In this document: piece by piece, positions 1-60,080 of the stretch
How positions within the stretch are numbered: position 1 is the stretch's first letter
Layout of the letters: each line of letters opens with the position of its first letter
NCBI GenBank assembly: GCA_038228545.1
Contig: JBBRPE010000002.1
Span: forward strand, 88,426 to 148,505
Length of the DNA: 60,080 nt
Direction of reading: 5' to 3'
Source of the DNA: Minisyncoccia bacterium
GTDB lineage: Bacteria; Patescibacteriota; Minisyncoccia; Phycocordibacterales; Phycocordibacteraceae
Position numbers and translations under genes: made by a program
Notes under the pieces: model-generated
Database searches by the model: none
What the model was told of the DNA's origin: nothing
What the model saw: the letters and a program-made list of their open reading frames with translations, nothing else

Positions 1-2
1 TT

Positions 3-1154
3 CGTACGGTCTCGTATGAATACCGAAATATTGAATATACGATAGTAAAAGACGACCGCCGAAAGCCGAAAGAGGTCCGCCGTTCAACGGTACCGCAACA
101 AGTTGCAGAACTTCCCCTTGATGAGTTTTACATCAATAAAAGCGATAATTTAAACCCTCGTTATACATTTGACACGTTTGTTGTGGGGGCATTTAACGAA
201 CTCGCATATACCGCTGCCATGGCGGCAATACAGCGTCCTGGTATTACGTACAACCCATTCTTTATTTACGGCGATACCGGTCGTGGAAAGACACACCTTA
301 TCCAAGCGATAGGAAATCAGTACAAAAAGTTGTACCCGAACCGAAAAGTGTTTTACCTCACGAGTGAGAAGTTTGGCACTGACTACACCGATTCGCTTCA
401 GGCGGGAACCGCAAATAGGTTCAAAGAAAAATACCGTCAGTACGATCTCCTTATTATGGATGATGTTCAATTTCTCTCTAAAAAAGAGAAAATGCAGGAG
501 GAATTGTTCCATCTTTTTAATTCGTTATACGACAACAACAAACAAATTATTTTCTCAAGTGATAGGGCCCCTGCATCTATTGCTGATATAGCCGACCGAC
601 TTCGTGGACGTTTTCAGAGCGGTATGACGGTAGATATTGCTGAACCGGACTTAGAGTCTCGTATGTCTATTGTTCGTAAGAAGGCAGCTATTCATGGTGT
701 ATTGCTCTCTGATGAAGTTGTAGAGCACGTAGCAACATCTATTTCAGGCTCTATTCGTGAGCTTGAGGGCGTTATTAACTCAATTGTGTGCCACACCCAA
801 GTAAAAGGTGTTCCACCGGATTTGGCAGAGGTTCGACAGTCGCTTCGTTCGTTCTCACGTCCGGCTAAGACAGTATCAGTGAAGCATGTTGTTTCTAAAG
901 TTGCTGAGTTTTATGGAATAGATGAAGAAAGTATCTATGAAAAGACTCGCAGAAGGGAGGTGGTGCGCCCGCGACAGGTGATTATGTACATCCTGCGTGA
1001 AGATTTTAGTGTTTCGTATCCAACTATCGGCAGTAAACTTGGTGGGCGCGACCACACAACTGTTATTCACTCATGTGAGAAGGTGAAGCGGGAAGTTATT
1101 GAAGACTCTGAACTCGCTAAAGAGATTCAGGACATACGAGGACTGTTGGTATAG
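3..1154 (+). CDS. dnaA: Chromosomal replication initiator DnaA, 5'-truncated by the window edge
   Basis: Frame is open from nt 3 (..LNPRYTFDTFVVG..) upstream of the tracked GTG at 183. Walker A GDTGRGKTHL, Walker B LLIMDDVQF, C-terminal DNA-binding helix GGRDHTTVIHSCEKV. dnaN follows. Confidence 0.95.
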   Translation, partial: RTVSYEYRNIEYTIVKDDRRKPKEVRRSTVPQQVAELPLDEFYINKSDNLNPRYTFDTFVVGAFNELAYTAAMAAIQRPGITYNPFFIYGDTGRGKTHLIQAIGNQYKKLYPNRKVFYLTSEKFGTDYTDSLQAGTANRFKEKYRQYDLLIMDDVQFLSKKEKMQEELFHLFNSLYDNNKQIIFSSDRAPASIADIADRLRGRFQSGMTVDIAEPDLESRMSIVRKKAAIHGVLLSDEVVEHVATSISGSIRELEGVINSIVCHTQVKGVPPDLAEVRQSLRSFSRPAKTVSVKHVVSKVAEFYGIDEESIYEKTRRREVVRPRQVIMYILREDFSVSYPTIGSKLGGRDHTTVIHSCEKVKREVIEDSELAKEIQDIRGLLV

Positions 1155-1380
1155 GTGGGGATAGCCTGTTAAGAACATATGAAAAACTTTCTAAAAACTC
1201 TGGGGACAACAAGCCAAAATGTGATGGTTATCCACAACCTCTCACGTACGGTTTCTTCTGTCCCCACCAGCTATGTAGGGTTTTCAACAGGTAGTTCGAT
1301 TGAAGCACCTCAAGAAAGCCTTACAGCAGGCCATGAAATAGACTTATCCCGATACTCACAGCCCTAATAATAGTATTAGT
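1155..1380. promoter_or_regulatory. dnaA-dnaN intergenic region with DnaA boxes and an AT-rich tract (candidate oriC segment)
   Basis: Perfect TTATCCACA at 1228-1236. Three 7/9 relatives share TGGGGAYA (1156-1164 and 1201-1209 on +, 1258-1266 on -). AT-rich 'taataatagtattagtat' lies just before the dnaN ATG. Confidence 0.5.
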
Positions 1381-2481
1381 ATGATTATCACTTTAGGAAA
1401 GAAAGAATTCTCTGAGGCTGTTAATACCGTCTCGAGATTTGCTGAACGAAGAAGCGCGACACTCCCTGTTCTCTCAGGAATAGCCATAATCGCTGGAGAC
1501 GATGGTATTAAATTACGTGCAACGAATTTAGAGACCGGTATTGATTTGCGAGTAGAAGGAACAATTAAAGAAGCCGGTGTTATAGCACTTCCCGCTATTG
1601 TATTGCGAGAAATAACATCTTCTTTTACTGGTACTGGTGCGATGACACTTGAATATGCAGGTGAGACCGTCGTTATAACCTCAGATAGTGGCAAGAGCAC
1701 CCTTAAAACTCTTCCCTATGAGGATTTCCCAGTGTTACCACTTCCTGACGCCCCTAAGGCCAATTTCTCGCTCTCTGGAGACGCTCTACGTAGTCTTGTG
1801 GGTGCTGTTGTGTCGTGTGCTTCAACATCTACTGTGCGTCCGGAGCTCGCGAGTGTCCTTATTTCAGCTGAGGGTGGAGTTTTAAAGGCCGTTGCGACCG
1901 ATTCATTCCGTCTTGCTGAAAAACGCTCAAGTATTTCTGGTTCACTTCCTCCATTCTCGATACTTATACCTGCCAAGAACGCAGTAGACATACTCCAAGC
2001 CCTTCCTGAAGGCGACATCTCAATTTCCCTTGATGACCACCAATGTGCTTTTTCATGGAAAGAAGGTGTTGTGACAACACGCCTTGTTGCAAACTCCTAT
2101 CCTGACTACACACAAATAATTCCAAAATCTTTTGTTACTGAAGCGACTGTATTACGAAAAGATTTTGAATCAGGGCTTCGTCGTGTAGCAGTCTTCTCCG
2201 ACGCATTTCAAAAAGTCCGTATCGCACTTTCACCCAAAGACAAAACACTAGCGCTTGCAGCACGTAATAACGACATAGGAGAATCAAACGAGCGTCTTGC
2301 CGCATCTGTAATAGGTGAAGAAATTGAAATGTCGTTTAATCATCGCTATCTTTCATCACCTCTCTCCCTCATACCAGCCGACAGCATTACTATCTCAGCA
2401 AGTGGAATAGGACGCGCGGCAGTTATACGGGGTGCTGGAGATACTTCATTCTTGTATCTTGTGATGCCAATGAATCAATAG
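1381..2481 (+). CDS. dnaN: DNA polymerase III beta sliding clamp
   Basis: 366 aa, directly after dnaA. Three-domain clamp length, typical N-terminus (..FSEAVNTVSRFAERRSATLPVLSGI..) and C-terminus (FLYLVMPM). Confidence 0.93.
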   Translation: MIITLGKKEFSEAVNTVSRFAERRSATLPVLSGIAIIAGDDGIKLRATNLETGIDLRVEGTIKEAGVIALPAIVLREITSSFTGTGAMTLEYAGETVVITSDSGKSTLKTLPYEDFPVLPLPDAPKANFSLSGDALRSLVGAVVSCASTSTVRPELASVLISAEGGVLKAVATDSFRLAEKRSSISGSLPPFSILIPAKNAVDILQALPEGDISISLDDHQCAFSWKEGVVTTRLVANSYPDYTQIIPKSFVTEATVLRKDFESGLRRVAVFSDAFQKVRIALSPKDKTLALAARNNDIGESNERLAASVIGEEIEMSFNHRYLSSPLSLIPADSITISASGIGRAAVIRGAGDTSFLYLVMPMNQ

Positions 2482-2554
2482 TCTGCCACACAGATTACTG
2501 ATGTTGTGAGCAAGGTCGGTTAAATCACCAAGTGGTCTACACTCCAGTCGCTAC

Positions 2555-4738
2555 CTACTGGCCCCCAATGTCACTACCATCAATACCAATATTTGTCGTA
2601 GTTCCGTTTCCGACTACTGTAGTTGCTCCACCATTCCAGAATTGAACAGGATACTCCCAACGAGCAAGCTGAGGATCGGACGCATTACCAGGAGTCCCGT
2701 TTTGTGGGTCGTCTTTATTTACCCAATAGAGGATGTCATGCACTCCTGAAGCACCGACGTACGAGCCCTGAAGAGCTGCTGGTGCTGTAGCTGGAATACC
2801 CGGAGGCTCAGGGAAATAGCTCGCTGGATATTTCTTAAGTGCTTCGGCCATAAAGGCATGCCACATTGGTGCAACCACATACCCAGCGATTTCCTTCACC
2901 ATGGGAGTGTTGTTATTGTTTCCTGCCCAGGTGCCAACAACAATGTCTGGTGAGTAACCGACGGTCCACACATCGCGATAGTCGTTGGTTGTACCGGTCT
3001 TCGCCGCCACATCATAATTTGAGAAGTGGAGAGGATTGTCTGCTGAATATTCCGGGAAGCGCGCTTCGTTGTTGGAGAGCATTGCATTCATTTCATTTGC
3101 TACGTCAGGATCGAGCACTTGTGTTGGCTGCTCTTTGTACTCTTCAAGAAGTTTTCCGTTGTTATCAGTCACTGAAAGTATCCCGGTTGGAGGATTTCGG
3201 ATACCACTATCTGCAAACACTCCATATGCACTTGTGAGATCAAGAAGGCGCACCTCAGCCGCGCCAAGTGCGAGTGAAAGTCCATACTGTTTTGCGTTTC
3301 CGAGGGTTGTTATTCCGAGGGATGTCGCAAGATTAATAACATTCTGAATACCAGCAAGGTACATCGTCTTTACAGCCGGCACGTTTATGGACTGAGCAAG
3401 TGCTGTTGTGAAAGTCATGGGACCACGGAACTTATCGTCAAAGTTAGAGGGTGCGTAGCAGGGCGGAGTGTCGTTGTGATTATCCGTAACACCACACGCG
3501 GTTGAGAATTGAGTAGGAAGATCGAACACAATAGTCTGAGGTGTGTATCCTTTGAGAAGAGCGGTAGTGTACACAAAGGGCTTAAATGAAGAGCCCGGCT
3601 GCCTGAGAGCCAGTGCATCGTTATAACTTCCTTGTACCGCGTCGTCAAAATAATTACGCGAACCAACCATAGAAAGTATCTGTCCGGTCTTTGGGTCTAT
3701 CGCAACAAGAGCCGCATTACTTGCATTGAATTTCTGCTGATTCGCGAGTGCATACTGACTCACAATAGATTCGGCGGTGTGCTGAAGATCTATATCAAGC
3801 GTTGTAACAACACCAAGACCCTGATTAACCGCGTCAGGCCCGTATTTGTCTTCAAGGTACTGCTCGATATAAAACACAAAATGAGGAGCGATAATAGACC
3901 CGTTTTGCTGAGGGTTAAACGCCACCACCTCAGTCTTTGCTTGTTGATATTGAACATCAGTTATATATCCAAGCTCTTTCATGCGTGAAAGAACAACGTT
4001 TTTACGCGCATCAAGAAGCTGTCTGTTTTGGCCATACGGGGAATAACGCGATGGCGCCTGTGGGAGAGCTGCGATGTATGCAGCCTCCGCCAGGTCCACG
4101 TCCTTCGATGACTTACCGAAGAAGGCGCGACTTGCAGCCTCGACGCCGTAGAGTGTTCCACCATACGGAGTGTCGTTCAGATAAAAACTAAGAATTTCAT
4201 CTTTCGTGTATCGTTGCTCAAGCTTAATGGCGAGAATCCACTCATGCACCTTTCGGGTAATACTTTTCTGTCCTGTAAGCAAACTGTTTTTAACTACCTG
4301 CTGGGTGAGTGTGGAGCCACCCTGATCAAATGAACCACGCGTTAAATCAACAAAAATGGAACGAAGAATTCCCATGATACTTATGCCACCATGCTGATAG
4401 AAATTTGAATCCTCAATAGAGATTGAGGCCTGTTTTATATACGGAGAAATATCCTCAAGCGGCACTTGGTTGCGGCGCACGTCACGGTTGAGGTCGTAGA
4501 GAATTGTTTTCCCAGTACGATCGTATATTTTTGTCGATTGTGTGACCTTACGAGTATCAAACGAATCAAGTCCTGGAGTCGGCGTAAGGGCAATCCAAAC
4601 AAGACCGATTGCTCCGATAAATAAGACAGTCCCAACTCCCATGAAAACCACCTTCAGGACAGGGTGGGGGTCCCGCAAGTGCTTACGTATGGATTTCAGA
4701 AAACGCTGAAAACGTGTCGAACGTGGCATTGTCGCCAT
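2555..4738 (-). CDS. Class A penicillin-binding protein (PBP1A-type transglycosylase/transpeptidase)
   Basis: N-terminal TM helix; GT51 motifs EDSNFYQHGGI and GGSTLTQQ; transpeptidase SSFKP and KTGTT motifs. Confidence 0.92.
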   Translation of the reverse strand: MATMPRSTRFQRFLKSIRKHLRDPHPVLKVVFMGVGTVLFIGAIGLVWIALTPTPGLDSFDTRKVTQSTKIYDRTGKTILYDLNRDVRRNQVPLEDISPYIKQASISIEDSNFYQHGGISIMGILRSIFVDLTRGSFDQGGSTLTQQVVKNSLLTGQKSITRKVHEWILAIKLEQRYTKDEILSFYLNDTPYGGTLYGVEAASRAFFGKSSKDVDLAEAAYIAALPQAPSRYSPYGQNRQLLDARKNVVLSRMKELGYITDVQYQQAKTEVVAFNPQQNGSIIAPHFVFYIEQYLEDKYGPDAVNQGLGVVTTLDIDLQHTAESIVSQYALANQQKFNASNAALVAIDPKTGQILSMVGSRNYFDDAVQGSYNDALALRQPGSSFKPFVYTTALLKGYTPQTIVFDLPTQFSTACGVTDNHNDTPPCYAPSNFDDKFRGPMTFTTALAQSINVPAVKTMYLAGIQNVINLATSLGITTLGNAKQYGLSLALGAAEVRLLDLTSAYGVFADSGIRNPPTGILSVTDNNGKLLEEYKEQPTQVLDPDVANEMNAMLSNNEARFPEYSADNPLHFSNYDVAAKTGTTNDYRDVWTVGYSPDIVVGTWAGNNNNTPMVKEIAGYVVAPMWHAFMAEALKKYPASYFPEPPGIPATAPAALQGSYVGASGVHDILYWVNKDDPQNGTPGNASDPQLARWEYPVQFWNGGATTVVGNGTTTNIGIDGSDIGGQ

Positions 4739-4774
4739 GCTACCACGAAGAAGGCCCCTTTCGGGGCCGTTCTA

Positions 4775-4894
4775 CTAGGATTCCTCCTCTTCATCGATAC
4801 TGTTTGCTATTGGGTCGTCGCCGACAGTATCATCGTCTGCATCTTCTTCCTCATCGAGCTCCTCAGGGTCCATTTCCTTCATGTCATCATCCAT
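4775..4894 (-). CDS. Possible 39-aa highly acidic small protein, below the ORF-track cut-off
   Basis: Hand translation gives MDDDMKEMDPEELDEEEDADDDTVGDDPIANSIDEEEES*. It lies between ruvC and the PBP gene on the same strand and is followed by the hairpin GGCCCC-TTTC-GGGGCC (4753-4768). No homology argument. Confidence 0.25.
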   Translation of the reverse strand: MDDDMKEMDPEELDEEEDADDDTVGDDPIANSIDEEEES

Positions 4895-4963
4895 ACAAAA
4901 TTATATTTTACGGTACTGCATCTCTATTTCATCAAAAGTCGGTTACTTTGCAAGTAACGATAT

Positions 4964-5464
4964 CTATGTGTGGGGATAGCGAATAGTAAGTCCCGCAATA
5001 GCGACGGCAATTGCATCGAGCTCATCATCAAGACGTTTTTTAATTGGAAGGGAAATCAATTTCGGAATCATAAGTCCTATTGCTTTCTTGTCTGCAGAGC
5101 CGTAGCCGGTAACCGCGAGTTTTACTTGAGCGGGTGAGAATTCGAGCACGGGAACCATACGCGCTCCCGCTGCAGCAAGTATTGCTCCACGAGCCTCAGC
5201 AACCATAAGTGCAGTCTTCTTGTTGGTACTAAAAAAAAGAGTCTCAATTGAAAGCACTGAAGGTGAATATGTGTCTAATGCTTCAATAACAGCACTATAA
5301 ATTGCAGCCAACCGCTCGTGCTGCTCACCCTTAGCGGGTAGCACACAATCACTCCATACGTGCGTGGGTTTACTCGCGTCACCCTCAATCACAGCAAGAC
5401 CGAGCCGATCGAATCCCGGGTCAACACCGAGAACACGTCTAATCTTCACTACTGGTTGTTTCAT
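4964..5464 (-). CDS. ruvC: Holliday junction resolvase RuvC
   Basis: VLGVDPGFDRLGLAVIE N-terminal RNase H-like motif and C-terminal DELDAIAVAI. Start set at the internal MKQPVV (5464) rather than the ORF start 5530, which would run deep into yebC. Confidence 0.88.
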   Translation of the reverse strand: MKQPVVKIRRVLGVDPGFDRLGLAVIEGDASKPTHVWSDCVLPAKGEQHERLAAIYSAVIEALDTYSPSVLSIETLFFSTNKKTALMVAEARGAILAAAGARMVPVLEFSPAQVKLAVTGYGSADKKAIGLMIPKLISLPIKKRLDDELDAIAVAIAGLTIRYPHT

Positions 5465-6002
5465 AGTCGCGCCCATTCGTGTACACCTGTTGCACATCCT
5501 CGTGCTCATCAAGAAGAGTAAGGATTTCACCGAGCTTCACTTCATCATCGCCACCCACGTCCACTAACGGCTCGTTCGGCGAGAACACACCAGCTGGAGA
5601 TTTCGTAAATGCCCACAAGGCGCTTCCTGGAGTACCAAGCTCGTACCCATTTTTTGTTAGAAGATGTTTCACTTCCTGAGTAGTACGGTTCTTATTATCG
5701 GTAAGAGCATCAACAATAAGAGCAACACCGCCCGGTCCATAGAACTCATACGTTACCTGCTCGAGTGAAGAAGCGTCCTTAGAATTTCCCTTAACTACCG
5801 CACGCTCGATGCTGTCCTTCGGCATATTAATAGCTTTAGCACGCTCAATAGCGGTTACGAGTCCTGGTGCGGAGAGATTACCAGCGGCCTTCTTCGCCTC
5901 AATAGTAATAAGTCGGGAGAAACGCGAGAAGGCACGACTCTTTGCTCCATCCGTGACGCCTTTCTGTCGCTGAATTTGAGACCATTTATTATGTCCTGAC
6001 AT
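5439..6002 (-). CDS. YebC/PmpR family DNA-binding regulator (short form, 187 aa)
   Basis: MSGHNKWSQIQRQKG..DGAKSR.F.. signature N-terminus; sits between ruvB and ruvC as in many bacteria. Confidence 0.85.
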   Translation of the reverse strand: MSGHNKWSQIQRQKGVTDGAKSRAFSRFSRLITIEAKKAAGNLSAPGLVTAIERAKAINMPKDSIERAVVKGNSKDASSLEQVTYEFYGPGGVALIVDALTDNKNRTTQEVKHLLTKNGYELGTPGSALWAFTKSPAGVFSPNEPLVDVGGDDEVKLGEILTLLDEHEDVQQVYTNGRDYETTSSED

Positions 6003-6004
6003 AT

Positions 6005-7021
6005 CTATGACTGTAACAAATACCGCTTACCGCTGTCAGTAAGGATGCGTCCGCGGGAAGAACGTTCAATAAATCCAAGACGGAGCAAAAAAGGCTCATA
6101 CACATTCTCTATCGTATCTGGGTCTTCGTGCATCGCGCTCGCTAGTGCACGTACACCAGCCGGCCCACCTTTAAATCCATTCCGCAAAGTATCAAGATAG
6201 CGCCTATCATCCTTAGTAAGGCCATACTCATCGATACCAAACAAACGACACGCCTCGTCACAGACGTCAGGTGTGAGAGGCTTATGGTGTACCTCACCGT
6301 AATCACGCACACGCTTCAATAATGCATTTGCAATGCGGGGAGTTGCTCGGCTCCTCGCTGCGATACGTTCGATAACCGCATCATCTGCTTGTATTGAGAG
6401 TTTCTCCGCAGATTTTTTGATAATCGCCCGAAGGTCTTCATCGCTGTAAAAATCGAGTTGGTAGACGCCACCCCCAAAACGAGAACGTAGTGGGCTAGAA
6501 AGTTGCGCCATGCGGGTTGTGGCACCCACTAGCATAAATGGAGGAAGACTAAGCTCAACCGTGCGAGCCGACGGGCCCTTACCGAGAACGATATCAAGCG
6601 AGCCTGATTCAAGTGCGGGGTAGAGAAGTTCTTCTATTTTCGTTGAAAGTTGATGGATTTCATCAATGAACAGAACAGTACCAGGCTCCAAGTTCGTAAG
6701 AATGGCAGCAAGGTCACCAGCGCGCTCAATAGCAACACCTGATGTCGACTTGAGGGGAGCATCAAGGGTGATAGCGACTAGGTGAGCGAGTGTGGTTTTG
6801 CCAACACCCGGTGGCCCATAAAAAAGGATATGCTCAGGCATACTGCCACGCATCTTGGCGGCAGTGAGAAGTACCTGGACATTCGCCTTTACATGGCCCT
6901 GACCTATATATTCGTCCCAGAGGGTAGGACGGAGAGCCGAGTCGAGGACTTGGTCGCGACCCTTGATACTCATAGTTTCCTCGTGGGGGGTACTTGACAT
7001 AAAATCGTACTGTGCTAGCAT
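6005..7021 (-). CDS. ruvB: Holliday junction branch-migration ATPase RuvB
   Basis: LRP..WDEYIGQ, Walker A GPPGVGKTTLA, Walker B LFIDEIH, C-terminal winged helix. Confidence 0.95.
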   Translation of the reverse strand: MLAQYDFMSSTPHEETMSIKGRDQVLDSALRPTLWDEYIGQGHVKANVQVLLTAAKMRGSMPEHILFYGPPGVGKTTLAHLVAITLDAPLKSTSGVAIERAGDLAAILTNLEPGTVLFIDEIHQLSTKIEELLYPALESGSLDIVLGKGPSARTVELSLPPFMLVGATTRMAQLSSPLRSRFGGGVYQLDFYSDEDLRAIIKKSAEKLSIQADDAVIERIAARSRATPRIANALLKRVRDYGEVHHKPLTPDVCDEACRLFGIDEYGLTKDDRRYLDTLRNGFKGGPAGVRALASAMHEDPDTIENVYEPFLLRLGFIERSSRGRILTDSGKRYLLQS

Positions 7022-7107
7022 TCTAACACACGAGGGTCGGCCTTGTGAGGACCTTTCTCGCAGGGCCTTTTTCTTTGCCTAGGTAGAGAAAAAACAAAAT
7101 CCCGAAT

Positions 7108-7247
7108 ACTACCCTCTAGGCAAGGCTTGACGGCTTAGGGCGTCTCCCCAAGGACCAATTGGTACCACGCTTGTACGTGGCTCGCTGACTGTCTCCTCAG
7201 GCGTTTCGCTCACCTTTCGCTTGCGAAAGGAGTGCCTGGAGGGTAGT
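7108..7247 (+). ncRNA. Candidate structured RNA of unknown family, closed by a 15-bp helix
   Basis: 7108-7122 ACTACCCTCTAGGCA pairs with 7233-7247 TGCCTGGAGGGTAGT: 14 Watson-Crick pairs plus one pair that is G-U only on the + strand. Internal hairpins are CCACG/CGTGG (7165-7180) and CCTTTCG/CGAAAGG (7213-7230). No ORF. An intrinsic terminator follows about 25 nt downstream. Confidence 0.35.
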
Positions 7248-7271
7248 GCATAGGATTTTATACGAGAAAAG

Positions 7272-7299
7272 AAAACACCCCGCGTATGCGGGGTGTTTT
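7272..7299 (+). terminator. Intrinsic terminator with no upstream + strand CDS
   Basis: AAAACACCCCGC-GTAT-GCGGGGTGTTTT followed by a T-rich run. The nearest upstream gene (ruvB) is on the opposite strand. Confidence 0.7.
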
Positions 7300-7344
7300 C
7301 TTATGGGTGTTATTGTTTCTAGGTACCAAATAACACTGTATGCC

Positions 7345-8382
7345 ATGGGTCTTAATGACATGCCACGCAAGCGAATTACTTCACTCGAAAATTCCTCGAC
7401 TCCAGAAAACACTTCGGGGCCGGAGCCAGTTACCAAAGTTGAGGTTACTTCAGAAATAACTCCCGACCGCGAGGGCCTTAGTCCTCAGGAAGAATTAGGA
7501 AAACTTGAACTTGCCCGAACGCAATTGAAACTAGTTCAGCATAGTTTAAAACTGGAGGAACGAACAGGAGAGAATGCGCGGGAAGCGCAAACGCAGGCTC
7601 GCAATCAACTCAACCAGGCATCCAGAGAAGCCATACGAACAGGTGCACTCGACACACCCGAACAGCGTGTAGACGTGTCAGCGGTAGAACATGCGGAGGG
7701 GGTCGTACACGAAGCTGACTCCTGGGCGCATGTTACCGAAACTGACCCAACCATTCGGTACGAAACAGGAGCAACCGTGGCGGAAGGTCCGTTTGCCGAT
7801 AAATTACGAAGTCTGGGAGTCGATGTAGAAAAGAATGGGACATATCTCGATGGGCACTATAACGGTCCTGTCGAATCGGCCATCGCCGCCCGACTTTCTG
7901 ACCTTGATAAGGAAATTAAAGCAAAGAAGCTTGAAATACCCGGAGGTAAAGAGGAACTTGCGGTGGAGGCGATACGTACCGACCGACTTCTTGAACCGGT
8001 ACACATTGACCGGTTTGGTATTAGTCTCGAGCGTGTTGGCTCTACGCCTGATATGCGTCCGTCTATTTCTGAAATATTTAATGACCTTTCCGCCGGGTTT
8101 TCACGGACTCGTTTCGAGCCACTACCCGTTCAGGAAGCTGTTCTCTTGCAAGTGTTAGGAGCAGTACTCGAGAAACAGGGAAGAAAGGGTATGCATGTAG
8201 ATGCACTTGAGAATGCACTTATCGACTATCTCGAGCTTCATGCGAAGCAAGGGCAACTAAAATCCTCTCATGCAGAAGAGAACCCTGTGCACGCACAAGA
8301 ACTAGCTGACACCACAAGCCAACTGAATCAATATCAACTTAAAAGAGTAAAACTAGATGACGGAGAGTACCGAATCGTTTAG
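7345..8382 (+). CDS. Hypothetical protein (coiled-coil-rich, no recognised domain)
   Basis: Long ORF. The tracked start at 7246 lies upstream of the terminator hairpin, so a downstream ATG is preferred (7345; 7303 or 7360 are alternatives). Confidence 0.55.
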   Translation: MGLNDMPRKRITSLENSSTPENTSGPEPVTKVEVTSEITPDREGLSPQEELGKLELARTQLKLVQHSLKLEERTGENAREAQTQARNQLNQASREAIRTGALDTPEQRVDVSAVEHAEGVVHEADSWAHVTETDPTIRYETGATVAEGPFADKLRSLGVDVEKNGTYLDGHYNGPVESAIAARLSDLDKEIKAKKLEIPGGKEELAVEAIRTDRLLEPVHIDRFGISLERVGSTPDMRPSISEIFNDLSAGFSRTRFEPLPVQEAVLLQVLGAVLEKQGRKGMHVDALENALIDYLELHAKQGQLKSSHAEENPVHAQELADTTSQLNQYQLKRVKLDDGEYRIV

Positions 8383-10058
8383 CCGCGTGGTAGGTCTACG
8401 ACTCGGAATACCTCATCGAGCGACGTCGTGCCGTTGAGAGCCTTGATAACTCCGTCCTGAGCCATTGTAAGGAAACCTTGACGTACGACATGCTTCGCGA
8501 TGTCACGCTCGCTCGGATTCTCACGGAGATATTCACCAAGCTCCTCATCCATAAATATGGCTTCATACAATCCGACACGTCCTTTGTAGCCAGTGGTTGC
8601 ATCGTCGCCTTCATTCGTGTCTGGTACCCACGTCATCTCAAGAGAAGTAGGCATAAGTGCCGGGTCTGAAATAGTTGAAAGTATTTTCTCAACGAGTTCC
8701 CGTTGTTCACCCACGAGCGGCACCTGCTTGCGCTTCATAGGGTCGAGTGTTCGGATGAGACGTTGGGCCATAGCTACCGTAAGCGCGGAAGAAAAAGCTT
8801 TTGGGTCTGCGCCGAGGTCTACCAGGCGGGGGAAGGTACCGGCTGCGTTGTTGGTGTGGAGTGTTGAGAATACAAAATGACCAGTAAGCGCCGCTTGAAT
8901 AGCCGTCTCCGCTACTTCAGAATCCCGAATTTCCCCCACCATGATGACGTCTGGGTCCTGACGGAGAATAGAACGCAGGCCGGAGGCAAATGTGTATTCC
9001 TTTCCATCAGTCTGAGTCTGTACGATTCCCGCAAGGTGGTACTCAATCGGATCTTCAATCGTAATAATTTTAATATCTGGTGTGTGGATGTGACGAAGGA
9101 ACGTATAGAGCGTCGTCGTTTTTCCAGAGCCGGTCGGGCCCGTCGTGAGCAACATGCCGTTCGGACGTTTCAATTCAAGCTCGAGCCTAGCGAGCAGTTT
9201 AGGGTGTATACCAAGACTATCGAACGTAACGTTAATCGCTTCCGGGTTAAGAACACGTAGTACAACCGATTCACCATAGCCTCCTGGGATAAGTGAGGTA
9301 CGTATTTCGACTTCACTACCCCCGATGTTTACCGAAAAGCGTCCGTCTTGCGCGCGGTCGGTAACGTTGAGCTTCAGGCCGGACAGAAGCTTGATGCGAG
9401 AAGCCAGACCTTGGTAGGTATGTGGGTCGAAACTATAGGCATTTGTGAGAATACCGTCGAGACGTAAACGCAGACGCACACTAGCTTCCTCAGGTTCAAT
9501 GTGGATGTCCGAAGCCTTCATTGCGAACGCAGCGGCGAGGACCTCCTCAAACAATTTTGAGGTCTGTGCGTGCTTACCGTCTGCGAGCATCTGATCAAGA
9601 TGGGCAGTGAATGCCGAAACACTCGTCAGCTTTGCTTCAAGTTCGTCGAGCTCTTGCTTTGGAACAGAGAACATACCCGCATCACTCTCTGTTGCAAAGG
9701 ACATGTCGGCATACCGGTCGAATGCGCGGTCGAGGCTTTTCTGCGAGACGAGGAATTTATTAAGCGTGTAGCCCTCCTCATTAAATGAACGCTCGAGCTC
9801 AGGAAGGGAAGCGTTTTGAGGGTTCTTAATCGCAAGCGAAAGATGCTTACCGTTTTTATCAAACATAACCGCCTCTGCTTCGCGTGCCTTAGCCTCCGGC
9901 AGGAGTCGGATAGCATCCATATTGATAGGAACGATAGTGAGGTCAGTGTAGGCAATGCTGTATTTCTCCGAGAGTATGCGAGCAAGGTCTTCTTCTTCGC
10001 GTTCGCGGATAGTGGCCAGTTTCTGGTCCTCAGCGTCAGTATTGAAAGGCAACGACAT
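8379..10058 (-). CDS. pilB: Type IV pilus / type II secretion assembly ATPase (PilB/GspE family)
   Basis: Walker A GPTGSGKTTT, Asp box, Walker B IMVGEIRD, His box TGH.V.STLHTN, T2SSE N-domain. Start set at MSLPFNTDAED (10058). Confidence 0.9.
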   Translation of the reverse strand: MSLPFNTDAEDQKLATIREREEEDLARILSEKYSIAYTDLTIVPINMDAIRLLPEAKAREAEAVMFDKNGKHLSLAIKNPQNASLPELERSFNEEGYTLNKFLVSQKSLDRAFDRYADMSFATESDAGMFSVPKQELDELEAKLTSVSAFTAHLDQMLADGKHAQTSKLFEEVLAAAFAMKASDIHIEPEEASVRLRLRLDGILTNAYSFDPHTYQGLASRIKLLSGLKLNVTDRAQDGRFSVNIGGSEVEIRTSLIPGGYGESVVLRVLNPEAINVTFDSLGIHPKLLARLELELKRPNGMLLTTGPTGSGKTTTLYTFLRHIHTPDIKIITIEDPIEYHLAGIVQTQTDGKEYTFASGLRSILRQDPDVIMVGEIRDSEVAETAIQAALTGHFVFSTLHTNNAAGTFPRLVDLGADPKAFSSALTVAMAQRLIRTLDPMKRKQVPLVGEQRELVEKILSTISDPALMPTSLEMTWVPDTNEGDDATTGYKGRVGLYEAIFMDEELGEYLRENPSERDIAKHVVRQGFLTMAQDGVIKALNGTTSLDEVFRVVDLPRG

Positions 10059-10161
10059 AAAGGCATCATACCACCGCCCATATTCGGCCTTATAGATACT
10101 TGACAAAACAGCTAAATGTGCGCTATAATATATACTGCGAAACCATGGAAGGAACTCGCCA

Positions 10162-10956
10162 ATGCGTATCCAAACCCTGGCCGCTCTTTCGAGTCTGGCC
10201 ATAAGCGTAATTCTGGGCTTCGGCACCTCAGCCGTCGCCCAGGAGTATCTCACCCTGTCGGAACGGAATTCCGGAGCTCAGCCTGCCGCTGTTCCGCAGG
10301 ACGTTCGGGTGGTTAGCGCACCCGCGCGCCAATCGGCGCCCGAGGCCGTCTTCCGGCCCGTTCGCCCACAGTTCACGAGTGAGCGCCATCCCGGTGCCCA
10401 CATCAGTTGTTGGTACTACGGTCCCGATACCCCGATGCTCTGCACCTTTACGGTGCAGGTGCGCGGGCAGACGGCGACTTTCAATGATGAAACCCCGAGG
10501 TGCTTTATGCCTCGCGGCAACGTCGAAGTAGACCTCGCTCGTTGCGATTCGGCAAATCCGCCGGTTCGCATGCCGGCTGCTGCGTCTGTGGCTCAACCGC
10601 CACGGACGTCGCCACAGGACCAGTTGGCGGTGGCGAGCTTCAACGCCCGTCCGAACACAAGGACGTCTACTGGCCTCGCGGTCGTGTACCGCGAAACGAC
10701 GGAACCGACACAAGGCGGTGGGACCCAACACACAATTGAGCGGGCGCAACCGATCATTCGGTGCGTGCTCCTCATCCTCTGTGTGGAAGAAAACGCCGAC
10801 GGTACCCCGTACTACGATCAAGGGTACCGCTACGGTGACTCGTCTGGGTACTACAGCCCTAACTACACCTACCGCAACAACTATGTCCGGCACGGCAGCT
10901 ACGGTGGCTGCGGGAATCCCCCCGGCTACACTGGGCCTATCCGCCCGGCGTGCTAA
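10162..10956 (+). CDS. Orphan secreted protein, visibly GC-rich gene
   Basis: Signal-peptide-like N-terminus MRIQTLAALSSLAISVILGFGTSAVAQE, several Cys, Tyr/Gly-rich C-terminus. A long antisense ORF (10228-10893) is consistent with high G+C rather than a second gene. Confidence 0.55.
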   Translation: MRIQTLAALSSLAISVILGFGTSAVAQEYLTLSERNSGAQPAAVPQDVRVVSAPARQSAPEAVFRPVRPQFTSERHPGAHISCWYYGPDTPMLCTFTVQVRGQTATFNDETPRCFMPRGNVEVDLARCDSANPPVRMPAAASVAQPPRTSPQDQLAVASFNARPNTRTSTGLAVVYRETTEPTQGGGTQHTIERAQPIIRCVLLILCVEENADGTPYYDQGYRYGDSSGYYSPNYTYRNNYVRHGSYGGCGNPPGYTGPIRPAC

Positions 10957-11005
10957 TGGTTCTGGCCAGACTTAACAACTTCAAACGTCCGTCCACCCTC
11001 AAGGT

Positions 11006-11488
11006 GTGACGGGCGTTTTTCTTTTCATACGTAAGAAAGGGTACAATCAGGCTGTGGAAAAGAAACTCACTACACGAGAGGAGCTTGAGCTGGAAGCGCG
11101 CGAATTCACTAACAGGCTTACTTCCGGAGCTTCAGCAACTCTCATCACGCTCTCAGGAGAACTTGGAGCAGGGAAGACAACATTCACGCAGGCGGTTGCG
11201 AAAGCGCTCGGTGTCTCCGAGTCGGTAACGAGTCCTACCTTTGTACTTGAAAAAACCTACGACCTTCCTGCGGGCGGGACATTTAGAAAACTCGTACACA
11301 TTGATGCGTACCGACTCAAACTTCCGAGTGAGCTACACGCGCTCGGATTCTTTAGTCGTATGGAAGACCCGTCGAACCTCATACTCCTCGAGTGGCCTGA
11401 GCGAGTTGCGAGTAAGCTTCCTCCTGCAACGGTCGCCATTACTCTCATGGTTAATGACGACACCTCACGAACTATTATCTATGGCTAA
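11006..11488 (+). CDS. tsaE: tRNA t6A37 biosynthesis ATPase TsaE
   Basis: LSGELGAGKTTFTQ P-loop, SPTF.L, H.D.YRL motifs. An alternative GTG start exists at 11054. Confidence 0.85.
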   Translation: MTGVFLFIRKKGYNQAVEKKLTTREELELEAREFTNRLTSGASATLITLSGELGAGKTTFTQAVAKALGVSESVTSPTFVLEKTYDLPAGGTFRKLVHIDAYRLKLPSELHALGFFSRMEDPSNLILLEWPERVASKLPPATVAITLMVNDDTSRTIIYG

Positions 11489-13898
11489 ATCAACGAAAGC
11501 TCCGGGAACAAAACGCATTGTCGTACTCGATTCACACGCAATTATTCACCGTGCCTATCACGCATTACCGGACTTTACCGGCCCGGACGGTGCTCCCACT
11601 GGCGCGCTCTATGGACTCGCCTCCATGTTGTTGCGTATCTTCGGTGACTTGAAGCCGGACTACATCGTCGCGGCGTATGACCTTGCGGGCCCTACAGTTC
11701 GCCATGAAGCATATGCAGAATACAAAGGCACACGCACCAAAAGCGACGACGCACTCATAGCGCAACTCACGACATCTCGGGATGTGTTCGCAGCGTTTTC
11801 TGTACCCATATATGAACGTGCAGGATTCGAAGCCGATGATGTTATCGGCACGATTGTAAAACTTCTTGAAAAAGACAAGAGTATGGAAGTCGTTATTGCT
11901 TCCGGTGATATGGACACCATGCAGCTTATCGAAGGAAAGAAAGTGCAGGTCTACACTCTTAAGAAAGGATTGAATGACACTATTTTGTACGACGAACAGG
12001 CGGTGATAGATAGATATGGATTCGCTCCAGAATTCATCGCTGATTACAAAGGTTTGCGTGGTGACCCGTCCGACAATATTAAGGGAGTGCCTGGCATTGG
12101 AGAGAAGACTGCCACAGAACTTATACAAGGATTCGGCACGGTAGAAAATCTCTACAAAATTCTAAAGAAAAGTCAGCAACCGCTCCTTGATAAAGGTATC
12201 AAACCTCGCATCATTGGGCTTCTCGAACAGTACGAAGAGGACGCGTTGTTCTCAAAGATGCTTGCAACCATTCGTGACGACGCACCGATAGCGTTCCAGG
12301 TTCCGAAAGAAGAGTGGCATGAAGAGGTGAACTTGGCGCGCATCACGAAACTCTTCGATGAACTCGGCTTCCGTTCACTGCGCGGACGAGCACAATCGCT
12401 ACTCGGCAGTGGCGAAGAAGCTGAAGATGATGAGCAGGAAGGGGAAGGAGTACTCACAAATGAAGACGATATTCCCCACGAACGCCTTGAGGAAGCAAAG
12501 GTAATGTTATGGCTTATATGTTCTGAGTTCACCAACCCAAGTCTTGAAGATGTTCTGGGTTACACCAATGCGCAGACGTTCGATGAGGCGTACGCGTCGC
12601 TTGAGAAAAGTGTCACAGAGACCGGGCGTTTGCAAAGTGTGTACGACGATATTGAGCGACCACTTATTCCAATTATCGAACGTATGAAGGAGTACGGTGT
12701 TCTGATCGATAAAAAAGCGCTCGCAAAACTTTCTACAACGTACGGTACGGAACTTGAAGCAATTCAAACCCGCATCTACAAAGCAGCAGGGCATGAGTTT
12801 AATATCGCGTCACCGAAACAACTTGGCGATGTGCTCTTTGATGAACTCGACTTAAAAACACCCGGTGCCAAATCACAAAAAAAGACAGCAACCGGTCAAC
12901 GCTCAACAAAAGAGTCCGAGCTTGAGAAACTCCGTGAACTGCATCCGATTATCGAGGACATTCTTGAGTATCGCGGACTCGCAAAACTCCTCGGTACCTA
13001 TATAGAAAGCATTCCACCACTACTTGATGCGAACGACAGACTGCATGCGCAGTTCCTCCAGTACGGAGCTGTGACCGGACGCATGGCAAGCGAAAAGCCA
13101 GGTCTTCAAAACATTCCCGTACGTACAGAACGTGGCCGTGCCATTCGCCATGCGTTTATTGCTCCGCCAGAGAAGACACTTCTTGCTCTCGACTACTCAC
13201 AAATTGAACTGCGTATTGCCGCCATGCTTTCAGGGGATGAAAAACTCATCGAGATTTTTAAAAGCGGTAGGGACGTGCATCGTGAAGTCGCTGCGGCTGT
13301 GTTCAGTGTTGCTCCAGAGCAGGTAGACGCTGAAATGCGCCGCCGCGCGAAGATTATCAATTTCGGCATTCTGTACGGCATGGGTGTCAACGCCCTCAAA
13401 GCTCAGCTCGGTACGTCCATAGGTGAAGCGCACAAATTTTACGAAGACTACTTCACAACGTTTGATACGCTCGCAAAATATCTTGAATCAACACGCGGGT
13501 TTGCACGCAAGAACGGTTTCACTGAAACGTTATATGGCCGCCGCCGTCAATTTCCCGAGATGAAGTCTCCGCTTCCTTACGTACGCGCTCAGGCTGAACG
13601 TATGGCAATTAATGCACCAATACAAGGAACACAGGCGGACATCATCAAGCTCGCCATGGTGGAAGTCGACGAAATGCTCAAGAAAGAGAAGTTGAGCGAC
13701 GATGTGCACCTTTTGCTACAAGTGCACGATGAACTTGTGTATGAAGTTCCGAAAGAGAAGCTTCAGGAACTTTGTGTGCAGATTAAGAAAATAATGGAGA
13801 GCGTCCTTTCAGAAAAAGATACGCTGGGAGTGCCGGTACTGGCTGAAGCGAAGTCCGGAACCACATGGGGAGACGCTGTCCCCTTGTTGATTATCTAG
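11481..13898 (+). CDS. polA: DNA polymerase I (5' nuclease plus polymerase domains, short middle region)
   Basis: Start at MAKSTKAPGTKRIVVLD, overlapping the tsaE stop by 8 nt. 5'-3' exonuclease motifs (DSHAIIHRAYHA, GDPSDNIKGVPGIGEKTA) and Pol A motifs (DYSQIELR, RRRAKIINFGILYG, QVHDELV). Confidence 0.93.
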   Translation: MAKSTKAPGTKRIVVLDSHAIIHRAYHALPDFTGPDGAPTGALYGLASMLLRIFGDLKPDYIVAAYDLAGPTVRHEAYAEYKGTRTKSDDALIAQLTTSRDVFAAFSVPIYERAGFEADDVIGTIVKLLEKDKSMEVVIASGDMDTMQLIEGKKVQVYTLKKGLNDTILYDEQAVIDRYGFAPEFIADYKGLRGDPSDNIKGVPGIGEKTATELIQGFGTVENLYKILKKSQQPLLDKGIKPRIIGLLEQYEEDALFSKMLATIRDDAPIAFQVPKEEWHEEVNLARITKLFDELGFRSLRGRAQSLLGSGEEAEDDEQEGEGVLTNEDDIPHERLEEAKVMLWLICSEFTNPSLEDVLGYTNAQTFDEAYASLEKSVTETGRLQSVYDDIERPLIPIIERMKEYGVLIDKKALAKLSTTYGTELEAIQTRIYKAAGHEFNIASPKQLGDVLFDELDLKTPGAKSQKKTATGQRSTKESELEKLRELHPIIEDILEYRGLAKLLGTYIESIPPLLDANDRLHAQFLQYGAVTGRMASEKPGLQNIPVRTERGRAIRHAFIAPPEKTLLALDYSQIELRIAAMLSGDEKLIEIFKSGRDVHREVAAAVFSVAPEQVDAEMRRRAKIINFGILYGMGVNALKAQLGTSIGEAHKFYEDYFTTFDTLAKYLESTRGFARKNGFTETLYGRRRQFPEMKSPLPYVRAQAERMAINAPIQGTQADIIKLAMVEVDEMLKKEKLSDDVHLLLQVHDELVYEVPKEKLQELCVQIKKIMESVLSEKDTLGVPVLAEAKSGTTWGDAVPLLII

Positions 13899-13955
13899 CT
13901 CGGGCGTATTCTCCGTCTTAGGTCGCGCATACACGACGCGACAGGAGGTTACGCA

Positions 13956-14174
13956 ATGGGAACTCTACTCAAAGGAGCTTGGGAAGCGAGAAAACCCAAA
14001 CCCCGGCTTTTTAATCGACGTACCAAGACCCTCCTGGTGCTCTGTGCCCTCGGACTGCTGTTCACAGCCATGGTTGTGAACCATAACCGTACGGAACGGA
14101 ACGAAGGAACGATCAGGTCACTCCAGGACTTCGAGCACCAACTGGATGCGGCACTGCTTCACCCACGCAACTAG
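13956..14174 (+). CDS. Small membrane protein (72 aa, one TM)
   Basis: Strong AGGAGG 7 nt upstream of the ATG, hydrophobic helix LLVLCALGLLFTAMVV, hairpin terminator at about 14196-14222. Confidence 0.5.
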   Translation: MGTLLKGAWEARKPKPRLFNRRTKTLLVLCALGLLFTAMVVNHNRTERNEGTIRSLQDFEHQLDAALLHPRN

Positions 14175-14236
14175 AGCGTAAGCTCGAATAGAGAAGGAGT
14201 CGCGCCAGCGGCTCCTTTTTCGTTTACACTGTACCT

Positions 14237-14887
14237 ATGCTCTACCTCTTTGAGGGAAACGACGTTGAAAAAATCCGCACCAAGGCATTTGCCTGGATTG
14301 CCGCTGCTCGTGCCAAGCGCCCGGACGCTCCCTACGTCCGCCTTGGTGCGGATGCCATTACTGCTGCCGCGCTTGAAGAAGTGGTGCAGTCACAAGGGCT
14401 CTTCTTTTCACAGATGCTGGTGCTTATTGATGACCCGTTTTCCCTGACTGCTGCCGGTGACGTCGTTCTTGAGGCGCTTCCACAACTCATCGCGTCACAA
14501 AACCCGATTGGTATCATTGCTCCAAAACTGCTTGCCACACGTGCAAAGAAACTGAAGGCTGGCGCAGAGAAGGTGTTTACTGTAGACGTAGCGGAAAAGA
14601 AGCCGGCGCGAGGATTTAATAGTGGTCTCGTGAATGCACTTGCTGCACGGGACCGTGTCGGACTCTGGAAAGAAATCATACGAGCGAAGCGTGCGGGTGA
14701 TGTGCCGGAAATGCTCCACGGACTGTTGCACTGGAAAGCTCGCGATTTGATGCAAAAAGGTGGACGAGGATGGACTGTGGGAGAAGCGCGGGAGCTCTCA
14801 ATGAAACTTATCGAACTCCTGTCAGACTCAAGGAGTGGAGATTTACCACTTGAGATGGCGTTGGAACGCTTTGCGCTTTCGATGTAA
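14237..14887 (+). CDS. holA: DNA polymerase III delta subunit-like protein (short HolA)
   Basis: MLYLFEGND.. N-terminus, GLFFSQMLVLIDD and a helical C-terminal half resemble delta subunits. Weak, pattern-level call. Confidence 0.5.
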   Translation: MLYLFEGNDVEKIRTKAFAWIAAARAKRPDAPYVRLGADAITAAALEEVVQSQGLFFSQMLVLIDDPFSLTAAGDVVLEALPQLIASQNPIGIIAPKLLATRAKKLKAGAEKVFTVDVAEKKPARGFNSGLVNALAARDRVGLWKEIIRAKRAGDVPEMLHGLLHWKARDLMQKGGRGWTVGEARELSMKLIELLSDSRSGDLPLEMALERFALSM

Positions 14888-15011
14888 ACGTCCCGTACTG
14901 GGGATTGTGGTCACGGTTTGCGGCTCTTGTGTTCCACGTATTCACACACGAGCTCGCAACCTCGACCCGGGCTCGTCCGTTTTCATGGGAATGAAAACAT
15001 GACTCCGCCTC

Positions 15012-15059
15012 GCACCCGAAAAGAAAAACAGCACGCAGGTGCTGTTTTTCTTCGGGTGC
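15012..15059. terminator. Long bidirectional hairpin whose stem includes the last nucleotides of tRNA-Lys
   Basis: GCACCCGAAAAGAAAAACAGCAC-GCAG-GTGCTGTTTTTCTTCGGGTGC; the right arm overlaps the tRNA-Lys 3' end (15057-15059). Confidence 0.7.
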
Positions 15060-15129
15060 GCCCAGATGGACTTGAACCATCGACCGTCTCCTTAAAAGGG
15101 AGCTGCTCTACCAGCTGAGCTATGGGCGC
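15057..15129 (-). tRNA. tRNA-Lys (anticodon TTT)
   Basis: Hand-folded cloverleaf: acceptor GCGCCCA/TGGGCGC, D arm GCTC..GAGC, anticodon loop CTTTTAA, T arm GATGG-TTCAAGT-CCATC. CCA not encoded. Confidence 0.88.
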
Positions 15130-15248
15130 GAATGAGGTCGAACGAAATATATCATTCTTGATGAGATATTTCGTTTGCGCCGAGTGAGCAGGCCACAAGC
15201 CTACTTATGGGCGCGCCTTTGCAAACTACCATTTGCGAGCGGTCTTTT

Positions 15249-15854
15249 CTAGTAGGAGTAGGTATCGACCAAGGAACCAGTACCGTTCTTGAGAATTATT
15301 GTTTCTGTAGATGAGGCGTAGAGTTCCTGGCTTTGCCCGAGAGAAATGCACGAAGCACCCACACTGCATACACCATTTTGTGACGCCGTGCCGGTAACAA
15401 TCGTAATTTTAGCTCGCGGTAAAAGAGTGAACGGAGGAATAGTTGCGGAAGCACCCGACGATTTACTGGTCAGTGTCCAACCAGCGGCTGTTGTTGTGGC
15501 AAATCCTGAATTAACGATTGATATGTATTCTCTGTTTGGGTCAGTAGTGTGCGGTCCAACAGACGAACGTTCGATATACACCGAACTACCAGAAGACGAA
15601 TCCGACGTGCGGGTATAGGCGTCACCCTTTGAAATAGTTGCGGTTGCTCCGCCTATCTGACGCGGGTACGAGCCAGAATTAATGGGGTTTGTCGGTGCAA
15701 GACCTCTGTATCCCTGAGACTCTTCGCCCGAACGTGTGACGGGAGTAATAAATGGTCCTTGACGTGCAATAGGGCGTGTCGGACCACCAGTTGCTACCCA
15801 CGCGACGAATATAAAAATAATGGCGGTTATCACAAATAACCCGTCGGCTTTCAT
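15249..15854 (-). CDS. Secreted/membrane-anchored protein with a lamin-tail-like (LTD) domain
   Basis: N-terminal TM helix. C-terminal EYISIVNSG...AGWTLTS...ITIVTG...TIILKNGTGSLVDTYSY matches the LTD beta-sandwich pattern. Confidence 0.6.
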   Translation of the reverse strand: MKADGLFVITAIIFIFVAWVATGGPTRPIARQGPFITPVTRSGEESQGYRGLAPTNPINSGSYPRQIGGATATISKGDAYTRTSDSSSGSSVYIERSSVGPHTTDPNREYISIVNSGFATTTAAGWTLTSKSSGASATIPPFTLLPRAKITIVTGTASQNGVCSVGASCISLGQSQELYASSTETIILKNGTGSLVDTYSY

Positions 15855-15870
15855 GAAGGTATGATACCAG

Positions 15871-17130
15871 CTACTTTCTGAGCTTTGTAAGTTCTTCGCG
15901 TACTACGTCGGCATCGCTCCACACCTCCTTTGCGCCACCCGCTCGCATTATGTACGGGTCCGTTCCTTTGCCGGTTACCAGAACAACATCACCCGACCGT
16001 GCCTTCGCCAGTGCCGTCTGTATAGCCATGCGACGGTCCATGATAATCTCCGGAGTACGCTTCATGCCCGCGGCCATAGCATCTACGATTTGTCTCGGGT
16101 CTTCATTGTAGGGGTCTTCATCGGTCAGTATCACGTGGGCGCAGTGTTCGTCAGCAATACGCCCCATTTCTGGACGCTTCCAGGTGTCGCGTCCTCCACC
16201 GGTATTTCCAAGTACGCATATCTTCGGGCGTGTCCCGTACGCGCTATAGAGCGCCTCGAGCGAATCAGGCGTATGCGCGTAATCAACGACTGCAAGAAAA
16301 TCTTGCCCAGCTTCAATACGCTCTGCGCGTCCTGCGATACGCGTGAGCTTGGCGAGGCCACTAGAAATAGTCGAAAGGGGAATTCCAAGAAATTCTGCTG
16401 TTCGTATAGTCGCAAGCGCGTTCAGAGCACTGAAGGCACCTGGATGCGGAAGAGTAAACGTTTGTCCACCATACATAAAGGAAATTCCCTCATCCTTCAA
16501 AACCAAGTTTTCTGCTTGAGTGAGTGAGAAGGGAAGCTTCTCCTCGACAGCAAGCTTCAGAAAACGTTCACCATACGGGTTGTCGGCGTTCGCAATGATT
16601 GCACGCGGCCGCTTTGGTGAGTTTTCAAGAGCATGACCAATGCGGAGTTTCGCGCGAGCGTAGTTTTCCATGCCACCATGGCTCTCCAAATGTTCCTTCT
16701 CCAAGTTGGTGAAGATGAGCGCATTCATGTCGAGAAAGAGATGGCGATACTGTAACGCCGCTTCACTCGTTACTTCTATGACCGCATGGGTCGCGCCTTT
16801 CTCCACGGCCTCATAGAGGAATTTCTGAATGAATCCACGTCCAGGAAGTGTCATCTTGAACTTGTTCGGTCGGACCTCCTCACCTATCGCAAAATGAATA
16901 GTGCTTGATAGTGCGACGGTGTGTCCAGCTTCTTTGAGCACCGCGGTGAGCATTTCACTTACCGATGATTTACCCTTTGTTCCAGTGACACCTATCACTG
17001 TGAGACGCCGCGCAGGGAAACCGTAGGTGTAGCCGGTGAAGAGAGTCCAGGCGAAATGATACGGGGCAAGAATGGCCCGGTACACAGAGCGCGGCAGTAG
17101 TGATTCAATGAATTGTTTAAGTCCGTTCAT
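15871..17130 (-). CDS. murE: Mur ligase family protein, MurE-like (UDP-MurNAc-tripeptide synthetase)
   Basis: GVTGTKGKSS P-loop, EVTSEAL, TNLEKEHLESHGGMENYARAK, DYAHTPDSLEALY. Confidence 0.75.
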   Translation of the reverse strand: MNGLKQFIESLLPRSVYRAILAPYHFAWTLFTGYTYGFPARRLTVIGVTGTKGKSSVSEMLTAVLKEAGHTVALSSTIHFAIGEEVRPNKFKMTLPGRGFIQKFLYEAVEKGATHAVIEVTSEAALQYRHLFLDMNALIFTNLEKEHLESHGGMENYARAKLRIGHALENSPKRPRAIIANADNPYGERFLKLAVEEKLPFSLTQAENLVLKDEGISFMYGGQTFTLPHPGAFSALNALATIRTAEFLGIPLSTISSGLAKLTRIAGRAERIEAGQDFLAVVDYAHTPDSLEALYSAYGTRPKICVLGNTGGGRDTWKRPEMGRIADEHCAHVILTDEDPYNEDPRQIVDAMAAGMKRTPEIIMDRRMAIQTALAKARSGDVVLVTGKGTDPYIMRAGGAKEVWSDADVVREELTKLRK

Positions 17131-17131
17131 A

Positions 17132-17683
17132 TTAACGAGACCCTGCTGAAAGTGCCGCTTTCAGACGCGCATCCTTTCCGAGGACATCTTTAGGAATATT
17201 AGAAACTGACATCCGTGCTTCGCGCTCCGTGTATCCAAGCGCTATGAGCGTATCAAAGACTTCGGAATCACCCTCGTCGTGTGCGCTTACGTCACCCATT
17301 TTTTCTGAGAGCTCAACCAATATCTTTTCAGCGGCTTTCTTGCCCATACCAGCAACGTGAGTAAGGTATTCAAGATCTCGTTTCCCAATAGCACCCATGA
17401 GCGACTCACGTGGTGCTTTACGAAGTATCCCGAGAGCGGTCTTCGGACCTACACCCGGGACGTCAAGCAGTTGTTCGAAAAAGGAAAGGTCCTCCGTTTC
17501 AGTGAATCCATACAATTCAAGACCGTCTTGTTTGAGAGCGAGGTAGGTAAAAAGAGTGGCCTCGCTCCCAATACGCAGAGCCTCAGTTGAGTTCATGGAA
17601 ATCTCGACGCCCCAGCCAGAAATCTCAATGACCGCACTTCCTGGAGCAATTGAGAGGACGGTCCCTCGTACCCGCTTTATCAT
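17132..17683 (-). CDS. ruvA: Holliday junction DNA helicase subunit RuvA
   Basis: MIKRVRGTV.. OB-fold N-terminus, HhH motifs (LLDVPGVGPKTALGIL, HVAGMGKKAAEKIL), C-terminal domain III. Confidence 0.9.
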   Translation of the reverse strand: MIKRVRGTVLSIAPGSAVIEISGWGVEISMNSTEALRIGSEATLFTYLALKQDGLELYGFTETEDLSFFEQLLDVPGVGPKTALGILRKAPRESLMGAIGKRDLEYLTHVAGMGKKAAEKILVELSEKMGDVSAHDEGDSEVFDTLIALGYTEREARMSVSNIPKDVLGKDARLKAALSAGSR

Positions 17684-17779
17684 ATAAAGGTATCGTAGCA
17701 CCTCGGCTAACTCCTCAGATAGCCCGTTCCTACGGCCTATCTTGCGGAATAGAAGCGTCTAGCGTACTATGCCGACACA

Positions 17780-18046
17780 ATGGCTATCACGAAATCAGCT
17801 AAGAAGGCGCACCGCGCGAGCTTGAAGAAGCACGTGTATAACGTCCGTCGTAAGCGCGCACTTACCGAAACGACGAAGACGGTAAAGAAGCTCATCACCA
17901 CTGACACCAAGGAGGCTACCAAGTCTCTTGCGGCTGCCTACCAGGCTATCGACAAGGCAGCGAAGCGCGGAGTTATCAAGAAGAACACCGCATCTCGCAA
18001 GAAGTCCCGTCTTGCGCTCGCGATAAAGCGCGCAGAAGGTAAGTAA
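17780..18046 (+). CDS. rpsT: 30S ribosomal protein S20
   Basis: 88 aa, basic, MAITKSAKKAHRASLKK.. and ..IDKAAKRGVIKKNTASRKKSRL. Confidence 0.92.
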   Translation: MAITKSAKKAHRASLKKHVYNVRRKRALTETTKTVKKLITTDTKEATKSLAAAYQAIDKAAKRGVIKKNTASRKKSRLALAIKRAEGK

Positions 18047-18048
18047 CT

Positions 18049-18092
18049 GCACAAAAGTAAAACCGCCCGGAAGGGCGATTTTACTTTTGTGC
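18049..18092 (+). terminator. rpsT terminator hairpin
   Basis: GCACAAAAGTAAAA-CGCCC-GGAA-GGGCG-TTTTACTTTTGTGC; the right arm is part of the distal tRNA-Arg 3'-end repeat. Confidence 0.75.
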
Positions 18093-18243
18093 TCCCAGCA
18101 GGACCGCGATTACACTTATCGGTCATTACAAGACCAGTACACCGTGCGGATTTTGCTGCACAAAATACTCGCACGGTTTTCGATTCCTGCCCGTATGCCT
18201 CCCAGGCATACTTGGGAGCGCAGAGCAGACTACGTTTACTTTG
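18086..18243. repeat. tRNA-linked element A: distal direct copy and inverted copy of the tRNA-Arg(CCG) 3' end around a structured core
   Basis: TTTGTGCTCCCAGCAGGA occurs at 18086-18103 and again at 18240-18257, the real tRNA end. The inverted copy is TTCGATTCCTGC (18179-18190), a 22-nt hairpin (18191-18212), then TGGGAGC (18213-18219). The core holds an 8-bp stem ACCGTGCG/CGCACGGT. Confidence 0.7.
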
Positions 18244-18315
18244 TGCTCCCAGCAGGAATCGAACCTGCGTTTGCCCCTTCGGAGGGGGCTGTCCTATCCA
18301 CTGAACGACGGGAGC
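18244..18315 (-). tRNA. tRNA-Arg (anticodon CCG)
   Basis: Acceptor GCTCCCG/TGGGAGC, D arm GTTC..GGAC, anticodon stem GCCCC/GGGGC with loop CTCCGAA, T arm GCAGG-TTCGATT-CCTGC. Confidence 0.9.
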
Positions 18316-18396
18316 TTGCGCACACTTTATCAGGATTCCATGCTCTCGGTGGGAAGTTCAGCATTTCTAACCCACTTCGTTCCTAAGAAATTGCTG

Positions 18397-18553
18397 TCAC
18401 GCATCGGTCACAGATAATTTTCTGCTGAAAATTTCCGCGACCCCACCTCGGCGCCGTCGCGCCTCCGGCTTTCGATTTCCACCAGAGGTCGTCCCACAAC
18501 CTCTTCCGAGAGCACAAATGAAAGCACGCCCCGTCGGGGCGTGCTTTCATTTG
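18397..18553. repeat. tRNA-linked element C: inverted copy of the tRNA-Arg(GCG) 3' end plus boxes shared with elements A and B
   Basis: TTCGATTTCCACC (18471-18483), a 22-nt hairpin AGAGGT..ACCTCT (18484-18505), then CCGAGAGCA (18506-18514). A 57-nt palindrome (18506-18562) runs into the real tRNA end. Box TCACGCATCGGTCA lies at 18397-18410. Confidence 0.65.
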
Positions 18554-18625
18554 TGCTCTCGGTGGGAATCGAACCTACATTACCAGCTCCGCAAGCTAGC
18601 GTCCTATCCATTGAACGACGAGAGC
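18554..18625 (-). tRNA. tRNA-Arg (anticodon GCG)
   Basis: Acceptor GCTCTCG/CGAGAGC, D arm GTTC..GGAC, anticodon stem CTAGC/GCTGG with loop TTGCGGA, T arm GTAGG-TTCGATT-CCCAC (one mismatch). Confidence 0.82.
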
Positions 18626-18666
18626 GAACGTTGTTGACAATACCTTTCTAAGGGCTTATTCGCAAG

Positions 18667-19140
18667 CTACAGGCGAAGCATTTCGATAAGATGGTCAAAG
18701 ACTGATTCGTGATGTTTGCCCTCTGGAACCTGTGCGAGGAAGATTTCGTAAATCTGAACGGGGTCGTGATTCACAATCGGAATGACGAGGTGGGGAGCGA
18801 GGAGGTGTCGCGTCTTTATTGAAAGGGAAGGAGGCATCGTTTCGTCAGCATACTCAAGTACTGCGAACGAAAGCATATCGTCATAAATATACAGCGTCTG
18901 ATCAATTATCACGCCACGCTCGGTAATGGCGAAGTAATGTTCCCGTGGTCGCTTTGCTGCCTGCAGAGCAAGTGCAACGGCGCCGGTTGCAACGACAAGT
19001 GCAAGAATAAAGTTGTTAAATAGTATGCAGGCGATAACTGCAGCGGTCGCAATGATACCCAATGCCCAATACCAATCAGCACCTTTTTCTTCAAAGGCGT
19101 ATTCGTGTCCCTCCCACTCGAATATGACACCGCGCTGCAT
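18667..19140 (-). CDS. Hypothetical membrane protein (two TM helices plus a soluble C-terminal domain)
   Basis: ORF with WYWALGIIATAAVIACILFNNFILALVVATGAVALAL hydrophobic hairpin; no recognised motif. Confidence 0.55.
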   Translation of the reverse strand: MQRGVIFEWEGHEYAFEEKGADWYWALGIIATAAVIACILFNNFILALVVATGAVALALQAAKRPREHYFAITERGVIIDQTLYIYDDMLSFAVLEYADETMPPSLSIKTRHLLAPHLVIPIVNHDPVQIYEIFLAQVPEGKHHESVFDHLIEMLRL

Positions 19141-19207
19141 ATGTTTGAAACTATGATAGCATCACCATTCTCATATTTTAGAAGTAGTCGAGGCGTATAC
19201 TAATGAC

Positions 19208-19918
19208 ATGCTTGCACTCATAACTCTCGGTGCATTTCTTGCCACTCTCTGTGGGGGCATCTTCGCGCTCAAACTAAAGGACCGCCTTCATCTTATTCTT
19301 GGCTTTTCAGCAGGAGCCATCGTAGGCGTTGCGTTCTTCGATCTTCTTCCTGAAGCCCTCAAGCTTGCAACTCAAACTCATGAAATAAGCACCGTTCTTG
19401 CAATAACAGCCCTTGGTTTCGTTATCTATCTCATTTTGGACCGCCTCTTCTTCATGCACAGTCACGACGCTGACGATGAACATACTCATCGTGGTGGGTT
19501 TGGTGCAGGTAGTCTGTCGTTCCACAGTCTTCTCGACGGTATTGGCATCGGACTTGCGTTCCAAGTATCACCAACGGTCGGACTTATCGTTGCTGCAGCA
19601 GTACTTACTCATGACTTCTCTGACGGGATTAACACTGTGAACTTCATTCTTAAGAATGGGGGAGACCGGAAGCGTGCGTTCACCTGGCTTGTCGTTGATG
19701 CGCTTGCGCCGGTGGTTGGTGTGGTCTCGACTCTCTTCTTCCACGTGTCGGAGGATGTACTGGGTCTTCTTCTCGCACTTTTTGCAGGATTCTTCCTCTA
19801 TATCGGAGCGAGCGACCTCATTCCGGAAAGTCATCACGCACATCCGAAATGGATAACAACCGCAATGACGGCGCTTGGCGTTGCCACACTTTTCGTTGTT
19901 ATTCACTTCGCGATATAA
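19208..19918 (+). CDS. ZIP-family divalent metal transporter (ZupT-like)
   Basis: Multi-TM protein, His-rich loop HSHDADDEHTH, conserved HDFSDG and IPESHH motifs. Confidence 0.85.
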   Translation: MLALITLGAFLATLCGGIFALKLKDRLHLILGFSAGAIVGVAFFDLLPEALKLATQTHEISTVLAITALGFVIYLILDRLFFMHSHDADDEHTHRGGFGAGSLSFHSLLDGIGIGLAFQVSPTVGLIVAAAVLTHDFSDGINTVNFILKNGGDRKRAFTWLVVDALAPVVGVVSTLFFHVSEDVLGLLLALFAGFFLYIGASDLIPESHHAHPKWITTAMTALGVATLFVVIHFAI

Positions 19919-19988
19919 CTCACGTATATAAAGAAACGCCTCGCGTAGCTGTAGCAAAAAAGACCCAACGGGTCTCTTTTGACATCTG

Positions 19989-20073
19989 CGGAGGAGGTGA
20001 GATTCGAACTCACGGTGACTTTCGCCACGGCGCATTTCAAGTGCGCTGGAATAAACCACTATCCGACTCCTCC
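19989..20073 (-). tRNA. tRNA-Ser (anticodon TGA), class II with long variable arm
   Basis: Acceptor GGAGGAG/CTCCTCC, anticodon stem GCGCA/TGCGC with loop CTTGAAA, variable arm CGTGGCGAAAGTCACCG, T arm GTGAG-TTCGAAT-CTCAC. Bidirectional terminator AGACCC-AAC-GGGTCT at about 19955-19980. Confidence 0.9.
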
Positions 20074-20553
20074 CTAATTAAGCACCTTACTACTGAGCCA
20101 GCTTTTTTCTAAGTAATGCTCCTCGTAGTGGCAGTTCGGACAAATAAGCTCAAGATTTGAGTACTCATTGTTGCCATGATTACGATCCTTGTGGTGGACA
20201 TGCAATATTTCAACTTTGTCATAACAACATCTTTCGCATTTAGAGCCGCGTAATCCAATAACACGTAACTTAATTGCTCTCCCATCCATGACCTTATCTT
20301 TTGGTCGCCCGATTTTGTACTTGATACCGGCACGGTGGGCATTTGCACAGACTCGGCTACAGGTTTTCTTGTTGGCACTCGCAAGTATGGGTTTCTCGCA
20401 AACAACACAAGGGGTCTCTCTACGATTTGCTAGGCCGAAACAAGCCTGACTACAGAAAACTCGACCGGAACGTATTTCGCTAGGGCGTCGATATATGTCC
20501 CATTTGCAGGCCGCACAAACAGTGTTTGGCTTTCTTTTGTGTGATTCCGACAC
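20074..20553 (-). CDS. HNH endonuclease with Cys-rich N-terminal zinc-ribbon-like region
   Basis: C-terminal HVHHKDRNHGNNEYSNLELICPNCHYEEH (H-N-H with CxxC); multiple CxxC pairs at the N-terminus. Visibly lower G+C than neighbours. Stop codon 20074-20076 directly abuts tRNA-Ser nucleotide 1. Confidence 0.85.
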   Translation of the reverse strand: MSESHKRKPNTVCAACKWDIYRRPSEIRSGRVFCSQACFGLANRRETPCVVCEKPILASANKKTCSRVCANAHRAGIKYKIGRPKDKVMDGRAIKLRVIGLRGSKCERCCYDKVEILHVHHKDRNHGNNEYSNLELICPNCHYEEHYLEKSWLSSKVLN

Positions 20554-20573
20554 TCACCCAGTATACCACTAAG

Positions 20574-20849
20574 CTATGCTTCCAGTTGTGACGACGGTGC
20601 AGGCACCGGAGCTGGAGCAGTCGTCGTGGACTCTTTAGAGAACCAAATGAGGTACACCAACTCCGGAATCCCGAGTGCGTTCACAATCAATATGAACACG
20701 AACCACGCTTTGTGCCCGTTGCGAGCCGCTTTCCAGAGTGCTAAACCCTTTATCACCAAGCTCCATATGACCGCGAGGCCGAGAACCGGAAAGAGTAGGG
20801 GGCCAAGTACTGCGAGAAACGGAAGGGATGAAGGGTCGTTCATGTACAT
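20574..20849 (-). CDS. Small membrane protein (two TM helices)
   Basis: 91 aa, ..LALWKAARNGHKAWFVFILIVNALGIPELVYLIWF..; pattern common in small-genome bacteria. Function unknown. Confidence 0.6.
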   Translation of the reverse strand: MYMNDPSSLPFLAVLGPLLFPVLGLAVIWSLVIKGLALWKAARNGHKAWFVFILIVNALGIPELVYLIWFSKESTTTAPAPVPAPSSQLEA

Positions 20850-20895
20850 GGGCGCGAGTATAGCATGCGAGGGTGGAGCCGTGTAGGATGCAGAT

Positions 20896-21303
20896 ATGCG
20901 TTACATGGGAATCGACTACGGAACTAAGAAAGTAGGCCTCGCTTTTTCTGATGAAGCGGGAACCATGGGTTTTCCATTCGATATTGTCCTAAACGATGCG
21001 AAACTTTCAGACGCCCTCTCACTATTGGTCGAGGATCAGCATATCGATGGCATTGTCATTGGCGAGTCCCGAGACTTCCAAGGAAATTTGAATCCAGTTG
21101 CGAATGCGGCACGCGCTCTTGGTGATGAACTCCTCGAACGCACGGGCGTACCCGTGGCCTATGAGCCTGAAATGCTCACCACACAAGAAGCACGACGGGA
21201 CTTCGAGGGTGTTCATTCGCATAAGCGTGGAGATGTAGATTCTTCAGCCGCCGCTCTCATACTTACCAGCTACCTCACCCGTCATGGACAAGGAACGCAT
21301 TAA
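20896..21303 (+). CDS. ruvX: Putative pre-16S rRNA nuclease / Holliday junction resolvase-like YqgF (RuvX)
   Basis: MRYMGIDYGTKKVGLAFSD N-terminus, 135 aa, C-terminal D..SAA.IL. Confidence 0.88.
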   Translation: MRYMGIDYGTKKVGLAFSDEAGTMGFPFDIVLNDAKLSDALSLLVEDQHIDGIVIGESRDFQGNLNPVANAARALGDELLERTGVPVAYEPEMLTTQEARRDFEGVHSHKRGDVDSSAAALILTSYLTRHGQGTH

Positions 21304-21625
21304 CATCGACGATTTCTCGAAAATAGAAGTGAAAGTCGGAACGGTGCGCTCTGCCGAACGCGTGCCCGACAGTAACAAACTTCTACGACTCGTTGTAGAT
21401 TTTGGCGAAGAAGCAGGACCACGACAAATTGTTTCTGGTATAGCGAAGTACGTCGAGGACCCTGTTTCTCTTATTGAGAAACAGTTAGCATTCGTTACCA
21501 ACCTTGAGCCGCGCTCACTCGCCGGTCTTGAAAGCAACGGCATGTTGTTTGCGGTAGGGGATGCAGACTCGTTTGCATTTTTAACACCTGATCGCCCGGT
21601 TCCGCCGGGAACCCCGGCACATTAG
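21284..21625 (+). CDS. Stand-alone tRNA-binding domain protein (CsaA/Trbp111-like)
   Basis: IDDFSKIEVKVGTV..AERVPDSNKLLRLVVDFGEE.GPRQIVSGIAKYV..SNGMLFA; resembles the C-terminal domain of long MetRS. Confidence 0.82.
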   Translation: MDKERINIDDFSKIEVKVGTVRSAERVPDSNKLLRLVVDFGEEAGPRQIVSGIAKYVEDPVSLIEKQLAFVTNLEPRSLAGLESNGMLFAVGDADSFAFLTPDRPVPPGTPAH

Positions 21626-21689
21626 TATTCACGTCTACGGAGCGATATCTGCATATACGTACAGGTGCGTCGCGCTATACTTCTAACAA

Positions 21690-22775
21690 ATGGAAGGAGT
21701 GTTTAAACGATTCTTGCGTGCAGAGTTTGCGGCACCGAAATACCTTTCGCTGCCCACTGCTGGCATTGATATATCGAGTAGTGGCATAAAGATCGCTTGC
21801 CTTACGGAAAAAGCGCATGGTCTCGAACTCACTAATTACGGAGAAGAGGCTTTGCCTGAAGGAGCTATTGTGGGTGGCGAGATTACTGACAGCACGGCAA
21901 TCGTTGCGGTACTTAAAGAGATTGCGAGGAAGTATGGCGTACGGACGGCAAACATAACACTCCCCGAAGCCCGTAGTTATTTGTTTGAGGCTGATGTGTC
22001 AGGCAAAACTCCGAAGGAATGGCGTACGGGTGTTGAACAGCACCTCGATGAGTACGTTCCGCTTCCTCCTGCCGAGGTTATCTTCGATATCGTTCCGATG
22101 CTTGCCACAGCTGAATCCGTGCACGTTGCGGGCGTTGGTGTCGCCCGTCGGGTGGTGGATCTCGCACTCTCCGTTTTTGATGACGCTGGCATACGTGTCC
22201 GCACTGTGGAAGGTGAAACCTTTGCGGTACCACGTGCACTCCTCCCGCACGGAGATACTGAAACAGTACTCATCATTGATGTAGGTAAGACCACCACAAA
22301 GTTGGTAATTGTTTCTCGCCGTATTCCAATATTCGCAACCACGCTCGATATTGGAGGGCATGCGCTCACGGTTGCGGTGCAGAAATATTTTAATGTCTCA
22401 GAAGAGGAGGCAAAGAAAGTGAAGGCAGAGCGAGGACTTGTTGCGGGAGACGAAAATGCAGAATATTTGGCAGCAATGCTTTCTACTGTTTCCGTCATAC
22501 GCGAGGAAATTGTGAAGCGTCTTGAGTATTGGCAGGGTCGCGCTACCGCCGGCACAGCACATGAGGCGGTCACCCGAGCGATTCTTGTGGGTGGTAACGC
22601 AACCGTCCGCGGACTTCCAGAATATCTTGAAACGTCCCTTAAGGTGCCTGTTGAACTTGGAGATGTGTTTACCAATCTCGCAAAACGTAGTGATTGGCTT
22701 CCACCAGTTGATTACATGGAGTCGCTCGCATACGCGACAGCGATAGGTCTCGCTCTACGTGAATATGTCCCTTAA
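21690..22775 (+). CDS. pilM: Type IV pilus assembly protein PilM (actin-like ATPase fold)
   Basis: GIDISSSGIKIA.., IIDVGKTTTKL, GGNATVRGLPEYLE; 361 aa, followed by pilN/pilO-like genes. Confidence 0.85.
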   Translation: MEGVFKRFLRAEFAAPKYLSLPTAGIDISSSGIKIACLTEKAHGLELTNYGEEALPEGAIVGGEITDSTAIVAVLKEIARKYGVRTANITLPEARSYLFEADVSGKTPKEWRTGVEQHLDEYVPLPPAEVIFDIVPMLATAESVHVAGVGVARRVVDLALSVFDDAGIRVRTVEGETFAVPRALLPHGDTETVLIIDVGKTTTKLVIVSRRIPIFATTLDIGGHALTVAVQKYFNVSEEEAKKVKAERGLVAGDENAEYLAAMLSTVSVIREEIVKRLEYWQGRATAGTAHEAVTRAILVGGNATVRGLPEYLETSLKVPVELGDVFTNLAKRSDWLPPVDYMESLAYATAIGLALREYVP

Positions 22776-23340
22776 TCGTATGCATCCCGAACTCACCAAT
22801 CTCCTTCCACCCGAGCGTACCAACGGCCTTAAGCGTGAGTACTTTGTACGCTTGGCGACTGTCGCCGTGTTCGCGCTGGCAGCGGTTACGCTCGGGAGTG
22901 GCGCACTTCTCATACCTTCCTATTTGTATACCGGCCAGCAAATACAGCTTCGCAATTCAAGTATTTCTGATCTCGACAGCAAACTTGCCGCTTCACAAGG
23001 AAAGGAAGCCAGTGCGCGCCTGACAACCCTCACTGCTTCGGCACTGTATCTTTCGCGACTCGGCTCAACAACAACTGCCACGGGGGCACTCCGAGGAGTC
23101 TTGAGTGCTCCACGCACAGGTATTTCACTCTCCGTATTTACGTTCACTCCGCCCACTAATGGAAATGTTGGCCGAATGACAGTCGGTGGCATTGCTGCAT
23201 CCCGCGAGTCTCTTCGGGCATATACTAGTGCACTCACCACGCTTCCATTTGTAAGCTCCGTTGATTTGCCGATAAGTGCGTATGCCCAGGAGAGTCAGAT
23301 ACCCTTCGTAATCACGCTTACGGGCACCCTTGCACCATGA
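22759..23340 (+). CDS. pilN: PilN-like type IV pilus inner-membrane component
   Basis: N-terminal ..TNLLPPERTNGLKREYFVR.. followed by one TM helix, the typical PilN/fimbrial assembly pattern. Overlaps the pilM stop. Confidence 0.6.
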   Translation: MNMSLNRMHPELTNLLPPERTNGLKREYFVRLATVAVFALAAVTLGSGALLIPSYLYTGQQIQLRNSSISDLDSKLAASQGKEASARLTTLTASALYLSRLGSTTTATGALRGVLSAPRTGISLSVFTFTPPTNGNVGRMTVGGIAASRESLRAYTSALTTLPFVSSVDLPISAYAQESQIPFVITLTGTLAP

Positions 23341-23873
23341 AGAACAACTCACTCATCTCGCTGGCAGCTACTACGCTTCTCCTCGTCGTGAGCGGAGGAT
23401 TGTACGGATTCGGTTATTACGTGCTCACAAGCTCGACGGCAAAATCAGCAAATCTACAAACCCAGATAGATGCGAAGACCGTAGAGCTTGATCGGGCAAC
23501 TCGAGCGCACGTGGAGCTTACTACTCTCACGGCGGATGAAGATGCACTCAATCAGTACTCGATACAGAAAAGCGACGTCGTGCCATTTCTCGAGACCCTT
23601 CAGTCCACCGGGAAGCCACTCGGTTCAGTTGTTAAAGTATTGTCTGTTGGCGATCAAAATACTGACGGTCACAGCCGCATCTTGTTGTCACTTTCTATAT
23701 CTGGTTCGTTCGATTCTGTAATGCGAACACTCGGAGCTATCGAATATGGTCCGTATGATGGAGTAGTAAGTTCCGTTGCTCTCGATACTGCAAAGCTTCC
23801 AACTGGGAATGTTTGGACCGCAGCGGTGCTCTATTCGGTAGGAGTTCAATCAGCTACCTCTACAAAACCATGA
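23337..23873 (+). CDS. PilO-like bitopic membrane protein
   Basis: One N-terminal TM, a coiled-coil segment, then a small domain. Position after pilM/pilN, with ATGA overlap. Confidence 0.45.
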   Translation: MKNNSLISLAATTLLLVVSGGLYGFGYYVLTSSTAKSANLQTQIDAKTVELDRATRAHVELTTLTADEDALNQYSIQKSDVVPFLETLQSTGKPLGSVVKVLSVGDQNTDGHSRILLSLSISGSFDSVMRTLGAIEYGPYDGVVSSVALDTAKLPTGNVWTAAVLYSVGVQSATSTKP

Positions 23874-24181
23874 ACCTTGCTTCTCTCACCACATTTCTTA
23901 AAAAATACCTACGAATGTTTTCGTATGGGGATCGTGTGCGACCGCAACGAGATTGGCTTATCCTCATGATGATAATGCTTGGCATTCTTGCGGTCAGTGC
24001 TGGATGGAGCTATTGGCTGTTCGAGCACATAAGTTCGGGTGAAGCAGAGTCACAATCAGCAACACCTGCAACATCCGTGAAAGCGGTATCACTCGACACC
24101 GTTCGCACTGTGTTTGATGCAAGAGCAATTGAGCACACGCACTACCTCAGTGACTACCACTTCGTTGACCCATCGAAGTAG
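23870..24181 (+). CDS. Hypothetical bitopic membrane protein, last gene of the pilMNO-like operon
   Basis: Start at MNLASLTTFLKK (ATGA overlap with the previous stop); TM helix WLILMMIMLGILAVSAGWSYWLF. Confidence 0.45.
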   Translation: MNLASLTTFLKKYLRMFSYGDRVRPQRDWLILMMIMLGILAVSAGWSYWLFEHISSGEAESQSATPATSVKAVSLDTVRTVFDARAIEHTHYLSDYHFVDPSK

Positions 24182-24199
24182 GGGAGCTAGGGTAGGTAT

Positions 24200-24271
24200 G
24201 CCCCTGTAGTTAAATGGATATAACTGCGGACTTCTAAGCCGTTATTCTAGGTTCGATTCCTGGCAGGGGCA
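24200..24271 (+). tRNA. tRNA-Arg (anticodon TCT)
   Basis: Acceptor GCCCCTG/CAGGGGC, D arm GTTA..TAAC, anticodon loop CTTCTAA (stem has one A-G mismatch), T arm CTAGG-TTCGATT-CCTGG. Confidence 0.8.
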
Positions 24272-24353
24272 CACGCTAGTGAGAGAGACTGAGAGTCCTA
24301 AAAGTAGACAGATCGCTTTCAATCCTACTTAGATTAAGCTAATATGGCTAGAC

Positions 24354-24791
24354 ATGGATTCACAAATTACTTTCCAAAAACTGAGTATTCCATTTGAGGC
24401 TGAACCAAATGTAGCAGTACCACAGGTTGAGGTTTTGAATGATAATTTGGTACTGAGCTTTACCACAAAAGATTCAGATACTGCCGGACGAATAACTTTC
24501 ATTAAACCCCTCATCTATCGAGTAGGTGCTCCAAACGATGAAGGATTCTACGGTTTTGGTTTTGATCCGAGAATTAAAAACGATAGTATCTATTCGAGAA
24601 AGAATTTTCCAAATTTAGATTTTGGCGACTTTCATCAAATCACTGGTGTTGATTGGAAAAGTAACTTACTCGGAGAAGGCACAAAGATCTTGGATGAAAA
24701 ATATACAGAGAAAGAAGGTTTCTCACATTATGTTTTCTTCATGAAAGATGGAACTTTTGAGTGTGTGGCAAAAAGTTGGAAAGTAGAATAA
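24354..24791 (+). CDS. Orphan hypothetical protein in an AT-rich islet between tRNA genes
   Basis: 145-aa ORF, no signal peptide, no recognised motif. Composition is visibly much more A+T-rich than the flanks. Confidence 0.55.
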   Translation: MDSQITFQKLSIPFEAEPNVAVPQVEVLNDNLVLSFTTKDSDTAGRITFIKPLIYRVGAPNDEGFYGFGFDPRIKNDSIYSRKNFPNLDFGDFHQITGVDWKSNLLGEGTKILDEKYTEKEGFSHYVFFMKDGTFECVAKSWKVE

Positions 24792-24927
24792 TCCCCCGAC
24801 CGAGGTGCCTTGATTTGATTATTTGAAATTACCAAAGGAACCCTTACGGGGTCTCACTTCACATTTTCCGAGACCTTGAGGGGGCACATGTATGGAATTT
24901 TCCGGTGGTGATACAGTCATAGTCATT

Positions 24928-25013
24928 GCCCGGGTGGCGAAATTGGTAGACGCGCTACGTTCAGGTCGTAGAACTCGTAAGGGTGTGGAGGTTCGAGTCC
25001 TCTCCCGGGCACC
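24928..25013 (+). tRNA. tRNA-Leu (anticodon CAG), the only tRNA here with encoded CCA
   Basis: Acceptor GCCCGGG/CCCGGGC, anticodon stem CTACG/CGTAG with loop TTCAGGT, long variable arm, T arm GGAGG-TTCGAGT-CCTCT, then ACCA. Confidence 0.9.
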
Positions 25014-25050
25014 AAAGAAAAGACCGAATGCTTGGCATTCGGTTTTTTCT
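25014..25050. terminator. Bidirectional terminator between convergent tRNA-Leu and tRNA-Val
   Basis: AAAGAAAAG-ACCGAATGC-TTG-GCATTCGGT-TTTTTCTTT. Confidence 0.8.
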
Positions 25051-25059
25051 TTGAAACGG

Positions 25060-25132
25060 TGGGCGCTGGAGGGCTCGAACCCCCGACATCTTCAGTGTAA
25101 ATGAAGCGCTCTACCAACTGAGCTAAGCGCCC
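25060..25132 (-). tRNA. tRNA-Val (anticodon TAC)
   Basis: Acceptor GGGCGCT/AGCGCCC, D arm GCTC..GAGC, anticodon stem CTTCA/TGAAG with loop TTTACAC, T arm GGGGG-TTCGAGC-CCTCC. Confidence 0.9.
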
Positions 25133-25203
25133 GTGGGGCCACTATACCGCATTCGGATTATTTATAAAGTAACCTCTCCGCGGTATGCTTTGTTTTCATA
25201 GAT

Positions 25204-25482
25204 ATGAACGAACGGCTTTTTGCTATTGTTTCCGGCCGGGTCCAGATGGTTATGTTCCGTGACTTTACACAGAGGAAGGGAAGCTCGCTCAAACTCACCG
25301 GACAGGTCCGAAATTTGGCTGACGGAACAGTCGAAGTACTGGCAGAAGGCTCACGTGCTTCACTTGAAGAACTGCTCGCAAAGCTTCACAAAGGTCCGCT
25401 CTTGGCGCATGTTGAGGGAGTAACGGCATCCTGGCTTCCGGCGACCAAAGAATTTACTAAGTTCAAAATCTCCTATGAATAA
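25204..25482 (+). CDS. acyP: Acylphosphatase
   Basis: 92 aa, VSGRVQMVMFRDFT...GQVRNLADGTVEVLAEG signature. Confidence 0.88.
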   Translation: MNERLFAIVSGRVQMVMFRDFTQRKGSSLKLTGQVRNLADGTVEVLAEGSRASLEELLAKLHKGPLLAHVEGVTASWLPATKEFTKFKISYE

Positions 25483-26155
25483 TGTCCCAACATCGATAGG
25501 TCTCATCCTCGACGGAAACCGTCGCTGGGCGAAAGAGCAGGGCATACCTTCATTTGAAGGCCATCGTCGTGGCTACGAGAAGGTGAAAGACCTTGTTGAT
25601 TGGGCACAGGAAGCTGGAATTAAGGAAGTGATTGTGTACGCCTTCTCGACTGAGAATTGGAATCGCTCCGAAGAAGAAGTGTCGTATCTCATGAAGCTTC
25701 TCGAAGGAGCATTCGATGACTGGCTGAAAGAAATACAGGAGAAGGGAATACGAGTGCGATTCATCGGCGAGCGTGAACGTGTTGCTCCACACATAGTGGC
25801 TCGGATGAGTGATATGGAAGAAAAAACGAAAGATGCGACGAATGGTGTTCTTGCGATTGCTCTTTCCTACGGAGGGCGGGACGAAATACTTGATGCGGTG
25901 AACACACTGCTTGCCGAAGGACGTGACCAGGTCACGGCCGAAGAACTATCTGAAAAAATGTGGAGCGCCGGGCTCGCAGATCCCGACCTTATTATACGAA
26001 CAAGCGGTGAACAACGCCTCTCGAATTTTCTTACTTGGCAGTCAGCTTACAGTGAACTTTTTTTTACAAAAACAAAATGGCCAGCTTTCTCGAAAGAAGA
26101 ATTTAATTCGATACTTGGTGAGTATGCAGAGCGTGAACGCAGACACGGTAAATAA
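25475..26155 (+). CDS. uppS: Undecaprenyl diphosphate synthase
   Basis: GLILDGNRRWAKE, YAFSTENWNRS, IRTSGEQRLSNFLTWQSAYSELFF. Confidence 0.93.
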   Translation: MNNVPTSIGLILDGNRRWAKEQGIPSFEGHRRGYEKVKDLVDWAQEAGIKEVIVYAFSTENWNRSEEEVSYLMKLLEGAFDDWLKEIQEKGIRVRFIGERERVAPHIVARMSDMEEKTKDATNGVLAIALSYGGRDEILDAVNTLLAEGRDQVTAEELSEKMWSAGLADPDLIIRTSGEQRLSNFLTWQSAYSELFFTKTKWPAFSKEEFNSILGEYAERERRHGK

Positions 26156-26179
26156 GCTAAAGAATGGTAGGGTGTCCTC

Positions 26180-26920
26180 ATGAACCCGCAGATTCTGTAC
26201 GAAGACGACGATATCGTCGCAATTAACAAGCCGTCGGGCATCATGACGCACCCGGATGGCAAGACGACCGAGCAAACCGCGAGTGATTGGTTTGCTTCGA
26301 CATATCCAGCCTCAGCGGATGTCGGTGAATTGCAAAAGCTTCAGAACGGCGAAGAGATTCGTCGCCCGGGCATCGTGCATCGCCTCGATAAGGAAACGTC
26401 GGGCGTGCTGGTCTTCGCGAAGACTGCAGAGGCGCACGCGCTTATGAAAGCAGCATTCCAGGAACGCGAAGCACGTAAGACCTATCTCGCATTTGTATAC
26501 GGTGTGCTTAAGGAGAAGAAGGGAATTATAGATTTCCCCATTGGACGCTCGACGCAGGATTTCCGCTTACGCAGTGCGCAGCCAAAGGCAAAAGGTCTTC
26601 TTCGTGATGCTCTCACGCGTTGGGAGACAGTCTCAGACATCGGCACACACACGCTTCTAAAGGCCATGCCGGAGACAGGACGCACGCACCAGATTCGCGT
26701 CCATCTTAAGGCGATTCATCATCCAGTTGTCTGTGATTCACTCTACGCACCAAACCAGAAAGCTGACCTTGGATTCAATCGGTTGGGCCTTCATGCCTAC
26801 CAGCTACAGATAGCTGTCCCGTCCGGGGGCACGAAAGTCATCATTGCTCCGGTTCCGGAAGACCTTCGCGAGGCAATGGCGAAATTCCCTAAAACCGAGG
26901 AGTTTCTTGCCCGTACGTAG
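26180..26920 (+). CDS. RluA-family pseudouridine synthase
   Basis: [16 protein letters not shown], catalytic [27 protein letters not shown]. Confidence 0.9.
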
Positions 26921-26945
26921 GGGCTGTGATACAGTTCTGACCACT

Positions 26946-27473
26946 ATGCAAGCGGTAATAACTCCGGTTTCAACTCAGGAACGCTCCAAACTCGGCATCC
27001 GCCCGGGCGACACGGTGCGTGTCCACCAGAAAGTCATTGAGAAGGGCAAGACTCGTATCCAGATGTTCGAGGGTCTCGTCATAGCCGTGAAGCACGGTAC
27101 AGAGGCAGGCGGCACCTTTACGGTACGTGCTCAACTGTCAGGCATTGGCGTCGAGAAGATTTTCCCACTCTACTCCCCAGTTATCGATAAAATTGAAATA
27201 ACCAAGCGCTCAAAGGTTCGTCGCGCAAAGCTCTACTTCATCCGTGAGAAGGTTGCTCGTGAAGTACGCCGCCAGCTCCGTAATATGCGCATGGTCAACA
27301 TGTCGACTGAGGACTTTAAAGAAGAGCCTGTTATGGAAGAAGTAGCTCCTGAAGAGGTCATGGAGGAAGCTCCAGCTATTGAGGCTTCGGAACCTGAAAC
27401 TCCAGCAGAAGAGGAGGCAGCAGCAGAAGCCGAGACACCTGTCGAAGAAGAAAAGAAGGAAGAAGCGGAATAA
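26946..27473 (+). CDS. rplS: 50S ribosomal protein L19 with about 60-aa acidic C-terminal extension
   Basis: Start at MQAVITPV (26946). Core is [35 protein letters not shown]....[14 protein letters not shown]. Tail is [18 protein letters not shown]...EEEKKEEAE. Confidence 0.9.
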
Positions 27474-27474
27474 A

Positions 27475-27514
27475 CAAAAGAAACGAGCGCCGTAACGGCG
27501 CTCGTTTCTTTTGT
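27475..27514 (+). terminator. rplS terminator
   Basis: ACAAAAGAAACGAGCGCC-GTAA-CGGCGCTCGTTTCTTTTGT. Confidence 0.8.
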
Positions 27515-27558
27515 ACAAAGAGGCCTTTCCCCTTACAGGGGCAGTCTATCTTTGCATT

Positions 27559-27746
27559 TTGTGCCCAGGAGAGGATCGCGAGTACGCTCTTGGTCACAAG
27601 TCATTCGTTCGTCGTCACTCACGAATGCTCGCGACCCCGCCTCGCGGGGCTCGTTGCTACTCGCCCAACGCTCCGGCATTCAAGTCCTTTCCTGGTGCTA
27701 CAAAATGAAGTCGCCGGACGCTTTCGCATCCGGCTCGTTCATATTG
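27559..27746. repeat. tRNA-linked element B: distal direct copy and inverted copy of the tRNA-Leu(GAG) 3' end around a GC-rich structured core
   Basis: TTGTGCCCAGGAGAGGA occurs at 27559-27575 and again at 27744-27760, the real tRNA end. Inverted copy TTCAAGTCCTTTCCTGGTGC at 27679-27698. Boxes shared with A (27576-27596) and C (27630-27644). Confidence 0.7.
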
Positions 27747-27828
27747 TGCCCAGGAGAGGACTTGAACCTCCACCCCCGAAAGGACATCCACCTCAAGGAT
27801 GCGTGTATACCAATTTCACCACCTGGGC
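27747..27828 (-). tRNA. tRNA-Leu (anticodon GAG)
   Basis: Acceptor GCCCAGG/CCTGGGC, anticodon stem CATCC/GGATG with loop TTGAGGT, variable arm TCCTTTCGGGGGT, T arm GGAGG-TTCAAGT-CCTCT. Confidence 0.9.
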
Positions 27829-27925
27829 AGGTGTGAGACGACTATAGCGCATGCATGGCCTTGATGCCAGAGTCGAATACAAAAGCTAATAATTTTAGCG
27901 CGTTCGTGTTATAACGCACCTACAT

Positions 27926-27999
27926 GGCGGCTTTAGCTCAGCTGGTAGAGCATCGGTTTGTGGTACCGACGGTCGTGGGTTCGAGCCCCACAAGTCGCC
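27926..27999 (+). tRNA. tRNA-His (anticodon GTG) with genome-encoded G-1
   Basis: G-1 (27926) opposite C73; acceptor GCGGCTT/AAGTCGC, anticodon stem TCGGT/ACCGA with loop TTGTGGT, T arm GTGGG-TTCGAGC-CCCAC. Confidence 0.9.
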
Positions 28000-28017
28000 C
28001 TAAAATATACTAAACAT

Positions 28018-28407
28018 ATGAAATCCTTCTTCGACGAATTTAAAGCCTTCGCGCTTCGCGGTAATGTGCTCGATCTCGCAATCGGAGTCGTTATTGGTAC
28101 TGCATTCTCAAAGATTACCGACTCATTTGTGACGAATATCATCACGCCGCCAATCGGTCTTTTCCTTGGCAAGATAGACTTTAAAGACCTCGCATTCCAT
28201 CTAGGGGGAACAGTGACGATTGGCTACGGCCTTTTTCTCCAGGCACTTCTTGATTTCGTTATTATTGCGTTTGTCCTCTTCCTGTTCGTACGTTTCATCA
28301 ACAAGATTGTTCGCGCAGAGCGTCACAAAGAGCCACAGCCTGAGGAAACAAAGAGTCCTGAGCTCGCTGTTCTTGAGGAAATCCGCGATTCACTCCGCAC
28401 TCGCTAG
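28018..28407 (+). CDS. mscL: Large-conductance mechanosensitive channel MscL
   Basis: MKSFFDEFKAFALRGNVLDLAIGVVIGTAFSKI... signature N-terminus; 129 aa from the internal ATG at 28018. Confidence 0.92.
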   Translation: MKSFFDEFKAFALRGNVLDLAIGVVIGTAFSKITDSFVTNIITPPIGLFLGKIDFKDLAFHLGGTVTIGYGLFLQALLDFVIIAFVLFLFVRFINKIVRAERHKEPQPEETKSPELAVLEEIRDSLRTR

Positions 28408-28466
28408 TGAGTTTCGACAGAAAAGCCTAGCGTGGCCGTCATGATGGTTATGCTAGGCTTTTCTCT

Positions 28467-29141
28467 ATGAAACAACTCATTGCAGGTATCGTCATTCTTA
28501 TAGTCGTTGGCATCGGAGGGTTCTTATACAGAAATGCACTTGAACGTCCTACAGTCACTCCTCCTCAAACAAATCAGCCGGTCGCGTGTACACAGGAAGC
28601 AAAGATTTGTCCTGATGGAACTTCAGTCGGCCGCACGGGAGCGAATTGTGAGTTCGCTGTCTGTGCTCCGCCGAATGCGGAAGACATCGCGACTGGAATT
28701 GCGTTTGCTGTACCGGTCGGCTACTTCGCAAATGCAGACGCTATAGGTGCTGACGAAACCCTCCGCGCGGTATTCGATAAACCGGCGAAGGGCACTGTCC
28801 CGAATTCTCTCATTATCAGAGACTTCCCAATCCTGGCCGGAAAGACAGCAAACGCAACCATTCTTGCGCACACAATGTATGAAACTTCAGGCAACCAAGC
28901 AAAATCGATGAGTGAGTTCACACCGAAACTTATAAATGGCAAAACGTTTTCGTGTGTGACACTTGAGCGCTTCGAGGGTCAGATACATACCGCCTGCTAT
29001 CTCGCGCGTACGGCGGACGTTCTTCGCTTCGAGATTCTTGAAAAAGACGTAATAAATTGGACAGACCCAAAACTCGTTATCGACTCGCTTCCCGAGCATA
29101 AAGCGTTCTACGGCATGCTCGCCACGCTTCAAACGAAGTAG
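28467..29141 (+). CDS. Hypothetical membrane-anchored/secreted protein
   Basis: N-terminal TM LIAGIVILIVVGIGGFLY, Cys-containing segment CTQEAKICPDGTSVGRTGANCEFAVC; no recognised domain. Confidence 0.55.
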   Translation: MKQLIAGIVILIVVGIGGFLYRNALERPTVTPPQTNQPVACTQEAKICPDGTSVGRTGANCEFAVCAPPNAEDIATGIAFAVPVGYFANADAIGADETLRAVFDKPAKGTVPNSLIIRDFPILAGKTANATILAHTMYETSGNQAKSMSEFTPKLINGKTFSCVTLERFEGQIHTACYLARTADVLRFEILEKDVINWTDPKLVIDSLPEHKAFYGMLATLQTK

Positions 29142-29181
29142 TGGGTATACTTATCTACATTACAAACTTATTTGAATCCAC

Positions 29182-29979
29182 ATGAATTCTTCCTCCCTAG
29201 ACGACATACTGAACAACACTACAGTCCGTATAGCTATCGTCGGTGTGCTCGCGATACTCGCGCTATTTCTATTCGCTGAAACCTGGTCCGTCGTCAACGG
29301 CATCAGCAGTACCGACCTTTCGACTATTCCAACCATTACGGTAGATGGTACCGGCAAGGCATCTGCTGCACCCACTATCGCGCAGATTGATTTCACCGTT
29401 CAAGAGAATGCAGCAACGACTAACGCTGCTCAGGACGCAGCTACCAAGCGAACAGATGCGGCGCTTGCTGCCATAAAAAAGCTCGGTGTCGCGGATTCGG
29501 ACGTACAAGCAAGCGGCTACCAAATAAACCCACAGTATACTGCGTCACCCTGCCCTCCCGGTGTGTACTGTCCTGCTTCAAACGAGAAGATATCAGGCTA
29601 CCAAGCATCGGAAACCATTACAGTGAAAGTCCGCGATACCGCGAAGGCGGGTGATGTGCTTCAAGCATTGGGCACCGCAGGTGTGCAGAATGTGTCCGGA
29701 CCGAATTTCATGGTGGACGACGCTTCCGCAGTTACTGCAGAAGCGCGCGGTAAGGCTATTGCTGACGCGCATACGAAGGCCCAGGTGCTTGCAGGTCAGC
29801 TCGGTGTGCGTTTGGGTAAGGTGGTTGGGTTCTCCGAAAACGGTTCCGGGCCTATGCCGTATTTCGCGACCGGGAAAGCCTCTGCTGCTATGGATGTGCA
29901 GGCAGCACGAGCCCCGTCGCTTCCACCAGGACAAAACGAAACAGACGCAAATGTGAGTATTACGTACGAGATTCGTTAG
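29182..29979 (+). CDS. SIMPL/DUF541-family secreted protein
   Basis: N-terminal TM, then ..SGYQINPQY.., ISGYQASETITVKVRD..AGDVL.A, ARGKAIADAHTKAQVLAGQLGVRLGKVVGFSE; the typical DUF541 pattern. Confidence 0.75.
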   Translation: MNSSSLDDILNNTTVRIAIVGVLAILALFLFAETWSVVNGISSTDLSTIPTITVDGTGKASAAPTIAQIDFTVQENAATTNAAQDAATKRTDAALAAIKKLGVADSDVQASGYQINPQYTASPCPPGVYCPASNEKISGYQASETITVKVRDTAKAGDVLQALGTAGVQNVSGPNFMVDDASAVTAEARGKAIADAHTKAQVLAGQLGVRLGKVVGFSENGSGPMPYFATGKASAAMDVQAARAPSLPPGQNETDANVSITYEIR

Positions 29980-29989
29980 GTACTCACTC

Positions 29990-30029
29990 AAATGAAAACA
30001 CCCCGCCCTCGGGCGGGGTGTTTTCATTT
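29990..30029 (+). terminator. Terminator after the SIMPL gene
   Basis: AAATGAAAACACCCCGCCC-TC-GGGCGGGGTGTTTTCATTT. Confidence 0.8.
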
Positions 30030-30056
30030 GACATAGTAAGCAGGCCGTACTATCAT
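30028..30056 (+). promoter_or_regulatory. Sigma-70-like promoter upstream of secE-nusG
   Basis: TTGACA (30028-30033), 17-nt spacer, TATCAT (30051-30056). Followed by hairpin AAGGCC-TGCG-GGCCTT plus T6 at about 30067-30090. Confidence 0.45.
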
Positions 30057-30105
30057 ACTTTTATTCAAGGCCTGCGGGCCTTTTTTATTAACACAACTGA
30101 CTGGT

Positions 30106-30288
30106 ATGAAATCATTCTTCACCTATCTCAAGAATGTTCGCGCAGAAATGGCTCACGTCGTTTGGCCTGATCGTAATCAGGCAATTCTTCACACCATACT
30201 TATCATCGTCATCTCGGCGGTGCTTGCGCTTCTCATCGCCGGACTCGACTACGTCTTCACGGGCGTCGTGAGTCGTATCGTCGGCTAG
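30106..30288 (+). CDS. secE: Preprotein translocase subunit SecE
   Basis: 60 aa, ..YLKNVRAEMAHVVWPDRNQ.. followed by a single TM; immediately upstream of nusG. Confidence 0.88.
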   Translation: MKSFFTYLKNVRAEMAHVVWPDRNQAILHTILIIVISAVLALLIAGLDYVFTGVVSRIVG

Positions 30289-30313
30289 TGTCAGCCTCCT
30301 AATTTCTTCGCCT

Positions 30314-30883
30314 ATGGAAATGAAAACAAGCCCACAGTTCAACGAAGATTCTGCTAATGCGGAACCACGTTGGTACACCATTCATACGTACGCTGGCTAC
30401 GAAAACGCTGTTGAGCGTAACTTGAAGCAGCGCATCGAGTCTCTCGGCATGGAGGGAAAGATTTTTGAAGTTGTCGTACCGACCGAAAAGAAGATTCGTG
30501 TTAAGGCAGGGAAGCGCATTGTTGAGGAAGAGAAGATTTATCCGGGTTACATTCTTGTCCGTATGATTGTGGACGAGGATTCGTGGTTCGTCGTGCGCAA
30601 CACACCCCGCGTGACCGGTTTCGTTGGTTCCGGCACCACTCCGGTTCCTATGGAAGAGAGTGAAATTGCCACTCTTATGAAGCGTATGGGTCAGGAGGCT
30701 CCAAAGCATCGCATTGACCTTCAGAAAGATGACCCTGTAGTTATCGGCGATGGTCCGTTCAAGGACCTTGAAGGCAAGGTGGGCGAAATTGACGAGGACC
30801 GCGGCAAGGTAAAAGTACTCGTTTCCATGTTCGGTCGTGAGACGCCGGTTGAACTCGATTTCTTGCAGATTCGCAAGCTGTAA
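30314..30883 (+). CDS. nusG: Transcription termination/antitermination factor NusG
   Basis: WYTIHTYAGYENAV NGN domain, C-terminal KOW (GDGPFKDLEGKVGEID..KVKVLVSMFGRETPVEL). Confidence 0.93.
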   Translation: MEMKTSPQFNEDSANAEPRWYTIHTYAGYENAVERNLKQRIESLGMEGKIFEVVVPTEKKIRVKAGKRIVEEEKIYPGYILVRMIVDEDSWFVVRNTPRVTGFVGSGTTPVPMEESEIATLMKRMGQEAPKHRIDLQKDDPVVIGDGPFKDLEGKVGEIDEDRGKVKVLVSMFGRETPVELDFLQIRKL

Positions 30884-31024
30884 AGGGAAGGAATAATTCG
30901 TTTACGAATTATTCCAGACACTTTCGCATGGTTTCTGGCGGGGTCGCCCCGCGACGGAAACCAGGTGTCGCTCAAATACCTCAAATTGACCTAAACCATT
31001 ATTTACGATAGATTCCAGTGACAT

Positions 31025-31447
31025 ATGGCAAAAGTAGTAAAGATAATCAAACTCCAGATCCCAGCAGGGAAGGCTACACCGGCTCCACCGGTGGGTACCG
31101 TGCTTGGACCAGCTGGCGTTAACATTGGCGATTTCGTCAACAAGTTCAACGAGGCTACTCGTGAGCGTGCTGGCTCTATCGTGCCGGTTGAAATGACCGT
31201 TTACGACGATCGCACCTTTACCTTGGTTTACAAGGTATCTCCTATGTCCCGCCTCATCCTCGCGGCTGTCGGCGTTGATAAGGGTTCAGGCAAGGCGCCA
31301 AACGCTAAAGTCGGCAATCTGACGGCAGAGCAGATTAAGGAGATTGCACAGACTAAGATGCCTGACCTCTCAGCAGCAACGCTCGAAGCTGCTATGAAGA
31401 CTGTAGAAGGTACTGCACGCTCCATGGGTGTCGGCACACCGAACTAA
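31025..31447 (+). CDS. rplK: 50S ribosomal protein L11
   Basis: [34 protein letters not shown]; 140 aa; after secE-nusG. Confidence 0.95.
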
Positions 31448-31579
31448 CTAAAATCCTCACCTGCTTTGTTGCGGGTCCCATCCGGCTCATCCGCCGTATA
31501 GCGCATACGTCTACTTCGCCGGATTTCCCGCGCCGCGCATGTGAAAATTTTCGAATAGTTCATCCGGGAACTTAGAACG

Positions 31580-31614
31580 GAAAATACCCATGACATTGCG
31601 TCATGGGTATTTTC
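31580..31614 (+). terminator. Terminator downstream of rplK
   Basis: GAAAATACCCATGAC-ATTGC-GTCATGGGTATTTTC. Confidence 0.7.
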
Positions 31615-31629
31615 ATTTACAGTCGGGCT

Positions 31630-32379
31630 ATGGAGATACTCCCTATTCGCGTACGCCCGCTCAGGGCCCCACAAGACGATATACGTACTGCATTTGCCGC
31701 ATCCCGACTGAAATTAAAGGACGGCGACATTGTGGCCGTTTCCTCAAAGGTGGTTTCTATATCTGAGGGAAGAACCGTCCTTGTGGAAGGTACCGATAAG
31801 GAAAAGCTTGTAGAAAATGAGGCTGATTGGTTTATTCGCACTGACTCATCGAAGTATCGTCGCCGCTTCACTATTGCGAAAGGCGCGATGGCAGGCTCGG
31901 CAGGCATAGACCAAAGCAACGGAAATGGCTACTACGTCCTCTATCCTACCCACCCGTTTGTGAGTGCGAAACGCCTTCGTGCGTGGCTCATAAAGACCTA
32001 TGGTGTGAAAAAGATAGGAGTGATCATAACGGATTCCACCTCTATTCCCATGCGTCGAGGCGCTATCGGGTTTGCCCTTTCGTGGGACGGCTTCGTACCT
32101 CTTCGAGACTATCGAAACAAGAAGGATATCTTTGGTCGGGAGTTTAAAGTTGAGGTCGCAAATATAGCTGACGGCCTCGCGGCGGCGGCCGTTGTTTCCA
32201 TGGGAGAAGGAGATGAACAGACGCCAGTTGCTGTCATTCGCGGCGCTACTGTTGAGTGGGGTAATCGAAAAACAAAGGAGCCGCTTATTACAGCGGCTCC
32301 CAAGGATGATATGTTCGCCCCGCTTCTGTTTATGTCGAAAGGGTGGCGTCGCGGACGTAGCGGACGAAGTCGTAGCTAA
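31630..32379 (+). CDS. CofE-like (F420-0:gamma-glutamyl ligase family) protein
   Basis: DGDIVAVSSKVVSISEGR, GSAGIDQSNGNG, GVIITDSTSIPMRRGAIGFALSWDGF. Start moved to MEILPIRV because 31603 lies inside the terminator hairpin. Confidence 0.7.
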   Translation: MEILPIRVRPLRAPQDDIRTAFAASRLKLKDGDIVAVSSKVVSISEGRTVLVEGTDKEKLVENEADWFIRTDSSKYRRRFTIAKGAMAGSAGIDQSNGNGYYVLYPTHPFVSAKRLRAWLIKTYGVKKIGVIITDSTSIPMRRGAIGFALSWDGFVPLRDYRNKKDIFGREFKVEVANIADGLAAAAVVSMGEGDEQTPVAVIRGATVEWGNRKTKEPLITAAPKDDMFAPLLFMSKGWRRGRSGRSRS

Positions 32380-32839
32380 TTCCGTTTTCTTCACGCGGTT
32401 CACGCGACACTTCGGTGAAGCCCGAGAACACGGGGAAGTGTACGTCACCATCCGTGTCGTCGTGGACTTCAGTTAGATCGAGCACATCTGCTCGCGCGAG
32501 TGCCGCTTCGTAGATACGCTCGCCGCCGATAGCCCACGCAGTTGCGTCCGGGTGCCCCTCGTCTTCAGCAATTTTGAAGGCTTCCGGAAACGAACGAGCC
32601 ACGAACACGCCGGGTGGTGCAAACGATTCATCACTGGTAACGACGATGTTGATGCGTTTCGGGAGGGGCCGAAATTCGTGCGGCAAACTCTCCCAGGTGA
32701 GACGACCCATTATGACCGGTTCTCCTCGAGTAACCTCTCGGAAGTGGTTCTTGTCTCCCGGAAGCTCCCAGATAAGTTTGCCCCCTGCGCCGATAGCACG
32801 TGTCGTTGTTGAGTACGCTGCAATAAGTCCAAGTTTCAT
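32330..32839 (-). CDS. folA: Dihydrofolate reductase
   Basis: GLIAAYS..RAIG..GKLIWELPGDKNHFREVTRGEPVIMGRLTWESLP, GGERIYEAAL. Confidence 0.9.
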   Translation of the reverse strand: MKLGLIAAYSTTTRAIGAGGKLIWELPGDKNHFREVTRGEPVIMGRLTWESLPHEFRPLPKRINIVVTSDESFAPPGVFVARSFPEAFKIAEDEGHPDATAWAIGGERIYEAALARADVLDLTEVHDDTDGDVHFPVFSGFTEVSREPREENGISYDFVRYVRDATLST

Positions 32840-33300
32840 GATTCTAGTCCTCCTTCGGACGAGTATAGAGTAGTTGCTCCCGTTTTGCGATTAACTACAA
32901 ACACGTAGTCCATGGCCTGGTCCCAGCTCTCTCGGCTAAGAGGTATCGGCGAAAACTGGTCATCGAAGCAGAAGCCGATGCGTAGCCACTCTCGTGGCAC
33001 ATGCGCAAGAAAACGGTCATACCATCCACCACCCTGGCCATGTCTCGTGCCAGCGGCGTCAAACTGTCGCCCCGGTATAAGAACGGCGGTTGCGACACCT
33101 CCACTCGCCGCGACCGCTTTCCCTGCTTCCTCGAACGGGTCTTTCAAGGCGCGTCGCGGCATTTCGTAGATATGCGCCGTTTGCGGGAGCGTACTGTAAT
33201 CCAAAACAGACACCTCCGTACGTAGTGGCTGGTACGTTATAAACGTCGAGTAGGTAGAAAGAAGTGAATTGAGAATACTTACTTCGTCTTCTTGTGCCAT
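32836..33300 (-). CDS. 5-formyltetrahydrofolate cyclo-ligase family protein
   Basis: VLIPGRQFDAAGTRHGQGGGWYDRFL motif; 154 aa; embedded in the folate/thymidylate cluster. Confidence 0.65.
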   Translation of the reverse strand: MAQEDEVSILNSLLSTYSTFITYQPLRTEVSVLDYSTLPQTAHIYEMPRRALKDPFEEAGKAVAASGGVATAVLIPGRQFDAAGTRHGQGGGWYDRFLAHVPREWLRIGFCFDDQFSPIPLSRESWDQAMDYVFVVNRKTGATTLYSSEGGLES

Positions 33301-33980
33301 GGCTGCTTCTTCTTAATATCCTTATCTGCCCAAAGCTTCGGAAGCATCATCTCCGGCTTCCATTCCTTCTTGAGCTTACTGACATCAGTTGAGCTGGCAT
33401 ACTTTCCGGTCGCAGCGTAGTCCTTTGCGAGAATTGGTCCGGTCTCGAAAAAAATAATCTGTGCGATACGACGGCCGACGACAAGCGGAATAATATAATT
33501 CTTCGAATTGTTCGTTATTTCCATCGTCCAGCGATTAATGTACCCGACATCGCCCCAGCCTGCGCACTTGCAGACCTCTATGAAATTGCGTCCGAGAGAG
33601 GAGCGGGCCTTCATCATGGTGGTGATGTGGTCCTTCCCACCAATGAATTCCTGAGTATGGGCGAGGATAGTTTCTCCCGGACGGAGCACGATGACCTTAT
33701 CATCTTGGTGGATACCGTCGAATTCGAAATTGTATTTTTTAAAAGCTTCCTTGGCGGTTACAGCACGTTCGACTTTTTTTGCGCCCCACACGTGCTCCAT
33801 GTGCTCCTGACTCCAAATATTGTAAAGCGCATGGTTGTAGTTCGGTGGTTGTTCACGGAAGAAATATTCCCCGAGCGTTACGTCGTAACTGCTGGTTGCG
33901 AGTTGACCCTTATCGAACGGAACGATAACGACGTCGCCCTTCTTCATTTCCTCAAGGATTCGTTTGTCTGAAAGTGCCAT
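33279..33980 (-). CDS. dCTP deaminase/dUTPase-superfamily protein (long Dcd-like form)
   Basis: MALSDKRILEEM..G...V.PFD..QL..SSYDVTLG N-terminus; ..GWGDVGY..RWTMEI.N.S...IPL..G.RIAQIIF. Confidence 0.75.
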   Translation of the reverse strand: MALSDKRILEEMKKGDVVIVPFDKGQLATSSYDVTLGEYFFREQPPNYNHALYNIWSQEHMEHVWGAKKVERAVTAKEAFKKYNFEFDGIHQDDKVIVLRPGETILAHTQEFIGGKDHITTMMKARSSLGRNFIEVCKCAGWGDVGYINRWTMEITNNSKNYIIPLVVGRRIAQIIFFETGPILAKDYAATGKYASSTDVSKLKKEWKPEMMLPKLWADKDIKKKQPWHKKTK

Positions 33981-33997
33981 AGTTTTCCGAGTATACC

Positions 33998-34831
33998 CTA
34001 GACCGCCATCGGAGCCTTAATGGAAGGATGGGATTCGTAGTCTTCTAGCTTTATGTCATCCATCGTGAAGTTGTTGATGTCCGTAACTTCAGGATTGAGC
34101 CACAGCTTAGGTGCTTTCATAGGCTCGCGAGAAAGTTGCTCCTTCACAGCATCAAAATGATTCAGATAGATATGTGTGTCGCCAAGCGAATGGATAAACT
34201 CATAGGCTTCGAGGCCGGTCACTTGAGCAACCATGTGGAGAAGAAGCGAATACGAGGCGATGTTGAATGGTACGCCGAGGAACATGTCGCAGGAACGCTG
34301 ATGCATGAAGAGCGAGAGTTTCCCATCGGCCACAAAGAACTGGAAAAATATATGGCAGGGGGGGAGTGCCATTTGGTCGAGCTCGCCAGGATTCCACGCG
34401 CTCACGATAAGGCGTCTGCTGTTTGGGTCTTTTTTGATTTGCTCTATAACATCGGCAATTTGGTCTACGGTCGTTCCGTCAGGACGTTGCCATTTTCTCC
34501 ACTGCACGCCATACACACGACCGAGGTCGCCGGGGAACGTTGCTTTCGGAGTCCAATAGTCAGCCTCCGCGTTTGCTGTCCATATCGTTTTATCGGTACC
34601 GTTCAACTCCTTCAGACGATTGTCGTCCATACTTCCCTCGAGGAACCACAGAAGCTCACTCTTCACCGCTTTGAATGCGAGTTTCTTTGTGGTTACGGCT
34701 GGGAAGCCAGCTTTCATGTTAAACCGCATTGATTGTGCAAAGAGTGCTCGAGTACCGGTACCGGTACGATCATCTCTGTCGACGCCATGCTCCAAAACAT
34801 CTTTCAATACATCGAGATAGGTACGTTCCAT
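33998..34831 (-). CDS. thyA: Thymidylate synthase (ThyA type)
   Basis: [35 protein letters not shown] (catalytic Cys), [15 protein letters not shown]. Confidence 0.95.
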
Positions 34832-34851
34832 ATGCCCAGTATACTAGGAGT

Positions 34852-35547
34852 ATGGGGAAGGGAATATTCGTCGTTTTTGACGGGAATGATGGCTCCGGAA
34901 AAGCCACACAAACCAAGCTTTTGGCGGACTATTTTGAAGCTCAGGGTACGGGACATTTGAAACTCGATTTTCCGGCATACGACAAGAATTTCTTCGGAGC
35001 CTTTGTGGGCGAATGTCTTGCAGGTCAGCATGGCGACTTCGTCCACATGGATCCGAAGATAGCTTCAACGCTCTACTCGTGTGATCGGCTTGAATCCACG
35101 CCAGCGATACGCGCAGCACTCGCAGAAGGAAAAATAGTTCTCGCAGACCGTTTTGCGAGCTCAAATCAAATTCATCAGGGTGGAAAAATAGCTGACGAAT
35201 CCGAACGTGTGGGTTTTTTGAAATGGCTAGAAAAAATGGAGCATGATGTGCTTGGCGTGCCACGCCCTGACGCCATCATCTATCTCGATGTGCCGCTCGA
35301 AATTTCTCTTGAACTACTCACCAAAAAACGTGCAGCAAAAAACCAAACCCTTTCCGATGGTGTGAAAGATACGGTCGAGGAAGACCGTAAGTATTTGGAG
35401 CGCAGTCATGAGACCGCACAGTGGCTCGCGAGCCGCGAAAGCAACTGGCACATTGTGAAGTGCATGGAAGGTGAAACTCTGCGCAGTCCTGAGGCCATAC
35501 ATGCTGATGTGGTGCGGATTGTGTCCTCACTGGCCGAACAGGTATAA
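34852..35547 (+). CDS. tmk: Thymidylate kinase
   Basis: Start at [20 protein letters not shown] (P-loop), DRF..S..HQGG, lid region. Divergent from thyA. Confidence 0.88.
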
Positions 35548-35605
35548 TCACTGCAATGACATAAGGATTCATCATCGGTGCACTTTACGAACTAATGCAT
35601 TCAGC

Positions 35606-36949
35606 ATGAATCCTTACCCTCACATCAAGAACGAAGACAGCGAGCTCGAGCAGCTTATACAGGAAGAAGCAGTCCGCCAGCAGGAAGGACTTGAGCTTAT
35701 ACCGAGCGAAAATTACACCAGTGCGGCTGTAATGGAAGCAATGGGCTCCATACTCACGAATAAATATTCCGAAGGCTACGCGGGGAAGCGCTACTACAAC
35801 GGCAATGAATTTATTGACCAGATTGAAACGCTCGCAATCGAGCGTGCGAAGTCACTCTTTGGCGTACCGTATGCAAACGTACAGCCATACTCGGGTAGTC
35901 CCGCAAACCTCGCGGTATATCTCGCCACCATGCAGCCGGGCGATACCGTCATGGGCCTCAGCCTTCCTGACGGAGGCCACCTAACGCACGGATGGAAAGT
36001 ATCCGCGACGGCTATTTTTTATAACAGTGTTCCGTATCACGTCCGCGAAGACGGACGTATTGATATGGATGAGGTGCGAGCGCTCGCACGCGAGCACAAA
36101 CCGAAGCTCATCTGGGCAGGAGCAACTGCGTACCCGTACGCGTACGACTACGCTGCCTTCGCAGAGATTGCAGACGAAGTCAGTGCATACCTCGCAGCTG
36201 ACATCGCGCACGTGGCTGGTCTTGTCGCGGCAGGTGCTCATCCCTCTCCTGTGCCGCATGCACACATCGTGACGACAACCACTCATAAGACGCTCCGTGG
36301 CCCTCGTGGCGGCATCATCATGACCACAGAGCGCGGCTTAGCGAAAGACGCTGATCTTGCGACTAAAGTTGATAAAGCAGTCTTCCCCGGCCTCCAAGGT
36401 GGTCCGCATGACCACCAGACTGCAGCGATAGCGATAGCGCTCAAGGAGGCAGCAACAGAAGAATTTACGGCGTATGGACATCAAGTAGTCGCGAACGCAA
36501 AAACGCTCGCAGCAAGCCTTATAAAAAATGGCCTCACGGTAGTTTCCGGAGGAACGGAAAATCATCTCATTCTTCTGGACTTAGCACCAACCCTCGGACC
36601 CGGTGGAGGAGTGTTCGGAAGTGACGCTATGGAAGCGGCTGGCATGACGGCAAACAAGAACACAGTGCCGAAAGATCCGGCGTCACCGTTCTATCCGTCC
36701 GGAGTTCGCCTTGGCACTCCCGCTCTCACAACTCGTGGAATGAAGGAAGCTGAAATGGAGAAAGTGGGTGAGTGGATTGCTCGTGCCGTGAAGGCTGTGG
36801 GTGATCGGAGACTTCCTACAGATACGAAGGAACGCACTGTGTACCTGAAAGAATTTACCGCCTCGCTCGCTACAAACGAAGAGCTGGCAGCAATTAAATC
36901 GGAAATTAAAGAATTCACGAAAACCTATCCGATTCCAGGTATTTCCTGA
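35606..36949 (+). CDS. glyA: Serine hydroxymethyltransferase
   Basis: Start at MNPYPHIK; [34 protein letters not shown] (PLP Lys). Confidence 0.95.
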
Positions 36950-36968
36950 TTTTTGTTACACTGGCGCA

Positions 36969-38618
36969 ATGGAAGAAACACTGCGTACTGCAGTCCAAAA
37001 GGCTCTCGCAGATGCGGGTGCGTCTGATACGTCGTTCGCTATAGAGTGGCCGACTGACTTTGCACATGGCGATTACTCCACGAATGCTGCCATGGCTGCA
37101 GCGAAAGCACTTGGGAAGAATCCCAAGGAACTAGCATCTGAGCTCGCTACGAGTCTCAAGGAAAGTCTTGGAGAAACAGTCGAGTCGGTAACAGTTGCCG
37201 GTCCTGGATTCATAAATTTCACGCTCGCACGGCCGGTCATTTCCGGAATCGTGAAAGAGGCAGCGGCTCTCGGAAGTGAATGGGGAAGGGGTGCAGAGCT
37301 CGAAGGGAAGAGATACTCAATTGAGTATTCGTGTCCGAATCCATTCAAGGAGATGCATATTGGCCACCTCATGAGCACGGTCATTGGTGAAGCTCTCTCG
37401 CGAGTTATCGAGAACGAAGGAGCGACGGTTATCCGTGACAGCTATGGAGGTGATGTAGGTCCACACGTAGCGAAAGCAGTATGGGCATTGCAGAAAAAAG
37501 GAATTACAGAGCCTGCGAACGCAAAGGAAGTCGGAGATGCGTACGCGCACGGCTCACGTGCATACGAGGAGAGCGAGGAAGCTAAAACGGAAATTGACGC
37601 GCTCAACCGAGCTATCTATGTTGGAAACGACAGAGACCTTATGGAGCTCTGGCGCAAAGGACGCGAGGTGTGTCTCGAAGAATTTAAAGAAATATACAAA
37701 GTTCTTGATACCCACTTCGACTACTTCTTTTTTGAAAGCGAAACTGCGGTCCCTGGCATGGAGGTGGTCAAAGACGGACTTGCAAGAGGCGTGTTTGAGG
37801 AAAGTCAGGGAGCCATTATTTACAACGGTGAAAAGAAGGGCCTACATACGCTCGTGTTCGTCACCTCGCAGGGCAATCCGACCTACGAAGCAAAAGAAGT
37901 TGGCCTCGCATTTCTTATCGAGGAGCGCGTACCGTCTGACGTTCGGTACATTCTTACTGCTGCCGAGCAGGTGGGGCACTTTGCGGTGGTGAAGGCTGCA
38001 CTTGAAGACATTGGTCCGTTGGTCGCCGCTAAGACCTCGCATGTACCACATGGATTCCTTCGCCTTACGACCGGGAAAATGTCATCGCGCGAGGGGAGTG
38101 TCATCACCGCGACTGACCTTATTGCAGACATCATCAAAGTCGCTCGCGAACGTAATGAAGATTCGCTCATCGCACAGGCTGTCGCGATTGGAGCAATCAA
38201 ATACATGATTCTTCGTCAGGCCGCAGGCGGAGACATTATTTTCGATGTTGATAAGTCGCTCTCACTTGAGGGTGATTCAGGTCCATATCTCCAGTACGCG
38301 CTCGTGCGTGCCCGAAAGATTCTTTCCTATGCTCCGGAAAAGCTACTTGATGCGGAAGCGCCGGCAACTCCGTACACGCTCGAACGACTCATCGTTCGCT
38401 TCCCTGAGGTCGCGCGTCAGGCTGCAGCGGACCATGCGCCGCATGCGATAACGCAGTACCTCACCAAGCTCGCGGGGGAGTGGAATTCTTTTTATGCGAG
38501 CGAGCAGGTACTTGGAAGCGACGGCGAGGCATATAAGTTGGTACTGGCGAAAGCGTTTGCAACAACAATGGAGAACGGTCTCCGCATGCTTGCGATTCCT
38601 GCTCCCGAACGGATGTAG
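36969..38618 (+). CDS. argS: Arginine--tRNA ligase
   Basis: IEYSCPNPFKEMHIGH (HIGH), ..TGKMSSREG.. (KMSKS variant), DALR anticodon-binding C-terminus ending ..M. Confidence 0.93.
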   Translation: MEETLRTAVQKALADAGASDTSFAIEWPTDFAHGDYSTNAAMAAAKALGKNPKELASELATSLKESLGETVESVTVAGPGFINFTLARPVISGIVKEAAALGSEWGRGAELEGKRYSIEYSCPNPFKEMHIGHLMSTVIGEALSRVIENEGATVIRDSYGGDVGPHVAKAVWALQKKGITEPANAKEVGDAYAHGSRAYEESEEAKTEIDALNRAIYVGNDRDLMELWRKGREVCLEEFKEIYKVLDTHFDYFFFESETAVPGMEVVKDGLARGVFEESQGAIIYNGEKKGLHTLVFVTSQGNPTYEAKEVGLAFLIEERVPSDVRYILTAAEQVGHFAVVKAALEDIGPLVAAKTSHVPHGFLRLTTGKMSSREGSVITATDLIADIIKVARERNEDSLIAQAVAIGAIKYMILRQAAGGDIIFDVDKSLSLEGDSGPYLQYALVRARKILSYAPEKLLDAEAPATPYTLERLIVRFPEVARQAAADHAPHAITQYLTKLAGEWNSFYASEQVLGSDGEAYKLVLAKAFATTMENGLRMLAIPAPERM

Positions 38619-38630
38619 ATAGCACTACTT

Positions 38631-38656
38631 GCCTAACGCAGTATTCGGCGTTAGGC
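38631..38656 (+). terminator. argS terminator hairpin
   Basis: GCCTAACGC-(8 nt)-GCGTTAGGC followed by a T-rich tract. Confidence 0.6.
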
Positions 38657-39000
38657 TCGTTCTTGTCTCCATTTCGGGAGACGACTGATACAGGGGAGTG
38701 ACCTTTGGCGCGTAAGAGCAAACAAAAGAAGGACCTGGTGGGGACCTTCTGCCGCGAATTGCGGTGCAACACGGTGGCGCTTTTTCATAAAGCGTTCGCC
38801 TGGAGGCATCGGCGGCATGATGGTCGAACCATCAGTCACGCCCATGCGACCTACCAGCGCAAAGGAAGAATTCCCGATTGGGTTCGGGACTTCATCCAGC
38901 ACGTGCGCGGTCTGGGCGTAACTGCTCTTCCCGCATAGGCGGGGAACCTACTTCATGACGGCGGCCTGGCGTGAAAGCGTCGGGCCGTTTCCTTTTTTAG
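38657..39000 (+). other. Unassigned, relatively GC-rich structured non-coding region (candidate ncRNA or ileS leader) ending in its own terminator
   Basis: No convincing ORF. Several local hairpins: GTCTCC/GGAGAC at 38664-38681, GAAGGACC/GGACCTTC at 38728-38749, GATGGT/ACCATC at 38819-38833. Terminal stem 38962-38987 has two G-U pairs that work only on the + strand, followed by TTTCCTTTTTT, 27 nt before the ileS ATG. Confidence 0.4.
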
Positions 39001-39026
39001 GTCGTAAACGCTACGATAAGTAAATT

Positions 39027-42000
39027 ATGGCCGATATAGATACTGACGCAGTCGAGAAGTCTGAAGCAGCTCTTCGTGAGGAAGAAATCCTAACCTTCTG
39101 GAAGGATAATCAGATTTTTGAAAAATCACTTGAGCGCGGAAGCGAGAAAAAGACGTTTGTTTTTTACGAAGGACCGCCAACGGCCAACGGCCGACCGGGC
39201 GTCCATCACCTCATGGGGCGGGCCTTTAAAGATGCTATCCCGCGCTACAAAACGATGCGCGGATTCCGTGTACCGCGCCGAGCTGGCTGGGACACGCACG
39301 GACTTCCCGTAGAACTCGAAGTCGAGAAGCAGCTTGGTTTTAAAGGTAAACAGGATATTGAAGAGTACGGGATAGCTGCATTCAATGCGAAGTGTCGTGA
39401 GAGTGTGTTTGATTACATTCACGAGTGGGAGCGCTTCACTGCGCGTATGGGGTATTGGGTCGATTTAGAGAAGGCGTACTTCACGTTCGATGCATCCTAT
39501 ATGGAGTCGGTGTGGAACGTATTCAAGAAAGTAAATGATGACGAACAACTGTATAAGGACTACCGCGTTGTCCCGTGGTGCGTGAAGTGCGGTACGGCAC
39601 TTTCAAGCCACGAACTCGCTCAAGGCTACGAGGACGTAAAGGACCTTTCTATAACAGCGAAGTTCGAGCTGGCGGACGAGCCCGGCACCTATCTGCTCGC
39701 GTGGACGACGACTCCCTGGACACTCCCGGGTAACGTCGCACTTGCTGTGGGGAACGATATCGACTACACAAAAGTACGAACTGCTGACGGCACGTTTGTC
39801 GTTGCAAGCAAACTCCTCGGAAAAACTTTTACGGATACGGAACATGAAGTACTCGCCACAATGAAGGGACGTGACCTCGTTGGGAAGTCGTATAAACCAC
39901 TCTATCCGTTTGCTAAGGAACTTGCCTCCGACACTGAGAAGGAAAAGTTCGACAAAGCTTTTCAGATATATCCTGCAGATTTCGTAACGACCGAAGACGG
40001 TACCGGTATCGTGCACACTGCCGTGATGTACGGTCAGGAAGATTTTGAGCTGGGTCAGAAGCTCGGACTTCCGAAGGTGCATCTTGTTGCTCCGGACGGC
40101 ACGTTTATTCCCGGCACTGGTTTTCTTGAAGGAGCATCCGTTATCGACGCTGAGACGAATGTCGCTGTGCTCAAAGATTTGCAGGAGAAGGGACTCTTTT
40201 TCTCGAAGGAAAACTATTCACACTCCTATCCGCACTGTTGGCGCAGTAAGAATCGTCTCATCTACTACGCGCGCGACTCGTGGTATATCCGCATGACCTC
40301 ACTTCGCGAGGAACTCATGGCTGAAAACCAGAAGGTGAACTGGGAACCGAGTTACATACGCGATGGTCGTATGGGGGAGTGGCTCGCCAACGTGCGCGAC
40401 TGGGCGATATCGCGAGAACGCTACTGGGGCACGCCGCTTCCGATATGGCAGAACGAAGACGGTACCGAACGCGTCGTTATCGGTTCAATCGAGGAACTTA
40501 AGAAGCGCACGAAGAAGAGCGGTAATCGCTACTTCATCATGCGTCACGGGCAATCAGAAAATAATGTCGCAGAGCAGATGGATTCGACCGATGAAATGAA
40601 ATGGCCGTTGACGGAAAAAGGACGTATGGATGTGCTTGCAGATATTGGGAAATTGAAAGAGGCGAAGATAGATTTCATTACACACTCTCCGTTGTACCGC
40701 ACACAGCAGACGGCGAGCATTGTTGCCGAAGCACTTGGTATTCCAACTGAATCAGTCGTCGTAGATGAACGCATACGTGAGATACAGATAGGGACGCTTT
40801 CTGGGAAAAACATACAGGATTTTATTGACTTCCGCGCCACGCACGCGTTCAGTGAGAAGTTCCCCGGTGGCGAAAGCTTTATGGACGCAAAGAATCGGTT
40901 TGCATCACTACTCTACAGTCTGGAGGCGGAGCATACTGGAAAGAATATTCTTATCGTTACGCATGGCATTGGACTTCAGATCGCAACTGCAATTGTCGAA
41001 GGAGCCGATGAAAAGCGCACCACGGAAATTGTCGAGAACGACGAACCCCACAATGGGGAAGTCCGCGAGCTTACCTTCGTGTCGCTTCCGCATAATAAAA
41101 GCTTTGAGCTCGATTTGCATCGTCCCTACATCGACGACGTAAAACTCATATCCGATTCTGGTGTCGAGCTCACACGCGTGAAGGAAGTCATGGATGTATG
41201 GTTTGATTCCGGCGCTATGCCATTCGCACAGGACCACTATCCGTTCGAAAACAAGGACGGGGTTGATTCCAAAGGTTTTCCCGCTGATTTCATTTCGGAA
41301 GCGATAGACCAAACACGCGGCTGGTTCTACACACTGCTTGCTGTGGGTACGCTTATGGGGAAGGGAGCTGCGTACAAGAATGTTATTTGCCTTGGTCATT
41401 TGCTCGACCAAAAGGGTCTCAAGATGAGTAAATCAAAAGGCAACATCATTGAACCGATGGCAGCCATGAAGCGGTACGGTGCTGACACGCTACGTCTGTG
41501 GATGTATAGCGTGAACCAGCCAGGAGACAGTAAGAGTTTCGACGATAAGACCGTGAAGGAATCCGCGCGCGTACTCTCATGGTTTGAAAATAGCGTTAAA
41601 TTCTACGAACTCTTTAAGGACGTTCGTGGGGCAGACGAGAAGCCAGAGGTTATCGATATGTGGATGCGCACACGCGTGTCCGAAACAATCGCGAAGGCGA
41701 CTACGGCACTCGATGCGTATGACCTCTACACTGCAACTCGCTCAATCTCAGTTTTGGTAGAAGATTTGTCGCAGTGGTACGTACGCCGCGTGCGCGATCG
41801 TGTGCGTGATGGCGACCAGGCAGCTATTACCACGCTCCGCGATACGCTCCAGACGGTAGCCGTACTTCTGGCTCCATTCACGCCATTTGTTGCTGAGTGG
41901 GCCTATCAGGCTGTCCGCGAGGACTCAGACCCCGAGAGCGTACACCTTGCTGATTGGTACGAGCCCGGCACCATTGATACCGACCTTATTCAGAATATGG

Positions 42001-42374
42001 CGAGCACGCGCACGCTTGCCTCTGAAGCACTCCGCGTGCGACAGGCCGCTGGTATAAAGGTTCGTCAGCCGCTTGCCTCACTCTCGATACCGGGTACGCT
42101 CCCGAGCGAGTTTGCTGAACTTCTTGCTGAAGAAGTGAATGTTAAGACAATTGTCACAAATGCTGAGGGTATGGCACTCGACACGGTACTTACTCCCGAG
42201 TTACTTACAGAAGGGGATGAACGTGCGTTCATGCGCGCAGTCGCTGAGGCACGTAAGGAAGAAGGCTTCTCTCCGAGCGATACCGTCACAGCTACAAAGG
42301 GCGACGAAGGAAAATACGTGGCGGAACTTTCAACGGGCACCGTTCGCTTCTCGCTCACTCTCGATGCGTCATAA
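39027..42374 (+). CDS. ileS: Isoleucine--tRNA ligase (type 2-like) with an inserted histidine-phosphatase domain
   Basis: PPTANGRPGVHH.MG, CP1 editing TTTPWTLPGN, WAISRERYWGTPLPIW, DVWFDSG, DQTRGWFY, KMSKSKGN. 1115 aa, single uninterrupted frame. Confidence 0.93.
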   Translation: MADIDTDAVEKSEAALREEEILTFWKDNQIFEKSLERGSEKKTFVFYEGPPTANGRPGVHHLMGRAFKDAIPRYKTMRGFRVPRRAGWDTHGLPVELEVEKQLGFKGKQDIEEYGIAAFNAKCRESVFDYIHEWERFTARMGYWVDLEKAYFTFDASYMESVWNVFKKVNDDEQLYKDYRVVPWCVKCGTALSSHELAQGYEDVKDLSITAKFELADEPGTYLLAWTTTPWTLPGNVALAVGNDIDYTKVRTADGTFVVASKLLGKTFTDTEHEVLATMKGRDLVGKSYKPLYPFAKELASDTEKEKFDKAFQIYPADFVTTEDGTGIVHTAVMYGQEDFELGQKLGLPKVHLVAPDGTFIPGTGFLEGASVIDAETNVAVLKDLQEKGLFFSKENYSHSYPHCWRSKNRLIYYARDSWYIRMTSLREELMAENQKVNWEPSYIRDGRMGEWLANVRDWAISRERYWGTPLPIWQNEDGTERVVIGSIEELKKRTKKSGNRYFIMRHGQSENNVAEQMDSTDEMKWPLTEKGRMDVLADIGKLKEAKIDFITHSPLYRTQQTASIVAEALGIPTESVVVDERIREIQIGTLSGKNIQDFIDFRATHAFSEKFPGGESFMDAKNRFASLLYSLEAEHTGKNILIVTHGIGLQIATAIVEGADEKRTTEIVENDEPHNGEVRELTFVSLPHNKSFELDLHRPYIDDVKLISDSGVELTRVKEVMDVWFDSGAMPFAQDHYPFENKDGVDSKGFPADFISEAIDQTRGWFYTLLAVGTLMGKGAAYKNVICLGHLLDQKGLKMSKSKGNIIEPMAAMKRYGADTLRLWMYSVNQPGDSKSFDDKTVKESARVLSWFENSVKFYELFKDVRGADEKPEVIDMWMRTRVSETIAKATTALDAYDLYTATRSISVLVEDLSQWYVRRVRDRVRDGDQAAITTLRDTLQTVAVLLAPFTPFVAEWAYQAVREDSDPESVHLADWYEPGTIDTDLIQNMASTRTLASEALRVRQAAGIKVRQPLASLSIPGTLPSEFAELLAEEVNVKTIVTNAEGMALDTVLTPELLTEGDERAFMRAVAEARKEEGFSPSDTVTATKGDEGKYVAELSTGTVRFSLTLDAS
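40521..41096 (+). other. Histidine phosphatase (PGM-like, branch 1) domain embedded in IleRS (aa about 499-690)
   Basis: RYFIMRHGQSENN (RHG at 40542-40550), LTEKGR, SPLYRTQQTA, EIQIGTLSG, PGGES, ILIVTHG (His codon at 40962-40964). Confidence 0.8.
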
Positions 42375-42924
42375 GTATTCGACAGAAGCGCTCGTACTCG
42401 CACGCACTCCTCTTTCTGAGGCTGGCATGCTTATAACGCTTCTTACTCCCGAGCTCGGACTTATTCGCGCACGTGCAGAAGGTCTGCGACGTTCAGGTGC
42501 GAAACTCGCGCACGCACTCCAAACCTTTAATGAAACAGACGTCATGTTGGTACGCGGAAAAGAAGGTTGGCGACTGACCGGAGCCATTCTTTCCCAGAAT
42601 CGTTTTAGCGAGTTGACGCACATTTCCCGCATGCGCGCCGCACGCGTTGCCGGCCTCTTGCTACGTCTTGTGCACGGAGAAAGTTCCGACCCACTTCTCC
42701 ACGCGCATTTCCGGGAGTTCATGGATGCACTTCCTATGCTCACACCCGAAGAAGCAGAGACAGCCGAGTCGCTCGTTGTTATGCGTCTTCTTTCGGTACT
42801 TGGCTTTGACGCCGGAGACCTTCCTCCAGACGGGTATGGCACTCCCGCCCACCTACATGCGCTCGAACAACGCTCAAGCATCATCGCGCGCATAAATCGC
42901 GGCATTGCCGCCGCAGGCGTCTAG
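42364..42924 (+). CDS. recO: DNA repair protein RecO (short form)
   Basis: Start at MRHKYSTEALVLARTPLSEAG.., overlapping the ileS end by 11 nt. OB-fold N-terminus and helical C-terminus typical of RecO. Confidence 0.8.
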   Translation: MRHKYSTEALVLARTPLSEAGMLITLLTPELGLIRARAEGLRRSGAKLAHALQTFNETDVMLVRGKEGWRLTGAILSQNRFSELTHISRMRAARVAGLLLRLVHGESSDPLLHAHFREFMDALPMLTPEEAETAESLVVMRLLSVLGFDAGDLPPDGYGTPAHLHALEQRSSIIARINRGIAAAGV

Positions 42925-42948
42925 AGACGGTGCGTTATACTGTGTGTT

Positions 42949-44835
42949 ATGGCTGATAACGAGGAATTGAGCTCACTCGAACGTGTGCGCCAGCGGCTCT
43001 ATAACCCGCAGGCTCCCGTTTCCTTCGAGGAGCCACGCCTAGCGGAACGTCCCGTTGAATCGTCTCGTGGATGGGGAAAAATCCGCAATGTCCAAAAGGA
43101 GGCCGATCAGATATCCGGACCTGCACGGTTCTTCATCGTTGCACTCCTGTTCTTTCTCGTGACTGCAGGTGGAGCAGTGTTTTACCTCGTATACGGTGGA
43201 AGGTCGGTATCAACGAATAATCTTATTCTGACGACGCAGGGTCCGACATCGATTTCAAGCGGTGACACCGTTCCGCTTCTGGTGACGCTTCAGAATAAGA
43301 ATCCGGTAGCGCTTCGCGGTGTCACGATAACCATTACCTATCCGGAAGGAACCAAAGCTGCCGATGATCCGACGAAGCCAATGACGTTGTATACGGAAAA
43401 CCTCGGCGACATCGATTCCGGAGCGCAGGTCTCACGCACTGTACGCTCGGTCGTGTACGGTAGCGAAGGACAGCATGTAGTGCTTCCTATTAAAATTGAA
43501 TATCACACCGACAACAGCAATGCAGTCTTCGTGAAGAATAAGCAGTACGATTTCACGGTCACTACGTCGCCGATATCGCTTACAGTGGATGCGCTCTCAC
43601 AAGCGTCAGCTGGCCAACCGGTCACGGTGCGTGTGACGCTCAAGAGTAATGCAACAACTCCGCTCGATAATGTCGCGGTTCTCGCCGAATATCCATTCGG
43701 TTTTACTCCGACAGCAACTACGCCACAACCGACGACCGGCACACTGTTCTCGTTTGGAACACTCGCACCGGGACAAGAGCAACACATAACCATTACTGGC
43801 GTTCTGTCGGGACAGAATAACGACGACCGAGTCTTTAAATTCAATGCCGGAACGCTCTCCGCGCCAGGCGCCAATACGCTCGCCACGTCGTTTACGGAGA
43901 AAGACGCGGATATCAAACTCACTGCGCCATTCCTTGCTACAACACTCGCGATAAATCGCGACACCACAGAGACACCGGTAATTGATGCTGGTGTTCCGGT
44001 ACCGGTCGTGGTGTCGTGGACGAACACGCTTGCAACACCCGTCACGAATGCCCACGTCACCGTGACGCTTGGTGGAGAAGGCCTCGACGCTGCGAGTGTG
44101 ACATCAGGTACTGGTTTCTATCGCTCGAGTGATACAACCGTGCTCTTTGATTCAACAACGAATCCTTCTCTCGCAATGCTTCAGCCGGGAGATACTGGCC
44201 AGGGTTCATTCACCTTTGCTTCGAAGAATAGTTCGGTGCTAGCGAGCTTGCGTAATCCGTCGGTCACCATGCGTGTGAACGTGTCGGGTCAACGACTTTC
44301 TGAAGTGAATGTTCCCGAGACTATCTCCTCGACACTGTCGCGTACGGTGAAAGTAGGCACTAACCTCGGACTCAGTACGCGTATCGTCCACTCGATTGGT
44401 CCGTTCAAAAACACGGGACCGTGGCCACCGACTGCGAACACAGAGACTACCTACACCGTTAACTACACGCTCAGTAATACGGGCAATACCGTTGCTGGTG
44501 CAAAAATCACCGTGGCGCTACCGTCCTACATCCGGTTTACTGGAAGTGTGAGCCCGAGTGATGGTTCCATAACGTATAACGAAACGACTCGTACGGTGAC
44601 CTGGGAAGCGGGTGACGTGACGTCAGGCTCGGCAAGCGCTAAGACGGCTTCATTCCAAATTGGCTTTACGCCGAGTACGACGCAAGTGGGGCAGAGTCCA
44701 ACGCTCATAACGGCCCAGCAGGTAAGTGGCGTTGATCGCTTTACGCAGCACCAGATTTTGGGAAGTCAGCCCTCACTTTCGACTCAAATTACCTCCGACC
44801 CTGCCTATAGCGCTCAGGACGGTTCCGTGAAATAA
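42949..44835 (+). CDS. Large membrane-anchored extracellular protein with repeated beta-sandwich-like segments
   Basis: TM helix FFIVALLFFLVTAGGAVFYLVY. Then about 550 aa that are T/S/V/N-rich with recurring ..V.V..TL.N.....L.NV.. patterns, as in CARDB/DUF11-type repeats. No catalytic motif. Confidence 0.6.
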   Translation: MADNEELSSLERVRQRLYNPQAPVSFEEPRLAERPVESSRGWGKIRNVQKEADQISGPARFFIVALLFFLVTAGGAVFYLVYGGRSVSTNNLILTTQGPTSISSGDTVPLLVTLQNKNPVALRGVTITITYPEGTKAADDPTKPMTLYTENLGDIDSGAQVSRTVRSVVYGSEGQHVVLPIKIEYHTDNSNAVFVKNKQYDFTVTTSPISLTVDALSQASAGQPVTVRVTLKSNATTPLDNVAVLAEYPFGFTPTATTPQPTTGTLFSFGTLAPGQEQHITITGVLSGQNNDDRVFKFNAGTLSAPGANTLATSFTEKDADIKLTAPFLATTLAINRDTTETPVIDAGVPVPVVVSWTNTLATPVTNAHVTVTLGGEGLDAASVTSGTGFYRSSDTTVLFDSTTNPSLAMLQPGDTGQGSFTFASKNSSVLASLRNPSVTMRVNVSGQRLSEVNVPETISSTLSRTVKVGTNLGLSTRIVHSIGPFKNTGPWPPTANTETTYTVNYTLSNTGNTVAGAKITVALPSYIRFTGSVSPSDGSITYNETTRTVTWEAGDVTSGSASAKTASFQIGFTPSTTQVGQSPTLITAQQVSGVDRFTQHQILGSQPSLSTQITSDPAYSAQDGSVK

Positions 44836-44996
44836 CATATGGAGCTTGCTGGAAAATTCCATATACTTCGTTATGGGTCCCGATTCGTTACTTCGTCGTA
44901 TAGCACATACGCCTCCGTTCCGAATCCTCCCACGCCTCGTCTCTGGAGCTTTTCCAACAACCTCAACACGTGCCGATTAAGAAACTCCACATTTTT

Positions 44997-46379
44997 ATGA
45001 ACACACCATCCCTCGACACCATTGTTTCACTCGCCAAGCGTCGTGGCTTTGTATATCCCGGTTCTGAAATATACGGTGGTCTTGCCGGAACGTTCGATTA
45101 TGGACCACTCGGTGTCGCTCTTAAGAAGAATATCGAAGCGCTCTGGTGGCGCACCTTTGTCGAGCTTCGCGATGACATGTATGGCATCGATTCAAGTATC
45201 CTCATGAATCCGAAGGTCTGGGAAACCAGTGGACATGTGGGTGGATTTAACGACCCACTCGTTGAGGATGCAAAGACCAAAAAGCGTTACCGTGCAGACC
45301 ACCTGCTTGAAGAGGCGGGTGTAGATCCATCCGGAATGACTCTGGAAGATATGGGTGCGGCCATTACCGAGCATAAACTCAAGAGTCCTGACGGAAACGC
45401 ATTCTCCGAGCCTCAGCAGTTCAATATGATGTTCAAGACCACAGTCGGTTCCGTAGAAGGAGAAGACATGGCGGTGTATCTGCGTCCGGAGACGGCCCAG
45501 GGTATGTTTGTAAACTTCAAGAACATTATTGATTCATTTCATCCGAAGGCACCGTTCGGCATCGCGCAGATAGGTAAGGCGTTTCGTAATGAGATTGCTC
45601 CACGCGAATTCCTATTCCGTGTGCGTGAGCTCGAAATAATGGAGCTTGAGTATTTTCTTAAGGAAGAGACATGGGAGGCCGAGTTCGAAGCATGGCGCAC
45701 CGCAATGCACGCGTGGTTTACCGACCTCGGGTTCCTGCCTGAGGAGATTCAGGAAGTGGAAGTACCAAAAGAAGAACGTGCCCATTACTCAAAGCGCACT
45801 CTCGATTTCTATTTCAAATACCCGGGAGGCTTTAAGGAAATTGGAGGTCTTGCGTATCGTACTGACTTCGACCTCTCTCGCCACAAGGAGGAGAGTGGGG
45901 CGGAGCTTGCCTACCTCGACCCGGAGACCAACGAGCGCTCCATGCTCCATGTGATTGAACCGACATTCGGTCTTGGTCGCCACGTACTCGCTGCGCTCGT
46001 AAACGCATACACTGTAGACGAACTTGGCGGAGAAGAACGCGTCGTACTCAAGCTTTCACCAAAGATTTCGCCTATTAAAGCGATGGTATCCCCGTTGCTG
46101 AAGAACAAGCCAGAGCTCGTCGAAAAGGCGAGGGAAGTGCGCGACATACTCCGTAAGGTGCACCCAGCTATCGCTTGGGACGACAACGGTAACATCGGCA
46201 AGCGCTATCGCCGCCAGGACGAGATTGGTACACCATTCTGTATTACGGTCGACTTCGACACGCTCGGCGAAACTCCGGACCTTAAAGACACCGTCACCCT
46301 GCGAGACCGCGACACTGGCGAGCAAGAGCGCCTGACTATAGCTGAAGCTGCGGAGCGCATTCGGACCGCTATTTCCTAA
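44997..46379 (+). CDS. glyQS: Glycine--tRNA ligase (dimeric alpha2 type)
   Basis: ORF opens at 44970; the conserved N-terminus (..IVSLAKRRGFVYPGSEIYGGLAGTFDYGPLG) begins at the internal Met. RPETAQGMF, FRNEI.PR. Start coordinate is approximate. Confidence 0.9.
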   Translation: MNTPSLDTIVSLAKRRGFVYPGSEIYGGLAGTFDYGPLGVALKKNIEALWWRTFVELRDDMYGIDSSILMNPKVWETSGHVGGFNDPLVEDAKTKKRYRADHLLEEAGVDPSGMTLEDMGAAITEHKLKSPDGNAFSEPQQFNMMFKTTVGSVEGEDMAVYLRPETAQGMFVNFKNIIDSFHPKAPFGIAQIGKAFRNEIAPREFLFRVRELEIMELEYFLKEETWEAEFEAWRTAMHAWFTDLGFLPEEIQEVEVPKEERAHYSKRTLDFYFKYPGGFKEIGGLAYRTDFDLSRHKEESGAELAYLDPETNERSMLHVIEPTFGLGRHVLAALVNAYTVDELGGEERVVLKLSPKISPIKAMVSPLLKNKPELVEKAREVRDILRKVHPAIAWDDNGNIGKRYRRQDEIGTPFCITVDFDTLGETPDLKDTVTLRDRDTGEQERLTIAEAAERIRTAIS

Positions 46380-46416
46380 GCCTTCCAGTGCCACCTTTTG
46401 TGCTAGTATCGTCAGT

Positions 46417-47478
46417 ATGGATAAGCAAATACAAGTCTCCATCACGCCGGGGACGGTCATTACCACGATTATCATTGCTACCGGAGCCTACGCTGTCTGG
46501 GTGCTCCATAACCTCGTCCTCCTCGTCCTCACAGCTATTGTCATAGCTTCCGCTATTGAGCCGGGTGTCGCATTCTTCGCGAAGCGCAGAATTCCGCGCG
46601 TACTCGCTGTACTCGTGATGTATCTCATGGTGTTCGGCACGCTCTTCTCAGTCATTTACTTTTTCTTCCCCCCAATTCTTGAAGACGCTGAAAACTTTAT
46701 CTCCGTCGGCGCACAGTATCTCGATACCTTCAATATTCCCGGTCTCTCGTCGGCAACAGGCACCATAGCTCCGCTTAGTCCGGATAAGTCGCAGTTGAAC
46801 GGCCTACTCCAAGGGCTTCTGTCATTCCGTACCGCTTTCACTGATCCATCTGCCGGTGCACTCAAACTCGCCTCAACCTTCTTCGGTGGCATCTTCTCAC
46901 TTCTTCTCGTGGTCGTGCTCTCATTCTATTTTGCGATTCAAGACACGGGCATTGAAGATTTTCTTCGTCTTATTACTCCTGCTAAAAACGAAGACTACGT
47001 TATCGGCCTCTGGCATCGTGCACAACGCAAGATAGGGCTTTGGATGCAGGGTCAGCTACTTTCATCCCTCATTGGTGGCGTCATTGCATACCTCGGACTT
47101 CTCATTCTTGGCGTACCGTACGCACTTCTGCTTGCTGCATTCACTGCAGTTGCGATGCTCGTTCCCATTTTCGGTTCGTTTATTTCGGCTGGGCCGGCAG
47201 TCATAGTTGCGTTCTCTGTCACGGGTGACCTAACGCTCGCACTCATTGTTGCTGGTCTGTATCTCATCATCAATCAATTCGAGGCGCACCTTATCCATCC
47301 ACTCGTGGTGAATAAGGTAGTAGGTATTCCGCCACTCTTGGTCATTCTCGCGCTCATCGTCGGCGGAGAACTCGCCGGCTTCCTAGGTGTCGTGCTCGCT
47401 ATCCCTGTTGCTGCTGCGCTTCGTGAATTCCTTTCTGACATGGCTCGGGGTAAGCGCGCAAAGGCGCAGGTAGTGTAG
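46417..47478 (+). CDS. AI-2E family (PerM/UPF0118) membrane transporter
   Basis: About 8 TM helices; conserved C-terminal ..NQFEAHLIHPLVVNKVVGIPPLLVILAL..GGELAGFLGVVLAIPVAA. Confidence 0.82.
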   Translation: MDKQIQVSITPGTVITTIIIATGAYAVWVLHNLVLLVLTAIVIASAIEPGVAFFAKRRIPRVLAVLVMYLMVFGTLFSVIYFFFPPILEDAENFISVGAQYLDTFNIPGLSSATGTIAPLSPDKSQLNGLLQGLLSFRTAFTDPSAGALKLASTFFGGIFSLLLVVVLSFYFAIQDTGIEDFLRLITPAKNEDYVIGLWHRAQRKIGLWMQGQLLSSLIGGVIAYLGLLILGVPYALLLAAFTAVAMLVPIFGSFISAGPAVIVAFSVTGDLTLALIVAGLYLIINQFEAHLIHPLVVNKVVGIPPLLVILALIVGGELAGFLGVVLAIPVAAALREFLSDMARGKRAKAQVV

Positions 47479-47480
47479 GT

Positions 47481-49040
47481 ATGGCCCGATACATTACCAC
47501 CACGCTTCCGTACGTGAACGCGGACCCGCATATTGGGTTCGCACTTGAATTGGTGCAGACTGACACGCTCGTGCGTCTTTGGAGAGGGAACGGAGAGGAA
47601 GTTTTTTTCAATACCGGTACGGATGAGCATGGACAGAAAATACTCGAGACAGCCGATAAAAAAGGCCAACCGGTTCAGGAGTACGTCGACCACTACGCGA
47701 GCGAGTTTCGGAAGTTGAAAGAGGCGCTCTCGCTTGATAACCCGACGTTCGTCCGCACAACGGACGCGCATCACATGAAGGCTGCAGAAGAAATTTGGAA
47801 ACGCTGCGAAGCGGCCGGCGATATATATAAGAAGTCCTACGTTGGTCTGTATTGCGTGGGATGCGAACTCTACAAGACGGAAAAAGAACTGACTGAGGAC
47901 GGGCACTGCCTCATCCATACACATCTAAAGGCAGAGGAGGTGTCTGAAGAGAATTACTTCTTCCGGCTTTCAAAATATTCCGATCAGTTGCGTGCATACC
48001 TTCAGCGCCCGGGCGTTATTGTCCCCGAATGGCGCCGTGAGGAGGCGCTCAATTTTCTCGAGAGTGGCCTTGAAGATTTCAGTATCTCGCGCGATGCGTC
48101 CCGGCTTTCGTGGGGAATCCAAGTGCCGGGAGATCCATCGCAAGTAATGTATGTTTGGTTTGATGCGCTCACTAACTACATCTCGACGCTGGGATGGCCA
48201 GAGGATTCGGACGGGACATTCGAACGATATTGGCAGAAGGGCAACACACTGCAGATGGCAGGGAAGGACCAGGTACGGTTCCAGACCATCATGTGGCAGG
48301 CGATGCTCATTTCGGTCGGCTTGAAGAATACCGACCAGCATTTCGTGCATGGGTTTATAACTTCGGGCGGACAAAAGATGAGTAAGTCGCTCGGAAACGT
48401 CATTAATCCCTATGAACTCGTCGAGAAGTACGGTACGGATGCAACTCGGTATATGCTTTTGCGCCATGTACATCCTGTTGAGGATTCGGACGTCACATGG
48501 GAACGACTTGATGAATGGTATCTGGCAAATCTTGTAAACGGATTAGGTAACCTCGTCTCGCGCGTCATGAAGCTTGCCGAAGAGCATCTTCTGGCCCCGG
48601 TCGTGCTCACAGAAGACGATATGCTAGTGGAAGAAGCGTTTACGGTTGAGCTCCGCTTCTTCCGCTTCAACGAAGCTCTCAATCTTCTCTGGGAGCACGT
48701 GAATAAAGGCGACGAGTTTATGACGAGCCACGAGCCCTATAAGAAAATAAAGGGAGACGACACAAAGGAAGAGGCACTCGCTGATATCGAGAAGTTGGTA
48801 CGTCATGTTGCGAAGGTGGCAGTAAATCTAGGTGTGGTGATGCCTCATACGAGCGAGCTCATACTGTCCGCAGTCCGCGCGAACAAGAAGCCGGAGAACC
48901 TCTTTCCCCGCTTGAGTCAGCAAGCGGCCGGCGAAGCGCGGGGCTTGAGTCAGCAAGCGGCCGGCGAAGCGCGGGGCTTGAGTCAGCAAGCGGCCGGCGA
49001 AGCGCGGGGCTTGAGTGAGCAAGCGCGGGACCTTAGTTAG
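47481..49040 (+). CDS. metG: Methionine--tRNA ligase (short form) with repeat-encoded C-terminal tail
   Basis: TTTLPYVNADPHIGF (HIGH-type), GTDEHGQKI, KMSKSLGN, anticodon-binding helical domain. Last about 45 aa are LSQQAAGEARG x3 plus LSEQARDLS. Confidence 0.92.
   Translation: MARYITTTLPYVNADPHIGFALELVQTDTLVRLWRGNGEEVFFNTGTDEHGQKILETADKKGQPVQEYVDHYASEFRKLKEALSLDNPTFVRTTDAHHMKAAEEIWKRCEAAGDIYKKSYVGLYCVGCELYKTEKELTEDGHCLIHTHLKAEEVSEENYFFRLSKYSDQLRAYLQRPGVIVPEWRREEALNFLESGLEDFSISRDASRLSWGIQVPGDPSQVMYVWFDALTNYISTLGWPEDSDGTFERYWQKGNTLQMAGKDQVRFQTIMWQAMLISVGLKNTDQHFVHGFITSGGQKMSKSLGNVINPYELVEKYGTDATRYMLLRHVHPVEDSDVTWERLDEWYLANLVNGLGNLVSRVMKLAEEHLLAPVVLTEDDMLVEEAFTVELRFFRFNEALNLLWEHVNKGDEFMTSHEPYKKIKGDDTKEEALADIEKLVRHVAKVAVNLGVVMPHTSELILSAVRANKKPENLFPRLSQQAAGEARGLSQQAAGEARGLSQQAAGEARGLSEQARDLS
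48911..49040 (+). repeat. Tandem repeat: three perfect 33-bp units plus one degenerate, truncated unit
   Basis: CTTGAGTCAGCAAGCGGCCGGCGAAGCGCGGGG at 48911-48943, 48944-48976 and 48977-49009. Degenerate copy from 49010 to the metG stop at 49038-49040. Confidence 0.95.
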
Positions 49041-49832
49041 ATGAAGTATTTTGATGCGCACTGTCATGTGCAATTCCCGGTCTATGACGAAGACCGTGAG
49101 GCAGTACTCGAACGAATGCTGGCAGAGGATATTGGAGGAGTATTTGTCGGGTGTGACCTCAAGTCCTCAAAGAAAGCAGTGGAGCTAGCGACTAGACATG
49201 ACACGTTCTTTGCTTCCCTCGGCCTCCATCCAAACCATGAATCCGACGAACGATTCGAAAAAGCGTCGTATCTCGAGCTAGGGAAAAGTAACAAGGTCGT
49301 TGCTGTTGGTGAGTGTGGTCTTGATTACTTCCGTCCAATAGCAGTCGATGACGAAGTGAAACGTAAGCAAGCCGCGCTTTTCAAAGATCACATACAACTC
49401 GCTCTCGCACTCAATAAGCCGCTCATAATCCATGCTCGCCCAAGCAAGGGCTCTATGGATGCCTATGAAGATGCACTCGTTCTACTTGAGAGTGCGAAGC
49501 AGGAACACCCAGAACTTGTGGGCGATTTTCATTTTTTTGTGGGCGACGTTGCAACTGCCAAGCGCATTGTTGCGCTGGGCTTCACTATTTCATATACGGC
49601 AGTGCTCACCTTTACGCATGACTATGACGAGGTAATTCGGTCAGTCCCGCTAGAAAACATTCTTTCCGAAACCGATTCTCCGTACGTGGCCCCAGAAGGG
49701 AAGCGCGGCCAGCGGAATGAACCGACAGCGGTCATTGATGTGGCGAAAGCAATTGCTCGAATACGAGGCGAAGACGAGGGGACCGTTCGGGAGACCCTTC
49801 TCGAAAACGCTAAGCGCATATTTCATATATAG
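49041..49832 (+). CDS. tatD: TatD-family metal-dependent hydrolase/DNase
   Basis: YFDAHCH, GECGLDYF, IIHAR, SETDSPY motifs. ATG immediately follows the metG stop. Confidence 0.9.
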   Translation: MKYFDAHCHVQFPVYDEDREAVLERMLAEDIGGVFVGCDLKSSKKAVELATRHDTFFASLGLHPNHESDERFEKASYLELGKSNKVVAVGECGLDYFRPIAVDDEVKRKQAALFKDHIQLALALNKPLIIHARPSKGSMDAYEDALVLLESAKQEHPELVGDFHFFVGDVATAKRIVALGFTISYTAVLTFTHDYDEVIRSVPLENILSETDSPYVAPEGKRGQRNEPTAVIDVAKAIARIRGEDEGTVRETLLENAKRIFHI

Positions 49833-49889
49833 AGCCTGGTTGCTCGCTTTATTGCCCGAGGCCACCCTGCGTGGTACAGTGCGCAAGTT

Positions 49890-50393
49890 ATGAAAAAAGA
49901 ATCCGAAAACGGTGCTGAGGGCACCGAGCAGGAGCTTGAAGCGGGATATAACGAATCCCGTGTGTATGAGCTCGGCTTCCACCTCGATTCTGAACTCCCG
50001 ACCGAGGAGGTAAAGAAAACTTATCAAGCGCTTCGCGATGTGATTGCGAAGGTCGGTACTATCGTTGCTGAAGGCGAGCCTGCAAAGATTCCTCTTGCGT
50101 ACACTATTTCTCGCAGCGACCAGGCTGGTCGTCGTGACTGGAACAGCGCGTTTTTCTGCTGGATAGCCTACGAGACGGAAGGTGAGGGACATGAGACGGT
50201 GCTCGCTGCAGCTAAGGCTGAAACGCGCATTATCCGCTTCCTCGACATCCGTACGGATAAGGAATCTGCAAAGCACTCAGCTGAAATGGCAGAAATCTAC
50301 GCAAAGATGCCGGAAACACTCGAGGGCGCACTAGAGGAGGATGTCTCTGAGGTTGAGCTCGATGCAGCACTTAAGGATGCGGGCGTTGCATAA
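49890..50393 (+). CDS. rpsF: 30S ribosomal protein S6 (divergent, with N- and C-terminal extensions)
   Basis: YELGFHL...EEV...., KIPLAYTI, IIRFLDIRT pattern. Position upstream of ssb-rpsR, the canonical rpsF-ssb-rpsR order. Confidence 0.7.
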   Translation: MKKESENGAEGTEQELEAGYNESRVYELGFHLDSELPTEEVKKTYQALRDVIAKVGTIVAEGEPAKIPLAYTISRSDQAGRRDWNSAFFCWIAYETEGEGHETVLAAAKAETRIIRFLDIRTDKESAKHSAEMAEIYAKMPETLEGALEEDVSEVELDAALKDAGVA

Positions 50394-50416
50394 AGCAGCT
50401 CTGCTATACTTCCTGC

Positions 50417-50881
50417 ATGTACCTCAACAAAGTCCAGCTCTACGGAAATCTTACCCGCGACCCGGAAATTAAGGCATTGCCATCCGGCCAGCAAGTAGCG
50501 AATTTCGCAGTTGCTACCAACCGCACCTTTAAAGATAAGAATGGCGCTCGTCAGGAGCAGACAGAATTCCACAATGTCGTGGCATTCGGACGCACTGCGG
50601 AAGTCATCGGACAGTACCTCAAGAAGGGACGTCCTATCTTTATAGAAGGCCGTATACAGACCCGTTCATGGGACAAGGATGGAGCTAAACAGTACCGCAC
50701 GGAAATACTCGTTGAGAACTTCCAGTTCGGTGCAGAAGGTCGCGGTGGAGAGGGAGGTGGAGCACCACGTCCATCGAGCGCACCAGTAGGAGACGACATG
50801 GGCGCATCTATGCCAACCAACGGAGGAGAAGAAATTCAGTACCCAGACGAAGAAATTAATCCGGAAGACATTCCATTCTAA
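50417..50881 (+). CDS. ssb: Single-stranded DNA-binding protein
   Basis: MYLNKVQLYGNLTRDPE OB fold, Gly-rich linker, acidic tip ..EDIPF. Confidence 0.93.
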   Translation: MYLNKVQLYGNLTRDPEIKALPSGQQVANFAVATNRTFKDKNGARQEQTEFHNVVAFGRTAEVIGQYLKKGRPIFIEGRIQTRSWDKDGAKQYRTEILVENFQFGAEGRGGEGGGAPRPSSAPVGDDMGASMPTNGGEEIQYPDEEINPEDIPF

Positions 50882-50891
50882 ATAATCAGTT

Positions 50892-51098
50892 ATGGCATAT
50901 CAATCAGAACGTGAAGAAATAGAGCACAAGAAGTTTGTCGACTACAAGGACATTGCGTACCTTCGTCAGTTTACAAATCCGCACGCAAAGATTATGGGCA
51001 AGAAGCGTACGGGAGTTGCTGCAAGCAAGCAGCGCGAGATATCGCTTGCGATAAAGCGCGCCCGCTACATGGCTCTTATGCCCTATCTTTCGGCATAA
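50892..51098 (+). CDS. rpsR: 30S ribosomal protein S18
   Basis: 68 aa, ..FVDYKDIAYLRQF......I...R.TG....KQR....AIKRAR..AL.PY. Confidence 0.92.
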   Translation: MAYQSEREEIEHKKFVDYKDIAYLRQFTNPHAKIMGKKRTGVAASKQREISLAIKRARYMALMPYLSA

Positions 51099-51109
51099 TC
51101 CGAAGGCAG

Positions 51110-51150
51110 ATAAAAGCAAAGGCCGTCCCCAAGGACGGCCTTTGCTTTTA
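51110..51150 (+). terminator. rpsR terminator
   Basis: ATAAAAGCAAAGGCCGTCC-CCAA-GGACGGCCTTTGCTTTTAT. Confidence 0.85.
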
Positions 51151-51220
51151 TCTCGGTGGGTGTAGGATTGCGAACGGGGAAGAGACATTGTGCCTTTTGC
51201 TCTATTTGGGAGGGATTACC

Positions 51221-51709
51221 ATGCTCGGAAAATTGGCCATCGGCGGCGTTGGCATGGCCGTAGCTATTGCAGCCACTATTGCGTGGGCCGACTCGCAGAA
51301 TCCACACCGTCCGCCAGCTCCGCTCTCCGTGGTTGAGCGCGCTGCCGACTGTATTGGCTGGAAACGTGATGTCGGCCACGAACTCTCGAACCAGTTCGCC
51401 GCAGGCGCTGTCGATCCGACCGGTTCCGTCGGCTTCGCTCGCTCGGTGCCGATGGGATATCGCGTCTCCGTGTATGTCGCCAGCACAGGCTGCGAAAGCC
51501 AGCCGGTGAACGTTGCACAAACGCTCGAAAACATCGAACAACCCGGCGTCGTCGCCGTTGATCTGACACGGTCGCATGGCAATAACCGATTCGACATGTA
51601 TTCCATTGTCGAAGTTACGTCATCGCAACCGGGTGCGACTCGCACCTTCATCCTCGCGACCAAGCAAGTAACGGTCACGTTAGGCGAAGGGCCGCGTCGC
51701 CCAACGTGA
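51221..51709 (+). CDS. Orphan secreted protein, visibly GC-rich gene
   Basis: GGGAGGG Shine-Dalgarno upstream of the ATG at 51221; signal-peptide-like MLGKLAIGGVGMAVAIAATIAWA. A long antisense ORF (51202-51783) is attributed to high G+C. Confidence 0.55.
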   Translation: MLGKLAIGGVGMAVAIAATIAWADSQNPHRPPAPLSVVERAADCIGWKRDVGHELSNQFAAGAVDPTGSVGFARSVPMGYRVSVYVASTGCESQPVNVAQTLENIEQPGVVAVDLTRSHGNNRFDMYSIVEVTSSQPGATRTFILATKQVTVTLGEGPRRPT

Positions 51710-51724
51710 TTGGGAGACCATGTA

Positions 51725-51777
51725 CTACAAACAATGACGGACCCGCTCAGAATGAGTGGGTCCGTAATCGTTTGTAG
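51725..51777. terminator. Bidirectional hairpin between the orphan gene and efp
   Basis: CTACAAAC..GGACCC-(13 nt)-GGGTCC..GTTTGTAG. Confidence 0.6.
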
Positions 51778-51786
51778 AAACAACGT

Positions 51787-52362
51787 TTACGCTTTCTCCA
51801 TGCGCTCTACGTACTCGCCGGTGTCAGTGTTAATGCGTAGGATGTCTCCTGGATTTATGAAGAGGGGAGTCGTAATGGTCGCTCCAGACTCGAGCGTAAC
51901 GATTTTGTTGCCGCCGGTCGCTGTGTCGCCTTTCACTGCAGGAGGAGCGTCCGTTACCTTGAGATCAATTTTAATTGGAATCTTCAGGTTAATTGGCTCA
52001 TCGTTGTAGAGAAGTACTTCCACCTCCATGTTCTGTACAAGCCACTGCACACGCTCATGGACTACATCCTCGCTGAAAAAGAAGCGATTCTTCGGGTTAC
52101 CTTTTTCGTTGAACCACGACTGACCCTTCGTGGTGTAGAGGTAGATTGCTTCCATGCGTCCCATGTCTGCTTCCTGTGCAGACTCGTTCTGGTGAAAGGA
52201 AATTTCCGTCACTTTGCCAGAGACCATGTGGCGGAGCTTGGTCTGATTGACGGGCTTGCGTTGCTGCATACGGAATACATGCGAGGAGAGTACCTCATAC
52301 GGTTCACCGTTATAGACGATAACCTTTTTTTGAACTATTTCGTTATACGAGAGAATTGCCAT
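51787..52362 (-). CDS. efp: Elongation factor P
   Basis: 191 aa, ..VIVYNGEPYEVL....R.QQRKPV.QTKLR....GKV.E..F; three OB/KOW-like domains. Confidence 0.92.
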   Translation of the reverse strand: MAILSYNEIVQKKVIVYNGEPYEVLSSHVFRMQQRKPVNQTKLRHMVSGKVTEISFHQNESAQEADMGRMEAIYLYTTKGQSWFNEKGNPKNRFFFSEDVVHERVQWLVQNMEVEVLLYNDEPINLKIPIKIDLKVTDAPPAVKGDTATGGNKIVTLESGATITTPLFINPGDILRINTDTGEYVERMEKA

Positions 52363-52414
52363 GGGAGAGAATGATTAGCTGGAAACCGAGCGGGTGTCAG
52401 GTCGGTTATAAAAA

Positions 52415-53038
52415 ATGCCGGTGACCCGGAATAGGGGTATGATACAGGACATAATGTGGGGAGTAAAACAATGGCCAAGCGACGAGCTTGCAGACGCAAC
52501 CGACGAGGAGGTGCTTCGTGCGGCGCAAAAGAACCCCGACGTGTTCGAGGTCTTAGTCGCGCGCTATGAGGACGCGTTCCTGCGCAAAGCGAAATCCATT
52601 CTCTACTCCAAAGAAGACGCTGAAGAAGTGGTGCAGGACACTTTTACCCGCATCTACATATATGCCGATCGGTATCAGCCACAAGAAGGTGCAAGCTTTT
52701 CGTCCTGGGGGTACGCAATACTGACGCGATTGGCCTTCACGCGCTACCAGAAGCTCTCAAAGCTACGCAAAGCTATGGCCCCAATGGAAACAGAGACGTT
52801 TGAGCGACTCCCAGACGAGAGCGACTTTCGGGACGAACTGGTGGTTAAAGATGAGGTACTGGTAGCGCTTTCCCGTATACCCGAAGCTGCCAGTCGCGTC
52901 CTCTCCCTGCAGTTCCTTGAAGGAAAAACCCAAGAGGAAATAGCGGTAGCTGAAGGCGCTTCTATATCAGCCGTAAAGACCCGTGTGCATCGCGCTAAGA
53001 AATTATTCAAACAGGCACTCGACGATGCCTCCTTATAA
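52415..53038 (+). CDS. ECF-type RNA polymerase sigma-70 family factor
   Basis: Region 2 (FEVLVARYEDAFLRKA, DAEEVVQDTFTRIY) and region 4 HTH (QEEIAVAEGASISAVKTRVHRAKK). Confidence 0.88.
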   Translation: MPVTRNRGMIQDIMWGVKQWPSDELADATDEEVLRAAQKNPDVFEVLVARYEDAFLRKAKSILYSKEDAEEVVQDTFTRIYIYADRYQPQEGASFSSWGYAILTRLAFTRYQKLSKLRKAMAPMETETFERLPDESDFRDELVVKDEVLVALSRIPEAASRVLSLQFLEGKTQEEIAVAEGASISAVKTRVHRAKKLFKQALDDASL

Positions 53039-53375
53039 CGAACCTATGCAAACTTCAAACTCTTCCATTTCTGCAAACGTGATGCGTCGCGTGCGCGTCA
53101 TACATACGGTGCGACCGCTCGTTTCCGGAACCACACTTGCGAGCTTCCTGTTCCTACTTGCCGTCTGGGGTATTGGTAGGGAAGTGTGGGTAGCGCATGT
53201 GATTGCGAATATGCCGTCAACCGGAGACGTCACTGCAGTCGTACGTTTCTTCGTATCTGCGTTCCTCAATACTCGTTTCGTAGTTCAGGTGCTTACCGTA
53301 CTTGCTGGTGGAGCACTTGTATACGCCGGTAGCGAGTTCGTACGAGCAGTTGTTCCGGCGCAGCGGTTCGCGTAG
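53025..53375 (+). CDS. Membrane protein downstream of the ECF sigma gene (possible anti-sigma factor)
   Basis: Overlaps the sigma stop by 14 nt. Short cytoplasmic N-terminus, then two or three TM helices. Assignment rests on position only. Confidence 0.4.
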   Translation: MPPYNEPMQTSNSSISANVMRRVRVIHTVRPLVSGTTLASFLFLLAVWGIGREVWVAHVIANMPSTGDVTAVVRFFVSAFLNTRFVVQVLTVLAGGALVYAGSEFVRAVVPAQRFA

Positions 53376-53384
53376 TACAGGGTA

Positions 53385-53421
53385 AAGAAAACCGGCGAGC
53401 TTGAAGCTCGCCGGTTTTCTT
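53385..53421. terminator. Bidirectional terminator shared with recA
   Basis: AAGAAAACCGGCGAGC-TTGAA-GCTCGCCGGTTTTCTT. Confidence 0.85.
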
Positions 53422-53431
53422 GTGTATACGT

Positions 53432-54490
53432 CTAATCCTCTTTGAGCTTGTCCGTAATCTTCTTCAATATTTCATTTGCCATCGGTTTGTTTTCGCGCAG
53501 GAAGGTGCGTGTTGCATCATACCCACGTCCGATAGATACCTCACCATACTTGTAGCTTGAACCTGACTTGGTAAGAATGTCGTATTTTTCACCGAGCGCT
53601 ATAATCTCACCCTCGCGACTAATACCTTCGTTATACATAAGGTCGAATTCCGTATTTTTGAACGGCGCCGCAACCTTGTTTTTTACCACCTTCACACGCA
53701 CACGACCGCCCACGATTTCTTCGCCCTTTTTAATCTGAGCAATGCGTCGGATATCAAGGCGTACTGATGTGTAGAACTTGAGTGCCTTACCTCCGGTCGT
53801 CGTCTCCGGATTGCCGAACATCACACCAATCTGCATACGAATCTGGTTGATGAAGATGATGATGGTCTTCGACTTCGCCGTTATGGCAGTGAGCTTTCGA
53901 AGAGCCTGGGACATAAGGCGCGCTTGCTTTCCCATCTGAGCAGAACCCATGTCACCTTCGATTTCGTCCTTTGGTGTAAGTGCTGCAACAGAGTCGACCA
54001 CGATAACATCGATAGAGTTTGCTCGTACGAGTGACTCGACTATTTCCAGTGCCTGCTCACCGGTGTCTGGCTGAGAAATGAGAAGTTCCTGCAACTTCAC
54101 GCCAATTTTGCGTGCGTACTCGGGGTCAAGTGCGTGTTCCGCGTCAACGAATGCACAGATACCGCCTTTCTTCTGAGCTTCTGCAATCACATGGAGTGCG
54201 AGTGTTGTTTTACCTGAAGATTCAGGACCGAATATCTCGATGATGCGACCACGAGGAAGTCCACCGATACCAAGCGCGTAGTCGAGTCCGATGGAACCGG
54301 TCGGGATGAAATCAATCTTGGCAGGGGACGTCGAGCCATACGTCATGATGGACTCGTCACCGAACTTCGTCTTTATTTCTTTAATAGCGAGCTCAATTGA
54401 TTTTGCTTTCGACATTGCGGACGTTTCTCCGTCCTCAATGACATCCTCAGTCGTCTTCGTCGTCTTTTTTGCAGCTTTTTTTGCGGGCAT
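53432..54490 (-). CDS. recA: Recombinase RecA
   Basis: [12 protein letters not shown] Walker [11 protein letters not shown] Walker B, L1/L2 loop regions, 352 aa. Confidence 0.96.
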
Positions 54491-54502
54491 ACAGGTAACA
54501 AA

Positions 54503-54826
54503 TTAGGGTACGAATATCGAGCGTCTGGCCGTTTCAGTCTTTCCAAAGCGGTCGGTCGCGGTTAATGACAGTATAGCGCCCCCATGCGGGAGCACGAATA
54601 AAGTGGAAAAGTGTCCCTGCTCGTCTATTAAGAGGGGAGTACCGTCCAAGGACAGATTCTCGGTATGTTTTGCTGTGCCGTTTATGGCGACAAAACCGTC
54701 AGTAAATGACTGTCCTTCAAGTGGAGATGTGATGGTAATTTCGGGTCCTGAGAGCAGTGGGAGAGCCTTATAGACCCCATAGCTAGCCAGAAGAAGGAGA
54801 GCGAGAAGTGTAGCTACTCGAGCCAT
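54503..54826 (-). CDS. Small secreted hypothetical protein (beta-sandwich-like)
   Basis: Signal/anchor MARVATLLALLLLASYGVY; 107 aa; between ftsK and recA. Confidence 0.5.
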   Translation of the reverse strand: MARVATLLALLLLASYGVYKALPLLSGPEITITSPLEGQSFTDGFVAINGTAKHTENLSLDGTPLLIDEQGHFSTLFVLPHGGAILSLTATDRFGKTETARRSIFVP

Positions 54827-54828
54827 GG

Positions 54829-57006
54829 CTAGAAGTCTGCTGGCTCTTCGGTAGCCTTGACACCTCCTCCCGCTCCAATGATTTCACGTGGGCGAGAGCC
54901 GTCTGCAGCCCCGATAACACCCTTGCTTTCAAGGATATCCATAAGACGTGCGGCTCGTGAGTAGCCAATACGAAGCTTGCGTTGGAGATAGCTCGTCGAA
55001 GCACGTCCGGCTTCTTCAACCGCAGTTTTGGCTTCGTCATACATATCATCATCAGCGTCGTCTCCATCATCATGGTCGAGGTTCATGGACATGGCATCGT
55101 TCGGCTCGTGTCCGGTACCGTTTGCTCCTGCACCCAAATCCAGTGCATCAAGCGAGCCGGCGTTGTGCTTCTTAATGTATTCGGAGACCTTCTTCACTTC
55201 TCCCTCGGAGATGTACGCCGTCTGGAGACGTACCGGCTTCTGCATATCTGCAGAGAGATAGAGCATGTCGCCCGCGCCCAGAAGAGACTCGGCACCAGGG
55301 CCGTCGAGGATAGTTCTCGAATCAATCTGAGAAGCCACCTGAAGCGCCATACGAGTCGGTACGTTCGCTTTGATGAGGCCGGTGATAACGTTCACGGAAG
55401 GACGCTGTGTGGAAAGTACGAGGTGGATACCGACGGCGCGAGACATCTGTGCGAGGCGCACGATAGCTGCCTCAAGCTCGCGTGGGTAGGTCTGCATGAT
55501 GTCGGCGAGCTCATCGATAACGATAACAATGTACGGCATTGCCTCAGGAAGGTCCTTCACTCCTCGTTTCTTTGCTGGCTCCACTACAGTCGTGTGGTAC
55601 GACTCGATGTCGCGCACTTTCTCACCCTCGAGGATGTTGTAGCGGCGATCCATTTCTTTGGCAGCCCACTTGAGAGCAAGGATGGTTTTGCGAGGATCCG
55701 TGATGACCGGCGTCAGCAGGTGGGGGATACCGTTATAGAGCGTGAGCTCGACCCGCTTTGGGTCCACCATGATGAAGCGCATCTGGTTAGGACCGTTCCT
55801 ATACAGCAGTGAGGTAATAAGCGCATGGATAGCGACTGACTTTCCGGAGCCTGTCGCACCTGCCACCAGGCCGTGAGGCATTTTAGCGATGTTCACATAG
55901 TGCGGGGTACCGGCGATGTCGCGGCCGATAGCGGCAAGAAGGGGCTTCTTGGACGCACCCCATTCAGGAGCGGAGAGAACACCGCCGAGACCAACCATCG
56001 CCTTAGAGGCGTTCGGGACTTCAATACCCACGAGGGACTTGCCGGGGATAGGAGCTTCGATGCGTACTGGGTGTGCAGCAAGAGCAAGCTCAAGGTTCGT
56101 AACGAGCGATACTATTTTATTGAGCCGCACTCCCTCTGCCGGTTTAATGGCGTAGCGGGTGACGGTAGGTCCGACCGATACCTCATCCATTTCGACGGAA
56201 ATACCGAAGTTCAGGAACGTGCGCTTGATGATATTTGCATTCGCTTTAATGTCGCCCACGCCCGGCTTACCTTTGTCTTCGGAGAGAAGTGAAAGGGGAG
56301 GAGCGTTGTATTCGGCGTCAAAATTAGAAATAGCCGGTGCGCCAGCACTTGCCGGGCGCGGAGCGTCAAACATGGTTACCGTCGGCTCACGATCCGTGCG
56401 TACGACCTCGTGCGCCTCATTCTCGTCGGCCGGTGCGTCTTCCTCAGTCTGCGTCTCTTCATCTTCTCCATCTTTCTTCGAAAGCGATGGCAACTTCACT
56501 GAGGTGAATGCGCCTCCCGCACCTTTAGCTAAGGAGCCAAGTGCTTTTGCTATGACCACGACGTCGGCAGCAATGATGAGTCCGACGGCAGCTATAGCAA
56601 GTAGGAGAATGACGGCGCCCCACACACCGAAATATGCAGTCGCGGCGGAACCGGCCAATACACCCGCTTGGCCACCCCAAGGAGCAAAGACGATACCGAA
56701 GAAGGTAAGGGAAGCGAGCAGTATAAGTCCGGCGCCTATTGCAGTCAGAAGCGAAATAAAGGAACGCTCAAGCGCAAGCCCAAGTCCTACGGTCACGAGA
56801 ATAATAGGAAGAAGAAAAGAGGCGATGCCAACTTCGCCATACGTAAATCCGAAGACGGCAGAACCGGCGTAGCCCGCGAGCCCGAAGATGGCGAGCGTGA
56901 GAATGAGTCCAAAAGCAATACAAAGAATTGCGGCGGTCCATCTGAAGGCCGCCTTGGTATTTTCAGCATCGCGTTGCTTCTTCTTTTTTGTCATTGGTCT
57001 TTCCAT
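54829..57006 (-). CDS. ftsK: DNA translocase FtsK/SpoIIIE
   Basis: N-terminal 4-5 TM helices, linker, motor GATGSGKSV Walker A, IVIDELAD Walker B, C-terminal gamma wHTH (..LQRKLRIGYSRAARLMDILE..). Confidence 0.95.
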   Translation of the reverse strand: MERPMTKKKKQRDAENTKAAFRWTAAILCIAFGLILTLAIFGLAGYAGSAVFGFTYGEVGIASFLLPIILVTVGLGLALERSFISLLTAIGAGLILLASLTFFGIVFAPWGGQAGVLAGSAATAYFGVWGAVILLLAIAAVGLIIAADVVVIAKALGSLAKGAGGAFTSVKLPSLSKKDGEDEETQTEEDAPADENEAHEVVRTDREPTVTMFDAPRPASAGAPAISNFDAEYNAPPLSLLSEDKGKPGVGDIKANANIIKRTFLNFGISVEMDEVSVGPTVTRYAIKPAEGVRLNKIVSLVTNLELALAAHPVRIEAPIPGKSLVGIEVPNASKAMVGLGGVLSAPEWGASKKPLLAAIGRDIAGTPHYVNIAKMPHGLVAGATGSGKSVAIHALITSLLYRNGPNQMRFIMVDPKRVELTLYNGIPHLLTPVITDPRKTILALKWAAKEMDRRYNILEGEKVRDIESYHTTVVEPAKKRGVKDLPEAMPYIVIVIDELADIMQTYPRELEAAIVRLAQMSRAVGIHLVLSTQRPSVNVITGLIKANVPTRMALQVASQIDSRTILDGPGAESLLGAGDMLYLSADMQKPVRLQTAYISEGEVKKVSEYIKKHNAGSLDALDLGAGANGTGHEPNDAMSMNLDHDDGDDADDDMYDEAKTAVEEAGRASTSYLQRKLRIGYSRAARLMDILESKGVIGAADGSRPREIIGAGGGVKATEEPADF

Positions 57007-57114
57007 TTTATCACCTTACCTGTGGACAACGTCATCCTGCAGAAGCGGTCCCACAGTCCACGTTGCAGTTGCGATTTCAAAGACATATACTTCAGGGACA
57101 ACAAGGACAAAAAG

Positions 57115-57906
57115 ATGACTGATAAAGGACACAATAAGGACATACGTTCGATGAAGCAACACGAATCAGGTGCGTCTCTTGAAGATTTCGTCCTAGAAAA
57201 AGGTATATTCTCAAACATATTCGAAAAGGACATACGTAGGGTCTACATCTACAAAAAGGCTGAGCGTCTCGCTAAAGCCATTCATCTCATTGCTCCGGCT
57301 TTTGCTAATTCTCCAGCGCTCCGTAATCGTACGGACGCTATCGCAGTCGGTCTCGTTGACGCTGCGACCCTTGCACCCATACGTGCACGCGACGCCCTCT
57401 CCCGTGAACTTCTTGCGCTATCAAGCCTTCTTTCGATAGCTCGGGTTGGCGGTTTGCTCTCAAGCATGAATGCAGAGCTTATCGCCAGAGAAGCACATTC
57501 GCTTCTCGAAGAGATTGCTACGTATGAAGAGCCACGTCTTTTTCTCGAGGAGGCTCCTACGCTCGCTGCACTTTTTAAATCGGTTAGCACTACCGGACAT
57601 ACATCGCGCGAGCGGGGAAGTGCATCGGCCAAAAGCGACCACTTGGCAGAAAAGTCCACCGGACATGTAAAGGACACTAAAGGACATATATCGGACAAAG
57701 CACTGAAAGCACCGAAGCCAGGGCGTCGCGAGGCGGTGCTTGCAGTACTGCGAACCAAAGGGCCTTCCTATATTAAGGATATTTCGACGGTTATTCGCGA
57801 TGTAAGCGAAAAGACTATTCAACGTGAGCTGTCGGCTCTCGTGGAAGAAGGAATACTCACGAAGACGGGCGAACGAAGGTGGACGACGTACTCCCTTGCC
57901 TCATAA
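57115..57906 (+). CDS. Hypothetical regulator-like protein with C-terminal winged-helix
   Basis: Start at MTDKGHNK; the tracked 56668 start is antisense to ftsK. C-terminus is AVLAVLRTKGPSYIKDISTVIRDVSEKTIQRELSALVEEGILTKTGERRWTTY. Confidence 0.55.
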   Translation: MTDKGHNKDIRSMKQHESGASLEDFVLEKGIFSNIFEKDIRRVYIYKKAERLAKAIHLIAPAFANSPALRNRTDAIAVGLVDAATLAPIRARDALSRELLALSSLLSIARVGGLLSSMNAELIAREAHSLLEEIATYEEPRLFLEEAPTLAALFKSVSTTGHTSRERGSASAKSDHLAEKSTGHVKDTKGHISDKALKAPKPGRREAVLAVLRTKGPSYIKDISTVIRDVSEKTIQRELSALVEEGILTKTGERRWTTYSLAS

Positions 57907-57946
57907 ACAGGTCTCATAAACGCAAACGGCCTATCTCTGGGCTCTA

Positions 57947-57975
57947 TTGACGAAAGGCTGTATTTGGACTATGGT
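57947..57975 (+). promoter_or_regulatory. Sigma-70-like promoter about 510 nt upstream of the surface-protein gene
   Basis: TTGACG (57947-57952), 17-nt spacer, TATGGT (57970-57975). Confidence 0.4.
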
Positions 57976-58485
57976 AGGAGGGTGATAAGTACGGGTTGCA
58001 ACGTATAAGAAAGGGCGTCCACATGCGTGGAGGCCTCTTTACTTGTACCTGCACAGGCCCGGTTATCCACATAGGTTTTTCAAGGGTTTTGCTACAGGGT
58101 CGGTATACTTCACAGATACTGACTGCTGGGACGATTCCTGATTGACCGATCATTGAAAAATGAATAGGGCTTGTGCATAAAATCTACTACGCATGAAAGA
58201 ATGTGTGTGTAGTCTCGTCACCTTATGGTGGCGGGCCAGAACCTCAGATATTGTACTGACGACGGATGAATTCAGAATGGACGATTACCGTTTGCCAACT
58301 AGCCGATGGGACGCAAGTCGATACAGCGCCCTGTCGGATAGTGTGAAAGGGAAGTTCGCAACATGAACACATGCTCTACGGAGTGTGTGCGATTACCAAA
58401 ACATGAATGGGAGCGTACAAAGAGGCACCAACTTAGTACACGCAGCTCTGTACGCCTCAAAAAAATTAAATTAAAAAACGTTTAT

Positions 58486-60080
58486 ATGTCTCATACTCAG
58501 ACAAACACGATCGCTAAGATTGCAGCAGTTGTTGCAGGCCTCGGCATCGTAGCTATGTCGTTCGCTTCCTTCGCAATTCCTGCAAAGGCAGACACGATGA
58601 CCACGACCACCACGACCACTACAGGTGCAGTCTTCAACTTCGACCTCACAATCGGATCGAAAGGCGCTTCTGTCACGGCACTTCAGACCTGGCTCATCGG
58701 CAAGGGCTTCAGCATTCCTGCTGGCGCAACCGGCTACTTTGGCTCACAGACGAAGGCTGCTGTCGCTGCATACCAGCTTTCTGCAGGCATTTCGCCAGCA
58801 GTTGGTTACTTCGGTCCAAAAACCCGCGCGGCGGTTAACGCAGCTGGCGGTGTTATGACCAGTGGTCTTCCAGCAGGCTGCACCTCGACGTCGGGCTTTA
58901 GCCCAACGACTGGTGTTTCTTGCGCCTCTGGCAGCACGACCACGACCACGACGTCTGGCCTCACTGGCTCTGGTTACCTCAGCTCCATCACAACGCTCGG
59001 AGACATTGTCTCTGACGTGAAGGAAGGAGACACTGGTTCTCAGGTTATCGGTGAGTCAGTTCGTGCAGTTAATGGCGATGTCGCTGTTGACCGTCTCGAT
59101 GTTACCTTCGACCTCACTACAGCTGCAGCAGCTGGAGGCTCGACGAACCTCAACCGCTACGTAAACAGCGTTAGCGTCTGGCTCGGTAACACGAAGCTTG
59201 CAACGATGAATCCATCTGATGGTAGCTACCAGAACAAGGTCTGGACGCTTCGCTTCACTGGTCTTAACGGTGTAATCAAGAACGGAAACACCGCTAACAT
59301 CCACGTTGCTGTTGATGCAGTCACTTCGGTTAACTCCGCAGAGGCAGGTAAGACAGTTACGGCAAACCTTCCTGCAAATGCACTTCGTGCAGTTAATGCA
59401 GCTGGCGTTGGCGATACCTACGGCACCCTTATCACGCAGAACTTCACTGTTTCGGCAGCAAACACCGGCAAGCTTACGCTCACCGAGGCTTCTGACGATC
59501 CAGCAGCAACGACTGTTAAGGCTGACCTCAACAACACGACGACGAACGTAACACTTCTCGCGTTCAATGCTAAGGCAACGAACCAGAACGTTACGCTTCG
59601 CGCGATCCCAGTTGGTATCACCGGAACCGGCACGAACGTAAATGATGCTATCCAGTCTATTGCTCTCATGCAGGGCAGTAACACGATCAGCACCAAGACC
59701 GTCTCGACCGCTTCAGGCTTCCAGGAAGTTGTCTTCGACAACCTTAACCAGTCCATCTCGAAGGATGCAACAACGGAATACACCGTTGTCGCTACCATCA
59801 AGAAGATTGACGGTGGTAACACCTTCAATTCTGGTGACTCGCTCACCGCAACGACGACTGCAACCGGAACGACTAACTTCGATGTCTCTGATTCTCAGGG
59901 CCGCACCGTTACTCCAACTGGCGCAGTTGCCGGACATGTCCAGACCTTCCAGGTAACTGGCGTCACCGTTACCAGCGCAGGTACTACGTTCGTCAAGAGC
60001 ACTGGTACCAACACTGGTCAGGCTGACACTGTTCAGGACTCGATCTCGTTCAAGATGAGTGCAGGTGATGCAGATCTCTA
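58486..60080 (+). CDS. Large secreted cell-surface protein with peptidoglycan-binding domain, 3'-truncated by the window edge and absent from the ORF track
   Basis: Hand translation from the ATG at 58486 is stop-free to 60080 (531 codons). Signal peptide MSHTQTNTIAKIAAVVAGLGIVAMSFASFAIPAKA; PG_binding_1-like GSKGASVTALQTWLIGKGFSIPAGATGYFGSQTKAAVAAYQ; then T/N/V/A-rich beta-repeat-like sequence. Confidence 0.8.
   Translation, partial: MSHTQTNTIAKIAAVVAGLGIVAMSFASFAIPAKADTMTTTTTTTTGAVFNFDLTIGSKGASVTALQTWLIGKGFSIPAGATGYFGSQTKAAVAAYQLSAGISPAVGYFGPKTRAAVNAAGGVMTSGLPAGCTSTSGFSPTTGVSCASGSTTTTTTSGLTGSGYLSSITTLGDIVSDVKEGDTGSQVIGESVRAVNGDVAVDRLDVTFDLTTAAAAGGSTNLNRYVNSVSVWLGNTKLATMNPSDGSYQNKVWTLRFTGLNGVIKNGNTANIHVAVDAVTSVNSAEAGKTVTANLPANALRAVNAAGVGDTYGTLITQNFTVSAANTGKLTLTEASDDPAATTVKADLNNTTTNVTLLAFNAKATNQNVTLRAIPVGITGTGTNVNDAIQSIALMQGSNTISTKTVSTASGFQEVVFDNLNQSISKDATTEYTVVATIKKIDGGNTFNSGDSLTATTTATGTTNFDVSDSQGRTVTPTGAVAGHVQTFQVTGVTVTSAGTTFVKSTGTNTGQADTVQDSISFKMSAGDADL

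Follow-up and report, generated by a model that had tools for sequence, protein, structure and literature searches.

Element A, which lies at 18086-18261 on the minus strand and takes in the 3' end of tRNA-Arg(CCG), is probably (we put the probability at about 0.6) an integrated member, of divergent subtype, of a family of mobile, non-coding, small elements of the Patescibacteria that rebuild the tRNA gene on insertion. The family is apparently an abundant and undescribed one, made up of non-coding insertion elements of approximately 110-190 bp, and complete units of this size were found at more than 100 independent loci. The window (the whole 60,080-nt stretch of DNA that was analysed) includes nine tRNA genes recognised by ARAGORN and Rfam. 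An earlier note on this DNA had described a three-member family here, and the kinship of A with the copies designated B and C is real, but at least four members are present, the fourth lying 3' of the tRNA-Lys gene (Table 1).

Element A and the other copies in the window

The window contains the 18-nt string TTTGTGCTCCCAGCAGGA at two places only, 18086-18103 and 18240-18257, and 100 shuffles gave no match to the repeat, even when two mismatches were allowed. The repeat reported in the earlier note is exact, and its other structural observations were also reproduced: an inverted copy of the same tRNA segment lies between the two direct copies, it is split by a 22-nt hairpin at the junction of T-stem and acceptor, and the 8-bp stem ACCGTGCG/CGCACGGT (18141-18148/18170-18177) is present in the predicted fold of the core. 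The fold energy of the region is -61.7 kcal/mol (z = -7.8). The distal copy, X2, runs into the bidirectional rpsT/tRNA terminator and overlaps the right arm of the rpsT terminator hairpin, again as described. The extent given for the duplicated segment needs revision, for though X2 is real, the duplication starts at G57-A58-T59 (18118-20), is interrupted by the 14-nt mini-insert and resumes only at T60. The first approximately 10 nt of the spacer at 18220-18243 resemble the trailer that follows the distal repeat. No ORF was found between the repeats, where the insert is 154 bp.

Covariance model R1, described below, gives A no score, and A is, as judged from its sequence, a divergent subtype that it has in common with the loci L010 and L178; the subtype is defined from these three sequences. 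Its core consists of SLa, then RUAC, then GGUC-NUGUAAU-GACC, the last forming SLb, which terminates in the ...GACC end of the family and is the counterpart of the base of SL2. The likeness of A to B and C consists of a common mini-insert of 13-15 nt and the 3' strand of a hairpin, and the mini-insert motif recurs in B (27578-27591), in L010 and twice in L178. X'b of A extends to T54, 2 nt past the start of the direct repeat of the family, and X'a reads GCTCTCA in L010, altered along with the tRNA of that genome. A itself is without G.U pairs, and its strand is therefore assigned by family homology only.

Table 1. Coordinates of element A, its tRNA gene and the other copies in the window
Feature	Position	Strand	Basis
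tRNA-Arg(CCG), intact	18243/18244-18315	-	ARAGORN and Rfam tRNA, 59.3 bits
A: X1, proximal repeat, last 18 nt of tRNA-Arg(CCG), positions 56-73	18244-18261	-	
A: trailer/spacer, tRNA end to inverted copy, sense CAAAGTAAACGTAGTCTGCTCTGC	18220-18243	-	sequence
A: X'a, complement of acceptor 3' strand, sense GCTCCCA	18213-18219	-	inverted repeat TGGGAGC
A: Hx, extra hairpin CCGTATGCCTCCCAGGCATACT, exactly between acceptor-complement and T-stem-complement	18191-18212	-	
A: X'b, complement of T-loop and T-stem 3' strand, sense GCAGGAATCGAA, plus-strand TTCGATTCCTGC	18179-18190	-	
A: SLa, long hairpin of A-subtype core	18141-18177	-	predicted fold; compensatory G-C to U-A in L010
A: SLb, GGUC-NUGUAAU-GACC mini-hairpin	18121-18135	-	alignment A2; GGUC/GACC to GAUC/GAUC in L010
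A: T-loop remnant G57 A58 T59	18118-18120	-	
A: 14-nt mini-insert AAGUGUAAUCGCGG	18104-18117	-	
A: X2, displaced original tRNA 3' end, T60-A73 and CAAA	18086-18103	-	
Element C, 3' of tRNA-Arg(GCG)	18341-18562	-	R1 74.5 bits, E = 8e-17; direct and inverted repeats
C: X2	18341-18355	-	
C: SL1-SL2 core	18406-18469	-	
C: X'b	18471-18483	-	
C: Hx	about 18484-18505	-	
C: 28-bp perfect palindrome containing tRNA 3' end	18506-18562	-	
Element B, 3' of tRNA-Leu(GAG)	27559-27745	-	R1 55 bits
B: X2	27559-27577	-	
B: mini-insert	27578-27591	-	
B: core	27592-27677	-	
B: X'	27679-27698	-	
B: terminator-like hairpin	27713-27734	-	
Fourth copy, acceptor-end class, 3' of tRNA-Lys(UUU); left hairpin takes in the last bases of the tRNA	14909-15054	-	R1 21 bits, E = 0.002
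tRNA-Lys copy: core	14909-15009	-	

Core, folded strand and abundance of the family

The core comprises two hairpins, SL1 and SL2 in most members and SLa and SLb in the A subtype. In the sense of the tRNA, the common form reads GCC-GGA-(hairpin)-GA-GGC, then GG, then GGUCGCG-(hairpin)-YYGUGACC. Model R1 was built from an alignment of 50 compact cores from metagenomes, in which 11 of the 21 core pairs show pair-preserving changes on both sides. One unconstrained pair is G.U in 29 of these cores, G-C in 14 and A-U in five. All ten cores tested fold better, by 4-17 kcal/mol, in the tRNA-sense than in the opposite orientation. As G.U pairs on this strand correspond to A.C mismatches on the other, and the sense strand folds better, the folded strand is taken to be the tRNA-sense strand, which is the minus strand of the window. 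This corrects the earlier note, as the family does not fold on the plus strand. A plus-strand minihelix mimicking the neighbouring tRNA, a reading derived from two G.U pairs in the closing helix, was rejected on the same ten folds and the G.U versus A.C asymmetry.

Further copies were sought in metagenomes using a 24-base core pattern, which itself partly imposes the invariant core positions, and at least 120 loci were recovered. The suggestion that this is a repeated element type and not a one-off scar is thereby borne out. Among the 121 matches listed, which are biased towards one subfamily, 85 have a same-strand tRNA gene 20-120 nt upstream of the core, with 34 anticodons represented; 17 are without a tRNA, four lie just upstream of one, and the remaining 15 are too near a contig end to judge. 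The family is for the most part, though not always, linked to tRNA genes.

The view that the unit corresponds to no known element class also stands. Rfam 15, searched at gathering and E-value thresholds, returned tRNAs only, apart from chance miRNA- or leader-like matches on palindromes, and neither the collections of cultured phages and plasmids nor the literature searched in full text yielded a match to the element or a description of the family. An ordinary tRNA pseudogene had also been considered, and ARAGORN and Rfam (clan CL00001) gave no tRNA, pseudogene or tmRNA match at 18086-18242, 18316-18552 or 27559-27745, even at E <= 10.

Insertion sites and competing explanations

The T-loop is the site of most copies, which follow T55 of the universal GGTT^C; some are inserted at the acceptor end. 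In 59 copies the direct repeat is 10 nt or longer; it starts at C56 of the tRNA in 39 of these and at position 55 in five, and this C56 is fused to the conserved ...GTGAC terminus, forming the last base of ...GTGACC. The far end of the repeat is variable, mostly lying at positions 73-78 and further out in tandem arrays, and acceptor-end copies have a repeat of just 3-7 nt (CAC, CAAA and others). Repeat length corresponds to as many bases as restoration of the tRNA calls for, together with chance identity in the trailer, and hence there is no fixed target duplication. Because the repeat is as long as rebuilding of the tRNA requires, X1 is read as the replacement 3' end brought by the element and X2 as the displaced original, which agrees with the empty sites described below, where the tRNA end also abuts the terminator.

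In all T-loop copies, the core is immediately preceded by a complement of the T-loop and of the 3' strand of the T-stem; its final GAA is complementary to T54-T55-C56, and it thereby extends 2 nt past the repeat. X', as this inverted copy is called, makes up the 3' arm of the left hairpin of the element itself (SL0); X', X1 and the trailer together form one long hairpin, which in C is a perfect 28-bp palindrome. X1 of element A is read as the 5' arm of SL0 from the position of the repeat boundary across the family. The anatomy indicates that the tRNA gene is rebuilt by this arm, which is a copy of the tRNA starting at the insertion point and reaching the discriminator. Many copies include an extra hairpin, Hx, exactly at the boundary of acceptor and T-stem, often with the stem GCAAG...CTTGC; this position is filled in C, L010, L014, L023, L123, L126, L127 and L139 by stems unrelated in sequence. 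Copies not associated with a tRNA have a short self-contained hairpin in place of SL0. The common architecture is therefore SL0, SL1 and SL2 followed by a fixed 3' end (...GTGAC). The left hairpin often doubles as the terminator of the tRNA.

Comparison of orthologous loci revealed both filled and empty sites. The gene order tRNA-Ser, tRNA-Arg(GCG), tRNA-Arg(CCG), rpsT (convergent), ruvA, mur ligase, tRNA-Lys is conserved. The genes around the elements assign the window to the Patescibacteria, and the best relative is a Parcubacteria genome with a Mur ligase 69 % identical. In look-ups of exact proteins, meant to reveal empty sites at strain level, rpsT gave no record, and the contig with the Mur ligase stops short of the tRNA-Arg locus. 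In seven syntenic relatives, tRNA-Arg(CCG) is followed directly by the bidirectional terminator and rpsT, an empty site for A, and in four relatives only 30-60 nt separate the two tRNA-Arg genes, an empty site for C. The more distant L010 (Mur ligase 55 % identical) carries an orthologous A-type element in the same place, with every hairpin preserved via compensatory changes and with the acceptor-like segments altered to follow its own tRNA. Similar units were found in other relatives 3' of tRNA-Arg(TCT), tRNA-Ser, tRNA-Gly and tRNA-Lys, and a 42-nt stretch of the core is identical at 41 of 42 positions in C, beside a tRNA-Arg, and L002, beside a tRNA-Lys.

Copies are not confined to intact tRNA genes. 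The copy in L217 splits an ATPase/helicase ORF (Schlafen-type) after ...VLVDE with no visible duplication, and others follow rplL and further protein genes. Three lie inside partial 5' tRNA copies, each beside an intact copy of the tRNA concerned, at GGAGGGTT^C, CAGGT(T)^C and GAGTG(GT)^C. Tandem arrays of two or three units occur in L013, L043, L125, L126 and L178, the outer copy of an array in L138 is degenerate, and orphan copies retain a tRNA-like X2 in places where there is no tRNA. As copies interrupt a protein gene, occupy partial tRNA copies, form arrays and decay, the family is read as selfish and mobile.

The folded strand could in principle be DNA or RNA. Among 236 predicted hairpin loops, GNRA loops number five and UNCG loops zero, and there are 29 GNA triloops, mostly closed by C-G, with C-GAA-G alone accounting for 13. 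As a DNA mini-hairpin, a C-GNA-G triloop is notably stable. In 46 of 85 copies the stretch that separates core from tRNA contains a terminator-like hairpin with a T-run, versus 12 of 85 in a control region. Loop types, the upstream terminator and the decay of outer copies incline us to DNA as the folded strand. The alternative is a functional non-coding RNA resembling a tRNA: it would be co-transcribed with the tRNA and, once the tRNA has been cleaved away, X' and X2 would form an acceptor/T-stem mimic for RNase P, RNase Z or the CCA-adding enzyme, and the core would bind protein or act as a ribozyme at GUGAC^C. In its favour, the G.U pairs are specific to the tRNA-sense strand, the tRNA-like closing helix would suit it, and Hx occupies exactly the place that the D and anticodon arms have in a tRNA. 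In SL1 the tandem-GA internal loop (GGA/GA) persists although the pairs closing it are exchanged (in the tRNA-Lys copy, GGC/GCC in place of GCC/GGC), all five of the non-tRNA copies examined are co-oriented with the upstream gene, and the A-type structure is conserved between genomes as distant as the window and L010. We nevertheless consider a functional RNA unlikely, given that transcription would meet a terminator-like hairpin and T-run ahead of the core in 54 % of copies, that GNRA and UNCG loops are nearly absent, that the repeat takes in non-functional trailer sequence, that close relatives differ by gain or loss of copies, that copies in arrays decay and may split a gene, and that no Rfam family matches. 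The RNA-level role raised in the earlier note fares accordingly: X' is indeed able to pair with any of three partners (X1, X2 or the empty target), but a role in read-through RNA is disfavoured by the terminators, the loop types and the decay.

The remaining explanations concern how the repeats arose. A direct repeat of a tRNA 3' end starting in the T-loop is reportedly the classical signature of T-loop-targeting integrases, and this start of the repeat, together with the empty sites in relatives, would be expected if A were the remnant attL/attR pair of an integrase island or prophage in the T-loop, its interior lost and its core a leftover attP arm. This is very improbable, as the approximately 110-190-bp unit recurs at more than 100 independent loci, none with an integrase or ORF, insertions without a repeat occur at non-tRNA sites, and the compensatory changes in the core are strand-specific, which double-stranded protein-binding arm sites do not need. 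A scan of viral contigs gave 85 matching stretches, 84 of them chance matches in GC-rich phage DNA, and the sole genuine one (L043) is again a bare tandem array, beside cellular genes. The attL/attR-like pair proposed in the earlier note survives to the extent that one repeat was inserted and the other is the displaced original, as the empty sites indicate, but there is no integrase and no deleted island. A SINE-like retroposon, whose RNA would end in ...GUGAC and be reverse transcribed from a nick between positions 55 and 56, with a variable second nick producing a variable duplication, would explain the precise 3' junction, the variable or imprecise 5' junction and the variable 5' part of the element. 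It is likewise very improbable, since repeat length is bimodal (about 18 nt or more versus 3-7 nt) and follows the need for tRNA restoration, which disfavours any fixed target-site duplication or target-primed reverse transcription; insertions without duplication also exist, no reverse transcriptase was seen near any copy by ORF clustering, and half the copies have a terminator ahead of the core. Independent local replication errors at each locus, by palindrome growth or slippage at tRNA terminator hairpins, could produce the long near-perfect palindromes centred on the tRNA trailer (e.g. the 28-bp one at 18506-18562), and template switching could account for X' and may still contribute to its generation. 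As a full explanation they are scarcely credible and effectively refuted, for a conserved, covarying core of 60-90 nt cannot arise independently at 34 kinds of tRNA or in a protein gene.

Other candidates were rejected. A TnpB-like guide RNA with a scaffold and 3' guide was set aside because the intact upstream tRNA would be self-targeted. Group I, group II and archaeal BHB introns do not fit, as an intact tRNA precedes the unit, which is much too small for an intron, and as the junctions are unable to pair as BHB; the intron families in Rfam gave no match to the element. Nor is this a classical MITE, as the ends are unrelated hairpins and the repeat, from 3 to >25 nt, tracks tRNA restoration.

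Known systems and a proposed mechanism

We class the family as a variation on two known themes, tRNA-restoring integrative elements and hairpin-type miniature insertion elements. As in islands and prophages with tRNA-targeting tyrosine integrases, a replacement tRNA 3' end is brought in and the original left as a direct repeat, and as in those that cross over in the T-loop, the identity block runs from the T-loop to near the 3' end of the tRNA. Unlike the latter, the elements described here have no integrase or cargo, are only approximately 110-190 bp long, have a strand-specific core and an inverted att copy, and use non-tRNA and acceptor-end sites.

Members of the IS91 family, which are HUH rolling-circle transposons, make no target duplication and insert beside GTTC, GTCC or a similar tetranucleotide; each end has a subterminal palindrome, of which one adjoins the terminal tetranucleotide, and they form single-stranded circular intermediates with one constant and one variable end, and mobilise flanking DNA (PMC13181058, PMC3189936). 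The T-loop GGTTC may be compared to the target of IS91 and its miniature derivatives, and SL2 with its ...GACC end to the palindrome abutting the tetranucleotide. An IS91-type GTTC/CTTG target fits the T-loop GGTTC and the three GGTT^C-like sites, but not the acceptor-end sites (GCGC^A and similar), which have no conserved T, or the site in L217. Further differences are that it is the variable end that adjoins the target motif here, and that IS91 has no tRNA-restoring arm.

With the IS200/IS605 PATEs and REPIN-RAYT systems the family has in common non-coding hairpins, subterminal hairpins and strand-specific folding, as well as absence of duplication and extragenic 3' positions; under the mechanism proposed below it would also have in common movement as one specific single strand and insertion 3' of a short motif that pairs with the DNA of the element. 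The left and right hairpins are, however, unrelated here, and pairing is mostly 3' of the insertion point and over 10-20 nt. The window starts with dnaA-dnaN, and if the origin is located there the four element-bearing tRNAs are head-on to replication and the folded strand is the leading-strand template, an orientation opposite to the lagging-strand rule of IS608-type elements; GC skew, used to orient replication, gave no signal.

In CTX phage attP(+) and integron attC, as here, a hairpin of two inverted copies mimics a duplex target (X1 and X', e.g. 18506-18562), a direct repeat is closely trailed by an inverted copy, and structure is conserved over sequence on a single strand. They differ in that the target here is the T-loop and not dif or attI, the junction is between T55 and C56 and not between G and TT of GTTRRRY, the end is GTGAC, and the SL1-SL2 core has no counterpart in them. 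There is also a likeness to tRNA-like structures, as pairing of X' with X2 can give an acceptor/T-stem stack of 12 bp, the same as in the neighbouring tRNA; unlike such structures and tRNA pseudogenes, the unit has no D arm, anticodon arm or intact T-loop and does not score with tRNA or tmRNA models.

In the mechanism we propose, the element would travel in single-stranded form, most likely as DNA, folded and with the polarity of the tRNA-sense strand. Since the target has the same sequence as X1, X' is able to pair with the copy in the element or with the target, across the insertion point. Pairing of X' with the target across the junction of T55 and C56 would align it for strand exchange, the 3' end of the element would be joined to C56 of the target and its own X1 to T55, and the gene would be rebuilt without a scar. 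Strand exchange would be carried out by a trans-acting enzyme, which may be likened to HUH-type nickases or structure-specific recombinases. Template switching on the hairpin, i.e. palindrome growth, is one possible way in which X1 and X' might come to be matched to each of the 34 tRNAs, and exposure of the sense strand during transcription would fit the orientation of the elements near dnaA. ORF clustering around about 118 loci revealed no transposase, integrase or reverse transcriptase partner, and no HUH-Y2 transposase was seen among the window genes scanned. A tblastn search of 2.2 Mb of loci with an approximate IS608/IS200-type TnpA (Y1 transposase) sequence, which makes for a weak test, gave no match. 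Large inter-tRNA gaps in L006 and L010 were considered as autonomous copies and are filled by ordinary genes.

Targeting by copy and anti-copy has a modest chance of being a new mechanism. A stronger version, in which a self-targeting element carries copy and anti-copy of its target in one hairpin, uses X' to read the single-stranded tRNA gene across the insertion point and X1 to replace the displaced part, is re-templated for each target and enters at GGTTC by a programmable, scarless and protein-light route using host enzymes or a new nuclease, is quite unlikely.

If the reading of A as a mobile, tRNA-rebuilding element is correct, the tiny genomes of Patescibacteria, in which few mobile elements are recognised, would nonetheless harbour very abundant miniature insertion elements, and many of their tRNA genes would be occupied without damage. 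The elements enlarge intergenic regions and often supply the terminator of the tRNA; their long palindromes and tandem arrays break assemblies, and the orphan tRNA 3' fragments left by them can confuse annotation. The core covariance model would be a useful marker of lineage and of recent gene flow. The junction at C56, the copy/anti-copy hairpin and the strand-specific core allow testable predictions of a single-strand integration chemistry at the T-loop, the most conserved sequence in biology.

Mini-insert and element copies at other sites

In the A-type copies and some of the standard copies of the element family, the displaced tRNA 3' end carries a conserved mini-insert of 13–15 nt, A(A)GYGUAMUCGCGR, between T-loop positions 59 and 60. 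The 5' strand of the core hairpin SL2 (standard) or SLa (A-type) can pair with it as an alternative to its normal 3' strand. At L178, one of the loci used for comparison, an orphan tRNA 3' fragment precedes three units in tandem (3750–4080): one standard, one A-type and a third that is partial. A single site can therefore hold a stack of different subtypes.

One copy, at L217, interrupts a helicase gene directly 3' of the codons for a Walker-B-like VLVDE motif, and no target duplication is visible at this insertion. Within the window, a weak and partial match to the core, in its SL1 half (9847–9900, minus strand; 11 bits, E = 0.5), in a type II/IV secretion ATPase gene, is probably due to chance.

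Features in the window and in the comparison loci
Feature	Location	Strand	Remarks
Mini-insert	window 18104–18117		
Mini-insert	window 27578–27591		
Mini-insert	L010		
Mini-insert	L178 3922–3938		
Mini-insert	L178 4036–4050		
Element copy in protein gene	L217 about 2709–2781		host ORF 2608–3720 (-), Schlafen-group-3/DUF2075-type helicase
~225-aa ORF	L134 844–1512		
~225-aa ORF	L191 8197–8880		
~225-aa ORF	L191 9661–10341		
~225-aa ORF	L214 3947–4630		
~225-aa ORF	L232 1416–2114		
~225-aa ORF	L129 2783–3208		
159-aa ORF	window 20074–20553	-	HNH endonuclease motif (Pfam HNH, E = 6.6e-5)
tRNA-Arg(GCG)	window 18553–18625	-	
28-bp palindrome	window 18506–18562		perfect, 1-nt centre
dnaA + dnaN	window 183–2481	+	dnaA N-terminus partial in ORF call

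Nuclease-like genes beside tRNAs

All six members of a family of ~225-aa ORFs combine an N-terminal transposase-type HTH with a LAGLIDADG-like LYWAEG motif, and in profile searches the family weakly matched I-DmoI (E about 0.01–0.04). Four members (those in L134, L191 and L214) either run into a tRNA gene at its 5' end or stop within ~30 nt of that end. The family is possibly a trans-acting nuclease, or else a second tRNA-linked selfish gene. In the window, the 159-aa HNH ORF runs right up to tRNA-Ser(TGA), its stop codon directly adjoining the tRNA's 5' end (20073). This ORF appears to be a free-standing gene of the homing-endonuclease type that has parked itself at a tRNA.

Replication origin and tRNA-Arg(GCG)

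Because dnaA and dnaN open the window, the replication origin probably lies just to its left; GC skew is flat over the window. The anticodon of the tRNA-Arg is GCG, and most relatives have the same anticodon at the syntenic position; the usual anticodon of this tRNA in bacteria is ACG. The palindrome spans the last 10 nt of this tRNA, the trailer and a terminator-like stem; its formation in RNA would put it in competition with the acceptor stem.

Follow-up and report, generated by a model that had tools for sequence, protein, structure and literature searches.

An isoleucyl-tRNA synthetase (IleRS) of a Paceibacteria (Patescibacteria/CPR) bacterium holds, nested in its catalytic core, what its sequence marks as a complete and apparently active histidine phosphatase of branch 1 (PhoE/CobC/PspA-like). 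Few enzymes are as conserved as the aminoacyl-tRNA synthetases, and new biology has repeatedly come to light through catalytic domains that they have gained, such as editing domains and the appended domains of eukaryotes. Here, a second, apparently active catalytic centre of unrelated chemistry, phosphomonoester hydrolysis, lies in the core of an essential synthetase across a large bacterial radiation. The identity of its substrate could expose an unrecognised need of translation, or of the nucleotide or amino-acid economy, in ultra-small symbiotic bacteria.

Results

The window, by which we mean the whole stretch of 60,080 nucleotides analysed, carries ileS as a single uninterrupted frame of 1,115 aa at 39027..42374; this and all other features given here lie on the + strand. 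The first-pass annotation had read this ORF as one polypeptide with every IleRS landmark in order, and each motif that it listed is present at the place it gave. The whole protein, insert included, scores 863.3 bits against the TIGR00392 IleRS equivalog (cutoff 621.4), which bears out the reading as a bona fide IleRS. Its closest solved relative by sequence is Priestia megaterium IleRS2 (PmIleRS2, 8C8W, E=9.5e-229), which is also the top structural match (TMq 0.72) of a full-length AF2 model (pLDDT 84.6). Class IleRS2 was taken to require a C-terminal ARD3/DUF5915-type domain, no IleRS1 zinc-binding domain and greatest closeness to IleRS2 structures. The top PDB matches are PmIleRS2 and TtIleRS, with IleRS1 structures far lower (E ~1e-93), and PF19302 (DUF5915) is marginal in the window protein (26.3 bits vs 27) and recorded in many close relatives. 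By these matches the ileS product is a genuine type-2 IleRS, the predicted housekeeping enzyme of its host.

The class Ia landmarks follow one another in the usual order, and their motifs are conserved in our alignment (A1). GVHH (aa 58-61, 39198..39209) is the non-canonical G/AXHH form of the class I HIGH signature, a motif known in mupirocin hyper-resistant IleRS2 variants (PMC10485003); in the alignment P57 and H61 are invariant, and G58 and H60 are at least 90% conserved. The CP1 editing motif TTTPWTLPGN (aa 227-236, 39705..39734) is invariant, and the conserved core motif WAISRERYWGTPLPIW (aa 459-474, 40401..40448) stands just 5' of the insertion loop. Downstream lie DVWFDSG in the second half of the Rossmann fold (aa 723-729, 41193..41213), DQTRGWFY (aa 761-768), the invariant KMSKS loop (aa 799-803, 41421..41435) and an Anticodon_1 domain (aa 877-1016, 41655..42074; Pfam E=2.1e-24).

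Compared with IleRS2 enzymes of known structure (PmIleRS2 8C8W/8C8V and T. thermophilus 1ILE), family and domain order are alike and both flanks of the insert are colinear. In the alignment to 8C8W, aa 14-495 pair with residues 10-478 and aa 693-1042 with residues 484-847, so that the gap defines an insert of about 197 residues (aa 496-692, 40512..41102) in place of a loop of about 5 residues in insert-free IleRS2. The earlier claim of a long insert thus stands, but its estimate of a native linker of a couple of dozen residues is too high, the linker being about 5 residues in 8C8W. The zinc-knuckle loop, flanked by WxISRxRxWG on one side and the DLHRP/DxWFDSG segment on the other, takes the insert at its tip; the CxxC...CxC cysteines that bracket this loop in insert-free IleRS2 are absent from the window's clade.

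As the first-pass annotation had expected, a Pfam search places His_Phos_1 (PF00300) at aa 503-665 (40533..41021, E=6.6e-29), nested inside tRNA-synt_1, at 101.4 bits for the whole protein and 105.8 for the isolated insert against a threshold of 21.7. The top PDB sequence match of the insert is PhoE (YhfR) of Geobacillus stearothermophilus (1H2E/1EBB, E=3e-14, 28% identity), which has the same fold (TM 0.77-0.78) and the same catalytic residues, the alignment pairing its RHG, Arg, Glu and His with those of the insert. The first motif, RYFIMRHGQSENN (aa 501-513, nt 40527-40565), contains RHG (R506, the nucleophile H507 and G508; 40542..40550). It is followed by LTEKGR (528-533), SPLYRTQQTA (554-563) with the second phosphate-binding arginine R558 (40698..40700), EIQIGTLSG (585-593) with the predicted general acid E585 (40779..40781), which aligns with the Glu of PhoE 'REIHLG', PGGES (613-617), and ILIVTHG (641-647) with the second catalytic histidine H646 (40962..40964). 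The two catalytic His codons, 40545-40547 and 40962-40964, are exactly those named beforehand. A return linker with the consensus F-V/x-P/S-L-P-H-N-x-x-Y/F-E-L-D-L-H-R-P-Y-I-D-D (aa 684-704, 41076..41138; 'el.FvpLPHN..yELDLHr' across 69 genes) leads back to the IleRS core, with pLDDT 88-91 over the junction. Modelled alone by AF2, the insert reaches pLDDT 93.5 and pTM 0.90, and in the full-length model it is the best-predicted region (pLDDT 91-96). Structure prediction, which had been proposed as a check, thus shows the insert as a discrete domain.

The structural neighbours of the insert (GpgP Rv2419c, PspA, riboflavin-pathway HFP, PhoE, CobC and TIGAR; TM 0.75-0.79) are all metabolite phosphatases, and Sts, PGAM5 and SixA are not among them. 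PhoE, PspA, GpgP Rv2419c and CobC share its minimal size of about 190-200 aa. Unlike PhoE-type phosphatases, the insert is nested in another enzyme and fits none of the curated functional subfamilies, scoring below every NCBIfam cutoff: NF038349 (dPGM_arch) 74.5 bits vs 225, TIGR01258 28 vs 81.7, TIGR03162 (CobC) 62.9 vs 162.9, NF045917 (PspA) 52.3 vs 350 and TIGR00249 (SixA) 34.4 vs 74.5. A specific phosphatase function drawn from these models was rejected, all scores being far under the cutoffs. The inserted domains are acidic (median pI 5.46, net charge -7), the window copy at pI 5.0 and charge -11.

The same IleRS-phosphatase architecture is found in 120/120 best full-length database matches, in 80/80 loci retrieved from GTDB species of the Paceibacteria/Parcubacteria and, at 50% identity and E<=1e-30, in 163 clusters; copies without the insert number 0 among the 120 best homologues and 80 retrieved loci of the window's IleRS type. 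These counts confirm a fusion common to hundreds of related species, far beyond chance. In 69 orthologues, R506, H507, R558 and H646 are each conserved in 69/69, G508 in 66/69, and position 585 is Glu in 68 and Asp in one; R558 is invariant in the stand-alone family as well. Overall identity is 42% in the insert vs 64% in the core, and within the phosphatase conservation is confined to the active-site motifs, with no conserved surface beyond the active site. The branch-1 set (both His, two Arg and the Glu) is complete, as anticipated, and is conserved in related genomes, which had been one of the proposed checks. Because the catalytic residues are invariant over deep divergence, selection acts for catalysis rather than mere tolerance, and the alignment shows the catalytic set to be under strong purifying selection.

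An assembly chimera, a frameshifted pseudogene or a decayed domain is virtually impossible. Certain database matches, some of them on long contigs, are only 150-470 aa long, which would fit such an artefact, but these fragments come from error-prone assemblies in which neighbouring genes are frameshifted too. Independent studies contribute 69 full-length genes in which the fusion is intact, as it is in 120 database proteins; the catalytic residues are intact too, and recurrence of the fusion in hundreds of independent assemblies settles the earlier question of a chimera in the negative.

Upstream of ileS lies argS (36969..38618; Pfam), a conserved neighbour in the gene order argS-[HP]-ileS-recO, which is seen in L001 and L083-L087. 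The 408-nt non-coding spacer between argS and ileS (38619..39026), with terminator-like hairpins at 38631-38656 and 38960-38989, is where sister lineages hold a stand-alone phosphatase homologue of ~195 aa, next to an insert-free ileS. This homologue stands within argS-HP-ileS in 4/5 contexts examined, in one example overlapping argS by start and stop codon (TAATG) and ending 5 nt short of ileS. The insert is an end-to-end match of the stand-alone phosphatases, from MKLNNKYF..RHG to the C-terminal ..GE(V/L)R.LN, and the N-x-Y-F lead-in to RHG is specific to this family, being common to the insert and the stand-alone proteins of Patescibacteria. None of 81 fused loci has a second phosphatase copy, and where the argS-ileS cluster has a stand-alone copy (4 loci) IleRS is insert-free; fused and free forms occur together in 0 cases among the loci examined. 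This complementarity suggests that the cell needs exactly one copy. A decayed stand-alone gene in the spacer was rejected, tblastn giving no phosphatase similarity within the window or across 42 related spacers, as was a T-box or other known leader RNA 5' of ileS, no Rfam family matching there even at E<=1. In locus L087 the stand-alone phosphatase is separated from ileS by a toxin-antitoxin pair, and a more distant stand-alone homologue is found ~3.5 kb from RtcB and TGT.

The inserts are hypervariable, forming 54 clusters at >=60% identity among the 69 genes. Since synonymous sites are saturated, dN/dS (NG86) fails for most insert pairs, and we used identity at fourfold sites of conserved-residue codons instead, with neighbouring genes as the yardstick. 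This identity is 0.525 in the core and 0.451 in neighbouring genes vs 0.295 in the insert, with a background of 0.28 at saturation (Fisher p=2.8e-12 and 1.3e-6); synonymous sites are saturated in the insert only. Otherwise collinear loci show an unalignable hole of about 490 nt at this place. A three-way comparison gives a clear mosaic: the core places L044 with L003 (bootstrap 1.000), but the insert places it with L022, the L044-L003 grouping there having bootstrap 0.000. These comparisons show an insert history decoupled from that of the host gene: lineages exchange the cassette by recombination, and the breakpoints fall at the edges of the domain. Through such exchange the surface diversifies fast while the active site stays frozen, a clean natural example of domain-level recombination in a highly conserved essential gene. 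The neighbour-joining tree of the phosphatase domains is star-like and without resolution, so we draw no direction of fusion versus fission from it.

Two further readings were considered and rejected. A diversity-generating retroelement or local hypermutation is unlikely, there being neither a duplicate of the insert nor a template repeat for it in the 60-kb window and the divergence covering the whole ~500 nt, synonymous sites included. An intein would call for a Hint domain, Cys or Ser at its N-terminus and, at its C-terminus, His-Asn with Cys/Ser/Thr next. Here the junctions are KKSGN|RYF and ..LPHN|KS, the residue after HN being Lys, which is not a nucleophile; an intein or mobile element is rejected on these wrong junction residues, the lack of a Hint or endonuclease domain and flanking repeats at chance level only. 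Inteins and homing elements remain an analogy, as they likewise sit in frame at a conserved site of an essential gene with a decoupled history. Unlike them, the insert stays in the mature protein as far as sequence tells and encodes a conserved, predicted active enzyme.

The same phosphatase domain is found at two further IleRS sites (three in all, one beside the anticodon-binding domain), as 2-4 tandem copies, in two IleRS subtypes and in a ValRS. One IleRS (P0239) carries both a GNAT, in the CP1/editing region, and the phosphatase, and another (P0219) combines the phosphatase with a P-loop kinase-like insert (AAA_18/AAA_33/zeta-toxin type) at a second site. Pfam finds no kinase domain in the window protein.

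Discussion

We favour, with a probability of about 0.5, an autonomous PhoE-like small-molecule phosphomonoesterase that is partnered with IleRS by co-expression and tethering. It would work on its own on a small phosphorylated molecule, probably a metabolite or nucleotide and neither the tRNA body nor a protein; nucleoside mono- or bisphosphates are among the candidates, as are phospho-amino or phospho-sugar acids. We infer the small-molecule type from the structural neighbours and the acidic surface, both indirect evidence, and from conservation confined to the active-site motifs. That the phosphatase-IleRS partnership is selected is told by the adjacent stand-alone gene, by the mutually exclusive forms and by capture that has happened repeatedly and independently, at other IleRS sites and in ValRS. 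Because this partnership works in trans, from three sites, in 2-4 apparently active tandem copies and with ValRS, the tie to IleRS would be one of co-expression, stoichiometry and co-localisation, with no precise geometric hand-off. Against this reading, conserved junction motifs and high-confidence linkers suggest a fixed orientation of the phosphatase on IleRS, needless for a purely co-expressed passenger, and the repeated capture by IleRS and ValRS in particular hints at a mechanistic tie to aminoacylation that a generic metabolite phosphatase leaves unexplained; the active-site pocket could also accept a tRNA 3' end.

Repair of tRNA ends is an unlikely alternative. The phosphatase would clear the CCA end of tRNA-Ile (tRNA-Val in the ValRS variant) of a 3'-phosphate, a 2',3'-cyclic phosphate or a 3'-(pyro)phosphate added by a toxin, and the tethered synthetase could then charge the tRNA. 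The insertion lies within the catalytic domain of a tRNA-handling enzyme, and two class Ia synthetases have repeatedly captured the same domain. By analogy, the P-loop kinase (AAA_33/zeta type) paired with the phosphatase in one relative resembles RNA end-healing enzymes and would follow the kinase-plus-phosphatase logic of polynucleotide kinase-phosphatase. The homologue near RtcB and TGT would also fit, and an arms race against toxins that target tRNA would be a suitable setting for fast diversification through exchange. However, the phosphatase is a free protein in sister lineages, and three sites, one of them beside the anticodon-binding domain, and tandem arrays are tolerated, so the phosphatase cannot depend on being placed at the acceptor end. 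Its domain is acidic with no conserved surface outside the active site, its close structural relatives all act on metabolites, and we know of no histidine-phosphatase branch-1 enzyme that acts on RNA ends. For these reasons, the acidic and fast-evolving surface included, the first-pass proposal of tRNA 3'-phosphate removal tied to acceptor-path geometry is disfavoured; among the roles it offered, hydrolysis of a phosphorylated small molecule fits better.

That the domain is a tolerated passenger or selfish cassette is also rather improbable. Here it would have no IleRS-related role, would have entered ileS from the neighbouring gene, and would persist since its removal from an essential gene is risky, spreading by recombination via the conserved IleRS flanks, loosely like a non-splicing intein. 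A stand-alone copy directly upstream of ileS offers the mechanistic opportunity, and the several sites, the tandem arrays, the hypervariable inserts with their decoupled history and the unrelated enzyme domains (GNAT, P-loop kinase) likewise inserted in such IleRS genes are all in keeping with it. A passenger, however, is hard to square with catalytic residues that are all invariant over deep divergence, with an insert present in every one of the 120 best homologues and 80 loci, with the fused/free complementarity, or with the lack of a Hint/intein or endonuclease domain, splice-junction nucleophiles and flanking repeats. More speculative, and improbable as it stands, is a rapidly diversifying repair or immunity module, with CPR class Ia synthetases, IleRS and one ValRS or more, serving as scaffolds on which enzyme cassettes are exchanged horizontally. 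Such a module would strip phosphate or pyrophosphate placed by toxins on the tRNA 3' end, a nucleotide cofactor or the synthetase, keeping tRNA-Ile and IleRS chargeable. If so, the toxins would come from competitors, hosts or phages, and cassette swapping would record an arms race inside an essential translation enzyme.

We give still less credence to a protein or regulatory phosphatase acting on IleRS or a translation factor, for example by reversing inactivating phosphorylation by a HipA-type kinase toxin, or to a phosphohistidine phosphatase. The superfamily includes protein phosphatases, tethering would raise the local concentration, diversification fits antagonistic co-evolution, and the toxin-antitoxin pair in L087 could be cited for it. 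However, the weak N-terminal similarity to SixA (34 bits vs 74.5) is far under the cutoff, the structural neighbours are metabolite phosphatases, not Sts, PGAM5 or SixA, and neither the window nor related loci have an evident kinase partner. It is very doubtful, too, that the insert is a relocated core metabolic enzyme such as the cell's cofactor-dependent phosphoglycerate mutase (dPGM). CPR genomes are streamlined and gene fusions are frequent in them, and of the NCBIfam models the short archaeal dPGM NF038349 is the most similar, but its 74-89 bits are far under the 225-bit cutoff. dPGMs carry an ERHYG motif, whereas this family has E...G.(f/l).G and no ERHYG-type motif, and N512 is variable (Asn in 30/69). 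Swapping and diversification at such a rate would also be surprising in a core glycolytic enzyme.

The phosphatase nested in IleRS has two partial precedents among curated models. NF040702 ('ileS_w_GNAT') describes an IleRS with an unrelated enzyme domain inserted internally; it differs in holding a GNAT where the window protein holds a histidine phosphatase, and the site appears different. The window protein scores 313.9 bits against its cutoff of 1999 and has no GNAT Pfam match. The bifunctional RNase H/acid phosphatase (NF005567, PRK07238; Rv2228c-type) joins a nucleic-acid enzyme to a CobC/PhoE-like histidine phosphatase, and among NCBIfam models it ranks second in similarity to the insert (67-71 bits, cutoff 326). 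That protein is an end-to-end fusion with another partner enzyme, in contrast to the nested insertion here. In line with the first-pass annotation, which was not aware of any described synthetase fused to a histidine phosphatase, no curated NCBIfam model exists for a phosphatase-containing IleRS. Nor was a published description found in those parts of the literature, including IleRS and aminoacyl-tRNA synthetase architecture papers, that a full-text search reached. The fusion is undescribed rather than unseen, as such sequences have been public since 2015 with automatic Pfam matches. The insert degrades automatic annotation, and 'class I tRNA ligase family protein' is therefore the only label that many of these proteins carry.

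Phosphatase domain nested in IleRS

The ileS gene of the window is a single uninterrupted ORF (39027–42374, + strand) of 1,115 aa, encoding a bona fide type-2 IleRS (IleRS2) with a nested, folded phosphatase domain whose catalytic residues are conserved. A histidine phosphatase inserted in IleRS as part of one polypeptide had been proposed in the first-pass annotation, made by a model from the sequence alone, and this observation is confirmed: every IleRS and phosphatase motif it listed was found in place, its two catalytic His codons are exact (H507, 40545–40547; H646, 40962–40964) and the Pfam match that it expected, His_Phos_1 (PF00300), covers aa 503–665 (E = 6.6e-29), nested between two tRNA-synt_1 blocks with Anticodon_1 downstream. 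The whole protein, insert included, scores 863 bits with the TIGR00392 IleRS equivalog (cutoff 621). Because IleRS residues 14–495 and 693–1042 align with residues 10–478 and 484–847 of Priestia megaterium IleRS2 (8C8W), its nearest relative of solved structure, the insert (aa 496–692; 40512–41102, + strand) amounts to about 197 residues in place of about five. It occupies a loop between the WxISRxRxWG motif and the DLHRP/DxWFDSG segment, hereafter site 1. A full-length AlphaFold2 model based on 55 homologues (mean pLDDT 84.6, pTM 0.74) superposes on IleRS2 structures with a TMq of 0.72, and some of its highest confidence falls in the insert (pLDDT 91–96; junctions 88–93). Modelled by itself, the insert reaches a pLDDT of 93.5 and a pTM of 0.90.

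The class I HIGH signature motif takes the non-canonical G/AXHH form, here GVHH (aa 58–61; 39198–39209, + strand), a form linked to mupirocin hyper-resistance in IleRS2 in PMC10485003. It is kept across the fused clade, with P57 and H61 invariant and G58 and H60 conserved in at least 90%. Zinc-knuckle cysteines (CxxC ... CxC) bracket the insert-hosting loop in insert-free IleRS2 relatives (loci L083, L085 and L086, and protein P0240), and the complete set is absent from the flanks in the window's clade (40449–40490 and 41139–41183; 47 of 55 sequences have none and the others at most one). The phosphatase domain may now stand in structurally for the zinc site; P0239, a fused protein of the other IleRS subtype, retains the cysteines.

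Searching with the insert and its flanks returned about 35 proteins with both PF00133 and PF00300, mostly fragments labelled Patescibacteria, Paceibacterota and similar, and where such fragments lie on long contigs, frameshifts have split neighbouring genes of the same assemblies too. With the full-length query, PF00300 is present in all of the best 120 matches (61–73% identity, 1,107–1,163 aa). Their database names are no more than 'isoleucyl-tRNA synthetase' or 'class I tRNA ligase family protein', and some come from Parcubacteria genomes submitted in 2015. Scanning one genome per GTDB species gave 390 matching stretches, and the best 80 all span the insert and both flanks at 46–61% identity. 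When 1.84 billion cluster representatives were searched exhaustively, 163 clusters matched at E<=1e-30, with the insert at approximately residues 450–750 in full-length members. None of the retrieved genomes is a near-identical relative of the window, the IleRS core (the protein without the insert) being at most 80% identical to any of them. That the fusion is an assembly artefact is extremely improbable. Many full-length fused proteins, P0272, P0282, P0295, P0308, P0340 and P0371 among them, carry only the ligase-family name, the insert presumably interfering with the equivalog model, and several clearly Paceibacteria contigs are labelled Bacillota or Saccharibacteria (L006; many 'Candidatus Saccharibacteria' TPA titles).

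Among 69 full-length fused genes from different species, identity to the window's IleRS is only 42% for the insert versus 64% for the core. The catalytic residues, whose conservation the first-pass annotation had proposed to check, are kept: R506, H507, R558 and H646 do not vary, E585 is replaced by Asp in one gene and kept in the other 68, and G508, T529, G532, G589 and the GGES motif hardly vary. The conserved residues align one-to-one with the catalytic residues of PhoE, the broad-specificity phosphatase of Geobacillus stearothermophilus (1H2E/1EBB). Judged from the sequences, such active-site-limited conservation is the signature of a presumably active enzyme with a small substrate. The insert scores below the curated cutoff of every functional subfamily scored (dPGM, CobC, PspA, GpmB and SixA), and each of its nearest structures (TM 0.75–0.79) is a small-molecule phosphatase: glucosyl-3-phosphoglycerate phosphatase, PspA, a riboflavin-pathway phosphatase, PhoE, CobC and TIGAR.

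Stand-alone form and further insertions

One match of 205 aa with PF00300 only is encoded by a gene of its own, which lies between argS and an ileS of 955 aa that lacks the insert. At its true start (MKLNNTYFFMRHGQ) this gene shares the overlap TAATG with the argS stop codon, and 5 nt separate its own stop from the ileS ATG. Its product belongs to a stand-alone family of at least 120 Patescibacteria proteins of about 190–200 aa, two of which are auto-named 'isoleucyl-tRNA synthetase'. The order AA_kinase-argS-HP-(0-3 small genes)-ileS-recO, with HP the stand-alone phosphatase, occurs in four of the five contexts examined, all with an insert-free ileS of 951–982 aa; in the fifth (locus L088, 1–2219 and 4501–5079) the most distant stand-alone homologue examined lies away from ileS. 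The alignment between stand-alone proteins and the window insert runs from the first residues of the former to their C-terminus (..GE(V/L)R.LN versus ..GEVRELT), which means that the loop has taken up an entire protein.

Fused and free states are complementary in distribution: IleRS is insert-free in 4/4 loci with a stand-alone gene in the argS–ileS cluster, and no further phosphatase ORF exists in any of the 81 fused loci. The argS–ileS interval of fused loci is a non-coding spacer (median about 450 nt) at the place where other lineages have the phosphatase gene of about 600 nt, and no phosphatase remnant is detectable in the spacer of the window and related fused loci. The L088 homologue lies about 3.5 kb from genes for RtcB (RNA 3'-phosphate ligase) and tRNA-guanine transglycosylase (TGT) on the opposite strand, and in locus L087 (5152–6319) an RHH antitoxin/ParE-YafQ-type toxin pair and an HD_3 phosphohydrolase gene separate the stand-alone phosphatase from ileS.

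The phosphatase is also found elsewhere in IleRS, in more than one copy, and in ValRS. Five database proteins (P0202, P0228, P0230, P0223 and P0246) have two phosphatase domains each, and in P0240 site 1 is intact and insert-free, with the phosphatase between the catalytic and anticodon-binding domains. P0243 (1,161 aa, truncated) is a ValRS by NCBIfam (411 bits versus 199 for ileS). It contains four or more His_Phos_1 domains, in tandem or interspersed, all of which keep RHG/R/H; one of them is at the position equivalent to IleRS site 1. Site 1 is occupied in two IleRS2 subtypes (PPTANG..GxHH and PPFATG..HYGH). Other enzymes are inserted too: P0219 has an extra Walker-A P-loop kinase-like domain (aa ~735–900; AAA_18/AAA_33/zeta-toxin/CPT) at a second site between DxWFES and DQTRGWFY, and P0239 has two added GNAT acetyltransferase domains, at aa 305–413 in the editing region and at aa ~965–1000 in that second site. 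IleRS in these bacteria appears to accept inserted enzymes quite generally. Inserted and stand-alone forms are intermixed relative to PhoE in a distance tree of the phosphatase domains, which does not resolve the order of events.

Exchange of the insert

Core and insert identities are nearly uncorrelated across the 69 genes (Spearman 0.23), and the nearest neighbour by core differs from that by insert for 53 of them. Gene pairs with cores 87–93% identical have inserts only 40–49% identical, whereas at the same core divergence the L003/L004 inserts are 80% identical. At fourfold-degenerate sites in codons with a conserved amino acid, identity is 0.525 for the ileS core (1108/2109), 0.451 for neighbouring genes (1318/2922) and 0.295 for the insert (75/254), against a saturated background of 0.28 (Fisher p = 2.8e-12 for insert versus core and 1.3e-6 for insert versus neighbouring genes). 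Neither relaxed nor positive selection at the protein level can saturate synonymous sites.

The loci are collinear, but a stretch of about 490 nt that coincides exactly with the insert cannot be aligned; between L003 and L044, nucleotide identity is 0.88–0.91 up to about aa 480, 0.45–0.56 across aa ~500–660 and 0.79–0.86 past about aa 680. The L044 core groups with L003 (0.93 versus 0.82; bootstrap 1.000), and its insert groups with L022 (0.65 versus 0.44; bootstrap 0.000 for L003). Inserts of the 69 genes form 54 clusters at >=60% identity, and one >=80% core cluster holds 11 insert types. The most economical reading is that inserts are exchanged through recombination events whose breakpoints fall at the edges of the domain; localised hypermutation of the insert is unlikely. 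Insert GC3 is below core GC3 in 62 of 69 genes, yet it tracks core GC3 (r = 0.92), which points to relatives as donors.

Interpretation and comparison

We favour, with a probability of about 0.5, a layered reading: an IleRS2 with a nested phosphatase that has an operon twin, recurs elsewhere and is exchanged as a cassette, and that would be an autonomous small-molecule phosphomonoesterase partnered with the synthetase. The benefit would come from the phosphatase being made together with, and held at, the synthetase. Action on the tRNA 3' end, for which the P-loop kinase co-insert and the restriction to Ile and Val enzymes speak, is rather unlikely: three sites, tandem arrays and a trans form all work, so exact placement near the acceptor end cannot be the point, and the acidity of the inserted domains (median pI 5.46, net charge −7, 97% below pI 7) argues against a tRNA-gripping surface. 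That the insert is a tolerated or selfish passenger of the synthetase is unlikely, and that it acts as a protein phosphatase is improbable. A relocated phosphoglycerate mutase or other core enzyme is about as improbable, the dPGM score being under the cutoff and mutase-type motifs being absent from the insert domain in the 69-gene comparison.

Synthetases with inserted or appended domains are well known, NCBI curates an IleRS-with-GNAT model, and RNase H/acid phosphatase is a known histidine phosphatase fused to a nucleic-acid enzyme. The first-pass annotation was aware of no described synthetase–histidine phosphatase fusion, and our full-text literature searches likewise found none. No such fusion is mentioned in a 2026 preprint on the domain annotation of about 96,000 GTDB IleRS sequences, in the AARS Online catalogue or in the IleRS2 structural paper. 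The fused sequences are public and auto-annotated, and the fusion is an undescribed lineage-wide variant rather than a category of its own. What makes it more interesting than a simple fusion are its twin in the operon, its spread over several sites and copy numbers, and the exchange of the cassette.

The ileS leader and neighbourhood

The window neighbourhood (thyA, tmk, glyA, argS, ileS, recO, a surface protein, a class II synthetase, a transporter and metG) has a gene order common to related loci. The argS–ileS spacer is a non-coding leader of 408 nt (38619–39026, + strand), unusually long for a compact genome, with a terminator-like hairpin directly after argS (38631–38656, + strand) and a second strong hairpin, of 13 bp and with a U-tract, roughly 30 nt ahead of the start of ileS (38960–38989, + strand). 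Related fused loci have long spacers too, with short blocks conserved between species. No Rfam family matches the leader, which may be an uncharacterised attenuator or leader.

The recO ORF (42139–42924) overlaps the ileS 3' end (stop 42372–42374), and a RecO_N match starting at ORF residue 76 implies that recO starts near 42364, about 11 nt before the end of ileS; the two genes are probably translationally coupled. Nine tRNA genes are dispersed over about 13 kb on both strands (15057–28000), and the 60-kb window holds four synthetase genes: argS, ileS, the class II enzyme (44970–46379) and metG (47481–49040).
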